Of a DNA stretch of 41,433 nt, positions 1-41,433 are shown piece by piece; position 1 is the first letter of the stretch, and each line of letters starts with the position of its first letter. The notes under the pieces were generated by a model. That model saw only the letters and a program-made list of their open reading frames with translations. It was not told the origin of the DNA and made no database searches. The DNA is from Candidatus Nealsonbacteria bacterium (lineage in GTDB: Bacteria > Patescibacteriota > Minisyncoccia > Minisyncoccales > RBG-13-42-11): NCBI GenBank assembly GCA_019923625.1, contig JAHXGN010000002.1:1-41433 (forward strand), in the 5' to 3' direction. Made by a program: the position numbers and the translations under genes.

Positions 1-404
1 TTTTTTACCCCATAGTAGAATTTCGACAGAAGTAAGTCCTCTTATTTTCCCGCCGGGAGTCGAAATTTCACTACAAAGTTACAAACCCCCTTTTGGTTAA
101 GGGGGGGGTTAGAGAAAAATTATTTTTATATTTATTATATTTATTCAACTAATCCCCCCCAAAAAAATAAGTCATTTTTCCAAAAATTAAAACAATGGGG
201 GTACAGGGCCACTTTAAAGTTAACCGAACTTTATGGGAATTATTTTCTTTTGTTTTTTTAACTAACATCTCTATTAAGATGATAAATTTGTTTCTCTTTT
301 TTGATTATAGGCCGTAAAGAAGCTCTGTCAAGGGCTGGCATTTTAAAGCGTTTGATAACATATTATACTTAATATAAGAATATAAGCAATGAAATTTTTT
401 CCCT

Positions 405-1445
405 ATGTCAGAACAAATTATTGAAATTGACGGTTCAAAACATGAAGGGGGAGGATCCATATTAAGAGTAGCGACGGCTTTGGCGACAATAACCGGCAAA
501 TCAATACGTGTTTTTAATATAAGACAGAACAGGCCGAAGGGTGGTGGTTTAGGAATACAGCATTTAAAAGGATTAGAGGCAATTACCGAACTTTGCAATG
601 GCAGGATTGAAAATGCGGAAATAGGTTCAAAGGAAATCCGGTTTTATCCCGGAAAAATAGAATCCAAAAATCTCCACATTAAAATTGAAACAGCCGGAAG
701 TATTATTTTGGTTTTACAAACCTTAATTGCCCCGGCCCTATTCGCCCCAAAACCAATAACAATTTCTTTTGATGGCGGAGCCACCGATACTTTTTTTTCG
801 CCAACGATTGATTATTTTCAATATGTATTTTTAAAAATTTTAGAGGAAATGGGAGGGAAAATTGAAGTTAATATTTTAAAGCGGGGCTACTATCCCGAGG
901 GCGGGGCAAAGGTTGAAGTTAAAGTTTTTCCATCCAGATTAAAAAATCTTAATTTAACTGAAAGAGGTTCTCTTAAAAAGATTTTAGTAATTTCTGGGGC
1001 TTCAAATGTTTTAAAAGCTAAAAAAGTGGCTGAACGTCAAGTTGTTGGGATAAGAGAAGTTTTGGGAAAGTTAAAATTACCAACCGAAGAAAGGGTTGAA
1101 TATTATCAAACTCAGTCGCCGGGCAGCCAAGTTTGTTTAATCGGAGAATTTGAAAATACGGTCATCGGAGTTGATAATTTGGGTAAATTGGGAAAAAGAG
1201 CTGAAAATGTTGGTAAAGAAGCGGCTTGGGAATTATTAAAAGAGCAAAAATCCAATGCTTGTCTTGATAAACATTTAACTGATCAAATTTTACCCTACCT
1301 TGCTCTTGCTTCTGGTAAAAGTCAAGTTATTGTTTCTGAAATCACCGAGCACTGCAAAACCAATGCTTGGGTAATTGAGAAATTCTTAGAAGGGGAATTT
1401 AAGATAGATGATAATTTAATCTCTTGGACGCCTAAAATAATTTAA
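405..1445 (+). CDS. rtcA: RNA 3'-terminal phosphate cyclase
   Basis: 346-aa ORF with GGGSILRVATALA, RPKGGGLGIQHL and HLTDQILPYLALA segments typical of the RtcA family. Full length for the family. Confidence 0.9.
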   Translation: MSEQIIEIDGSKHEGGGSILRVATALATITGKSIRVFNIRQNRPKGGGLGIQHLKGLEAITELCNGRIENAEIGSKEIRFYPGKIESKNLHIKIETAGSIILVLQTLIAPALFAPKPITISFDGGATDTFFSPTIDYFQYVFLKILEEMGGKIEVNILKRGYYPEGGAKVEVKVFPSRLKNLNLTERGSLKKILVISGASNVLKAKKVAERQVVGIREVLGKLKLPTEERVEYYQTQSPGSQVCLIGEFENTVIGVDNLGKLGKRAENVGKEAAWELLKEQKSNACLDKHLTDQILPYLALASGKSQVIVSEITEHCKTNAWVIEKFLEGEFKIDDNLISWTPKII

Positions 1446-2487
1446 ACAATAAAGAAGCAATTAAAAAGTAAATCAGCAAACTTGAAACATCACGGATGAT
1501 GGTGGCAACGGGTCCGGCGCCAACTGCCGGGTCTTTTTTTAAAAAATTTAATAAACAGGGAATTAAAATGGCAATCAAGCTGGCAAAAATGATGGTTAAA
1601 AATAAGGAAATTCCCAAAATAAAGCCGATTAAAACGGGAGCTGAAAACCAAATTAAAGAAATAAGGGAAAGAATAATTCCCAAAACCAGAGCGATTAAAA
1701 AACTAACTTTAATTTCCCGAAAAAGATATTTTTTAATATTAAGCTCGTAATCAATGATTAGTCGTCTGATGAAAAGTGTTTGGCTTTGAGCCCCGACGGC
1801 ATCGGCCATATAAACCATTAAGGGAATAAAAGCAGCTAAAATAAAATGACCCTTTAGGGGAGTTTCAAAAAAACTAACAAGTTGGGCGGCAAAAATTCCG
1901 CCAAAGAGACCGAAAAACAACCAAGGTATCCTTTCTTTGGCTAAAATCCCGGCTGAAAAATTCATTGAAACATCTTTAAATAAAATGTTTTTATGAAGAC
2001 CGGAAAAAAGTAAAAGGTCCTCAATATGCTCCGAATGTAAAATATTTAAAATAGTATTTGAAGAAACTACTCCCAAAAACTTTCCTTCTTTATCTACCAC
2101 CGGAATGGCTTTTAAATTATGTTTTATGGCTAAAATAGCTATTTTTTCCTGATCGGTCTGGGGATAAACTTTAATAATTTCTTTAGTCATTAAGTCCCCT
2201 GCTTTTCCTTCTTCTTTTTGAAAAATTTCTTTGATAGAAAGTACGCCCTTCAATTTATTCTCTTCATTAATAACATAAATATAGTTTAAGGTTTCGAATT
2301 CCCCGGCTTTTTCAAAAATTCTCTTTCTTATCTCCGAAATTCTTTCATCCGGAAAGGCCAGGGGAACATTGCCAATCATTCTTCCTCCGGCTGTTTCTTG
2401 AATATTTTTGTTTTTACTTTTTTGCATATAAGATGTTTTATTAATGATAACTCTTTTTGTTTTTCTTACAACTTCTTTTGTTTTCAT
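1432..2487 (-). CDS. mgtE: MgtE-family Mg2+ transporter (CBS pair plus MgtE membrane domain, no long N-domain)
   Basis: CBS-like segment (KGVLSIKEIF..., IPVVDKEGKFLGVVS) followed by five hydrophobic helices and a DAVGAQSQT-like motif. The true start may be the internal Met MIGNVPL. Its 3' end overlaps rtcA by 14 nt, convergently. Confidence 0.8.
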   Translation of the reverse strand: MKTKEVVRKTKRVIINKTSYMQKSKNKNIQETAGGRMIGNVPLAFPDERISEIRKRIFEKAGEFETLNYIYVINEENKLKGVLSIKEIFQKEEGKAGDLMTKEIIKVYPQTDQEKIAILAIKHNLKAIPVVDKEGKFLGVVSSNTILNILHSEHIEDLLLFSGLHKNILFKDVSMNFSAGILAKERIPWLFFGLFGGIFAAQLVSFFETPLKGHFILAAFIPLMVYMADAVGAQSQTLFIRRLIIDYELNIKKYLFREIKVSFLIALVLGIILSLISLIWFSAPVLIGFILGISLFLTIIFASLIAILIPCLLNFLKKDPAVGAGPVATIIRDVSSLLIYFLIASLLFKLF

Positions 2488-2489
2488 AG

Positions 2490-2519
2490 AAAAAACCGGC
2501 CTCTTGGCCGGTTTTTTTT
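2490..2519 (-). terminator. Rho-independent terminator (bidirectional form) after the zinc-ribbon gene
   Basis: A-run, then CCGGCC-tctt-GGCCGG stem-loop (2496-2511), then an 8-nt T-run. Sits between the stop at 2530 and the mgtE start. Confidence 0.7.
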
Positions 2520-2529
2520 CAGAAGATTT

Positions 2530-2712
2530 TTAGCGTCTGAATTGATCTCTTTTCTTTTGGTGACATTCCCGACAATAAATTGGTCTGTCGGAATCGGGCT
2601 GAAAGGGCAATTCGGTTATTTTTGCTCCGCAATCGGCACAGGCCCAATCTCCTTTGAACATTTCACGGGGAGAAAAATCTCTCTGAGGGCGATCAAATTT
2701 TTTGAAAGCCAT
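2530..2712 (-). CDS. Small CxxC-x17-CxxC zinc-ribbon protein
   Basis: 60-aa ORF with CADCGAKITELPFQPDSDRPIYCRECH, i.e. two CxxC pairs 17 residues apart. Followed by a clean terminator. Confidence 0.7.
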   Translation of the reverse strand: MAFKKFDRPQRDFSPREMFKGDWACADCGAKITELPFQPDSDRPIYCRECHQKKRDQFRR

Positions 2713-2974
2713 ATAAATCTATAAATCTACGAATTACGAATCTTATTCAAAGAGCTATCGCTCTTCTCCCGCCTCAGCTAAAGCTTCGGCTTACGAATAA
2801 AATAATTTATTCTTTTATTGGTATTGATTTCTAATTCGTAAAAGAATAATAAATAAAAGCGACCTTTTTGCCTCTAAAGCCGTATACTTAACCCTGTTTT
2901 TATTTTTCTTTCTAAAAATAAAAAAACAAATTAAAAATAAACGGCCTATTTGGCTGATGTTATTATATTATTTT

Positions 2975-3316
2975 TTAGCATGTCAGGTGAAAAAAACCAA
3001 TAACTTTTTTGGCCTGATTTTTTAAATTATTAAAAATTTCTGTTGCTTGGCCGGTTTCATTAATTATTAATTCAATTTTTTTTGATAAAACCCTTTTTTT
3101 GACTTCTTCTGAAACCTTGGCAACCCCGTCTTTGCCAGTGCCGATAATAATTATTTCCGGATTTTGTTCAAGGGCTCTTTTTATGTCCCAAAAATCAATA
3201 ATGTGACTTTCTTTTCTCCACCATTTCAAAACCTCGCCTGTCCAGCGAACCTCAACATCGTGGTTATAAGTTTTGCCATCAATGGTGATGGAACCAAAAT
3301 TATATTCCTCAATCAT
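2975..3316 (-). CDS. Mth938-like (DUF498/NDUFAF3-like) domain protein
   Basis: 113 aa. ITIDGKTYNHDVEV...PEIIIIGTGKDG pattern typical of the Mth938 fold family. 3-nt gap to the upstream gene. Confidence 0.6.
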   Translation of the reverse strand: MIEEYNFGSITIDGKTYNHDVEVRWTGEVLKWWRKESHIIDFWDIKRALEQNPEIIIIGTGKDGVAKVSEEVKKRVLSKKIELIINETGQATEIFNNLKNQAKKVIGFFHLTC

Positions 3317-3319
3317 AAT

Positions 3320-4531
3320 TTAAAATAGTGTTTTTTGTCGAAGTTGTTTTTTTTCTTCTTTTTTTGAAAAAATTCTAATTTTCCCGTAAACTCCGTCATA
3401 GCCTGGTTCAATATTTGCTTTTCCTTCTCTGACCCTGATTATTCCTTCGGCAATTTCAGGTAAATCTGCCTTTTCTAATTCGGAACGAGAGGCATCAAGT
3501 AAAATATTAAACTCAGAACCGAATTTGTCAATCAGATTTTTATATTCTTTTTCAACTCGTTTTGTGCTAGTCATTACCCCTAAAGCATCAGCGATTATTT
3601 CTCCTAAAGGAATCAAACTTTTAAAAGGAATGGCATTCTCCGGTTTAAAACCCTCGGGCCTGTCGGCTAATTCCTCAACCCTATTTAAAACCCCGATTGT
3701 TAATGGTCTACCGCAGTTCGGGCAGATATTTCCTGATTTTTTTGACTCCTGAGGCGAGAGAGAAACTCCACACAATCTATGGCCATCATAATGATATTTC
3801 CCTTCTTCCGGATAAAACTCAATAGTATAGACTAATTTCAAATTTGCACGGGTTTCACCCGTGCTTTTTATAGCATTGGTAATTGAGTTATAACTTAATT
3901 CAGAGCCCTCAAAAACATTTGCCTCTCGGCCTAATTTGGCCGGGCTGTGCGAATCTGAATTACTGATTAAAGTAATTTTATCCAGGGTTGATAACCGCCA
4001 ATTCATCTCAGGCGAACTGCTCAAACCGGTTTCAATCGTATAGATATATTTTGAATACTCTTCAAAACATTCCTCAATTGAATTAAAACCGGAACGCGAA
4101 CCGAATATACTAAAATAAGGAGTCCAAGCGTGGGCCGGGACAATTAAGCAATCTGCTGAAATATTTAAAACAATTTTAGCTAATTCTTTAGCGTCTAATC
4201 CTAAAATTGGTCGGCCGTCAGCTTTTAAATTGCCAATCCATCCTAAATGAGTATTAATTTTTTCAACTATTTCAAAAGAAGGAGCGAAAATTATAATATG
4301 GATTTTTCTAACCCGATTTTTTTTAGAATAAATGCAACTAACCTCGGCAGTTAAAATAAAACGAGTTCCGCTATCCTCTTTTTTTAGCTTAAACAGGCCG
4401 GATTCAGCCGGCTCTAACTTTTCTTTCAAATTTTTAAACCATTCAGGATGAGTAAAGTCGGCACTCCCCAAAACCTTAATTCCCTTAACCCTTGCCCACT
4501 TATCAAGATTTTCCAAGGGGGCAAACTTCAT
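3320..4531 (-). CDS. Endonuclease Q-like PHP-domain protein, apparently 5'-truncated
   Basis: Aligns by eye to EndoQ (LENLxKWAxxKGIxxLGxxDFTHP, PAHAWTP, SNSDSHSP, GKYHYDGHR, Zn ribbon CPNCG, GYDGxYGxI). The family's N-terminal DLHxHS metal motif (about 19 aa) is absent, and an in-frame stop lies 8 codons upstream of the ATG. Confidence 0.7.
   Translation of the reverse strand: MKFAPLENLDKWARVKGIKVLGSADFTHPEWFKNLKEKLEPAESGLFKLKKEDSGTRFILTAEVSCIYSKKNRVRKIHIIIFAPSFEIVEKINTHLGWIGNLKADGRPILGLDAKELAKIVLNISADCLIVPAHAWTPYFSIFGSRSGFNSIEECFEEYSKYIYTIETGLSSSPEMNWRLSTLDKITLISNSDSHSPAKLGREANVFEGSELSYNSITNAIKSTGETRANLKLVYTIEFYPEEGKYHYDGHRLCGVSLSPQESKKSGNICPNCGRPLTIGVLNRVEELADRPEGFKPENAIPFKSLIPLGEIIADALGVMTSTKRVEKEYKNLIDKFGSEFNILLDASRSELEKADLPEIAEGIIRVREGKANIEPGYDGVYGKIRIFSKKEEKKQLRQKTLF
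3846..3864. repeat. Palindrome GCACGGGTTTCACCCGTGC (copy 1 of 2, inside endoQ-like CDS)
   Basis: 7-bp stem CACGGGT/ACCCGTG with a 3-nt loop. The identical 17-mer recurs at 18820-18836. Confidence 0.8.
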
Positions 4532-4555
4532 CGACTTCCTGCGAATTACGAATAT

Positions 4556-4699
4556 TTATTTCTTAAGAATTTTCTCTTCTAATAACCCAAATCCAGTTAA
4601 AATAAAGGGGGCTAAAAAAGTAGTAAAGATGGCCAGAAAATAAAGTTTGGCTCCGGCGGCAATTCCAATAGCCGCTCTGACCCATAAACCGGCGAGCAT
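4556..4699 (-). pseudogene. 47-codon remnant resembling the C-terminal helices of MgtC/SapB-family proteins
   Basis: Not in the ORF track (under 60 aa). My translation is MLAGLWVRAAIGIAAGAKLYFLAIFTTFLAPFILTGFGLLEEKILKK. LWVxAAIGxAAGAxLY matches the conserved last part of the MgtC domain, but the first 100 or more aa of that family are missing. Confidence 0.4.
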
Positions 4700-4704
4700 T
4701 CGGA

Positions 4705-4968
4705 TTATATTTTATAAACCTTGTAATCCTCTCTTACTTTTTGCTCTGTTTTTAAGCCGATTGGGTCGCCGGCTTTGGCTGTTTGAACTTTTTGATGTTC
4801 AATTTCCATTGATTCAACTTGTTGGTTAAAATCGGTTTCTCCGCCAACAATACGAATGGTTTCACCCACTTTAAGAACATCAGATAATTCAATTATAGCC
4901 ACTCCGATTTTTGAGAAATAATGGCTAACCCTTCCGATTATTTTTCCTTCTTTGATATCTTCTGGCAT
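4705..4968 (-). CDS. Small EF-Tu domain-2-like protein (translation elongation factor-like protein)
   Basis: 87 aa. IGRVSHYFSKIGVAIIELSDVLKVGETIRI...MEIEHQKVQTAKAGDPIGLK is the recurrent small beta-barrel protein family. Confidence 0.65.
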   Translation of the reverse strand: MPEDIKEGKIIGRVSHYFSKIGVAIIELSDVLKVGETIRIVGGETDFNQQVESMEIEHQKVQTAKAGDPIGLKTEQKVREDYKVYKI

Positions 4969-5011
4969 AAAATTTTTAAATTATTAACAATTAATAATTA
5001 TTTTTTACCCT

Positions 5012-5120
5012 GTAGCGCCCCGCCCTCTATGCCTTATGCAATCTGGTAAAAATAATTTTTGATGGGATAATAAATTTTTCTCTCATCTAAAAAAACATAA
5101 AGTTTAGAGGGCGGGGCTAC
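5012..5120. repeat. Inverted-repeat element, CCCCGCCCT family (copy 1)
   Basis: Arms GTAGCGCCCCGCCCTCT (5012-5028) and AGAGGGCGGGGCTAC (5106-5120) with an 11-bp perfect core. They enclose about 77 nt of AT-rich sequence. The right arm abuts the stop codon of the 5120-5695 gene. Confidence 0.6.
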
Positions 5121-5695
5121 TATTGGGGACGACCTTTACGAATGGGCTTTTTGTTTTCTTTGATTAATTCAATTAATTTTCTGACCAATTTTTTTGGTTC
5201 TTTCTCATAAATAATTTTTTTTACTCCTCGATGAGGACCGGTGGCAATTTCTCTTATCTTGTCTGCCATTCCACCCGTTCCTTCTAAAACAGCGATTGGT
5301 TTTTGAAGCTCAAAAGCAGTAACAAATTCATGCAAGGTTCCCATTCTGCCGCAAATAATAATCACGCCGTCAGCCGATTTTGTCATAATTATGTTTCTGC
5401 CGGTGTAATCAGCTCCGGTATAAATTATTATATCAAATGGCTTTAAAGGAAGTTTGTAAGTTGCCAGGTGGGCTTTTTCCGAGACAGCAGGAGAGAAACC
5501 GATATTAAATCCTCCGACCTCATTGCAGCCCAAGGCAGAAAAATAAGAGACGCCTGTGGTGACTCCGGTAACCAAATTACATTTTTGCCGAGCAATTTCC
5601 CTGCCAACTTCTTTTGACAATCTGACAATGTCTTTACAGCAATGATTAGTTCGAGCGGCGCCAGAAACAACGATTTCAAGTTTTTCCTGCTTCAT
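5120..5695 (-). CDS. TIGR00725/LOG-like (SLOG Rossmann) family protein
   Basis: 191 aa. VVSGAAR...LVTGVTTGV...ICGRMGTLHEF (GxxGTxxE-type motif) typical of the LOG/DprA-like SLOG superfamily. Confidence 0.7.
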   Translation of the reverse strand: MKQEKLEIVVSGAARTNHCCKDIVRLSKEVGREIARQKCNLVTGVTTGVSYFSALGCNEVGGFNIGFSPAVSEKAHLATYKLPLKPFDIIIYTGADYTGRNIIMTKSADGVIIICGRMGTLHEFVTAFELQKPIAVLEGTGGMADKIREIATGPHRGVKKIIYEKEPKKLVRKLIELIKENKKPIRKGRPQ

Positions 5696-5733
5696 AATAC
5701 ATCGAAGTAAATAATTAATTATTTACGAGATGA

Positions 5734-5791
5734 GAGATGAATTTTAATTCATCGAACATTGAAAGGTGAGATGAATTTTAATTCATCGAAC
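5734..5791. promoter_or_regulatory. Two identical 24-nt direct repeats, each with an 18-nt palindrome GATGAATTTTAATTCATC
   Basis: GAGATGAATTTTAATTCATCGAAC at 5734-5757 and 5768-5791 (34-nt period), 39-96 nt upstream of the ATG at 5695. A TTGATT-17-TAATAT promoter-like sequence lies further upstream on the minus strand. Confidence 0.6.
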
Positions 5792-5859
5792 TTTATTTTA
5801 TTATATATTACATCAATGAAATTAAAAAATCAAAACCTTAGTTTTATTATATCGCAACT

Positions 5860-5883
5860 AAAAACCGCTTGACAGCGGTTTTT
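5860..5883 (-). terminator. Rho-independent terminator (bidirectional form)
   Basis: AAAAA-CCGCT-tgac-AGCGG-TTTTT. On the minus strand it follows the candidate sRNA and the tRNA. Confidence 0.7.
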
Positions 5884-5887
5884 AGTA

Positions 5888-6008
5888 GGGGGGTGATCTT
5901 AACGACATTGGTTTGTGTCTCTAGTCTGGAATGGACAAAGCCAGTGGGCCCGACAAACCTCCTTCGCTAATGATCTGTCCTTTAGGGTATTATAACCCGC
6001 ACCCCCAT
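5888..6008 (-). ncRNA. Candidate structured small RNA of about 120 nt, unknown class
   Basis: On the minus strand a TTGACA-17-AATAGT promoter-like sequence (6041-6013) precedes GGGGGUGCGGG...GAUCACCCCCC, whose 5' and 3' ends are complementary (GGGGGUG/CACCCCC). It runs straight into the terminator at 5883-5860. No plausible ORF. The 134-aa plus-strand ORF here overlaps the tRNA and looks spurious. Confidence 0.35.
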
Positions 6009-6048
6009 GTTTTTACTATTAAAAATTTAAAACCCTTTGTCAAGTATA

Positions 6049-6120
6049 TGCCCCCACTCCGAATCGAACGGAGATTTCAGCCTCCGGAGGGCTGCGCTTT
6101 ATCCGTTAAGTTATGGGGGC
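6049..6120 (-). tRNA. tRNA-Arg (anticodon CCG)
   Basis: Reverse complement is GCCCCCATAACTTAACGGATAAAGCGCAGCCCTCCGGAGGCTGAAATCTCCGTTCGATTCGGAGTGGGGGCA. It has a 7-bp acceptor stem, anticodon stem CAGCC/GGCTG with loop CTCCGGA, and T-arm CTCCG-TTCGATT-CGGAG. No encoded CCA. Confidence 0.9.
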
Positions 6121-6127
6121 ATAAAAC

Positions 6128-7078
6128 TTATTTTTTAACCCTTGAAATTCTAATCAAGCCGGAACAAGGAATGATTTCTATTCCTCTTTTTTCCAATTCA
6201 TCTAAAAATAAATTTACGCCAATTGAGTCGGAAGAAATATGGCCGGCAATAACGACATTGATATTGGCTTTTTCGGCTTCTTCCCGGTGTTTTTCGGAAA
6301 TATGCATACCAATTATTGTCCCGGCTCCGGCTTGAGCTAATTTCTCATAGATTTCGGGAGCTCCTTCGGTTCCGCCGGTCATTTCGGTAATGACAATTTT
6401 ACCGGCCCGATTTTCTTTATGACCGACAAAAATTTTAGGACCAGCCCCTAATTTAATCGCTTCTTTATATTCCGGTATTTCTTTTAATGAATTTATTATT
6501 TCCTCTAAAAAAAGGGGGTTGTCTTTTTTTAATTTTTCTTTTACAAATTTAGCCGCCAAATTATCGCAAGGAGTATGAATACAAATTAAAGGAACATTTA
6601 AATGTTTAGCCATATCTATTGCCCGGTTGATATTTGCCGGAGCAATTTCTCTAGCCACTTCTTCTATTCTTTTTCTTAAAAGTTTTTCCGCAATATTGAC
6701 CGAAACACCGTATTGAACCAAAATATCTATTTGCAATTGCATGACATCGTCCAAACCGGCCAAGGCTTTTCCTCTGGGATGATGAGAAATAACCAAATCA
6801 ATATTATTAAGTTTGTCGGCTAAAATCAATTCTTCACCATCAATATCAATTCCTACTAAAACCCTTTTAATTTCTTTTTGAGGGTCGGCAAAAAGGATTC
6901 GGGTATCGGAAAAGGGGTTTTCTAATTTTTCCAAATCAAACTCAACCTTCTCTTCTTCCGGCATTTTCTCGTATTTTTCTTTTAATCTTTTCAGCATTCT
7001 TTCAATTTCTTCCTTGCCCCGAAAATCGGCTTCAATTCCTTTTTGAATAGCCAAGTTGTAAATTTCTTTAATTGTCAT
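6128..7078 (-). CDS. NIF3 (NGG1p-interacting factor 3)-family dinuclear metal centre protein
   Basis: 316 aa. DLVISHHP motif, a second His cluster (CIHTPCD) and a C-terminal GHISSD-type motif, as in the NIF3/YbgI family. Confidence 0.8.
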   Translation of the reverse strand: MTIKEIYNLAIQKGIEADFRGKEEIERMLKRLKEKYEKMPEEEKVEFDLEKLENPFSDTRILFADPQKEIKRVLVGIDIDGEELILADKLNNIDLVISHHPRGKALAGLDDVMQLQIDILVQYGVSVNIAEKLLRKRIEEVAREIAPANINRAIDMAKHLNVPLICIHTPCDNLAAKFVKEKLKKDNPLFLEEIINSLKEIPEYKEAIKLGAGPKIFVGHKENRAGKIVITEMTGGTEGAPEIYEKLAQAGAGTIIGMHISEKHREEAEKANINVVIAGHISSDSIGVNLFLDELEKRGIEIIPCSGLIRISRVKK

Positions 7079-7093
7079 ATTTTTATTTTGTTT

Positions 7094-7261
7094 TTAATTT
7101 TTCAAACCCGGCACCGAAGTTTTGTTTCTGGGGTAAGGGATTTTTTGATATAACTCTTGAATTAATTTTTTTTGTTCTTCCAAATCCAAAACTTCCCGTC
7201 GAATCCGGGCTTTCTCTCGGCGAATATATTTCCTTAGGTTTTTCGGAAGTTTCTTTTTCAT
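7094..7261 (-). CDS. Hypothetical small basic protein (55 aa)
   Basis: Not in the ORF track. My translation is MKKKLPKNLRKYIRREKARIRREVLDLEEQKKLIQELYQKIPYPRNKTSVPGLKN. It fills the rtcB-NIF3 gap on the same strand. No recognisable family. Confidence 0.3.
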   Translation of the reverse strand: MKKKLPKNLRKYIRREKARIRREVLDLEEQKKLIQELYQKIPYPRNKTSVPGLKN

Positions 7262-7295
7262 AATGTAAGCTCGGTATTTGAATTTTGCATTTTTA

Positions 7296-8510
7296 TTATT
7301 CTCCTTTTATTACCGCCAAAGGCACAAGTTTTGCCACTTTTTTAGACAGACCAGCATTGTGAACCACATCAACTACTTCATCCACGTCTTTATAAGCCAT
7401 CGGCGATTCTTCGGCGATTCCCCTTAATGACCGGCATTTTACAATAATTCCTTTTGATTCCAATGTTTTTATCACTTCTTGCCCGGAAATTGATTTAATT
7501 GCCGCATGTCTGGACATAGACCTTCCTGCTCCGTGAGAAGTGGAAAAAAAAGCATCTTTTCCCTCTTTTAATCCTTTTAATATATAAGAAGCCGTGCCCA
7601 TAGAACCCGGAATTAAAACTGGCTGGCCAACCGAACGATATTTTTCCGGAATTTCAGGATGGTCGGGAGGAAAAGCCCTGGTTGCGCCCTTTCTATGAAC
7701 CGCCACTTCAGTTTCTTTTCCTTCAATTACATATTTTTCTTTTTTGATAATATTATGGGCAACATCATATAAAGCCGTCAAAGACCGGGATTTTTCTCCC
7801 AAAATTATTTTCCAGGTTTTTCTGATAAAATGAGCGATCATTTGCCGGTTTGCCCAAGCGTAGTTGGCTGCCGAAGCCATGGCCGAAAAATATCTCCGGC
7901 CTTCCACTGAATTAAAGGGAACGCAGGCAAATTCTCTATCCGGAACCCTGATTTTATATTTTCTTTCCATTAAGGGAATAAATTCTCTTAGATAATCGGT
8001 GCAGACCTGATGGCCCAATCCGCGTGAACCACAATGAATCATTATAACAATTTGATTTTCAAACAAACCGAAAATTTCCGCTGTTTTTTCGTCAAAAATT
8101 TCCGCCACTTTTTGAATTTCTATGAAATGGTTGCCCGACCCCAAAGTCCCTACCTGATCCCGTCCTCGATTTTTCGCATAATTAGAAACCGTCTCGGTAT
8201 CAGCCCAATCCAATTTGCCATTAGCTTCGCAGTTTTCAACGTCTTCTTTTTCTCCGTAGCCCTTTTCTGTCAGATATTCGACGCCGCCTTTCAAAATCTT
8301 ATTAACATCTTCCGGGTTTAATTTAGCCCGCCTCCCTTGGCCCAGGCCGGAAGGAATTTCTTTTTGAATTTCCGTGGCTAATTTATCCAAATGGGGTCTG
8401 ATTTCTGCTTCAGAATATTCCGATTTTAATAATTTCATTCCGCAATTGATGTCAAAGCCACAAGTGCCGGGACATTCATATCCGGCCGAAAGCCCTTTGG
8501 AATTTCCCAC
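7296..8510 (-). CDS. rtcB: RNA ligase RtcB, N-terminally truncated relative to the family
   Basis: GFDINCG, GSGNHFIEIQ, HCGSRGLGHQ, AANYAWANRQ, HRKGATRA, IPGSMG and SHGAGR motifs are all present. The ORF opens on GTG just after an in-frame stop and lacks the first 70-85 aa of the family (the MPDxHxGYG region). Confidence 0.85.
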   Translation of the reverse strand: MGNSKGLSAGYECPGTCGFDINCGMKLLKSEYSEAEIRPHLDKLATEIQKEIPSGLGQGRRAKLNPEDVNKILKGGVEYLTEKGYGEKEDVENCEANGKLDWADTETVSNYAKNRGRDQVGTLGSGNHFIEIQKVAEIFDEKTAEIFGLFENQIVIMIHCGSRGLGHQVCTDYLREFIPLMERKYKIRVPDREFACVPFNSVEGRRYFSAMASAANYAWANRQMIAHFIRKTWKIILGEKSRSLTALYDVAHNIIKKEKYVIEGKETEVAVHRKGATRAFPPDHPEIPEKYRSVGQPVLIPGSMGTASYILKGLKEGKDAFFSTSHGAGRSMSRHAAIKSISGQEVIKTLESKGIIVKCRSLRGIAEESPMAYKDVDEVVDVVHNAGLSKKVAKLVPLAVIKGE

Positions 8511-8555
8511 AAATAATCATTTATTTTTATAAAATCTTTTTTACCTGCCATCTTT

Positions 8556-9986
8556 TTATTTTACTTTAAAGTTCGAAGAAGATAAATCTTCTTCTCGCCC
8601 CTTCGCTGCGGCTCGGGAGTTCGAAGAAGATAAATCTTCTTCTCTCCCCTTCGTTAACGCTCGGGAAGTCGAAGAAGATAAATCTTCTTCTCCGTTCTTT
8701 TCAAATTCCTCCTTAACGATTTGCCTGTCGTCCCAGGGAATCTTTTTGCCCCCGGCTAAGCACATCAAGGGTTCACAACCCTTGCCGGTTATAATAACAA
8801 TATCCCCCGTCTTTGCTAATTCCAAAGATTTTTTAATTGCCTCTCGCCTATCAAGAATTTCATAAAAATTAGAGGTTGGAAATTGGGATTTGGAAATCCC
8901 AGATTTTATCATTGATAAAATCCGATTTGGGTCTTCATCATAAGGATCTTCATTGGTCAAAATTATTTCATCGCAATATTCGGCGGCAATTTCCCCCAAA
9001 ATCGGTCTCTTCCATTTATCTCTTCCTCCGCCGCAAGCGCCAAAAACACATACTAATTTTGACTCCTGGTTTTTAATTTTTAAATTAATTGTTTCATAGA
9101 CCTGTTTAAGAGCATTTGGCGTAACGGCATAATCAACAAAAACCCTAAAGGGCTTGAAAATTACTTCTTCCATTCTTCCGGGAATTCCTTCAACTTTTTC
9201 CAAGGCCTTTTTAGAGGTCTCCAAATCAATGTCCTGAGATAATCCGAGACAAATTGCCGCCAAAGAATTATAAATATTAAATTCTCCTAAAAGTTTTAAA
9301 TTGAACTCCCTTTGGTTAACATAAAACCTTAATCCTCCTGATAACACTTGGCAGTTTTCAGCCCCAACCGATTCTAAATTTTGAGCTGCGGTTTTAAAAT
9401 CAGAGATTTGGGGTTTGAGATTATAGCCGTATTTTTTATCAGCCGGAAACTTTAAAAAATGTTCAATATTTTCATCGTCTAAATTAAGAATATGTGTTTT
9501 TTTTGTTATCTGAAAAAGTTTTTCGTTGGCTTGGCGCATTTTTTCAAAAGAACCGTGAACTTCAATGTGTTCGGAAGTAATATTGGTCAAAACCGCTATC
9601 TTAAAATCAATAAATTTATGGCGGTGTTGTTTTATCCCCTCGTCGGTTACTTCCAATATGGCATAGGCACATTCATTATCTACGGCCTGCCTTAAAAATT
9701 TTTGTAAAACAAAACGTCCGGGCATGGTCATTTTCAGGGTATTGAGCCATTGTTTTTTGCCGATTTTAAAGAAAATGGAAGAAGTAAGGGCTACTTTATA
9801 ACCCGCTTCCTCTAAAATTTTACTAATCAAAAAAACGGTAGTTGATTTGCCATCGGTGCCGGCCACGCCAATAACTTTTATTCTTTTGGAAGGAAAACCA
9901 AAAATAATCGCTCCCAAAAAAGATAAAAGAAAATGATATCGGTTAATCAAAAAAGGGGGGATTAATTTTTTAAGAATTTTTTTCAT
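8556..9986 (-). CDS. Mur ligase family protein (MurE-like) with a repeat-encoded C-terminal tail
   Basis: P-loop GVAGTDGKSTT, central Mur ligase domain, C-terminal GKGCE...PWDD. The last 44 or so aa (EEDLSSSTSRALTKGR EEDLSSSNSRAAAKGR EEDLSSSNFKVK) are read from the 48-nt tandem repeat. Confidence 0.75.
   Translation of the reverse strand: MKKILKKLIPPFLINRYHFLLSFLGAIIFGFPSKRIKVIGVAGTDGKSTTVFLISKILEEAGYKVALTSSIFFKIGKKQWLNTLKMTMPGRFVLQKFLRQAVDNECAYAILEVTDEGIKQHRHKFIDFKIAVLTNITSEHIEVHGSFEKMRQANEKLFQITKKTHILNLDDENIEHFLKFPADKKYGYNLKPQISDFKTAAQNLESVGAENCQVLSGGLRFYVNQREFNLKLLGEFNIYNSLAAICLGLSQDIDLETSKKALEKVEGIPGRMEEVIFKPFRVFVDYAVTPNALKQVYETINLKIKNQESKLVCVFGACGGGRDKWKRPILGEIAAEYCDEIILTNEDPYDEDPNRILSMIKSGISKSQFPTSNFYEILDRREAIKKSLELAKTGDIVIITGKGCEPLMCLAGGKKIPWDDRQIVKEEFEKNGEEDLSSSTSRALTKGREEDLSSSNSRAAAKGREEDLSSSNFKVK
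8570..8693. repeat. 48-nt tandem repeat, 2.6 copies (GAAGAAG-hairpin / CCCGAGC family)
   Basis: Units at 8570-8617, 8618-8665 and 8666-8693. Each is AGTTCGAAGAAGATAAATCTTCTTCTC-GCCCCTTCGCTGCGGCTCGGG, with an 8-bp hairpin GAAGAAGA/TCTTCTTC. Confidence 0.85.
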
Positions 9987-9996
9987 AATTTTAAAA

Positions 9997-10539
9997 TTAA
10001 GGAATTTGATACAATTTTATCCTTGAATTTTCTGGATGAGATTTCAAGTAAGGAAGATTTTTAAAATGGAATACAGAAGATACGATTCGGGTTTTTGGCT
10101 TTAATTCCAAAAGAAATTTTTTCTCCAAAAGATTATTGGTAGATTGAAAAAGGTAAGTTGAAATCGCATCGGCTTGCGAAATATCTTTTTGAAAAAAATT
10201 ACCCCAATGAATTTGAATATTTTTCTCAAGGCCAAGTTTTTTTATTTTTAATCTGGACAAAAAAACCAATATGGGATTAATTTCAATTCCTATTGCTTTG
10301 ACTTTGTAATTTTTAGCCGCTTCGATTACAATTCTTCCATCGCCCGACCCTAAATCATAAAAAATTTCTCCTGGTTTTAATTGTAAAACTTCAAGCATTC
10401 TTTTAATTTCTTTTAATGGGGTTGGAATAAAGGACGCTCCAAACAAAGCAAAGAGAGCCATTAATAAAAAACAAAAAGACAAAAGGAGAAAAAAGAAAAG
10501 AATTATCAAAATCAGAAAAATTAAAAGATGGGAAGCCAT
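9997..10539 (-). CDS. Membrane-anchored class I SAM-dependent methyltransferase
   Basis: N-terminal hydrophobic helix, then motif I FYDLGSGDGRIVIEAA and a post-I GIEINP motif. Confidence 0.7.
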   Translation of the reverse strand: MASHLLIFLILIILFFFLLLSFCFLLMALFALFGASFIPTPLKEIKRMLEVLQLKPGEIFYDLGSGDGRIVIEAAKNYKVKAIGIEINPILVFLSRLKIKKLGLEKNIQIHWGNFFQKDISQADAISTYLFQSTNNLLEKKFLLELKPKTRIVSSVFHFKNLPYLKSHPENSRIKLYQIP

Positions 10540-10560
10540 AATGTTTTAATTTTATCAAAT

Positions 10561-10724
10561 ACCCGAACCGCAGTGAAGGGGGGGGTTCGCTGAACTTCGT
10601 TCGTCGAGCCGAAGGCGAGACGGGAGAAGAAACTTGTTTCTGCGACCATCTCTCAGAAAGCAATCTTTCTTTGACCTCCCGAGCGCCAGCGAAGGGGAAA
10701 GAAGAAAGTAATCTTTCTTCGACC
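10561..10724. repeat. Degenerate tandem array of the same GAAGAAG-hairpin / CCCGAGC family, opposite orientation
   Basis: The best unit is 10676-10724, CTCCCGAGCGCCAGCGAAGGGGAAAGAAGAAAGTAATCTTTCTTCGACC, close to the reverse complement of the 8570 unit. Three more diverged units precede it. The 109-aa ORF 10403-10732 reads through the array and is probably spurious. Confidence 0.7.
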
Positions 10725-10771
10725 TTGAGCAAAAAAGAAAAATTAATGGTCTGAAAAAATTATTTCTCCAC

Positions 10772-10800
10772 TTGATAAAAAATACTAAAAATGGTAAAAA
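10772..10800 (+). promoter_or_regulatory. Putative promoter of rpsT
   Basis: TTGATA (10772-10777), 17-nt spacer ending in TGg, then TAAAAA (10795-10800). It would place the transcription start next to the ATG at 10809. Confidence 0.4.
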
Positions 10801-10808
10801 CTAACTAT

Positions 10809-11096
10809 ATGCCTATTAGCAAATCGGCAAAAAAAGCCCTACGACAAGGACTAAAAAGAAGGGTTAGAAACTTAGCCCGTAAAAAGGGAGTCAAACATCT
10901 TTTAAAAAAGACAAGGGTTTTGGTTTTAAAAAAAGAGGTTGAAGAAGCGAAAAAACTTCTGCCCCAGGTCTACAAAAACTTGGACAAGGCGGCTAAGGTT
11001 GGATTAATTAAAAAAAAGACCGCCAATAGAAAGAAATCAAGAATCGCCAAACTGATCAATAAATCATTAGAAGCAGGAAAGCAACAACAGATTTAA
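10809..11096 (+). CDS. rpsT: 30S ribosomal protein S20
   Basis: MPISKSAKKALRQGLKRRVRN... is typical S20. The ORF track starts at 10791, but that ATG lies inside the predicted -10 region, so I prefer 10809. Confidence 0.9.
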   Translation: MPISKSAKKALRQGLKRRVRNLARKKGVKHLLKKTRVLVLKKEVEEAKKLLPQVYKNLDKAAKVGLIKKKTANRKKSRIAKLINKSLEAGKQQQI

Positions 11097-11141
11097 TTTC
11101 TCTAATTCTCTAATAAGAGCCGACGGCCCTTAACAGAGAAA

Positions 11142-12077
11142 CTATATTTCAGAGATTAATATGTCTAAACCGGTCTCTGGCTCAACCCTACCGGTTTTTA
11201 TTGCCAATTCTACCTGAAAAATTTTCTGGTAAATTTTTTTTAATTCTTCAGGTGTAAATTTTTGAGCTTGAAAATAGGTTTTTTTAACAATATAAGGGTG
11301 GATGTCGGTTATTCTGGAAATGGCAAAGGAAGACAGATTCTTTTGGCTAAGGTCTTTAATGATTAATAAATTCCGAAATTGAAAATTAATCATAGAAAGA
11401 AGATATAGGGGTGAATCTCCTTTTTCTAAATGTTTATGAATCAATCCTAGGGCAATTTTTTTATTTTTTAAGCCAAGGGCGTCAACTGTTTTAAAAATAT
11501 CGGCTTCAATTTTGGGTTTTACCAAAAGTTCAACATCTTTTATCTCAATTTTTTTTCCGTTTTTAAAACTAACCAATTTTTTTATTTCATTGGAAAAACA
11601 CCAAAGGTCATTGCCGACAAATTCAATGAGCTTGTTCAGGGCTTCTGGATTAATTTCCGTTTTTAATTTAAAGAACTCTTGCCTAACCCAATTTTTCAAT
11701 TTTTCTCCTCTAAGCGGTTGAAAGTTTTGAATTTTAGCTTTAACCTTCAAAAAATTAAAAAAATTATCTTTTCCTGAAACTTCATTTTCTTCATAAAACA
11801 AAATGGCAGATTTTAATTTAAGGAAATGTTTGAAATTTTTTAAAAACTCTTCCTTGACCTCTTGGTTGGAAAAAACATTTTTTAAAATTGCCAATTTTTT
11901 TTCTTTAAATATTGATATTTGTTGAATTTGGTCTTGAAAATCTTCAAAACTGTCTTTTTTAAAATCGTAGTATTTTAAATTTAATCCGCTTTTATGGATT
12001 TTTTTATACTGGCCGATAATCTCGTTTAATTTCTGCCTACTCCGATATGTATCTTGACCGTAAAGAAAAATTAACAT
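11142..12077 (-). CDS. holA: DNA polymerase III delta subunit
   Basis: MLIFLYGQDTYRSRQKL start is typical of minimal HolA, and length and helical C-terminus fit. The ORF track extends to 12110, which would overlap mutM by 28 nt. Confidence 0.75.
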   Translation of the reverse strand: MLIFLYGQDTYRSRQKLNEIIGQYKKIHKSGLNLKYYDFKKDSFEDFQDQIQQISIFKEKKLAILKNVFSNQEVKEEFLKNFKHFLKLKSAILFYEENEVSGKDNFFNFLKVKAKIQNFQPLRGEKLKNWVRQEFFKLKTEINPEALNKLIEFVGNDLWCFSNEIKKLVSFKNGKKIEIKDVELLVKPKIEADIFKTVDALGLKNKKIALGLIHKHLEKGDSPLYLLSMINFQFRNLLIIKDLSQKNLSSFAISRITDIHPYIVKKTYFQAQKFTPEELKKIYQKIFQVELAIKTGRVEPETGLDILISEI

Positions 12078-12082
12078 AGTAG

Positions 12083-12814
12083 TTATTCTATTCTCTGACA
12101 GCCGGGACAAAAATGAGCTGAACGACCGCTGATTTTTATTTTCTTAATTTTTGAGCCGCACAAAGAACATTTCTCTCGGTGATAAACTTTATGATATTTA
12201 ACATAATTGCCCGGTCTACCACAAGCATCAAGATAATATTCAACCGATGAGCCCTGGTGTTGAATTGCCGCTTTAAGGATTTTCTTAATATTTTTAAAGA
12301 TGTCCCCAGTTTCTTTTTCGGTTAGTCTTTTGGTTAAACGTAACGGCGCTACTTTTGCGGCAAACAAAATCTCGTCCGAATAAATGTTGCCGATTCCGGC
12401 AATAAATTTTTGGTCCATTAACAAGGGCTTAATTTTTGAATTCGGTCGTTTCTTTAAGAGTTTTTTGAAATTTTTGAAATTAATTTCTAACGGCTCGGGT
12501 CCAAATTCCTCTTCCATTTTTTTTGTTTCTTTTACTTCTTTCCACCAACCAAATTTACGCACGTCATTAAAAATTAATCGCGAACCATCGTCAAAATTAA
12601 AAACCTTGCGGGTATATGGCGAAGGTTTTCCGTTAAAAATTAGTTGCCCGGTTAGTTTTAAGTGAAAAATTAAACTTGAACCGTCGTCAAAATCAATTAT
12701 TAAAATTTTTGCCCTTCTCCGCAGACCAACGATTTTCCGGCCGCCTATTTTTTTGCCAATAATTTTTTTATGTAACTGTATCCTTATCGTTTCCACTTCC
12801 GGGAGTTCAGGCAT
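12083..12814 (-). CDS. mutM: Formamidopyrimidine-DNA glycosylase
   Basis: MPELPEVE N-terminus, H2TH region and C-terminal zinc finger CSLCG...CPGCQ. Confidence 0.9.
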   Translation of the reverse strand: MPELPEVETIRIQLHKKIIGKKIGGRKIVGLRRRAKILIIDFDDGSSLIFHLKLTGQLIFNGKPSPYTRKVFNFDDGSRLIFNDVRKFGWWKEVKETKKMEEEFGPEPLEINFKNFKKLLKKRPNSKIKPLLMDQKFIAGIGNIYSDEILFAAKVAPLRLTKRLTEKETGDIFKNIKKILKAAIQHQGSSVEYYLDACGRPGNYVKYHKVYHREKCSLCGSKIKKIKISGRSAHFCPGCQRIE

Positions 12815-13184
12815 TTTTTATGAAGGCATTCTTTATTTTTTCAATAATTTCCCCGGGGGTAAGGTTGGCTTTTATTAAATAGTCAATTGCTCCTAATTTT
12901 AGTCCTTTTTCTACGTCTTCTTGTTGGCCAAGATTAGATAAAATAATAACCGGTATTTTAGATAAATTGGGATTATTTTTTATTTGAACTAAAACTTCAA
13001 ATCCACCTATGCCGGGTAAAATTAAATCAAGCAAAATTAAATCCGGTTTTTTTTCTTTAGCTATTTTTATCCCCTCTTCGCCATCAATAGATTCAATAAC
13101 TTTATATTCCTCTTTAATTAATTTTCTGCCAATTAATTCTCTAAGAAATTTATCGTCTTCGATAATTAATATTGTTTTTTCCAT
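12807..13184 (-). CDS. Stand-alone response regulator receiver domain (CheY-like)
   Basis: ILIIEDD, DLILLDLILPG and a conserved Lys region (YLIKA). No output domain. Overlaps mutM by 8 nt. Confidence 0.85.
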   Translation of the reverse strand: MEKTILIIEDDKFLRELIGRKLIKEEYKVIESIDGEEGIKIAKEKKPDLILLDLILPGIGGFEVLVQIKNNPNLSKIPVIILSNLGQQEDVEKGLKLGAIDYLIKANLTPGEIIEKIKNAFIKNA

Positions 13185-13278
13185 ATTGTTTGAGAATTCT
13201 TTGAATTTGGTTTAATGTCACTTTTGTTGGTGAAATTAAGGAAAATTACCAAGAGTTCCCAATTATCTAAATTTTAAA

Positions 13279-14037
13279 TTATTTAAAGGGTAAAGTAAAG
13301 TAAAAAATTGAGCCCTTGTTTTCTTTTGATTTAAACCAAATTTCCCCTCCATGGGCTTTGATGATGTTTTTGACGATAAAAAGACCGAGGCCGCCTCCCA
13401 CGGTTTCCATTCTCATGGCATTTGCTCCCCGAAAAAGTTTACTAAAAACATTTTTTTGTTGGTTTTTGTCAATCCCTATCCCGGTATCTTTTATTGAAAA
13501 CTCAACTTCTTTTTTGAATGGCTTTTTTATTGAAATTATTATTTGACCGCCAGGCTGATTATACCTAATGGCGTTGTCTAAAAGATGACTGATGGCTAAT
13601 TTTATTTTTTCCGGATCAATTAAAAGGGGGGGTAAAAATTTTTTCGGTTTAATAAAAACGACCTTTAGATTCTTTTTCTCAATTTCTTCCTTAAATGATT
13701 TTATGACAAAATTAAAAATTGAGACAATGTCGGTAAGAATCAAATCGTCAAGAATTTTTCCCTCTTCAATTTTGGCGACCTTAAAAAGATTGTTGATTAA
13801 AAGAATCATCCTTTCATTAGAGTAAAAAATTTTTTCAAGAAAATCTTTTTGTTCTTCGGATAAAGAACCAGAGTCATCATCAAGACACATCTGAACCGCC
13901 CATTTAATTGCCGAGGCCGGTGTTCTTAATTGGTGAACTAATAATTTAATGTATTCCCCCTTTTTCTCCTCTTTTCGTTTTTTTTCACCAAGATCGTTAA
14001 TTTTGCTTTTTTTAAGGATTTTTTTATTTTTACCCAT
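13279..14037 (-). CDS. Sensor histidine kinase core (HisKA plus HATPase_c, no obvious membrane sensor)
   Basis: H-box HQLRTPASAI, N-box LLDNAIRYN, G1 DTGIGI, G2 GGGLGL. Confidence 0.85.
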   Translation of the reverse strand: MGKNKKILKKSKINDLGEKKRKEEKKGEYIKLLVHQLRTPASAIKWAVQMCLDDDSGSLSEEQKDFLEKIFYSNERMILLINNLFKVAKIEEGKILDDLILTDIVSIFNFVIKSFKEEIEKKNLKVVFIKPKKFLPPLLIDPEKIKLAISHLLDNAIRYNQPGGQIIISIKKPFKKEVEFSIKDTGIGIDKNQQKNVFSKLFRGANAMRMETVGGGLGLFIVKNIIKAHGGEIWFKSKENKGSIFYFTLPFK

Positions 14038-14052
14038 AATTTTTTAAAAAAT

Positions 14053-14931
14053 TTAATTCGGCAGTCTTTTCAATAAACTGTAAAATCCAAACTTCTTAAG
14101 GATACCGATTGCTTTTTCTTTGTCGTATTCTTTCCAATAACATTTTTCTAAATTAAAATCAATAACCAAGTCCTTTTTTATTTCAGCCAACTCTTTGCTT
14201 AAAAAGGCCTGTTCTTTGTATTTTAAGAGAATTTCTTTCAGTTTTGGTTTAAGGGTTTTTGCTTTTTCCGAGTTTTCTTTGAGTTCTTCGTATAAATTCT
14301 CTAAACTTTTAAACTTTAAAACAAGGGAAATGGCTGTTTTTTCGCCAACTCCGGTTACTCCTGGAATGTTGTCCGAAGCGTCTCCTTTTAATGCTTTTAA
14401 ATCTAAAATTTGGCCGGGGTTTAATCCTTGAAATCTTTCCTTAACCAGGTTTTCGTCGCACAAGACAATATCTTTGACTCCTTTTTTTAGAAGATAGACC
14501 TTAGTTTTAGAATCAACCAATTGAAGGATATCTGTGTCGCCGCTTAAAACAATCGTCTCAATTGGGGATAAAAAAGCAATGGTGCCAATAATGTCATCTG
14601 CTTCAAAACCCTGTTTTTCAAAAACTGAGGCATTTAACGCTTCTAAAACCTCTTTGACTTTGGGAATTTGTTGATAAAGTTTTTCCGGGGTTGGCGGTCT
14701 TTTGGCTTTGTATTCTTTGTATTTTTTATGCCTGAAAGTCGGGGCTGGAAAATCAAAAGCAGCCGCAATAAAATCCGGCTGGAAATCTTTTATGGCTTTT
14801 AAAAAAACCAGTAAAAACCCGTAGACAGCGTTTACTAATTCTCCTTTTTTGGTAGTCAATGGGGGCAGGGCATGATATGCCCGATGGATAATGGAATTAG
14901 AATCAATAATAATTAATCTTTTCTTCTCCAT
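14053..14931 (-). CDS. 5'-3' exonuclease (Pol I N-terminal/FEN-like domain only)
   Basis: LIIIDSNSIIHRAYHAL, acidic clusters and H3TH motif GDASDNIPGVTGVGEKTA. Confidence 0.85.
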   Translation of the reverse strand: MEKKRLIIIDSNSIIHRAYHALPPLTTKKGELVNAVYGFLLVFLKAIKDFQPDFIAAAFDFPAPTFRHKKYKEYKAKRPPTPEKLYQQIPKVKEVLEALNASVFEKQGFEADDIIGTIAFLSPIETIVLSGDTDILQLVDSKTKVYLLKKGVKDIVLCDENLVKERFQGLNPGQILDLKALKGDASDNIPGVTGVGEKTAISLVLKFKSLENLYEELKENSEKAKTLKPKLKEILLKYKEQAFLSKELAEIKKDLVIDFNLEKCYWKEYDKEKAIGILKKFGFYSLLKRLPN

Positions 14932-14944
14932 TTTAATTCATAAT

Positions 14945-15622
14945 TTAAAGGAGCTTAGCTCCTTTTTCTAGTTTCTCTAATAAATATTTTTCTAGGTCTT
15001 TACGTTTTCTACTTTCTTCGATTACGATTTTAACAAATTTTTTATAATCATCTATATCTTTAAACTGTGAAAGGACAATTTCTGTTCCGCTCAAAATCTC
15101 GCTCCTTTCCGATTTTAAAATGCCTCCAAAACTCGACCAAGGATAAGTTTCGGCTTCGCCTAGTTTATGGATTTCAATGTTTCCATTAACATAACCCGAA
15201 AGCCATAAGAGATAATCATTGTTATCTATATGAATGGTTTTGTAGGGGCCTTGAAATAAAGAGCCTGAGCGGCCATATTTTTTATTAAAATAATTAGTAT
15301 AGCTTGTTCCTAGTTTGTGCATTAATAATGGAATTCCGTTGGTAGTTAATTGCCTTAAAATAAAATGGTGATGGTTGGGAACTAAAGAATAAAAGGCAAT
15401 ATGAACAACCTTTTCTACCTTCTCTAAAAAGGAGCTAAGCTCCTTTAAACCATAGGTATTAACTATTCTAGCTCGCTCTTCGTAAAATGACCTATTATTA
15501 AAATCTTTAAGGCCTCTTAAAAACTTTAAATAATCCTCTTCGTCCAGAAAAATTTCTCTTTCATCGCTACCTCGGTTATAAATATGATACCACTCACCAT
15601 TAACAAGTTGGGTTTTTCTCAT
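14945..15622 (-). CDS. IS200-like Y1 (HUH) transposase, REP-associated tyrosine transposase (RAYT)-like
   Basis: YHIYNRGSDEREIF, PNHHHFIL (HUH-type motif), SYTNYFNKKYGRSGSLFQGPYK (catalytic Tyr region), DYLLWLSGYV. Confidence 0.8.
   Translation of the reverse strand: MRKTQLVNGEWYHIYNRGSDEREIFLDEEDYLKFLRGLKDFNNRSFYEERARIVNTYGLKELSSFLEKVEKVVHIAFYSLVPNHHHFILRQLTTNGIPLLMHKLGTSYTNYFNKKYGRSGSLFQGPYKTIHIDNNDYLLWLSGYVNGNIEIHKLGEAETYPWSSFGGILKSERSEILSGTEIVLSQFKDIDDYKKFVKIVIEESRKRKDLEKYLLEKLEKGAKLL
14948..14964. repeat. Palindrome AAGGAGCTTAGCTCCTT (overlaps RAYT stop codon)
   Basis: Perfect 17-nt palindrome. It encodes the last residues GAKLL plus the stop. Confidence 0.9.
15429..15445. repeat. Palindrome AAGGAGCTAAGCTCCTT (inside RAYT ORF)
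   Basis: Same palindrome. It encodes KELSS within LKELSSFLEK. Confidence 0.9.
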
Positions 15623-15636
15623 AAATTAACCTTCCA

Positions 15637-15670
15637 AAGGAGCTAAGCTCCTTAAGGAGCTTAGCTCCTT
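15637..15670. repeat. Two abutting copies of palindrome AAGGAGCT(A/T)AGCTCCTT upstream of RAYT
   Basis: Copies at 15637-15653 and 15654-15670, between the tsaE stop (15678) and the RAYT start (15622). Confidence 0.9.
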
Positions 15671-15677
15671 TTTCTTT

Positions 15678-16154
15678 TTATTTTTTAATTATAAGTTTTC
15701 GGGTGTTTTTATCAATGAACTCGAAATTAATCCAAATTGTGTTTCTTGGTAAGACCTTTTTTATTTTTTCGGCCCATTCAATAGTAACAATGTTTTGAGG
15801 ATTAGAAATGATTTCTTTAAAACCTAAATCTAAAATTTCTTTTGGTTTTTCAATTCTATAACAATCTATATGATAAAAATTTTTGAATTCCGAATTTTGC
15901 CACAGCCCTTTAAGAAGGGCTGGGCGAATTTCGAATTTTCGCATAATAATGAAAGTTGGACTTAATATTTTTTCTTTTATCCTCAAGCCCCTGGCAAAAC
16001 CTTGAAGGAAAGTGGTTTTTCCTCCTCCTAAACTTCCTTCCAATCCAATAAGAAGGGCTGTTTTTTTTGGTTTTGTTTTTAAAATCTCTTCGGCTAAAAT
16101 TTTGCCTAATTTTTTTGTCTGGAACGGATTAACTGTTAAAAATTGAATCTCCAT
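15678..16154 (-). CDS. tsaE: tRNA t6A37 biosynthesis ATPase TsaE
   Basis: LIGLEGSLGGGKTTFLQGFARGL P-loop context and family-typical size. Confidence 0.85.
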   Translation of the reverse strand: MEIQFLTVNPFQTKKLGKILAEEILKTKPKKTALLIGLEGSLGGGKTTFLQGFARGLRIKEKILSPTFIIMRKFEIRPALLKGLWQNSEFKNFYHIDCYRIEKPKEILDLGFKEIISNPQNIVTIEWAEKIKKVLPRNTIWINFEFIDKNTRKLIIKK

Positions 16155-16196
16155 AAAAACCTATTAAAAAGTAAGAAAACCATTGAATTTATTCCG

Positions 16197-16225
16197 TTGA
16201 TAAATTGCTCTCTTTATGGTATCAT
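16197..16225 (+). promoter_or_regulatory. Putative extended -10 promoter of the pilB-like gene
   Basis: TTGATA (16197-16202), 17-nt spacer ending in TGg, then TATCAT (16220-16225). It leaves a leader of about 90 nt. Confidence 0.5.
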
Positions 16226-16316
16226 AATAATAATGGAGAGAAAAATAGGGCTAACTTTAAACCAGGGGCTAAATGTTGAGACCGGTCGCTCCATTTCCTC
16301 GCCCTTATAAAAAATT

Positions 16317-17642
16317 ATGGATGAAATTTCCCAAAAAATAACCGGCCAAGTAAAAATTTCAACAAAAAGACAACAAGAAATTCAGTCAAAAATAAAAAAT
16401 GTTTCCGATTTCAAAAAAGAAATTAAAGCATTTTTGGAAAAACCGATAACTGATTTGCTGGAAATTATTTTAACCGGAGCAACAATTTTGGGCGCCTCGG
16501 ATATTCATATAGAGCCCCAAGAAAAAGAGGTCAAAATCCGAGCCAGAATAGACGGAATTTTACAGGATATCGTTTTTTTTGATTATAAAATATATAATGG
16601 GCTTCTTTCCAGAATAAAACTTCTCTCAAAAATAAAATTGAATATCGCCAAACAACCCCAGGATGGAAGTTTCACTATTTTGTTTCCGACCGCTAACAAT
16701 TTTAAAGAAGAAATAGTTGAAATTAGGGTTTCTACCCTGCCGGCTGAATACGGAGAAGCAATAGTAATGAGGGTTTTGAATCCCAAAAGCTTAATTGAAA
16801 TTGAAGGATTAGGATTAAGAAAAGATTTATTGGAGATTTTTAAAAAAGAAACAAAACAACCGAATGGAATGATTATTGTTACCGGTCCGACCGGTTCGGG
16901 AAAAACAACCACCCTTTACTCCCTTTTAAAAAGAATTCATCAGCCGGAAATTAAAGTCATTACTATTGAAGACCCAATTGAATATCGCTTGGAAGGGATT
17001 TCTCAAACTCAAGTTAATCCAAGCCGGGGTTATAATTTTGCCAATGGTTTAAGGGCTATTGTTCGTCAGGACCCTGATGTTATTTTGGTCGGTGAAATCA
17101 GGGACTTGGAAACTGCTCAAATCGCTCTTCAATCCGCTCTGACCGGTCATCTGGTTCTAACTACTCTTCATACCAACGATGCCTCCGGGGTTATTACCCG
17201 GCTTCAGTCCTTGGGCGAAAAACCTGTTAATATTGCTCCGGCAATTAATATGGCTATAGCCCAAAGATTGGTCAGGAAAATATGTCAAAAGTGTCTTGAA
17301 TTTCAAACAATTTCTTCTTTATTTTTGGAAAAAATTAAAAAAGAATTAAACGGAATTTCTTCTTTGGTTCAAATTCCAAAATTAGACTCAAAATTAAAAA
17401 TTCCTCTGGTTAAGGGATGTAGTGATTGTAATTTTACCGGCTATCGGGGAAGAATTGGAATTTACGAGGCCTTTTTGGTTGATGAAGAAATAGAAAAATT
17501 TATTTTAACTTCCCCCTCAATTTCCGATTTAAAAGCGCTGGCAATCAAAAAGGGAATGGTTTTAATGAAACAAGATGGATTAATCAAGGTTTTGGAAGGA
17601 ATTACAACTATTGAAGAAATAGAAAGGGCAACCGGAGAATAA
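16317..17642 (+). CDS. GspE/PilB-family secretion/type IV pilus assembly ATPase
   Basis: Walker A GPTGSGKTTT, Asp box, Walker B ILVGEIRD, His box TGHLVLTTLHTND, tetracysteine CQKC...CSDC. Confidence 0.85.
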   Translation: MDEISQKITGQVKISTKRQQEIQSKIKNVSDFKKEIKAFLEKPITDLLEIILTGATILGASDIHIEPQEKEVKIRARIDGILQDIVFFDYKIYNGLLSRIKLLSKIKLNIAKQPQDGSFTILFPTANNFKEEIVEIRVSTLPAEYGEAIVMRVLNPKSLIEIEGLGLRKDLLEIFKKETKQPNGMIIVTGPTGSGKTTTLYSLLKRIHQPEIKVITIEDPIEYRLEGISQTQVNPSRGYNFANGLRAIVRQDPDVILVGEIRDLETAQIALQSALTGHLVLTTLHTNDASGVITRLQSLGEKPVNIAPAINMAIAQRLVRKICQKCLEFQTISSLFLEKIKKELNGISSLVQIPKLDSKLKIPLVKGCSDCNFTGYRGRIGIYEAFLVDEEIEKFILTSPSISDLKALAIKKGMVLMKQDGLIKVLEGITTIEEIERATGE

Positions 17643-17656
17643 GAAAACATTAAAAT

Positions 17657-18775
17657 ATGTCAATGACTGGTCTCTTTTTTATTATATTTTTATTTTTATC
17701 GGGTTTTTTCCCTGTTTTTGTTTATGGTCAAGAAATAAATCATCTGATAATCGTGGAAGTCCAAATTAGGGGAGAAAAGGCCAATAATGATTTTATTAAA
17801 ATTTATAATCTCGGTGGTAATAACCTTGATATTTCTGGTTATAGATTAAGGAAAAGAGTTTCCACGGGAAGCGAATCTTCAGTCCGAGTCTTTCCAAGCG
17901 GAAGTAAAATTTTAGCCAAAGGATGTTTTCTTTGGGCTAATTCTAAAGACGATTTCCGTCTTAGTGTCAAAGCCGATGTCTGGAGCACCCAAACTTTAGC
18001 CAGAAATAATAGTATTGCCCTGTTAAATCCGGAAAATAAAATTATTGACGCCTTGGCCTGGGGAGAAAGCCAAAATCCTTTTGTCAAAGGAGCGCCTTTT
18101 CCGGAAAATCCAACTGCCAACCAGCAGTTAAAAAGGAAAAGGTTCAACGGAAATTATCAAAACACAAATAACAATAGTCAAGATTTTTATTTATATCCCT
18201 CTCTTGAAACATCTTTATTGAAAACTGAAGCCATTATTAAAGAAGAACCCGGTCCAGAACTAAAACCCGAGCCAAAACCCCAAGAGCCGGCTAAGGAATT
18301 GTCAAGGGCTTTAGAGCAGGCCGCGCCCCTAACAATGGAAGCCAAAACACCCCCTCAATCTTCTGAAGTTAAAGAGGCCGACCCCTTTAAAATAGATATT
18401 AATACCGCCCTTTTGAAAGATCTGGTCAAAATTGTTCATATAGGAAAAGTAAGAGCAGAGGAGTTAATTTCTTTGAGGCCTTTTTACTCTTTGGACGACC
18501 TCACCAGAATAAAAGGTATTAGCCCAAAACGACTTGAAGATATTAAAAAACAAGGGCTGGCCTGGGTTGATCCGGAATTAGAACCACCGAAAATTGAAAA
18601 AACTGAACCCCTTGATAAGGGTTTGGCAGCAGTCGCCCAACCCCTCAAACAAGGACATTTAGGCAGGCAAATCCCAAAATCTCTTTCTATTTTTCTAATT
18701 GCCTTCGTTCTCGCCATTTTTTCTGGAATAATAATTTTAATCCTCAAAAGGAAATTGAAACTAATAATAAAATAA
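17657..18775 (+). CDS. Surface-anchored lamin-tail-domain plus ComEA-type helix-hairpin-helix DNA-binding protein
   Basis: Signal peptide; LTD-like LIIVEVQIRGEKANNDFIKIYN...SGYRL; Pro/Glu-rich linker; ComEA HhH IDINTALLKDLVKIVHIGKVRAEELISLRPFYSLDDLTRIKGISPKRLEDIK; C-terminal TM helix. Confidence 0.75.
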   Translation: MSMTGLFFIIFLFLSGFFPVFVYGQEINHLIIVEVQIRGEKANNDFIKIYNLGGNNLDISGYRLRKRVSTGSESSVRVFPSGSKILAKGCFLWANSKDDFRLSVKADVWSTQTLARNNSIALLNPENKIIDALAWGESQNPFVKGAPFPENPTANQQLKRKRFNGNYQNTNNNSQDFYLYPSLETSLLKTEAIIKEEPGPELKPEPKPQEPAKELSRALEQAAPLTMEAKTPPQSSEVKEADPFKIDINTALLKDLVKIVHIGKVRAEELISLRPFYSLDDLTRIKGISPKRLEDIKKQGLAWVDPELEPPKIEKTEPLDKGLAAVAQPLKQGHLGRQIPKSLSIFLIAFVLAIFSGIIILILKRKLKLIIK

Positions 18776-18818
18776 AAAATAGATTGTAAAAAATAGCAGT
18801 ATTGTGGATAAGTAAAAT

Positions 18819-18837
18819 ACACGGGTTTCACCCGTGC
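18819..18837. repeat. Palindrome CACGGGTTTCACCCGTG (copy 2 of 2)
   Basis: Identical 17-mer (18820-18836) to 3847-3863. It lies 44 nt downstream of the ComEA-like stop, with no T-run after it. Confidence 0.8.
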
Positions 18838-18955
18838 ATATTCACTCGCCTTTTGTAGTTTGTAACTAAGATAGTTTTGAATCAAAAATTTCTAACGGGG
18901 CAGTGGACTTTTTTGTTTCTTGATTTTCGGAAAAAAATAGAATAAAATAAAATGT

Positions 18956-19510
18956 ATGTCAGGCCATTCACACTTTAAAAGTATAAAAAGAGATAAGTCC
19001 ATCTCGGACAAAAAACGAGGACAAATGTTCTCGAAAATAGCCAGATTGATTTCGGTTGCCGCAAAAGAGGGAGGAACAAATCCGGAGACCAATTCTAAAT
19101 TAAGGGTTGTAATTGAAGAAGCCAAAAAGCTCAACCTCCCAAAAGAGAATATTGAACGAGCTATCAAACAAGCAGCCGGCGGTGGAGAAGAATCTAACCT
19201 TGAAAAGGTTTTATTTGAGGCCTATGGACCGGGAGGAATTGCCATTATTATTGAAGGAATTACCGATAACAAAAATCGAACCTTAGCAGAAATCAAACAA
19301 ATTTTAAATCAGAATAACGGAAAACTTGTTGGCGAAGGGGCGGTTAAATGGATGTTTGAGAGAAAAATAAAAGAACCGGGTTCTTTGGAGTGGGTGCCAA
19401 AACAAGAAATTGAGGTTGATGAAAAAGCAAAAGGGTCCTGCCAAAAACTTTTTGAGGCCCTTGACGAAAACGAAGCAGTTCAAGAAATTTATAGTAATCT
19501 AAAATTATAA
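18956..19510 (+). CDS. yebC: YebC/PmpR-family protein, short variant
   Basis: MSGHSHFKSIKRDKSISDKKRGQMFSK...NPxLRxxIEEAKxxNxPKENIERAIK...YGPGGIAIIIEGITDNKNRT. 184 aa versus about 240 for the family, so an internal part of the C-terminal domain seems absent. Confidence 0.85.
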   Translation: MSGHSHFKSIKRDKSISDKKRGQMFSKIARLISVAAKEGGTNPETNSKLRVVIEEAKKLNLPKENIERAIKQAAGGGEESNLEKVLFEAYGPGGIAIIIEGITDNKNRTLAEIKQILNQNNGKLVGEGAVKWMFERKIKEPGSLEWVPKQEIEVDEKAKGSCQKLFEALDENEAVQEIYSNLKL

Positions 19511-19511
19511 T

Positions 19512-19805
19512 ATGGCAAAAGAGATAGAAATAAGAAAAAAAGCGGTTCGGGAATTAACGGGCAAGGGTTGGATAATCTGGTATCCGGCTAAAGTTCGCTA
19601 TAAACAAAACGATATCTTCGGGATTATCGATTTATTGGCTCTGAGAAAGAAAAAAATGAGATATATTCAGTTAACCACCTTGCCAAATGTGGCTAGACAG
19701 AGGAAAAAGATTTTAAATTTTTTTAAAAATGAAAAGGTCAAGTTACCGGTGGAAATCTGGGTTTGGTCAAAAAAAAAGAAAAAATTTAAGACAGAAATAG
19801 TTTAG
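19512..19805 (+). CDS. Hypothetical small basic protein, possibly Hjc-like PD-(D/E)XK fold
   Basis: 97 aa, starting 2 nt after the yebC stop. ExxxxxAVRELTGKGW...DIFGIIDLLAL...YIQLTT loosely parallels Hjc (ERELxxLLxxxGF...VDLVA...IEVK), but with QLT in place of ExK. Confidence 0.3.
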   Translation: MAKEIEIRKKAVRELTGKGWIIWYPAKVRYKQNDIFGIIDLLALRKKKMRYIQLTTLPNVARQRKKILNFFKNEKVKLPVEIWVWSKKKKKFKTEIV

Positions 19806-19816
19806 GAGCTTGCCCC

Positions 19817-19844
19817 TTGACAAGATTTCTTGGCAAAATATAAT
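19817..19844 (+). promoter_or_regulatory. Consensus sigma70-type promoter
   Basis: TTGACA (19817-19822), 16 nt, TATAAT (19839-19844), immediately upstream of the hairpin element. Confidence 0.6.
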
Positions 19845-19853
19845 ACCCTTAGT

Positions 19854-19951
19854 CCCCGCCCTTTCTAAGGTTTCCAAATTTTAATTTTTAATTACAATCT
19901 AAAAATAATTCAGGAAACAGAATTATTTTGAAAGATTTAGAAAGGGCGGGG
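19854..19951 (+). ncRNA. Candidate small RNA / inverted-repeat element of about 100 nt, CCCCGCCCT family (copy 2)
   Basis: A 15-bp perfect stem CCCCGCCCTTTCTAA (19854-19868) / TTAGAAAGGGCGGGG (19937-19951) encloses 68 nt of AT-rich sequence with an inner GGTTTCC/GGAAAC pairing. It starts about 10 nt after the -10 box. Confidence 0.45.
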
Positions 19952-19978
19952 TTGTCAAATTTTACTACCGGGCAGGGC

Positions 19979-20006
19979 TTGACAGAACTTTTTGTCTCCC
20001 TATAAT
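19979..20006 (+). promoter_or_regulatory. Second consensus sigma70-type promoter
   Basis: TTGACA (19979-19984), 16 nt, TATAAT (20001-20006). Confidence 0.6.
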
Positions 20007-20126
20007 AAATCCACAGAACCCTCAAAAACACATCTTTGTTTTTACGGGAAAAGAAAAGGTCGACGATTGATTTAAAAATTTTATTTAAAAATATTATTAT
20101 TAAGAATTGAAGTTTTATTTAAAAAT

Positions 20127-20249
20127 ATGATTTATCAAGATGAAATCTTAAAATCTTTTATTAATCAGGTTGACGACGAAGAAGAAACAGATAAAGAGAA
20201 AGAAACTGCCGGAGAAGAGGAAGAGGAAGAAGAAGAGGAAGAGAAATAA
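20127..20249 (+). CDS. Hypothetical 40-aa highly acidic peptide
   Basis: Not in the ORF track. My translation is MIYQDEILKSFINQVDDEEETDKEKETAGEEEEEEEEEEK. It lies between the consensus promoter and the terminator. No clear Shine-Dalgarno, so it may be non-coding. Confidence 0.3.
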   Translation: MIYQDEILKSFINQVDDEEETDKEKETAGEEEEEEEEEEK

Positions 20250-20275
20250 GAAGAAAAGTAAAAATAACTAAAATT

Positions 20276-20299
20276 AAAAACCCTGTCATCAGGGTTTTT
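20276..20299. terminator. Bidirectional rho-independent terminator (small transcript / tyrS)
   Basis: AAAAA-CCCTG-tcat-CAGGG-TTTTT, 13 nt from the tyrS stop. Confidence 0.75.
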
Positions 20300-20311
20300 A
20301 ATTTATCCCTA

Positions 20312-21592
20312 CTAAAATTTTGAAATTTTAGCAAATTTTCTCTTTCCAATCTTAATTATCATTCCCTTTTTTATCTGAATAATTTTTTGCCAGTTATTTT
20401 CAATTTGACCGTCAATTTTCAGTCCTTTTTGCAATATTATTCTTTTGGCTTCTGATTTGGAATTGGTCAATTTTGTTTTAACCAATAAATCAAGAATTGA
20501 CAGGTTTTTTTCTTGAATTTTTGTTTCCGGGACTTTAAGGGGTAATTTTTTTTCTTTAAAAACCCTGTCAAATTCTTCTTCTGCTTTTTCGGCTGCTTTA
20601 AAAGAACAACAAACCCCGACAATTTCCCGCGCTAATCTGGCTTTAACGTCCCGAGGGTTGATTTTTTCTTTTTTAAGATGTTCTGAAACTTTCTTAATCT
20701 CCTCTGTTTTTAGATTAGTGCAAAGTTCAAAGCCGGGAATAATTAAGTTGTCGGGCCAGGCCATAATTTTGCCAAACATTTCTTTCGGGTTCTCGTCTAA
20801 ATTAATCGTATTCCCTTCGGTTTTCCCCATTTTTTTACCAAAAGGATCGGTTAATAATTTTGTCGCTAAAACGAATTTTTCTTTATTTTTTAAAGATTTC
20901 ATCAGGGAACGTCCACAAAGCATATTAAATGTCTGGTCTTTGCCACCAATTTCCAAGTCAACGTTCATGGCCAACCCATCATAGGCCTGGGCCAAGGGAT
21001 ATAAAAATTCGTGTAAAAATATCGGTTTTTTCTTTCTCATTCTTTCTCGGAACATATCCCTAATTATCATTTGCTGAACCGTAAAATTAGAAGCCAGTCC
21101 AATCAAATCTTTAAATGTTAGCTTGTTTAACCATTGACTGTTGTATAGTATTTTAGCCGGGTTAATCCCGGTAAATTTTAAAAATTTGCTTGCCTGTTTT
21201 TTGTAGTTTTTAGAATTGGCCAAAACTTCTTGCCTGTTCATTTTTTTTCGAGCGGCTGTTTTATTTGTGGGATCGCCAATCATTCCGGTAAAATCGCCGA
21301 TTAACATTATAACCTCATGTCCCAATGATTGGAATTGGGCTAACTTTTTTAAGGTAACCATATGGCCGATATGTAAAACAGGGGAGGAAGGGTCGTAGCC
21401 GCAATATAATTTGATTTTTTCGCCACTTAATAGTCTTTTTTCCAATGATTGAAAATCGGGGTAAATTTTTTCCACTCCTCGGGTTAAAACCTCTTTGATT
21501 TTTTGGGAGTGGCTATTTACCCTGTTAGAAAATCCCCTTCTTTGAAGGGTTGGGCTTAAACCTTTACTTTTTCTAACGGGGTTTACTTTCAT
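20312..21592 (-). CDS. tyrS: Tyrosine--tRNA ligase with C-terminal S4 domain
   Basis: YCGYDPSSPVLHIGH (HIGH), KMGKT (KMSKS variant), S4-like SKSEAKRIILQKGLKIDG. The first 28 or so codons are an extension encoded by an inverted-repeat element. Confidence 0.9.
   Translation of the reverse strand: MKVNPVRKSKGLSPTLQRRGFSNRVNSHSQKIKEVLTRGVEKIYPDFQSLEKRLLSGEKIKLYCGYDPSSPVLHIGHMVTLKKLAQFQSLGHEVIMLIGDFTGMIGDPTNKTAARKKMNRQEVLANSKNYKKQASKFLKFTGINPAKILYNSQWLNKLTFKDLIGLASNFTVQQMIIRDMFRERMRKKKPIFLHEFLYPLAQAYDGLAMNVDLEIGGKDQTFNMLCGRSLMKSLKNKEKFVLATKLLTDPFGKKMGKTEGNTINLDENPKEMFGKIMAWPDNLIIPGFELCTNLKTEEIKKVSEHLKKEKINPRDVKARLAREIVGVCCSFKAAEKAEEEFDRVFKEKKLPLKVPETKIQEKNLSILDLLVKTKLTNSKSEAKRIILQKGLKIDGQIENNWQKIIQIKKGMIIKIGKRKFAKISKF
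21519..21584. repeat. Short inverted-repeat element, CCCCGTTAGAA family, inside the tyrS 5' end
   Basis: Arms CCCTGTTAGAAAA (21520-21532) and TTTTCTAACGGGG (21569-21581), with one mismatch. Inner hairpin CCCTTC-ttt-GAAGGG. Confidence 0.6.
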
Positions 21593-21631
21593 GTTTTTTT
21601 AGTGTAAAATAAATTTAAAAAATTGTAAACC

Positions 21632-23566
21632 ATGGCTAAGAGGAAACATTATCGGAAAATTTATTCAATATTTGGCAAAAAAAGAGGCGGGGGGGCTTTT
21701 TGGAAGCTTGGACTTTTTTTTGTTTTATTTTTGTTTTTTGGTTTTTCTTTTTTATTTGTTTATTATGCTAAAGATTTGCCCCGGCCCGAAAAATTCGCCG
21801 AGAGAAGAATTATTCAATCAAGTAGAATTTATGACCGGACCGGCAATATTCTTTTATATGAAATTTATGGTCCAGAAAGCAGGGACTATGTCTCTTTAGA
21901 ACTAATGCCGGATTATTTAAAAAAAGCGGTTCTTATAGCCGAAGACCGAAATTTTTACGACCATTTTGGAATTGATTTTCAAGCAATCTCCCGCTCAATT
22001 TTACTTAACATAAGAGCCGGACAACTGGTTTTTGGCGGCTCAACCATCCCCCAGCAACTCATTCGTAATACTTTTTTAACCAGAGAAAGAACATTGGGGA
22101 GAAAAATTAGGGAAATTGTTTTGGCTTTAGAAATAGACAGACGTTATTCTAAAGAGCAAATTTTAGAATGGTACTTAAACCAAATTCCTATGGGTGGCAA
22201 TGCTTATGGAGTGGAAGCAGCCAGTCAAAAATATTTTGGCAAATCTGTTTCAGAAATCTCTTTGGAAGAAGCGGCTACTTTAGCTGCTTTAATCCAAGCT
22301 CCCAGCTATCTCTCGCCTCACGGGCCGAACAAAGAAAGGTTGTTGGCCAGAAAAAATAATATCTTAGATGGAATGGTCCAAGAAAATAAGATAACCAAAG
22401 AAGAAAGGGAAAAAGCTAAAAACAAAGAAATTACATTTAGAAGAATCGGCCAACCAATTAGGTCTCCGCATTTTGTAATGAAAATAAAAAATTATTTGTT
22501 TCAAAAATATGATGAGGAAACCTTAAAAAAGGGTGGATTAAAAATCTACACCACTTTAGATTGGCAGCTTCAACAGTTAGCTGAAACCGCGGTTCAAAAG
22601 GGAGTGGAAAGGAATAAAATGTTTTTAGCTCATAATGCTGCCTTAGTATCAATTAATCCAAAAAATGGTCAAGTTTTAGCATTGGTTGGTTCGGCTGATT
22701 GGTTTGGCAGTCCTTATCCTCTTAATTGTCAGCCAGGGAAAAATTGTTTATTTGAACCCTATCCTAATGTAGCAATCCGAGAACGGCAACCGGGCTCTGC
22801 TTTTAAGCCATTTGTTTATGCTGCTGCTTTTAAAAAGGGTTATACAGACACAGACGTTGTAATTGATGAAGAAACCAATTTTGGCACCCTGGCCAACCCC
22901 TATATTCCCCGAAATTTTGACGGGCTTTTCCGGGGCGAGGTAACTTTAAGACAAGCCCTGGCTCAATCTTTAAATATTCCCTCAATAAAAGTTTTGAGGG
23001 ATTTTGCCGGACTGAAAGAAAGTATTGAACTGTCTAAAGAAATGGGTATTACAACTTTAACAAAACCGCCTTTGTTTTATGGGCTTCCTCTGGTTTTAGG
23101 AGGGGGAGAGACAAAATTATTGGAAATGGTTTCAACATATGGGGTTTTTGCCACCGAAGGATTGAAGGTCAAGCCGGTTTTTATTTTAAAAATTGAAGAC
23201 CAAAAGGGAAACATTATTGAAGAATCAAAGAGAGCGCCAAAAAGAGTTTTAGAAAGAGAAGTTTGTCGGTTAATTAACGATATTTTATCCGATGATGAAG
23301 CCAGATCTCCGGTTTTCGGACGGCGCTCTTTGATGTATTTTGAAAATTACCAAGTAGCGGTTAAAACAGGGACAACTGATAATTTTCGCGATGGTTGGAT
23401 TATCGGCTATACTCCCTGGAATGTAACCGGGGTCTGGGTGGGAAATAACGATAATAGTCCAATGAGAAGAGAGCCGGGTACTGTTTTAGCCGGCCCTATT
23501 TGGAGAACATTTATGACGGAAATTTTAAAAAAATATCCAGTTGAAAGCTTTAATAAACCCCGTTAG
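21632..23566 (+). CDS. Class A penicillin-binding protein (glycosyltransferase plus transpeptidase)
   Basis: N-terminal TM helix. GT51 motifs EDRNFYDHFGID and GGSTIPQQL. Transpeptidase motifs SAFKPF (SxxK) and KTGTT. Confidence 0.9.
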   Translation: MAKRKHYRKIYSIFGKKRGGGAFWKLGLFFVLFLFFGFSFLFVYYAKDLPRPEKFAERRIIQSSRIYDRTGNILLYEIYGPESRDYVSLELMPDYLKKAVLIAEDRNFYDHFGIDFQAISRSILLNIRAGQLVFGGSTIPQQLIRNTFLTRERTLGRKIREIVLALEIDRRYSKEQILEWYLNQIPMGGNAYGVEAASQKYFGKSVSEISLEEAATLAALIQAPSYLSPHGPNKERLLARKNNILDGMVQENKITKEEREKAKNKEITFRRIGQPIRSPHFVMKIKNYLFQKYDEETLKKGGLKIYTTLDWQLQQLAETAVQKGVERNKMFLAHNAALVSINPKNGQVLALVGSADWFGSPYPLNCQPGKNCLFEPYPNVAIRERQPGSAFKPFVYAAAFKKGYTDTDVVIDEETNFGTLANPYIPRNFDGLFRGEVTLRQALAQSLNIPSIKVLRDFAGLKESIELSKEMGITTLTKPPLFYGLPLVLGGGETKLLEMVSTYGVFATEGLKVKPVFILKIEDQKGNIIEESKRAPKRVLEREVCRLINDILSDDEARSPVFGRRSLMYFENYQVAVKTGTTDNFRDGWIIGYTPWNVTGVWVGNNDNSPMRREPGTVLAGPIWRTFMTEILKKYPVESFNKPR

Positions 23567-23694
23567 AAATCTGACTGAAAAATAATTTTATTCATAAAAA
23601 TTATTTTTCTCTGACATAAAATACGATATTCTAATCAATAATCGTATTGAGAAATGGCAGTTTTGTAAAATTAACCAAATTTCTAACGGGGTTT
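23555..23694. repeat. MITE-like element of about 140 bp, CCCCGTTAGAA family
   Basis: Perfect 16-nt terminal inverted repeats AAACCCCGTTAGAAAT (23555-23570) and ATTTCTAACGGGGTTT (23679-23694). Two internal hairpins: GAAAAATAATTTT/AAAATTATTTTTC and AATACGAT/ATCGTATT. The left arm contains the PBP stop codon. Confidence 0.6.
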
Positions 23695-23699
23695 ATAGT

Positions 23700-24845
23700 T
23701 TATCTCGATTTTATCGGCATTATAACGTAAAAATAACTTTGATCCTGGTCCGATTTTAAAATAGCCGGTCCCTCTTGGCCGTTAATTTCAAAAATAATTT
23801 GGTTTCCTTCAATATTTAAAAGACCATTTATCAAAAAACGGTGGTTAAAAGAAACCGACAATGTTTCTCCTTTTATTTTGGCCTTTAAAGAACCGTGATA
23901 TTCTCCTAAATCGGCCGATTGGCTGAAAACCTGAACTTCCTCTTTTGAGGAGTTGATTTTAAATTTAATTTCGCTTATTTTCCCGCTAAAAAGGGAAGCG
24001 ATTTTTACTTGATTGAGAAACTCTTTTTTATCCAAAATAATTTGGTTGGTAAATTTTTGGGGGATAATTTCCTGATAATTAGGGTATTCTCCGTCTATCA
24101 AGCGAGAAAAAAGCTGAATTTGAGGAAAAGGGGTTTCTTCCATTAAAATCTCAAACGTTACTTGGTTGGGTGAAAAATAAATTTTTAAATCTCTTTTCTT
24201 CTCGCCAAAAATATTTATTATTTCCCGAGCCGTTTTTTGAGGAAGAATAAATAAATATTCTTTATCCAAAGGAATGTTTTTTTCTTTTAAAAAATCGGAG
24301 TAAAAAAGTTTTTTTTCTCCTAACCGAAAACTATCGGTGGCGGCTAAAACTAAGTGGTCTTTTTTAAATTGAAAAAAAATTCCTGAAATTTCCGGCCGGG
24401 AGGAAGAAACAGCCGGAATATCAATAATTTGATTTAGACCTCGGCAAAAAAGAAAACTGTCAAAAACCATTGTTTCTTCGGTGATTAGATTAGGAAAAAG
24501 AGGAAACTCCTCTGAAGACATTCCTTTAATTTGGCTTTTATTTTTTTCTGTTTCAATAAAAAAATTTAAGTCTTTAGTTTTTAATGTTATTTTTTTATTC
24601 GGCAGAAAGCCAATAAAACTTGATAAAACCCGGGAAGGAATGACAATTTTTCCTTGTTTTTCAATTTTTGACAAACCCCACCACCTAATTCCCATTTCTA
24701 AATCAGTGGCTGACAAATTTAAAAAATTACCCTCTGTTTTAAATAAAACATAATTTAAAATTGGTAAGGTGGTTGATTTAGTAATAATTTTTTCAACAAC
24801 AAACAACCCTTGTTTTAGTTTTTCTTGTAATATTTCTAATATCAT
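23700..24845 (-). CDS. dnaN: DNA polymerase III beta sliding clamp
   Basis: 381 aa with three-domain clamp pattern (ILxxVLFK..., ATDSFRL, FNxRFLxxxL), immediately downstream of dnaA. Confidence 0.9.
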   Translation of the reverse strand: MILEILQEKLKQGLFVVEKIITKSTTLPILNYVLFKTEGNFLNLSATDLEMGIRWWGLSKIEKQGKIVIPSRVLSSFIGFLPNKKITLKTKDLNFFIETEKNKSQIKGMSSEEFPLFPNLITEETMVFDSFLFCRGLNQIIDIPAVSSSRPEISGIFFQFKKDHLVLAATDSFRLGEKKLFYSDFLKEKNIPLDKEYLFILPQKTAREIINIFGEKKRDLKIYFSPNQVTFEILMEETPFPQIQLFSRLIDGEYPNYQEIIPQKFTNQIILDKKEFLNQVKIASLFSGKISEIKFKINSSKEEVQVFSQSADLGEYHGSLKAKIKGETLSVSFNHRFLINGLLNIEGNQIIFEINGQEGPAILKSDQDQSYFYVIMPIKSR

Positions 24846-25020
24846 ATTTTTATTTATTATTATTATTAATTATTTGTTTTTTTTGTGTTTTTTAGTTGTT
24901 TTAATTGGGGAAAAGGGGTTGAATGTTTGGTTATTTTCAATATATTTTCCTGTTTATAATTTCTTAATTTGTTTTTTTGACATTTTTTTCACTTTTTTGC
25001 CGGTATTAATTAACAAGATA
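24846..25020. other. AT-rich dnaA-dnaN spacer, candidate DNA-unwinding part of oriC
   Basis: 175 bp, very AT-rich with long T-runs, in the position of oriC in many bacteria. I could not find canonical TTATCCACA boxes. Confidence 0.35.
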
Positions 25021-26373
25021 TTAAGGGCTATAAATCCTTTGTTTTATTAAATTAATTTCTTCTTCCAGTTTTTCATTTTTCTCAATCTCCCGGGAAATTT
25101 TTTCAAAAGAATAAATTACCGTGGTATGGTCTTTGCCGCTAAATTTTTTCCCAATAAAAGGATAAGAATAATTGTTCTCTGTTCTTAGCAAATACATAGC
25201 AATTTGACGGGGAAAAACAATTTCTTTTCTTCGGGTGGAAACCAATAAATCTTTTTCTTTTAAATCATAAAATTCAGCCACCGTCTGAATTATTTTTTTT
25301 GGAGAGGCAGTTTTGGAAGAAGAAAGGGTTATATTTTTTAAAATAACCTTTGTTAATTCCAAATCAAGGGGCGTTTTATTCAATTTTTGATGAATTATTA
25401 ACCGATTTAAACATCCCTCTAGTTCCCGAATATTTTTTTGAATTTGGCTGGCAATATAATGATAAATCTCTTCTGAAAATTCCACCTTTTTTTCTTGAGC
25501 TTTTGTTTTTAAGATAACCACCCTTGTTTCCAAATCAGGGATTCCAATATCAACTATCATTCCGCCCTCAAAACGAGACCTTAATCTTTCTGTTAAAGCA
25601 GGGATGTTTTTTGGCGAACGGTCGGAAGAAATAACAATTTGATTATTTTTTTGATAAAGGGCATTAAAAATATGGAAAAATTCTTCCTGGGTTTTTTCTT
25701 TACCGGCTAAAAACTGAACATCATCAACAATTAAAACATCAATTGCTTTGAATTTTGATTTAAAATTTTCAGCTTCCCTGTTTTTAATTGCATTAATTAT
25801 TCCTGAAATGAATTTTTCCGAAGGAATGTATTTTATTTTTTTATCGGGGAAATTTTTAATAATTTCATTGCCGATTGCTTGAAGAATGTGAGTTTTTCCC
25901 AACCCAACCCCTCCGTAGACAAATAAGGGGTTGTAGACCGAACCAGGGTTTTGACAAAGAGCGGTCGCGGCCGCATAAGGCAATTCATTAAAAGGCCCGA
26001 CAATGAAATTTTCAAAAGTATAGCGAGGATTAAGATTGGTCTCTTTATTTAAACCAGTTTCGAGCAATTCAAGCTGATTAATTTGTTCCAAAATCTCCGA
26101 AGTTTTTTTAGTAATTTTTAACCCCCCCTTGGTGATCGTATATTTTATATCTTTGATTTTAGGGTCTATCTCCCGCAAAGTTTTAAAAATAATTTTATTG
26201 TATTTATTTTCCAACCACTCTTTTGTAAAAGAATTGGGAACGGAAACAATAACACCCCCCTCATTAAAAGAAAGAATGTTTGTGTTTTTAAACCAAGTGG
26301 CAAAATTGGCCGAAGAAATATTAAGTTGGATTTGGGCAATAACCGCCTGCCAGAGTTCTTCGTTAGACATCAT
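25021..26373 (-). CDS. dnaA: Chromosomal replication initiator DnaA
   Basis: Walker A GGVGLGKTHIL, Walker B VLIVDDVQF, sensor regions, and C-terminal DNA-binding domain PRQIAMYLLR...GKDHTTVIYS. Confidence 0.95.
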   Translation of the reverse strand: MMSNEELWQAVIAQIQLNISSANFATWFKNTNILSFNEGGVIVSVPNSFTKEWLENKYNKIIFKTLREIDPKIKDIKYTITKGGLKITKKTSEILEQINQLELLETGLNKETNLNPRYTFENFIVGPFNELPYAAATALCQNPGSVYNPLFVYGGVGLGKTHILQAIGNEIIKNFPDKKIKYIPSEKFISGIINAIKNREAENFKSKFKAIDVLIVDDVQFLAGKEKTQEEFFHIFNALYQKNNQIVISSDRSPKNIPALTERLRSRFEGGMIVDIGIPDLETRVVILKTKAQEKKVEFSEEIYHYIASQIQKNIRELEGCLNRLIIHQKLNKTPLDLELTKVILKNITLSSSKTASPKKIIQTVAEFYDLKEKDLLVSTRRKEIVFPRQIAMYLLRTENNYSYPFIGKKFSGKDHTTVIYSFEKISREIEKNEKLEEEINLIKQRIYSP

Positions 26374-26510
26374 ATTTTTAATCCAATTGAAGAAGGTTTA
26401 TCTGCTTCAATTTTGGATAGTTTCAAATAAATCATTATACAATAAAAAAAAGAGAAAATAAAATTTATCTTAATTTTTGGATTTTGTTAATAATCAGTGG
26501 AAAAAGTGTG

Positions 26511-26646
26511 AAACCCGGTTAGAGGTCTTTGGCAAAAAATTTTTTGATAAAAAATTTTTTGCAACCCATCAAACAAACTATTATATCAATATTATGTTTT
26601 TACCTCTAAAATATCTATTCAGTGAGGGTAGACTTCTAACGGGGTG
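26511..26646. repeat. MITE-like element of about 135 bp, CCCCGTTAGAA family, degenerate copy in the dnaA-rpmH spacer
   Basis: Arms ACCCGGTTAGAGGTC (about 26512-26527) and GACTTCTAACGGGGT (26631-26645), with 2 mismatches. Inner palindrome GCAAAAAATTTTT...AAAAATTTTTTGC. Confidence 0.5.
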
Positions 26647-26649
26647 AAA

Positions 26650-26678
26650 TTGACCAGTTTTTTAATTTTTGGTATGCT
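26650..26678 (+). promoter_or_regulatory. Putative extended -10 promoter of rpmH operon
   Basis: TTGACC (26650-26655), 17-nt spacer ending in TGg, then TATGCT (26673-26678). The ATG is at 26686. Confidence 0.4.
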
Positions 26679-26685
26679 GGGAGAT

Positions 26686-26820
26686 ATGAGCATTACTTAT
26701 CAACCCAAAAAGAAAAAAAGAAAAAGAACTCATGGATTTAGAAAAAGACAAAAAACCAAAAATGGAAAAAGGGTTTTAGTTAAAAGAAGAAGAAAGGGAA
26801 GATGGAATCTGGCTGCCTGA
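26686..26820 (+). CDS. rpmH: 50S ribosomal protein L34
   Basis: Not in the ORF track (44 aa). My translation is [44 protein letters not shown], the classic L34 sequence, upstream of rnpA. Confidence 0.9.
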
Positions 26821-26832
26821 CAATTTGAATAG

Positions 26833-27183
26833 TTGACTAATATGCTATCAAAGGAAAATCGGATAAAAAAGAAAAAGGACTTTGAACGGATTTTTAAAGA
26901 AGGACAGGGCTTTAAAGAAGATTTTTTATTTCTGAAAATTGCCCAAAACAATTTAAACATCAGCCGTTTTGGTTTTATTGTTAGTAAAAATTTTTCCAAA
27001 AAAGCCGTTTTTCGCAACAAAATGAAAAGAAAGTTAAGAGAATTAGTCAGAATAAAATTGGATAAAATAAAAAAGGGAATAGACGGAATATTAATCGCCC
27101 AACCGGGCTTGGCAAAAAAAGATTTTCAAGAAACGCAAGAAATAACGAACAAAATTTTTAGAAAAGCCAAAATAATCATATGA
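26833..27183 (+). CDS. rnpA: Ribonuclease P protein component
   Basis: LSKENRIKKKKDFERIFKEG...RNKMKRKLRE, in the conserved rpmH-rnpA-yidC context. Confidence 0.85.
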   Translation: MTNMLSKENRIKKKKDFERIFKEGQGFKEDFLFLKIAQNNLNISRFGFIVSKNFSKKAVFRNKMKRKLRELVRIKLDKIKKGIDGILIAQPGLAKKDFQETQEITNKIFRKAKIII

Positions 27184-27938
27184 TGGATTTTTTTTATATT
27201 GTTTTATATCAACCTCTTTTCAATTTTTTAATTTTACTTTATACCTATCTTCCCGGCCGTGACTTTGGAATAGCTATTTTAGTTTTAACATTTTTTTTCC
27301 GACTTTTATTTTACCCCTTGGGAGTTAAGGCAATTCAGTCCCAAAAACTTCTTCAAGAACTCCAGCCCAAAATAAAAGAAATTCAGCAAAAATATAAAAA
27401 CGATATAAAAAAACAGGCAAAAGAGACAATAGAATTATATAAAAAAGCAAAAATAAATCCTTTTTCCGGGGTTTTGCCCGTTTTAATTCAATTACCGGTT
27501 TTGATTGCTCTTTTTCAAATTTTTTTAGCCGGCTTTCAGGCAGAATCAATGGTTCATCTTTATGATTTCGTCCCCAATCCCGGTCAGGTAAACCCCCTTT
27601 TTTTAGGAATAATTGACCTTTCCAAGTCAGCGACCGCTCAACTGAATGGACAAAACCTCTTTCTTTTACCCAATATAATTTTAATCATCTTGGCTGGAAT
27701 TGCTCAATTTTTTCAGACTAAAGCATTAAATCCAAAAACCCTGGGAATCAAAAAAAATAAGGGGCATCAGGTTTCAACTTCAGAAAAAATTCAAAGCCAA
27801 ATGAGTTATTTTTTGCCGATTTTTACTGTTTTTATTCTTTGGGGACTACCAGCCGCCCTTGCCATTTATTGGTTGGCTACCACCATATTTTCCATTATTC
27901 AGCAGTATTTTGTTTTACGTCCGGCTAAGTTTAATTAA
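27180..27938 (+). CDS. yidC: Membrane protein insertase YidC (short form)
   Basis: Overlaps rnpA by 4 nt. Five hydrophobic helices, a coiled region QKLLQELQPKIKEIQQKYKND, and a C-terminal LPAALAIYW motif. Confidence 0.85.
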   Translation: MMDFFYIVLYQPLFNFLILLYTYLPGRDFGIAILVLTFFFRLLFYPLGVKAIQSQKLLQELQPKIKEIQQKYKNDIKKQAKETIELYKKAKINPFSGVLPVLIQLPVLIALFQIFLAGFQAESMVHLYDFVPNPGQVNPLFLGIIDLSKSATAQLNGQNLFLLPNIILIILAGIAQFFQTKALNPKTLGIKKNKGHQVSTSEKIQSQMSYFLPIFTVFILWGLPAALAIYWLATTIFSIIQQYFVLRPAKFN

Positions 27939-27940
27939 AA

Positions 27941-28414
27941 ATGACAACAAAAGATATTGAAGAAATTAAAAAAACAATAAAAGAATTTTTTGAAAAAATT
28001 GCCTTTGAAACAGAAGTCGTATTTTTATCTTTCACGGATTCAAATTTTATTGTTAATTTGAAAACCGAAGAACCCCAACTTTTAATCGGGGAAGGGGGTC
28101 AAACCCTGTCCGAAATTCAACACTTATTAAAAGCAATTTTAAAAAGAAAAATAGAAGCGTTTTTTTATCTTGATTTGGATATTAATGACTACAAAAAGAA
28201 AAAAATTCAATACCTGAAAGAATTGGCTAACTCAATTGCCGAAGAAGTTGCTTTGACCCAAAAAGAAAAAATTCTCTCGCCAATGTCAGCTTACCAGAGA
28301 AGAATCATTCATTTGGAGTTATCCGAAAGAAAAGATATTGCCACCGAAAGTATTGGCAAAGAGCCTGAAAGAAGAATAATTGTCCGGCCCTTATTGCCCC
28401 AGCCGGAAATTTAA
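27941..28414 (+). CDS. jag: Jag-type KH/R3H RNA-binding protein
   Basis: KH-like LIGEGGQTLSEIQHLL and R3H YQRRIIHLEL, in the yidC-jag context. Confidence 0.8.
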   Translation: MTTKDIEEIKKTIKEFFEKIAFETEVVFLSFTDSNFIVNLKTEEPQLLIGEGGQTLSEIQHLLKAILKRKIEAFFYLDLDINDYKKKKIQYLKELANSIAEEVALTQKEKILSPMSAYQRRIIHLELSERKDIATESIGKEPERRIIVRPLLPQPEI

Positions 28415-30195
28415 ATGTTTAAGCCCTTGGCTTTTTTTATTTTTAGCAGTTGTTCGGGCGAACTAGTTACAATCTGGTCTTCGGTATAAGAGGCCACCAC
28501 TTTAATAGCCGCATGTTTTTGGCCGGCAAAAAATATTCCTTCCCCGACAGCCGCTTCCAGTAATAAATATTTTTCTTGCTCGGTTAAATTAAATGTTTTT
28601 TGAACAACATCAATCGTGGCTGGCGATTGTTTTAATAAAAGCTGCAAAGAAGAATTGCTAATAATCGCTTGACCGTAATTAGACCTCATAAAATCATTAA
28701 CATCCTGGGTAATGGTCGTTACCCCCAGCCAGTATTTTCTTCCTCTTTTGCACATTCCGAATAAAAAAGAAGCTCCATCTTCTGATTGCATTATCCACCA
28801 GGCCTCATCAATAACCAAAATCCTTTTTTTTAATTTTGACCTGACCAAATTCCAGATATATCTCATAATAATAAACATTGCCATTGGCCTTAATTCATCT
28901 TCCATATCCCTGATTCCAAAAACGACCAAGGACTTGTCAACCGAGATATTTGTTGGTTGGTTGAAGAATTGGGAAAAAGTGCCCTTGGTGAATTTTCTTA
29001 ATCTTTCAACCAAACTTTCCGTTCCCTCCATTCCCTCCAAAACCGATTCCAAATCAGAAAAAAGAGGCAAATTTTCTTTCCAAACAAGAGGGTCGGTTTC
29101 CGGAGTAATGTCTTTGGCAGCATAGGTCTCGGTTAAAGCCCTGTCTAAAATAGCGTCTTCTTCCGGACTTAATCCCTTGAGCATCACTCTTAACAAGCCA
29201 ACCAAGTTAATCACATTTGACCTTAAAACATCCTCTGCTTTTTCATCTTCTCTGGGAATGGGTAAATCAAAAGGATTGATGTGATTGGCTGAAGCCAAAG
29301 AAATATTTATAAAAGAACCGTTAACAGCTTCGGCCAAGAACCGATATTCATTTTCCGGATCAATGATAATAATATCTGTTCCGAGCATTAAAGAACGGAG
29401 AATTTCCAATTTAACAAAATAGGATTTACCCGAACCTGATTTGGCAAAAATGACAAAATTGGCATTTTCCAAACTAAAACGTTCAAATAAAATCAAAGAA
29501 TTATTATGACGGTTAATTCCATATAAAATTCCCTCGCTTGAACTCAAATCAAAAGAAACAAATGGAAATAAGCTTGATAAGGGGTCAGTGTTCATTGGAG
29601 TGTGAACCTGAAGCAAATCCAAACCATAAGGAGCGCAGGAGTTAAATCCTTGTTTTTGCTGGTAAAGAGCCGGTTTAATATAGACCAAGCGGGCTTCTAA
29701 AATTGACCTTAATGTTGTTTCAATTTTTCTCAGTTCTTGTTCGCTGTCTCCATAAACAGTCAGATAAAGGCCAAACTTAAACATTCTTTCTTGAGCGGTT
29801 TGCAGTCTTTCTCTTAATGTCTCAATGTCTTTATAGGCGATTTCTAAAGAGGGTTCGCTAATAAGACCCTTTTCTTCTCTTTCATTAATTTCGGCTTGAA
29901 CTTCGGTCACTTTTTTTCTTAATTGTCTTAAAGTCGCTCCGGTATCAACTGGATGAAAGAAAAAAGAGATATCCATCGGAATGTCCGAATTAATAATCGG
30001 GGAAAACCAGCCGGAACTCAAATACCGAGGATAAGAAAAAATAAAAAAGGCCTTGGCAAACCTTTCGCCTAATTTAATATGAGTGGAGTCAATAATGATT
30101 GAAGAGGGGGCAATAATATCGGTCTCCCGGATTTCTTCTATTTTAAAAATTTCATCTTCGGCTTTTTCCTTTTTTTTAAAAAATGGCAATTTCAT
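28411..30195 (-). CDS. virB4: VirB4/TrbE/PrgJ-type type IV secretion ATPase
   Basis: 594 aa. N-terminal VirB4-type domain (FFIFSYPRYLSSGWFSPII), Walker A FAKSGSGKSYF, Walker B ILVIDEAWW, C-terminal TTITQD motif. Confidence 0.85.
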   Translation of the reverse strand: MKLPFFKKKEKAEDEIFKIEEIRETDIIAPSSIIIDSTHIKLGERFAKAFFIFSYPRYLSSGWFSPIINSDIPMDISFFFHPVDTGATLRQLRKKVTEVQAEINEREEKGLISEPSLEIAYKDIETLRERLQTAQERMFKFGLYLTVYGDSEQELRKIETTLRSILEARLVYIKPALYQQKQGFNSCAPYGLDLLQVHTPMNTDPLSSLFPFVSFDLSSSEGILYGINRHNNSLILFERFSLENANFVIFAKSGSGKSYFVKLEILRSLMLGTDIIIIDPENEYRFLAEAVNGSFINISLASANHINPFDLPIPREDEKAEDVLRSNVINLVGLLRVMLKGLSPEEDAILDRALTETYAAKDITPETDPLVWKENLPLFSDLESVLEGMEGTESLVERLRKFTKGTFSQFFNQPTNISVDKSLVVFGIRDMEDELRPMAMFIIMRYIWNLVRSKLKKRILVIDEAWWIMQSEDGASFLFGMCKRGRKYWLGVTTITQDVNDFMRSNYGQAIISNSSLQLLLKQSPATIDVVQKTFNLTEQEKYLLLEAAVGEGIFFAGQKHAAIKVVASYTEDQIVTSSPEQLLKIKKAKGLNI

Positions 30196-30205
30196 TGTTC
30201 TTGTA

Positions 30206-30844
30206 TTAGACGGTTAACTCCGGTAGGATTTCCGGATAATAACCAAACTCAGCTTCTCTGGGGTGATGTAATGCCCAGAAAAATTCAATTAATTCTTCAG
30301 TGGTCAAAGGAACGGCTTGCAAGCCGCATCTTCTTAAACCCATAGCCACAAATTCCATTCTCTGCCAAAGTTGATTTTTACACCGCGAAAACTCTTCTTT
30401 GGTTAAAGCCGGTAGGGCAGGAGCTTTTAATAATTTAGATAGCGGCATCCCCTGGGCTTCCAAAATAGTGAAAGGGATGACGATAAAAAAGGTCTTAAAC
30501 ATTATTGTTCCGGACTGAATCAAGTTTTCAATAAATTTGTGATATTCCTTTATTTGGATTTTTAATAATTCGTCCTCCTGTTTTAATTCCAAGTTTTTTA
30601 ATTTGTCAAGATAGCCGGTGATATTTAATCGCCTCGAGTTAACGACAATCTGGCAGGAAAAATCAAGGGAATTCAAAAAATTCTGAAATTGATAAATTAT
30701 GGCATTTTGTTCCTTCTCTGCTTTCAAGGCAAAATTCAAAGAAGAGGTCATTAAAACCCCCCTTAACGCTCTGTTTTTTAAAATAATAATCCCTTCTCTA
30801 ATCTGGCCGATTTCCAAAAATTGTTGAGTTGTCAAGGAAGCCAC
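30206..30844 (-). CDS. Hypothetical protein, weakly reminiscent of a VirB4 N-terminal domain
   Basis: 212 aa with a GTG start 4 nt after the upstream stop. IREGIIILKNRALRGVLMTSSLNFALKAEKEQ resembles the start of CagE/TrbE/VirB-type N-domains. No NTPase motifs. Confidence 0.4.
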   Translation of the reverse strand: MASLTTQQFLEIGQIREGIIILKNRALRGVLMTSSLNFALKAEKEQNAIIYQFQNFLNSLDFSCQIVVNSRRLNITGYLDKLKNLELKQEDELLKIQIKEYHKFIENLIQSGTIMFKTFFIVIPFTILEAQGMPLSKLLKAPALPALTKEEFSRCKNQLWQRMEFVAMGLRRCGLQAVPLTTEELIEFFWALHHPREAEFGYYPEILPELTV

Positions 30845-30848
30845 ATTT

Positions 30849-31253
30849 TTATCTTGTTTTTATTTCAATTAAAGTGGAAAGTTTTTTTAATTTACCCCCT
30901 TCAACAATTTTTAAGGGAACAGTTTCTTCTTCTTTTTCTTTGACCCTTTCTTTTTTAATAATTTTTGGGGGCATGGTTTTTTTCTGCCAAAAATAATTTT
31001 TTCCGGAATACGAGAATTTAAAAAAATTGATTAAAACCGTGGGCAGGGGCTGGCTATTGATTTTCAAAAAAGCAAAAGCAAAACCGGCGCTGAATAAAAA
31101 TAGGCAAAGAATTAAAAAAAGAAAAAAGGGAACAGCGTAATAAAGAAAAAAGGAAATGCCGCCGGCAAAAGCCAGAAAGAAAAACTGGCGCAAGGTAAGA
31201 GGCCCGACAATTTTGGGCTCCATTTCAATAAATTGTGGAACAGTAAATTGCAT
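30849..31253 (-). CDS. PrgI-family / VirB3-like small membrane protein
   Basis: MQFTVPQFIEMEPKIVGPLTLRQFFFLAFAG followed by two TM helices, the characteristic PrgI family opening. Directly upstream of the VirB4 module. Confidence 0.65.
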   Translation of the reverse strand: MQFTVPQFIEMEPKIVGPLTLRQFFFLAFAGGISFFLYYAVPFFLFLILCLFLFSAGFAFAFLKINSQPLPTVLINFFKFSYSGKNYFWQKKTMPPKIIKKERVKEKEEETVPLKIVEGGKLKKLSTLIEIKTR

Positions 31254-31256
31254 ACT

Positions 31257-31655
31257 TTATACAACCGGCTCCCGATAAACATCTTCTTTAGCCGGTTTTT
31301 CTTTTTCTTTTTTTAAAGAAAGGATAATTTCGGCTTTATAGAGGTCTTGCAAACTGTGTTTTACCGGGAAAAAAATAAAGCGGTTGATTTCATGATAGAC
31401 CTCCTTTGCTTTTTCCGGTTTTAGATTTATTTCTTTTTCTAAAAACTCTTTAAAATCAGCCGGCGGCAAAAGCCCCAAAAAAACATCGCCGATTCCTCTG
31501 GCAACCTGGCTGATTTTTTCTTCTTTAACTTCATTTCTAAGGCAGATATTTCTGATATTTTCCGTGATTTCTGCTGAAAAAATCGCTTCTTGTAATTCTT
31601 GGGGAAGCAGATTGTAAATTTTCCAAAGTTCTTCTTGACTATATTCTTTTGGCAT
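31257..31655 (-). CDS. Hypothetical soluble protein (132 aa)
   Basis: Operonic, with a 3-nt gap downstream. No recognisable motif. Confidence 0.5.
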   Translation of the reverse strand: MPKEYSQEELWKIYNLLPQELQEAIFSAEITENIRNICLRNEVKEEKISQVARGIGDVFLGLLPPADFKEFLEKEINLKPEKAKEVYHEINRFIFFPVKHSLQDLYKAEIILSLKKEKEKPAKEDVYREPVV

Positions 31656-31676
31656 AAGTTATCATAATTAATAATT

Positions 31677-33671
31677 TTATGGCGGTGGGACCCACATTCC
31701 TCCAGGTCCAGGCTTCCAGCCGGGAGGTGGAGTAGTGGTAGGAGGTGGAGTGGTGATAGGAGGTGGAGTAGTAGGAGTGGGGACTATGTGTCCAAAGAGT
31801 CTTTGGCCCTGTCCTTCTTCAAAATAATTGATTAAACCTGGATTTTTTAGTACGTTTTCAATGTAATCTCTGGGATCAGCTTGTTGGCTAAGACAATCAC
31901 GAATACTATTTACTGCTATTTCTCCTTTGGCCGCAATTAAAGAGTTCATTCGCTCAGCTGAAAAGGTTTTTAAGGATGTTTCTATAAAAAGGTTATTTTT
32001 TATGTCGGTATTTGAAATAAATTTAAGATTAGGATTTTTAATTTTCGAAACCGCATCATCTAATGTTTCTCCAGATCTTTGAGAAGAAAGTATTGGAAAA
32101 GCAGCGTTTATTAAACGAGTCCTTCCCATTTTTTCAGCTACCTCAAGCATCTTATCCTTATCTATTTTTCCCAAATCTATTAATTTTTGAATATCTGACA
32201 CATCTTCGTTTTCAATCATATTTTCTATTATAAATTGACGTTTTTTATCACTTCTTTCACTCAAAAGAGAATCAGCTTTAGCATCGCCACTAAGTCCTTT
32301 CATTTCTTCATCTACCCCCTCCTTTTTTTTCAATTCTTCTTTTTCCAAGTGGGCTTTATAATCAGTTCCAGCAGCTCGAAAACCTAAACTGGAAGCAAAA
32401 CCCATTGCTCTTGCCGCCCCAATACCGACTTTTTGACCAAAGGTTAGTGTTTTCCCTGATTCTTCTTGTTTTTCTTGTCTTTCTTCTGCCTCTTCACCTT
32501 TTTGAGCCTGTTGAGCCGCTTGTGTTTTTAAGGCCCCTAAAGCTAAACTACCCATTTTTGTTAGAGGCCCGCCAGGAGCGATTAGGGCCTTTCCCTGGTC
32601 TATCATTGCCTGAGCGCCTTGTGGCATAAATTTTTTAACAATAAAAGCAGTTACTGCAAAATAAATAGCCAAAAATATATAATAAAGAACATATTGGTCA
32701 AGAATAAACCAACCGACAACTGTTTCAACCACACCGGGCGTTTCTTTAGGCACTATTTGTTCGCCAACCCCCATTCCCAAAACCATAAGAAATAAAAGTA
32801 TTACTCCCAAAAGAAGCCATTCAAGAAGAGTTTTGAACCAGAGTGTCCAGTATTTTTGCGTGGCTGGTAAAATTAAACAAATAAAAGCCAAGGGAGCAAG
32901 TATTGCTAATATCCAAACAAGAAAAGCCCTAACAATAAACAAAATCGCAAAAATTAAAAAAACGCCGCTTAAAATAAAAGCAATAACAACCTGAAAAACC
33001 CAAACCAGAAGAGTTGTATGAAAAGCAGCAAGCCAAGTAGCAACAAGGGCAAATTGAGTAAAAGGACCAACAAAAGGTATGAGATAACTAGCAACCATAA
33101 CAGAAATATTGGCAGTCATACTCCCCAAGCCGGCTAACATCCTATCTTGTAAAGGATTTATTATTGCGCCAACCCCGCCCCTTGGTAAAAAGGTATTGAA
33201 AAGAATATTGGAAATATCAACCAAAATTGCCACAAAAAGCAAACTGAAATTCAGCAAGAGAGCGACAATAATTAATCTAGGTAAGGCCTTTTTTAAACCA
33301 TAAGTTTCAATTTTAAAAATAAAAGCATAGGCAATGGCTAAAAGAATCAAAATAATAAAGAGGTTAGCCAGGCCGGCTGTAAAATCCCAACCCCTGGCTA
33401 TCAAAAGATTATCTTGAATAGTCAGCAACTCTTGGCTTCCCAATATTGCCCTATTAAGCAAACTTGCGGTAAACGAAAGAGATATCAAGGCAAGAAGATA
33501 AATAATTATCATCTGAATTAAGAAGGCTGATATCGGGCCGGCCTTTTCTTCTACCAGGCCAGATATTTTTTTGAAATAATCGAAAAAACCACCCCAAAAG
33601 GCAAAACCTATCTCGGGCAAAAGCAAGAGTATTAAGATTAAGACAAATAAGTATTTGGGCTTAATAGACAT
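31677..33671 (-). CDS. Polytopic VirB6/TrbL-like membrane protein with a soluble C-terminal domain and Pro/Thr-rich tail
   Basis: 664 aa. About 8-9 hydrophobic helices over the first 370 or so aa, then a charged linker, an alpha-helical domain and PTPTTPPPITTPPPTTTPPPGWKPGPGGMWVPPP. Assignment rests on topology and context only. Confidence 0.55.
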   Translation of the reverse strand: MSIKPKYLFVLILILLLLPEIGFAFWGGFFDYFKKISGLVEEKAGPISAFLIQMIIIYLLALISLSFTASLLNRAILGSQELLTIQDNLLIARGWDFTAGLANLFIILILLAIAYAFIFKIETYGLKKALPRLIIVALLLNFSLLFVAILVDISNILFNTFLPRGGVGAIINPLQDRMLAGLGSMTANISVMVASYLIPFVGPFTQFALVATWLAAFHTTLLVWVFQVVIAFILSGVFLIFAILFIVRAFLVWILAILAPLAFICLILPATQKYWTLWFKTLLEWLLLGVILLFLMVLGMGVGEQIVPKETPGVVETVVGWFILDQYVLYYIFLAIYFAVTAFIVKKFMPQGAQAMIDQGKALIAPGGPLTKMGSLALGALKTQAAQQAQKGEEAEERQEKQEESGKTLTFGQKVGIGAARAMGFASSLGFRAAGTDYKAHLEKEELKKKEGVDEEMKGLSGDAKADSLLSERSDKKRQFIIENMIENEDVSDIQKLIDLGKIDKDKMLEVAEKMGRTRLINAAFPILSSQRSGETLDDAVSKIKNPNLKFISNTDIKNNLFIETSLKTFSAERMNSLIAAKGEIAVNSIRDCLSQQADPRDYIENVLKNPGLINYFEEGQGQRLFGHIVPTPTTPPPITTPPPTTTPPPGWKPGPGGMWVPPP

Positions 33672-33723
33672 AATATTTTTTATTTCTTAAAAGACCGGAT
33701 CTTCTATCTATATACCCTTATCT

Positions 33724-34701
33724 TTATGCTACATGTTTCTTTTTTACCGGTAACAGAATCAAGGGCGGTACCAGTATATAAGTAGTGGTTTTGGCTATTT
33801 GAAAGGTTCTAGAACCGTTTAATTCTAATGGTTCAGCATCAATCGCCGGTTCAATGGAAAAACTATCAGCATTCCTTGTTGTCCAGGTGATAGTTACTTC
33901 TCTTGGACGATAAATAGTAGCAGGATTAGCTTTAAGGGTGCAACCAATAGCGGTCGGGTCTTCTTTTTTTTCCACAAAAAGCATTATGCTATTTATCTCT
34001 GTTCCGGATTTAAAATAAGAAGTATTGGGCGGGAGAGAGGTAATTTCTGTTTTGCAATTAGCTCCTGAATAAAGCATTAATAAGCCAGCGCAGGCATGAG
34101 CCCTTTCTCCACCAATAAATGCCTTGGATCGTATATGTAATATTGGGTGCTGGAGCCAACCCGTACCCACGCTGACACAATCAAGTGGGAAAAGGGAGTG
34201 TGCCGTGCCGTCTTTTAACTCTTTCTCTGTTTTGCCAACAACCACCTCAAGTTTATCACAGGGAATACCCAGTAATTCGTCAAGCCCTGGTTTTTTTTCT
34301 CCCTCCTCAACCTCCCATCCTGGTTTAAAAACAGGGGGCCTGAGAACGGTTAATTCTGGATTAATAGTATGTAAAACTAAAAAGGAACTTAGAAGTAAAA
34401 CCAAACCAAAGAAAGCTGATTGAATTCGGTTCCAGGACTCTTTCATTTTTGTCGGATCGCCGACAGAGGTTAGATATTGAAAACCGGCAATTAAGAGAGC
34501 GATAAAAACTGCCATTCCGCCCAAAAAAATTCCCCATTCGTAAAGATATTGAACCAGGTCAGTAAGTTGACTATCATCGCCTAATGGTGTTCCAAGGGGT
34601 GAGTCTGGCCAGTCCAGTTGCAAAGCCCAGGCTTCAAAAGAGACGGTTAAAAATCCCAAAACAATTAAGGCAAAAATAATTTTTTTAGTAGAATTTTTCA
34701 T
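33724..34701 (-). CDS. TrbC/VirB2-type pilin-domain protein with a C-terminal extension of about 200 aa
   Basis: Signal peptide, then LVQYLYEWGIFLGGMAVFIALLIAGFQYLTSVGDPTKMKESWNRIQSAFFGLVLLLSSFLVLHTI (two-helix pilin hairpin), then a Cys-containing extracellular-looking domain. Confidence 0.6.
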   Translation of the reverse strand: MKNSTKKIIFALIVLGFLTVSFEAWALQLDWPDSPLGTPLGDDSQLTDLVQYLYEWGIFLGGMAVFIALLIAGFQYLTSVGDPTKMKESWNRIQSAFFGLVLLLSSFLVLHTINPELTVLRPPVFKPGWEVEEGEKKPGLDELLGIPCDKLEVVVGKTEKELKDGTAHSLFPLDCVSVGTGWLQHPILHIRSKAFIGGERAHACAGLLMLYSGANCKTEITSLPPNTSYFKSGTEINSIMLFVEKKEDPTAIGCTLKANPATIYRPREVTITWTTRNADSFSIEPAIDAEPLELNGSRTFQIAKTTTYILVPPLILLPVKKKHVA

Positions 34702-34727
34702 CTTCTTTTATTTTAGAACAAAAAAAA

Positions 34728-35402
34728 TTATTGAGCAATAACAATTGAGTCAAAGATAAATTCGGCTTCTTTGATTGATTCTCCCCATTCAATTCCCGAA
34801 ACATAAAACGAAACTAAATAGGTTTTTTCTTTCCCCCAAATTATTTTTTCTTTTGAAGAGAAAAAAGGATGACCTTCTCTTAGGTAAACAGCTTCAAAAA
34901 AAATAAAATCTTCCCCTTTTTCCAAACCAACAATTTCCATTACTTCCCTTTCTCCTTGGTGTTGTTTTTTTATTTTTTCCAGAAAATTTTCCAAATTTTG
35001 TTTTCCTTTGAATTCCCAAACCATTAAAAAAGAAAGAAAAGGTTCTTTCACCCTCATTTTATGATTGAAAAATAAAATTTTACCCCCTTCGTTCTCATCT
35101 GTTTTTATTCTTTCTCTATTCAACCCTAATAATAACTCTTTTCTTCCCTCTGTCCAGCCGGCTGGATATTTCATTTTAAATTTTTTATCTTGACTGACAA
35201 ATTCTTTATAATTTTCTTCTAAAAATTCATTTATCGGCAGAAGCGGTTTTATTTCAACCTTCGGCAGTTTAAATTGAGGCAGTTGGATTTCAGGCAAAGA
35301 TTCTTGAAAATTTTTAAAACGCCAATAAGTAACCAAACTTAAAACAAGAATGCAGAATAAGGTTAAAAAAAGTAATTTTTTATCGTTTTTCTTGTTCTCC
35401 AT
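34728..35402 (-). CDS. Bitopic membrane protein, possibly PsbP/Mog1-like alpha/beta domain
   Basis: Preferred start MENKKNDKK (35402), 4 nt after the upstream stop; the ORF track extends to 35504. One N-terminal TM helix and a KYPAGW motif. Confidence 0.5.
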   Translation of the reverse strand: MENKKNDKKLLFLTLFCILVLSLVTYWRFKNFQESLPEIQLPQFKLPKVEIKPLLPINEFLEENYKEFVSQDKKFKMKYPAGWTEGRKELLLGLNRERIKTDENEGGKILFFNHKMRVKEPFLSFLMVWEFKGKQNLENFLEKIKKQHQGEREVMEIVGLEKGEDFIFFEAVYLREGHPFFSSKEKIIWGKEKTYLVSFYVSGIEWGESIKEAEFIFDSIVIAQ

Positions 35403-35406
35403 AATT

Positions 35407-36855
35407 TTAAAAATTAATCCGCCACCAGGGGCCAAAAAGTCCGACCTGATAGCCGAATAAAAGCAAAACAAAAGAAACAAGAAACCAGGCAGTAAAAATA
35501 ACAAGATAACCTATTCCGGCTGATTTCCACAAAGATTTTATTTGAATTAGGGCTTCGGCTTTACCGAGAGAAAAATAAAGAATCAGGGCGCTGATTACTA
35601 CCAAGACAACTAAAATCAAGGGAGCCACTCTCCACAAAAAGAAATCAATAATACTTTTTACCATTATAAAAATATGTTTTAATTGGCAGGAGTCGGTTTC
35701 ATTCCAGTCAGTGTCTGGATTGTCATAATCTCGGCCGCAGGGGACCAAACCGCCCCAACCCGGCGCCGCCTTTCTGCTAGTCAGATTAAAAAACCAATCG
35801 CTCCATTTGCCGGTTTCCCGACAATCTTTATCCAAACAAGCCCTGACTTGCCATTGGTATTCTCCTTTACATTCTAAGGGATAAAATTGAGAGTTCAATG
35901 GTATTATTTTAATAATTTCCTGGTTAACTTTTGGCCGACATTCCGGCTTGTTTTCTTCTTCAGAAAGGAAAATATATTTTATTTTAAATTGATAAGAAAC
36001 AGCGCCATCAACCTTGTCCCAGGAAAAAAAATGACGGTCGCCTGTAAAAACAGTCGTGTTATTTCCTGGCTTAGGATTAATTGGAGTCTGAAGCTTAAAA
36101 GTTTTAAAAGTTCTTAAAGGACTCCAAGGGCCGCAAAGTTCTCCTTTTGCTCTGGCGCAGGTTTTTACCCGCCAGAAGTAGTCTTTTTCTAAAATTAGGT
36201 CTGGATAATCAAGGGAAACTCCTGGTTTTTCTAATATTTTTTTTAATTCTACTAAAACCAAACCTGGATGTGGAGGATCAAGGTAAATCTCTGGTTCTTC
36301 TAATATTTTTTTCAAACTTAAATTAAGATCCTCAATTTTTGAAATATAAATATATTTAAAAATATAGGATTTGGCCCCAGGCACATCTTCCCACTTAAAA
36401 TTGACCGGAATAGGAACATTATTTGCGTTAGTCAGAGGATAAATAAGTTCTGGCGGCCGGCCAGTGGTTCTAAAAATAGAATCCTCCGACCAAAAGGCCT
36501 CACATTTTTTCCCCTCATAATCCCAACAAGGCTGAACCCTCCAAGTATAAAAAGTATCAAGTTTAAGTTCAGAATAATCAAATCTTAAATTAGAGACTTG
36601 GGTTGTGCCGGTGGCCGGAGTTGTTTGGTTCCTTTCATATATTTGATAATTCCAAGAATTTGTTCCTAAAAATTTGTGCCATTTTAATAAAACTGGAAGA
36701 CCAATTGGAGTTTTCCCTGCCGGATCATTTGGCGGTGAAAATAAAACAGGTTCTGAAAGAGTATCTTCAATTGATAACAGCCATTTCTGGCTTTTTTCAG
36801 AACAAACAGTACCAGCCCAATATCGACAAGCGCTAACTTGCCAACCCCAAGCCAC
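35407..36855 (-). CDS. C-terminal part of a split giant surface protein: repeated FN3-like Cys-pair modules plus a C-terminal VirB2-type pilin module
   Basis: Four modules ending W(Q/R)V(S/Q/K/R)xC...C...W(S)...F(x)T. The C-terminus GGLVPCGRDYDNP...CQLKHIFIMVKSIIDFFLWRVAPLILVVLVVISALILYF...GIGYLVIFTAWFLVSFVLLLFG is a pilin-like two-helix hairpin. The ORF opens on GTG within continuous homology to the upstream ORF. Confidence 0.65.
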   Translation of the reverse strand: MAWGWQVSACRYWAGTVCSEKSQKWLLSIEDTLSEPVLFSPPNDPAGKTPIGLPVLLKWHKFLGTNSWNYQIYERNQTTPATGTTQVSNLRFDYSELKLDTFYTWRVQPCWDYEGKKCEAFWSEDSIFRTTGRPPELIYPLTNANNVPIPVNFKWEDVPGAKSYIFKYIYISKIEDLNLSLKKILEEPEIYLDPPHPGLVLVELKKILEKPGVSLDYPDLILEKDYFWRVKTCARAKGELCGPWSPLRTFKTFKLQTPINPKPGNNTTVFTGDRHFFSWDKVDGAVSYQFKIKYIFLSEEENKPECRPKVNQEIIKIIPLNSQFYPLECKGEYQWQVRACLDKDCRETGKWSDWFFNLTSRKAAPGWGGLVPCGRDYDNPDTDWNETDSCQLKHIFIMVKSIIDFFLWRVAPLILVVLVVISALILYFSLGKAEALIQIKSLWKSAGIGYLVIFTAWFLVSFVLLLFGYQVGLFGPWWRINF

Positions 36856-38021
36856 AAAAGGCGGTTTTCCTTTTCTATCTTCTTTGGTGAAAAAACATGA
36901 TCATGGTCCTTGTTGGAAAATTTAGGTTCAGGATGCCGGCCCGGCCAAGTCCTTAGTATTTTTGACCGGCAATTTTGTCCGGGCAGGACCGGTCTTAATT
37001 CAGGATGACATTCTTCTTTTATTATTTTTATTTTTCCACTCTCTATTCTATAAGATATTTTATGAAAAAACAATCTATAACTCATTGGTCTCTGATAACC
37101 TCTTTCTGGGAGTTGAAAATAGAACGGACACCACCTAAGAATGAGATTTAACTTTTCATTCTCAGCCATTTTTTCTAGGCCCTGCCAATCAGGATCAAAA
37201 GGAAGAATGGGTTCAGGCGCAGAACTGGTTGTAAAACTCCAACTGCTTGCCGGTCCGCAGTTTTGGCCGTCTATGGTACAACAAGCCTGGACTTGCCAAG
37301 GGTGGATGGTGTTTGATTTTAAAGTACAGGAAGGCGGAATAAATTCTGACATCAGCGAATAATTGGAATGGGGATCAGTCGGTCGGGTATTTCCGATTGT
37401 TATTCGGTAAGATTGGGGGCCATCAGGTAAGGCTTTCCAGTAAGCAACATCATCCCAGTCCAATTTTACCGGGAGAAGGATGTTATTTGGGTCTTGGCTC
37501 GGCTCTGGATTAGCTGGATCGGTAGGATAGTTGGGATTATAGTAATATCTTGGATTTTTTGGAGTTTCCAGACATTGGCCGGCGCATTGGCAAGAGGGTT
37601 TAGTTTTTAGAGATGCATCATCAATACATTTTTGCCAGCCAGAGCAAGTTTTGTGGTTATTCCAGCCACCTTCAGGCGGCCAAGCAGGGCAAGAATCGCA
37701 AGAGATCCAATTTACACATCTCCACCCTGTGGTGCAGCCTTTATCGTCTTTTATTCTTTCCGCAGTGCCCGTTCTTCCCCTTTGGCATGTTCTTTCTCTT
37801 TTTTGAATCTTTGCATCAGGACATTCTCCTATGCATTGGTATTCAATATCTGAATAGGAAGGACATTCATTACAACTTGGTGCAGGAGGCGGCTCAGGAC
37901 AGGCAGGCTTTTCAAGCGGCGGTGTGGTAGCTGCAAAAGAATGTCCGAGAAAAAATAGAAAAAATAAAGAAATGGGCGCCAGAACAGTTAAAACAAAGAT
38001 AAGGCTAATATTTTTATTCAT
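36684..38021 (-). CDS. N-terminal part of the split giant surface protein: signal peptide, Cys-rich region, first FN3-like module
   Basis: Signal/TM helix, about 24 Cys in the first 150 mature residues, and module HPWQVQACCTIDGQNCGPASSWSFTT. The last 70 or so codons (after 36890) overlap the next ORF out of frame and look like frameshift read-through. Confidence 0.65.
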   Translation of the reverse strand: MNKNISLIFVLTVLAPISLFFLFFLGHSFAATTPPLEKPACPEPPPAPSCNECPSYSDIEYQCIGECPDAKIQKRERTCQRGRTGTAERIKDDKGCTTGWRCVNWISCDSCPAWPPEGGWNNHKTCSGWQKCIDDASLKTKPSCQCAGQCLETPKNPRYYYNPNYPTDPANPEPSQDPNNILLPVKLDWDDVAYWKALPDGPQSYRITIGNTRPTDPHSNYSLMSEFIPPSCTLKSNTIHPWQVQACCTIDGQNCGPASSWSFTTSSAPEPILPFDPDWQGLEKMAENEKLNLILRWCPFYFQLPERGYQRPMSYRLFFHKISYRIESGKIKIIKEECHPELRPVLPGQNCRSKILRTWPGRHPEPKFSNKDHDHVFSPKKIEKENRLLWLGVGKLALVDIGLVLFVLKKARNGCYQLKILFQNLFYFHRQMIRQGKLQLVFQFY

Positions 38022-38080
38022 TATTAAATTTTAAAACTTTTGGTTAAATTTATCCAGTCTTTGAGCTGTGGATAAACTCC

Positions 38081-38109
38081 TTGACATTTAAAGACCAGGA
38101 TATTAAACT
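38081..38109 (+). promoter_or_regulatory. Putative promoter of the LysM/M23 gene
   Basis: TTGACA (38081-38086), 17 nt, TAAACT (38104-38109). It is preceded by the inverted pair TTATCCAGT / TGTGGATAA at 38050-38075. Confidence 0.4.
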
Positions 38110-38126
38110 AAAAAAAGAGAAAGAGA

Positions 38127-39269
38127 ATGATAATTTCGCTTTTAAAGATATTTTTAAGACCGAAAGAAATTTTAAAGAGGGCGAAAAAGTTTTTAAGGGG
38201 TTTAAAAAAAGACCCTTTTTGCTATTTTTGGCTGATTTCCCTTATTTTATTCGGAATTTTAAATTTTAGCTCTTTTTATTTAAACAAAAATTTCAAAATC
38301 GCAGCTCAAAATTTTCTTCCCCCCTTTTTTAATTTACAAAATCAAAACTCCAATCAAGTAGAATTTTTATTTTTAAATTTTTCCGGAAAAACTTCTTTGG
38401 AAGTTCCCAGCCCGATTTTAATTGAAAAAAACAGCTTGAAAGGAATTTCTCCACCCTTAATAATTACTCCACAGGTTTTGGCGGTTCTTGCCGGACAGGA
38501 CTCTTCTTTTCAGGAGTCAAGGGGAATTATTGAATATCTTGTTGAACCAGGAGACAACCTTTGGTTGATTGCCGATAAATTTAATATAACATTAGAGACC
38601 CTGCTTTGGGCTAATAATTTAAATAAGAATTCAAAAATCCAACCGGGTCAAAAATTGGTTATTCTGCCGGTTTCCGGAGTAATTCATTATGTTAGGGCTG
38701 GCGATACGATTTCTGAAATCGCTCAAAAATATCAAGGAAAAATTAGCCAGATTATTACCTTTAATAATCTTATTAAAGAAGATGATATTTTTATCGGCGA
38801 TATTTTAATTATTCCCGACGGGAAAAAACCTTATTCTTCAACAAAACTTGCTTCTCAGTCGGCTTTGGCCGTTCCTTTACCCTCCAATTATTTTATTTAC
38901 CCGACTGTTTCTACTCGGATTAGCCAGGGTCTACACTGGTACAATGCGGTTGATTTTGACGGTCGGTGCGGAGATCAAATTTTTGCTGCGGCTGCTGGAA
39001 CAGTTTTGAGGGTTAAATTAACCGAATCTGTCTCAAGAGACGTTTTCGGCGGAGCAGGCAACCACCTGACAATTTTACACCCCAATGGAACAATAACAAT
39101 GTATGGTCATCTTTTAACCAGTTTTGTCAATCCGGGCGATAGAGTTTCCCAGGGCCAAATTATTGCCCTGATGGGTGGACAACCAGGCGCTCCAGGAGCC
39201 GGAACCTCAACCGGTTGCCATCTTCATTTTGAAGTCAGGCAAGCCAGAAATCCTTTTGTCAGGCAATAA
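38127..39269 (+). CDS. LysM-domain M23 family peptidoglycan metallo-endopeptidase
   Basis: N-terminal TM helix. Two LysM repeats (YLVEPGDNLWLIADKFNITLETLLWANNL and HYVRAGDTISEIAQKY). M23 motifs HWYNAVDF, GNHLTILHPNG and GCHLHFEV. Confidence 0.85.
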   Translation: MIISLLKIFLRPKEILKRAKKFLRGLKKDPFCYFWLISLILFGILNFSSFYLNKNFKIAAQNFLPPFFNLQNQNSNQVEFLFLNFSGKTSLEVPSPILIEKNSLKGISPPLIITPQVLAVLAGQDSSFQESRGIIEYLVEPGDNLWLIADKFNITLETLLWANNLNKNSKIQPGQKLVILPVSGVIHYVRAGDTISEIAQKYQGKISQIITFNNLIKEDDIFIGDILIIPDGKKPYSSTKLASQSALAVPLPSNYFIYPTVSTRISQGLHWYNAVDFDGRCGDQIFAAAAGTVLRVKLTESVSRDVFGGAGNHLTILHPNGTITMYGHLLTSFVNPGDRVSQGQIIALMGGQPGAPGAGTSTGCHLHFEVRQARNPFVRQ

Positions 39270-39283
39270 TTTTACCAATAAAA

Positions 39284-40816
39284 CTAATAATTAAAATCAA
39301 CTCCTTCTTTTAGCCGATAGATTAAGGATTCATTTAAGTGGTCGGATAAAATTTTTTCAGCCTTGTCCAAATCAGCAATAGTTCTGGCTGTTTTTAAAAC
39401 CCGGTGATAGCCTCGGGCTGACAACTTCCTGGCCTCAACATATTTTCTCAAAAGATTTTGACTTGCCAAATCCAATTGGCAATATTTTTTTATTTCCGGA
39501 ATTTCCATCTCCGAATTGGTCTTTTCCTTTAAAAACCTTTCTCTTTGAATTTTCCTGCATTCTTGCACCCTTTCTCTGATTTCTTGACTGTAATTTTCTT
39601 GGTCAGGGCTTACCAGCTTTTCATACCTTAATTCAGGAAGACTAATAAAAATATCAATTCTATCCATTAAGGGTCCGGAAAGCTTTCTTTGATACATTCT
39701 GATTTGAGAATTGGTGCAGTTGCATTTTTTTTCCGGGTCGTTGAAATAACCGCAGGGGCAAGGATTGGTGGCTGCGACCAAAATAAAACGACTGGGGAAG
39801 GTCAGAAAATGTTTTGACCGGGAGACAATAATTTTACCTTCTTCAATCGGCTGTCTTAAACTTTCCAGAACATCGCGGTGAAATTCGGGAAATTCATCTA
39901 AAAATAAAACCCCCCGATGAGCCAAAGTAATTTCACCTGGCCGGGGAGGATTGCCGCCGCCAATTAAAGCTACTTCGGAACAAGTATGATGGGGAGAGCG
40001 AAATGGCCGGAAATTAATCAAAGGATTTTCTTTTGATAAAAATCCAACAATGCTGTAAATTTTAGTTACTTCCAGGGATTCTTCAAAAGAAAGGGGTGGT
40101 AAAATTGAAGGAATGGCTTTGGCTAATAAGCTTTTGCCGGTACCCGGGGGACCAAACATTAAGAGGTGATGACCGCCGGCCGCTGAAATTTCCAAAGCCC
40201 TTTTGCTTAATTCCTGACCCTTGATATAACCCAAATCAAGCGGATAATTTGGCTGGCAAAGAAAATCCTCATAATTCGTTTTTGAAGAAGAAATTTGCCT
40301 TTTTCCTTCCAGATACTCAATGGTTTCTTTTAAATTATTTACTCCGATTATTTTTATTTCTTTAATTAAGCCGGCCTCTAAGACGTTTTCTTTTGGTAAA
40401 AGGACTTCTTCAAATCCTTTTTCTTTGGCCAAATTAGCAAAAATCAAAGCTCCTTTTATTGGTTTGATTCTACCGTCTAAAGCCAGTTCGCCAAAAAAAA
40501 TTTTATTTTCCGATTGAAATTTTATTTTTTTAGTTGATAAAAGACAACCCAAGGCAATGGGCAAGTCATAAAGAGAACCCTCTTTTTTTAAATCGGCCGG
40601 AGCCAAAGAAACCAAGACCTTCAGGGGCTGGTGATGGGGTGATTGAAAACCCGAGCTTTCAATGGCGCTTCCGACCCTTTCTTTTGATTCTTGAATGGCT
40701 TTGTCAGGCAAGCCAATAATTTCAAAATACTTCATCCCAAAAGAGGTATTGATTTCTATTTCCACAACCTGGGATTCCAAGCCCAAAATTGCTCCTGAAA
40801 AAACTTTAGAAGGCAT
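39284..40816 (-). CDS. comM: YifB/ComM-family Mg-chelatase-like AAA+ ATPase
   Basis: N-terminal Lon-protease-like domain, Walker A FGPPGTGKS, Walker B VLFLDEFPEF, Cys cluster CPCGYFNDPEKKCNC, and a C-terminal ChlI-like helix bundle. Confidence 0.9.
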   Translation of the reverse strand: MPSKVFSGAILGLESQVVEIEINTSFGMKYFEIIGLPDKAIQESKERVGSAIESSGFQSPHHQPLKVLVSLAPADLKKEGSLYDLPIALGCLLSTKKIKFQSENKIFFGELALDGRIKPIKGALIFANLAKEKGFEEVLLPKENVLEAGLIKEIKIIGVNNLKETIEYLEGKRQISSSKTNYEDFLCQPNYPLDLGYIKGQELSKRALEISAAGGHHLLMFGPPGTGKSLLAKAIPSILPPLSFEESLEVTKIYSIVGFLSKENPLINFRPFRSPHHTCSEVALIGGGNPPRPGEITLAHRGVLFLDEFPEFHRDVLESLRQPIEEGKIIVSRSKHFLTFPSRFILVAATNPCPCGYFNDPEKKCNCTNSQIRMYQRKLSGPLMDRIDIFISLPELRYEKLVSPDQENYSQEIRERVQECRKIQRERFLKEKTNSEMEIPEIKKYCQLDLASQNLLRKYVEARKLSARGYHRVLKTARTIADLDKAEKILSDHLNESLIYRLKEGVDFNY

Positions 40817-40850
40817 TAACAGTAAATTTTAAAAATAAATTTTAAAAATA

Positions 40851-41375
40851 TCAAAAAGAAAAAGCAAAAACAACAACCAAAATTGTTATAACTAAAATTA
40901 AAATTATTAATCTAATCCAGATTTTTTCTCCCAACGAGGATTTTTGGGGCAAAGGACGGAAAATTTCAATTTGGGGTGGCGGAATTTCCAACTTTTCAAA
41001 TTCAGATGAGCCGAGCGGAGTTTTGGGGCTAACTCCTTCTTTACCAGCCACTTTTTCTAAAAAACTTTTTCTTTCTTTTTCTTCTTTTTCTTGAAGTTCG
41101 GCCAACCTTTTTTTAACCCCCTCTGTTTTTACTTGTCTTAATTTTTCTCTTTCTTTTTTTTCTTCTTCTCCGGCTCTTTTTCTTTTTTCCAAAAGAGCTT
41201 TTAAAGAATTTTCTTTCTCTTCTTTTATTTCTTCTATTCCCTTTGATAACCCTTCTTTTTCTTTCTTTTTTTCTTCAATTTCCCTTTCTTTTCTTTTTAT
41301 TTCTTCCTGTTTTTTTCTTTCTTCTTCCTCTTCTTTTTCCAATCTTCTTTTTTCCTCCTCCGCTTTCTTTTCCAT
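40851..41375 (-). CDS. Glu/Lys-rich coiled-coil protein with C-terminal TM anchor
   Basis: 174 aa. About 110 aa of low-complexity E/K repeats, then IWIRLIILILVITILVVVFAF. The ORF is plausible but low complexity. Confidence 0.45.
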   Translation of the reverse strand: MEKKAEEEKRRLEKEEEEERKKQEEIKRKEREIEEKKKEKEGLSKGIEEIKEEKENSLKALLEKRKRAGEEEKKEREKLRQVKTEGVKKRLAELQEKEEKERKSFLEKVAGKEGVSPKTPLGSSEFEKLEIPPPQIEIFRPLPQKSSLGEKIWIRLIILILVITILVVVFAFSF

Positions 41376-41402
41376 TTCTTCTTTTCTTTTTCTTTCTTCT
41401 TC

Positions 41403-41433
41403 CTCCCGAGCGAAGCGAGGGGGAAGAAGAGAC
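41403..41433. repeat. Partial copy of the GAAGAAG-hairpin / CCCGAGC repeat family, cut by the window end
   Basis: CTCCCGAGCGAAGCGAGGGGGAAGAAGAGAC parallels CTCCCGAGCGCCAGCGAAGGGGAAAGAAGAAAG at 10676. Confidence 0.5.

Follow-up and report, generated by a model that had tools for sequence, protein, structure and literature searches.

The pilus-biogenesis core of the R388/Ti-type VirB systems consists of VirB2, VirB3, VirB4 and the VirB6 stalk. VirB4 powers the dislocation of pilins, the VirB6/VirB5 stalk of R388 is the site of pilus assembly, and VirD4 is not needed for pilus biogenesis. In the Gram-positive conjugative T4SSs of the MPF-FATA class, exemplified by pGO1/pIP501 (TrsC-TrsD-TrsE / TraC-TraD-TraE) and pCF10 (PrgH-PrgI-PrgJ), the genes follow the order VirB3-like, TrsD-like, VirB4, and to our knowledge VirB2-like pilin modules are absent. 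The T4SS of Patescibacteria (Wang et al. 2023, Cell; Quiñonero-Coronel et al. 2025, Microb Genom; SEML1_0006-0019 in Southlakia) combines an MPF-FATA VirB4, TrsD, PrgI/VirB3, VirB6 and VirB2-like PF18895 pilins with an M23/LysM hydrolase nearby and no relaxase or T4CP nearby, and in Paceibacteria it lies beside dnaA, dnaN, rnpA and rpmH. Its MPF-FATA ancestry, missing relaxase and proximity to dnaA were published in 2023-2025 (PMC10633639, PMC12102498). VirD4 homologues are common in Patescibacteria but encoded far from virB4, and relaxases occur in only 103 of 3035 genomes (PMC12102498). Southlakia cannot grow epibiotically without its T4SS genes and pilin array (PMC10633639), and T4SS-pilin-domain proteins are among the most highly expressed unknown genes of cultured Paceibacterales (PMC10936435); the role of the Paceibacteria T4SS has been called "completely unknown" by reviewers (PMC11665869).

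The cluster described here, from a 41,433-nt stretch of a Candidatus Nealsonbacteria contig (the window), is this Patescibacteria T4SS, with no difference in kind; its pilin modules carry large Ig-like or adhesin ectodomains instead of forming small pilins. It comprises a VirB4 ATPase, TrsD-like and PrgI/VirB3 proteins, a VirB6-like polytopic protein, two proteins with T4SS pilin modules and a divergent LysM/M23 hydrolase (Table 1). A T4SS-derived VirB2/3/4/6-type apparatus had been proposed in a sequence-only reading, and profile searches of each ORF (Pfam, NCBIfam) together with structure matches support both the proposal and its domain calls. Nine ORFs, all in one direction, were called on the minus strand at 28411-38021, with the same coordinates on re-check, and the Walker motifs of VirB4 and the PrgI sequence are present as quoted (FAKSGSGKS, RILVIDEAWW and MQFTVPQFIEMEPKIVGPLTLRQFFF). 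The gaps of 10, 4, 3, 21, 52, 26 and 4 nt agree with the 3-52 nt first reported, except for one overlap of 172 nt between two ORFs created by a frameshift; the nine ORFs amount to eight genes, because the Cys-rich protein is a single gene broken by that frameshift.

Table 1. Features of the T4SS cluster and its divergent neighbour (positions in the window).
Feature	Position	Strand	Description
VirB4-type ATPase	28411..30195	-	594 aa; Walker A KSGSGKS, Walker B LVIDEAW; without canonical N-terminal domain
TrsD / TraC-like protein	30206..30844	-	212 aa; stand-alone VirB4 N-terminal-domain homologue
PrgI/VirB3-like small membrane protein	30849..31253	-	134 aa; single long hydrophobic hairpin, residues 23-67 (hydropathy)
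p132, conserved small soluble helical protein	31257..31655	-	variable charged linker; conserved C-terminal D-x-Y-R-E-x-I-E motif
Putative extended VirB6-like polytopic membrane protein	31677..33671	-	664 aa; ~7 hydrophobic helices in residues 1-350
Pilin-module protein	33724..34701	-	325 aa; signal peptide, two-helix T4SS pilin module (residues 44-106), extracellular domain of ~200 aa
Bitopic protein	34728..35402	-	224 aa; N-terminal TM helix and ectodomain of ~190 aa
Cys-rich adhesin-pilin gene	35407..38021	-	one ~870-aa gene, split in the window by a frameshift
Frameshift site	36896..36900	-	creates overlapping ORFs 36684-38021 and 35407-36855
Divergent intergenic region	38022..38126	.	105 nt that separate the LysM/M23 gene from the first T4SS gene; presumed promoter region of both
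Membrane-anchored 2xLysM + M23 peptidoglycan hydrolase	38127..39269	+	Pfam LysM 7.7e-24, Peptidase_M23 5.8e-20

Profile matches assign the VirB4 to the monoderm MPF-FATA lineage, CD1110 family. It matches NCBIfam NF045971 (the CD1110 family equivalog) at 1.4e-108 (364 bits, cut-off 325) over model positions 181-730 of 752, and Pfam P-loop_TraG (2e-26), AAA_10 and DUF87 also match. The nearest solved structure is Thermoanaerobacter VirB4 (PDB 4AG5, 1.9e-47), and similarity to TrwK/VirB4 is detectable in sequence (3e-5), while only 34 bits are scored against the PRK13898 VirB4 model and 51 of 700 bits against CedB. At least 8000 homologues are found at E<=1e-20, the best 120 of which are 591-606 aa long and mostly 76-79% identical; over these and ~80 species-level genomes identity is 61-79%, apart from one homologue at 93%, and all are of ~594 aa. 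The protein listed earlier only by its length of 212 aa is present as an ORF and is redescribed as TrsD, the VirB4 N-terminal-domain homologue, from NCBIfam matches to the Mbov_0397 VirB3-VirB4 fusion model (1.3e-8), to CD1110 positions 10-111 (1.2e-4) and to TrsD NF041427 (4.3e-4); its orthologues carry a precomputed PF26593 TraC-like match, and in 62 of 71 genomes trsD directly precedes virB4. The PrgI/VirB3 assignment stands, with PF12666 matched above its gathering score (9.5e-9, 36.1 bits against 27) and prgI upstream of virB4 in all 71 genomes. In order, prgI, trsD and virB4 correspond to positions 29-126, 111-216 and 278-891 of this fusion model from mycoplasma ICEs.

Like pGO1, pIP501 and pCF10, with which it shares the gene order, the locus combines a monoderm envelope, no VirB7/9/10, a peptidoglycan hydrolase partner and a VirB4 above the CD1110 cut-off. 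Unlike them, it has no relaxase, T4CP or oriT, encodes VirB2-like pilin modules and a VirB4 without its own N-terminal domain, and is chromosomal, vertically inherited and origin-proximal. The four part-types of the R388/Ti-type core recur here, whereas VirB5, VirB7-B11 and the outer-membrane complex are absent, the pilin modules bear large ectodomains and the envelope is monoderm.

Between these genes and the pilin-module genes lie p132 and the VirB6-like protein. p132, rightly called soluble (no TM segment by hydropathy), has no Pfam or PDB match, and in 61 of 88 loci its homologues are flanked by virB6 and prgI. The 664-aa protein, whose C-terminal domain beyond the membrane region is helical and hydrophilic and is followed by a tail rich in Pro and Thr, has no direct Pfam match. 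In a Foldseek search of the PDB with its AF2 model (pLDDT 78.4), the best four matches are all TrwI/VirB6 of R388 (7o3v, 8rt9, 8rtd; probability 0.98-0.99, TM(target) 0.44-0.49, a weak E of ~0.2). Its homologue P0145 matches TrbL PF04610 at 1.2e-3, and distant homologues are weak TrbL matches with a precomputed PF19590 match. The VirB6/TrbL-like call holds up as a probable one that leans on these weak E-values. The protein diverges fast, the next homologue being 41-43% identical as against ~78% for VirB4.

The 325-aa protein had been described as a pilin-domain protein with a signal peptide and an extra domain of about 200 aa, as is borne out by hydropathy and by Pfam T4SS_pilin PF18895 (residues 44-106, 4.5e-7, 30.3 bits against 26.6). 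It also matches the NCBIfam Mbov_0395 pilin-like model (5.9e-5), and its residues 2-122 match an HMM made from short locus pilins (3e-26). In the Cys-rich protein, a signal peptide and a Cys-rich stretch are followed by about five Ig/FN3-like repeats, which carry the motif W-x-V-x-(A/P)-C...C-G-x-W-S, and by a two-helix pilin module at the C-terminus (TM segments by hydropathy: 782-824, 832-864), where the PF18895 match is weaker than in the 325-aa protein. Its family numbers 2891 cluster representatives at E<=1e-3; Ig_Rha78A_N is found in 17 and T4SS_pilin in 14 of 29 members, and GH5, M23 or C39-like domains in single members. In related loci, 91 of 96 pilin-module proteins are of at least 200 aa (the longest 1520 aa). 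Among eight of the longest that were scanned, four lack any Pfam match and two have adhesin-type ectodomains, one with InlB B-repeat, SpaA and FN3/Ig domains and the other with a lamin-tail domain. Both pilin-module proteins of the window carry their large ectodomains on termini that face outward in the VirB2 topology. Since no plain short pilin is encoded in the window, a polymerised pilus is not assured, and an 870-aa subunit would be sterically awkward as a major pilin.

At the frameshift site of the Cys-rich gene the window reads CCATGATCATGTTTTTT and contig L001 reads CCATGATTTTTT. Removal of 5 nt restores an open frame of 869 aa, and neither L001, whose DNA is 99.4% identical, nor the homologue P0164 (871 aa) has the break. 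The P0164 protein reads KDHDHDFF here, and with its DNA deduced from this protein the window resembles an allele with two CATGAT copies that has lost one A ahead of a T6 run. Every other indel between the window and L001 within the aligned part of the cluster is a multiple of 3. Of the split Cys-rich repeat protein first reported, the pilin module is retained (by its weak PF18895 match), and the two ORFs become one frameshifted gene. That an adhesin gene is frameshifted in the window counts against the host-contact reading favoured below.

The bitopic protein matches only itself among 5.8 billion proteins, and its orthologues, restricted to 7 loci of the window's subclade, always stand in the order cys-rich, bitopic, pilin, virB6. 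Hints of PsbP-like similarity are weak (PsbP_2 0.035, PDB PsbP 0.44), and the single-sequence AF2 model has a pLDDT of 50. Its topology resembles that of VirB8; no VirB8-like component is demonstrated in the cluster. Sequence divergence is far quicker in the accessory parts than in VirB4, which is what host-facing proteins would be expected to show.

On the other side of the intergenic region, which has promoter-like hexamers on both strands and one perfect TTATCCACA at 38067-38075 (no more than chance predicts for the window), the LysM/M23 gene recurs as divergent neighbour in 19 related loci, most of them with comM on its far side. The suggestion that this hydrolase stands in for VirB1 is plausible, and M23/LysM proteins have been noted as VirB1-like candidates (PMC12102498).

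The gene order virB6-p132-prgI-trsD-virB4, which runs convergently towards jag-yidC-rnpA-(rpmH)-dnaA-dnaN, hardly varies among 78 species-level Paceibacteria genomes; of 61 such genomes, spanning Nealson-, Staskawicz-, Kaiser-, Nomura- and Terrybacteria, 58 have the operon convergent on jag/yidC, and dnaA lies downstream in 47 of 55. A location beside oriC agrees with the order dnaN-dnaA-rpmH-rnpA, its sole basis, and DnaA boxes show no enrichment (13, against 10 expected); GC skew in the window tracks the coding strand. The operon and jag converge with overlapping stop codons, and the 4-nt overlap is also seen in three other species. A terminator, described as absent here, has a weak candidate in a hairpin with a T-run at 28421-28443, such sites being no more frequent than in shuffled sequence. 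As reported earlier, no VirD4, relaxase, VirB11, VirB9/10 or integrase domain is found by Pfam in the ~38 window ORFs of at least 90 aa, nor are flanking direct repeats found in the window. Because no relaxase or coupling protein lies nearby, it is very unlikely that the cluster is a conjugative element; another part of the genome could encode a T4CP or relaxase.

The cluster encodes the Paceibacteria form of the chromosomal, vertically inherited Patescibacteria T4SS, a monoderm machine of MPF-FATA derivation, and this is probably a VirB4-powered apparatus for host contact that bears a pilus or adhesins. An unlikely but compatible, not mutually exclusive, alternative is a T4CP-independent translocator, like Bordetella Ptl or Brucella VirB, that delivers proteins, hydrolases or toxins for example, to the surface or interior of the host cell, with the pilin-module proteins as accessories. 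T4SSs that function without a T4CP have precedents (PMC12857230), and protein export was suggested as an alternative by Wang et al. (PMC10633639). The GH5, M23 or C39-like domains of single pilin-fusion proteins fit such export, but these domains are covalently tied to membrane/pilin modules rather than free, and the conserved operon holds no candidate effector or chaperone genes; we also know of no secretion signals.

More doubtful still is an import machine like H. pylori ComB, in which the VirB2/3/4/6 core would take up DNA, nucleotides or other molecules from the environment or host, perhaps with ComM and ComEA. ComB is likewise T4SS-derived, built of VirB2/3/4/6-type parts without relaxase or T4CP, archaeal Ced is another T4SS-type DNA importer (the VirB4 matching CedB weakly), and a nucleotide route has been voiced for Saccharibacteria (PMC11665869). 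However, ComB is diderm with ComB7-10, whose equivalents are absent here, and the VirB4 is of the conjugative MPF-FATA lineage, so that "ComB-like" is only an analogy. comM and the PilB and LTD/ComEA genes, once read as clues to uptake, are conserved synteny neighbours of the dnaA region rather than evidence of functional coupling; the comM/YifB family is widespread whether or not the cell is competent, and PilB/ComEA already provide a standard route in the window. In Southlakia, the only relative amenable to genetic work, cells need type IV pili and ComEC to be competent; deletion of comEC abolishes competence without affecting viability, whereas T4SS genes are essential (PMC12857230, PMC10633639); the essential role of the T4SS is thus not ComEC-linked transformation.

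A remnant or active integrative conjugative element inserted secondarily beside the origin, as first suggested, is scarcely credible: the VirB4, PrgI and TrsD genes do descend from Gram-positive conjugation systems (PMC12102498) and the stop codons of operon and jag overlap, but position and orientation are conserved, GC and GC3 lie within the range of the flanks, mobility genes and repeats are missing from the window, and the highly conserved VirB4 groups by class in the published tree (PMC12102498). Recent insertion is effectively refuted, and a single ancient acquisition by the CPR ancestor, the literature's proposal, is possible.

Of the earlier proposal of DNA uptake or host-cell attachment rather than conjugation, the non-conjugative part stands and host contact is favoured; the cluster is not a conjugation system and is unlikely to be the route by which the cell is transformed. 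That proposal as a whole, its ComB analogy included, has already been published (PMC12102498; PNAS 2024, PMC11665869). Beyond what we found in published descriptions of the Patescibacteria T4SS, most pilin modules here are joined to large ectodomains of Ig-like, adhesin or hydrolase type, and the locus adds p132 with its D-x-YRE-x-IE tail, the subclade-specific bitopic protein and the frameshifted adhesin-pilin gene. In the favoured host-contact machine, PrgI/VirB3, the stand-alone N-domain protein TrsD, VirB4, the extended VirB6 and the small cytoplasmic p132 form a cytoplasmic-membrane core, joined by the pilin-module proteins and the LysM/M23 wall hydrolase. VirB4, docked to the membrane via PrgI and TrsD, would pull pilin-module proteins from the membrane at the VirB6 platform, and these would be assembled or displayed through a wall gap opened by the hydrolase. 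The resulting surface structure, a short pilus or an adhesin-bearing one, would contact the host cell and may be a conduit for exchange with it.

The T4SS-like cluster represents a known system in its usual Paceibacteria form, not a new kind of system. A survey of 3035 genomes placed the Patescibacteria VirB4 proteins in a monophyletic clade nested within MPF-FATA and reported TrsD, PrgI, VirB6 and VirB2-like pilins of the PF18895 family in the vicinity of virB4. It named M23/LysM proteins as candidates for VirB1, found relaxases in just 103 of the 3035 genomes and described, in Paceibacteria, a location close to dnaA, dnaN, rnpA and rpmH (Quiñonero-Coronel et al. 2025; PMC12102498). Tn-seq has shown that an unusual, Gram-positive-like T4SS with a pilin array (SEML1_0006-0019) is essential for the epibiotic growth of Southlakia epibionticum, and no relaxase or coupling protein is recognisable in that system (Wang et al. 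2023; PMC10633639). T4SS-pilin-domain proteins are among the top-expressed genes of unknown function in Paceibacterales co-cultures (PMC10936435), and a 2024 perspective described the role of the T4SS as "completely unknown" and pointed to H. pylori ComB as an earlier example of import (PMC11665869).

The cluster consists of nine co-directional ORFs separated by gaps of 10, 4, 3, 21, 52, 26 and 4 nt, except at one place where two of them overlap by 172 nt, in a window with a GC content of about 35%. The ORF cluster recognised in the sequence-only reading is confirmed, with corrections, and profile-HMM searches support its VirB4, PrgI and T4SS_pilin assignments, VirB6 having no direct Pfam match. 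That reading had also reported no relaxase or coupling protein nearby, which is borne out: Pfam searches of the ~38 window ORFs of at least 90 aa turned up neither a relaxase nor a VirD4/FtsK-type coupling protein nor VirB11, and the cluster follows the Paceibacteria pattern of a position by dnaA, dnaN, rnpA and rpmH with neither gene adjacent.

Positions of the T4SS-like cluster, its neighbours and other features of the window
Feature	Position	Strand	Remark
RtcA (RNA 3'-phosphate cyclase)	405-1445	+	
RtcB (RNA ligase)	7296-8510	-	
225-aa ORF	14945-15622	-	marginal PF01797 match
PilB	16317-17642	+	upstream; block with next feature 16317-18775
LTD+HhH ComEA-like protein	17657-18775	+	upstream
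DnaA-box match TTATCCACA	18803-18811	-	
yebC	18956-19805	+	184 aa
dnaN	23700-24845	-	left flank
dnaA	25021-26373	-	left flank
rpmH	~26689-26820	+	left flank
rnpA, yidC			left flank, listed between rpmH and jag
jag	27941-28414	+	left flank
T4SS-like cluster	28411-38021	-	
jag/virB4 stop-codon overlap	28411-28414		TTAA
Terminator-like hairpin	28421-28443	+	AAGCCCTTGGCTT and T-run
p132	31257-31655	-	132 aa
Tandem 18-nt repeats	31723-31777	-	virB6-like 3' end
Length difference from L001, 3 nt	31767		within the tandem repeats
Extra bases relative to L001, five	36896-36900		Cys-rich gene
DnaA-box match TTATCCACA	38067-38075	-	divergent promoter region, cluster/LysM-M23 gene
LysM/M23 hydrolase	38127-39269	+	right flank, divergent
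comM/yifB-family gene	39284-40816	-	right flank
Lys/Glu-rich protein	40851-41375	-	174 aa

VirB4 (594 aa) scores 364 bits with the CD1110-family equivalog NF045971 (NCBIfam), a family of VirB4-like conjugal ATPases, and so exceeds the NCBI-curated cut-off of 325. Its best PDB match is the C-terminal domain of Thermoanaerobacter VirB4 (4AG5, 1.9e-47), TrwK of R388 being found at 3e-5 in the same PDB sequence search, and the CD1110 and 4AG5 matches mark it as of the MPF-FATA type. At least 8000 homologues were retrieved at E ≤ 1e-20; the best 120 are 591-606 aa long and mostly 76-79% identical, with one at 93%, and all the taxon-named proteins among these 120 are from Paceibacteria, Parcubacteria or Nealsonbacteria. 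The 80 species-level VirB4 loci all come from Patescibacteria MAGs, and similarity strongly implies membership in the Patescibacteria VirB4 group. The alignment to the CD1110 model spans positions 181-730 only, indicating that VirB4 here is without the canonical N-terminal domain. The 212-aa trsD product, encoded 10 nt upstream of virB4, matches NCBIfam TrsD at 4.3e-4 and the VirB4 N-terminal domain region at 1.3e-8, and its orthologues carry the TraC-like Pfam domain PF26593, identifying a virB4-linked homologue of TrsD. PrgI matches PF12666 at 9.5e-9, exceeding the gathering score, as a PrgI/VirB3 protein near virB4. In order, prgI, trsD and virB4 map to positions 29-126, 111-216 and 278-891 of the Mbov_0397 VirB3-VirB4 fusion model, so that the separate genes are colinear with one fused polypeptide that mycoplasma ICEs are known to encode.

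The 664-aa polytopic protein has no Pfam match of its own, and a direct Pfam search for VirB6 gave only one weak TrbL match among 28 homologues; its distant homologues show weak TrbL matches and a precomputed PF19590 annotation. When an AF2 model built from a 28-sequence alignment (pLDDT 78.4) was compared by Foldseek with 350,542 PDB chains, the best four matches were TrwI/VirB6 of R388 (probability 0.98-0.99), with TM(target) of 0.44-0.49 and E of only ~0.2. This ranking, together with a conserved operon position, points to a predicted VirB6-like protein, which is an "extended VirB6" with a hydrophilic C-terminal half and a Pro/Thr tail. The tail is encoded by three tandem 18-nt repeats (PTPTTPPPITTPPPTTTPPP), within which the window differs by 3 nt in length from L001, a near-identical contig used for comparison. 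In the virB6-prgI interval, p132 encodes a soluble, helical protein that is conserved at this position across the clade and has no relative in Pfam or PDB; its counts are first-pass only, the iterative HMM having drifted to low-complexity matches at round 3. Its C-terminus carries, after a variable charged linker, a near-invariant D-x-Y-R-E-x-I-E motif (alignment A3, related loci L003-L088), a peptide that may serve to dock onto VirB4 or TrsD. The bitopic 224-aa protein occurs at 7 loci, in the window's subclade only, and is otherwise an orphan. An assignment to VirB8 was considered and found no support: the homology search gave only the protein itself and profile searches only weak PsbP-like hints; its single-sequence AF2 model has a pLDDT of 50.

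The proposal that the cluster is a secondary insertion next to the origin is contradicted by gene-order conservation. In an ORF/phmmer analysis of 80 species-representative genome loci, with denominators that vary by feature, prgI lies upstream of virB4 in 71/71 genomes and trsD immediately upstream in 62/71; virB6 is present in 54/59, convergent jag/yidC downstream in 58 of 61, and dnaA beyond jag/yidC in 47 of 55, while the number of pilin-module genes between virB4 and jag ranges from 0 to 4. On three annotated long contigs the gene order from comM to PilB is the same as in the window, and in three further species the stop codons likewise overlap those of jag by 4 nt. The cluster genes have GC contents of 0.30-0.43, with GC and GC3 inside the range of flanking housekeeping genes, so the comparison with the flanks gave no foreign signature; no integrase was found among the window ORFs (Pfam), the only repeats around the cluster were of low complexity, and the only tRNA in the window is 22 kb away. 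A foreign origin was thus rejected, as GC/GC3, repeat, tRNA and Rfam scans gave no support, and an insertion is refuted except as an ancient event.

Several observations concern the flanks. In related genomes (loci L003-L006, L012 and L018), PilB and the LTD/HhH ComEA-like gene share one conserved syntenic block with dnaA and the T4SS. The terminator-like hairpin lies directly past the jag stop, within the final codons of virB4, and terminator-like sites in the region are not more frequent than in shuffled sequence. Judging from gene order, the cluster is plausibly transcribed head-on to replication, in which case this orientation would be conserved across the clade; DnaA-box counts in the window are at chance level, and GC skew tracks the coding strand. 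Only two perfect matches to the DnaA box TTATCCACA occur in the window, and none in the dnaA-rpmH spacer. The 225-aa ORF, whose match to an IS200-like Y1 transposase is marginal (PF01797, 7.7e-5, 23.2 bits where the cut-off is 23), is the sole mobile-element-like signal in the window. The Lys/Glu-rich, coiled-coil-like protein at the right end has a C-terminal TM helix and no family match, and its low-complexity DNA accounts for most of the "repeats" in the region. Although the genome is very small, it has both RtcA and RtcB, encoded ~6 kb apart and in opposite orientations.

The pilin module occurs in proteins of considerable size. The 325-aa protein has a signal peptide, a PF18895 module at residues 44-106 (30.3 bits against a threshold of 26.6), which provides a VirB2-like pilin near virB4, and a C-terminal domain of ~200 aa. 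The C-terminus of the Cys-rich protein matches PF18895 at 3e-3, and T4SS_pilin is found in 14 of 29 members of its family, which numbers 2891 cluster representatives at E ≤ 1e-3; in single members, domains of the GH5 cellulase, M23 or C39-like type occur. Of 96 pilin-module proteins at the related loci, 91 reach 200 aa or more; the median length is ~400 aa and the longest has 1520 aa (long examples at L052:8069-12631 and L009:12374-14857; loci L009-L088, proteins P0164-P0313). Eight among the longest were scanned against Pfam: four have no match, and in two there are domains of the InlB B-repeat, SpaA, FN3/Ig or lamin-tail types; a lamin-tail domain is present in one L009 pilin-module protein. 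In the window, the modules bear big ectodomains on the termini that would face outward, and sequence divergence is much faster in the accessory parts than in VirB4, which fits proteins exposed to the host.

The Cys-rich gene had been described as split. The Cys-rich region and the pilin module hold, but the split does not: this is one frameshifted gene, intact in L001 and in the 871-aa homologue P0164. L001 (GCA_002581705.1, NCBI metagenome contig), which shares 99.4% identity with the window across 10.4 kb, has one continuous ORF here, relative to which the window carries five extra bases, CCATGA[TCATG]TTTTTT. P0164 reads KDHDHDFF where L001 reads KDHDFF, which identifies the site as a copy-number polymorphism of CATGAT (His-Asp), and the window allele looks like a two-copy CATGAT minus one A ahead of the T6 run. 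Every other indel that separates the aligned cluster region from L001 is a multiple of three in length, so that the frameshift is either real, as a recent inactivation or a change of the phase type, or a local error of the assembly. Elsewhere, yebC has lost ~60 residues in frame, with no frameshift, compared with its 244-aa orthologues; together with the indels in multiples of three, this gives no sign of pervasive indel error. The ruvC gene, which follows yebC in relatives, is missing at the syntenic place in the window, where an unrelated 97-aa ORF stands instead. A programmed frameshift or two real genes at 36684-36855 were rejected in favour of a simple indel, because the two close relatives encode one continuous protein. 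The restored 869-aa protein comprises, from N- to C-terminus, a signal peptide, a Cys-rich region, about five Ig/FN3-like repeats and the two-helix pilin module, with 34 Cys overall and the repeat motif W-x-V-x-A/P-C ... C-G-x-W-S.

In VirB systems, pilin is dislocated by VirB4, pili are assembled on the VirB6 stalk, and VirD4 is dispensable for pilus biogenesis; a set of VirB2, VirB3, VirB4 and VirB6 only therefore looks like the biogenesis core of a pilus or surface structure. The part list is conserved, and no conjugation genes lie nearby. These VirB roles, the big ectodomains and the fast-diverging accessory parts favour a machine for host contact, adhesin display or pilus formation, possibly also a conduit, and we regard this as the probable function; the adhesin-like fusions in particular argue for host contact or surface display over DNA transfer. 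Export of effectors independent of a coupling protein is an unlikely alternative. The ComB-like import suggested by the sequence-only reading, for which H. pylori provides the precedent, is less likely still: the reading was right that the system is T4SS-derived and non-conjugative, but the ComB2/B3/B4/B6-B10 set is incomplete, as H. pylori ComB has a VirB7/8/9/10 envelope-spanning core, whereas VirB7, VirB9 and VirB10 domains were not found among the window ORFs, nor did the searches reveal a VirB8-like part. Competence in Southlakia has moreover been placed in T4P and ComEC, and deletion of comEC abolishes competence while viability is kept, so that T4SS essentiality is not tied to ComEC (PMC12857230, 2025 review). 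The archaeal Ced system, with a CedB/CedD-type ATPase and CedA, also differs: the CedB score is 51 bits (cut-off 700) and that for CedD 18 bits (cut-off 600). A remnant of an ICE is highly improbable, since the 41.4-kb window has no relaxase, VirD4/TcpA-type coupling protein or oriT, no integrase, direct repeats, nearby tRNA target, foreign composition or patchy distribution was found, and almost every related species has the locus in this position.

The favoured role in host contact or display is accompanied by testable details: the VirB4 N-terminal domain is a separate protein, with prgI-trsD-virB4 colinear with the fused mycoplasma ICE protein; p132 is a conserved small cytoplasmic partner with a D-x-YRE-x-IE tail; and the pilin modules are joined to large adhesin-like ectodomains. 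In a non-exhaustive literature survey we did not find the split-VirB4 colinearity, p132 or the adhesin-fused pilin modules described; the survey in PMC12102498 treats VirB2 as a small protein and does not report adhesins. More tentatively, and with considerable doubt, the Paceibacteria pilin module could be a general targeting or anchoring tag, with VirB4, TrsD, PrgI and VirB6 as the display or pilus engine and frameshift-prone repeats switching adhesins. Hundreds of fast-evolving proteins would then fuse the module at the N- or C-terminus to adhesin domains of the Ig/FN3-like, InlB, SpaA and lamin-tail types and occasionally to GH5, M23 or C39-like hydrolases, and repeats such as the CATGAT/T6 site could toggle single adhesins on and off. 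Few machines are known on which the epibiotic life of these ultrasmall bacteria depends; the Patescibacteria T4SS is one of them, and the window offers a clean Paceibacteria example of it; if the module is indeed such a tag, this origin-proximal machine would display adhesins and enzymes or assemble pili against host envelopes, and would not be mainly a substrate translocator.
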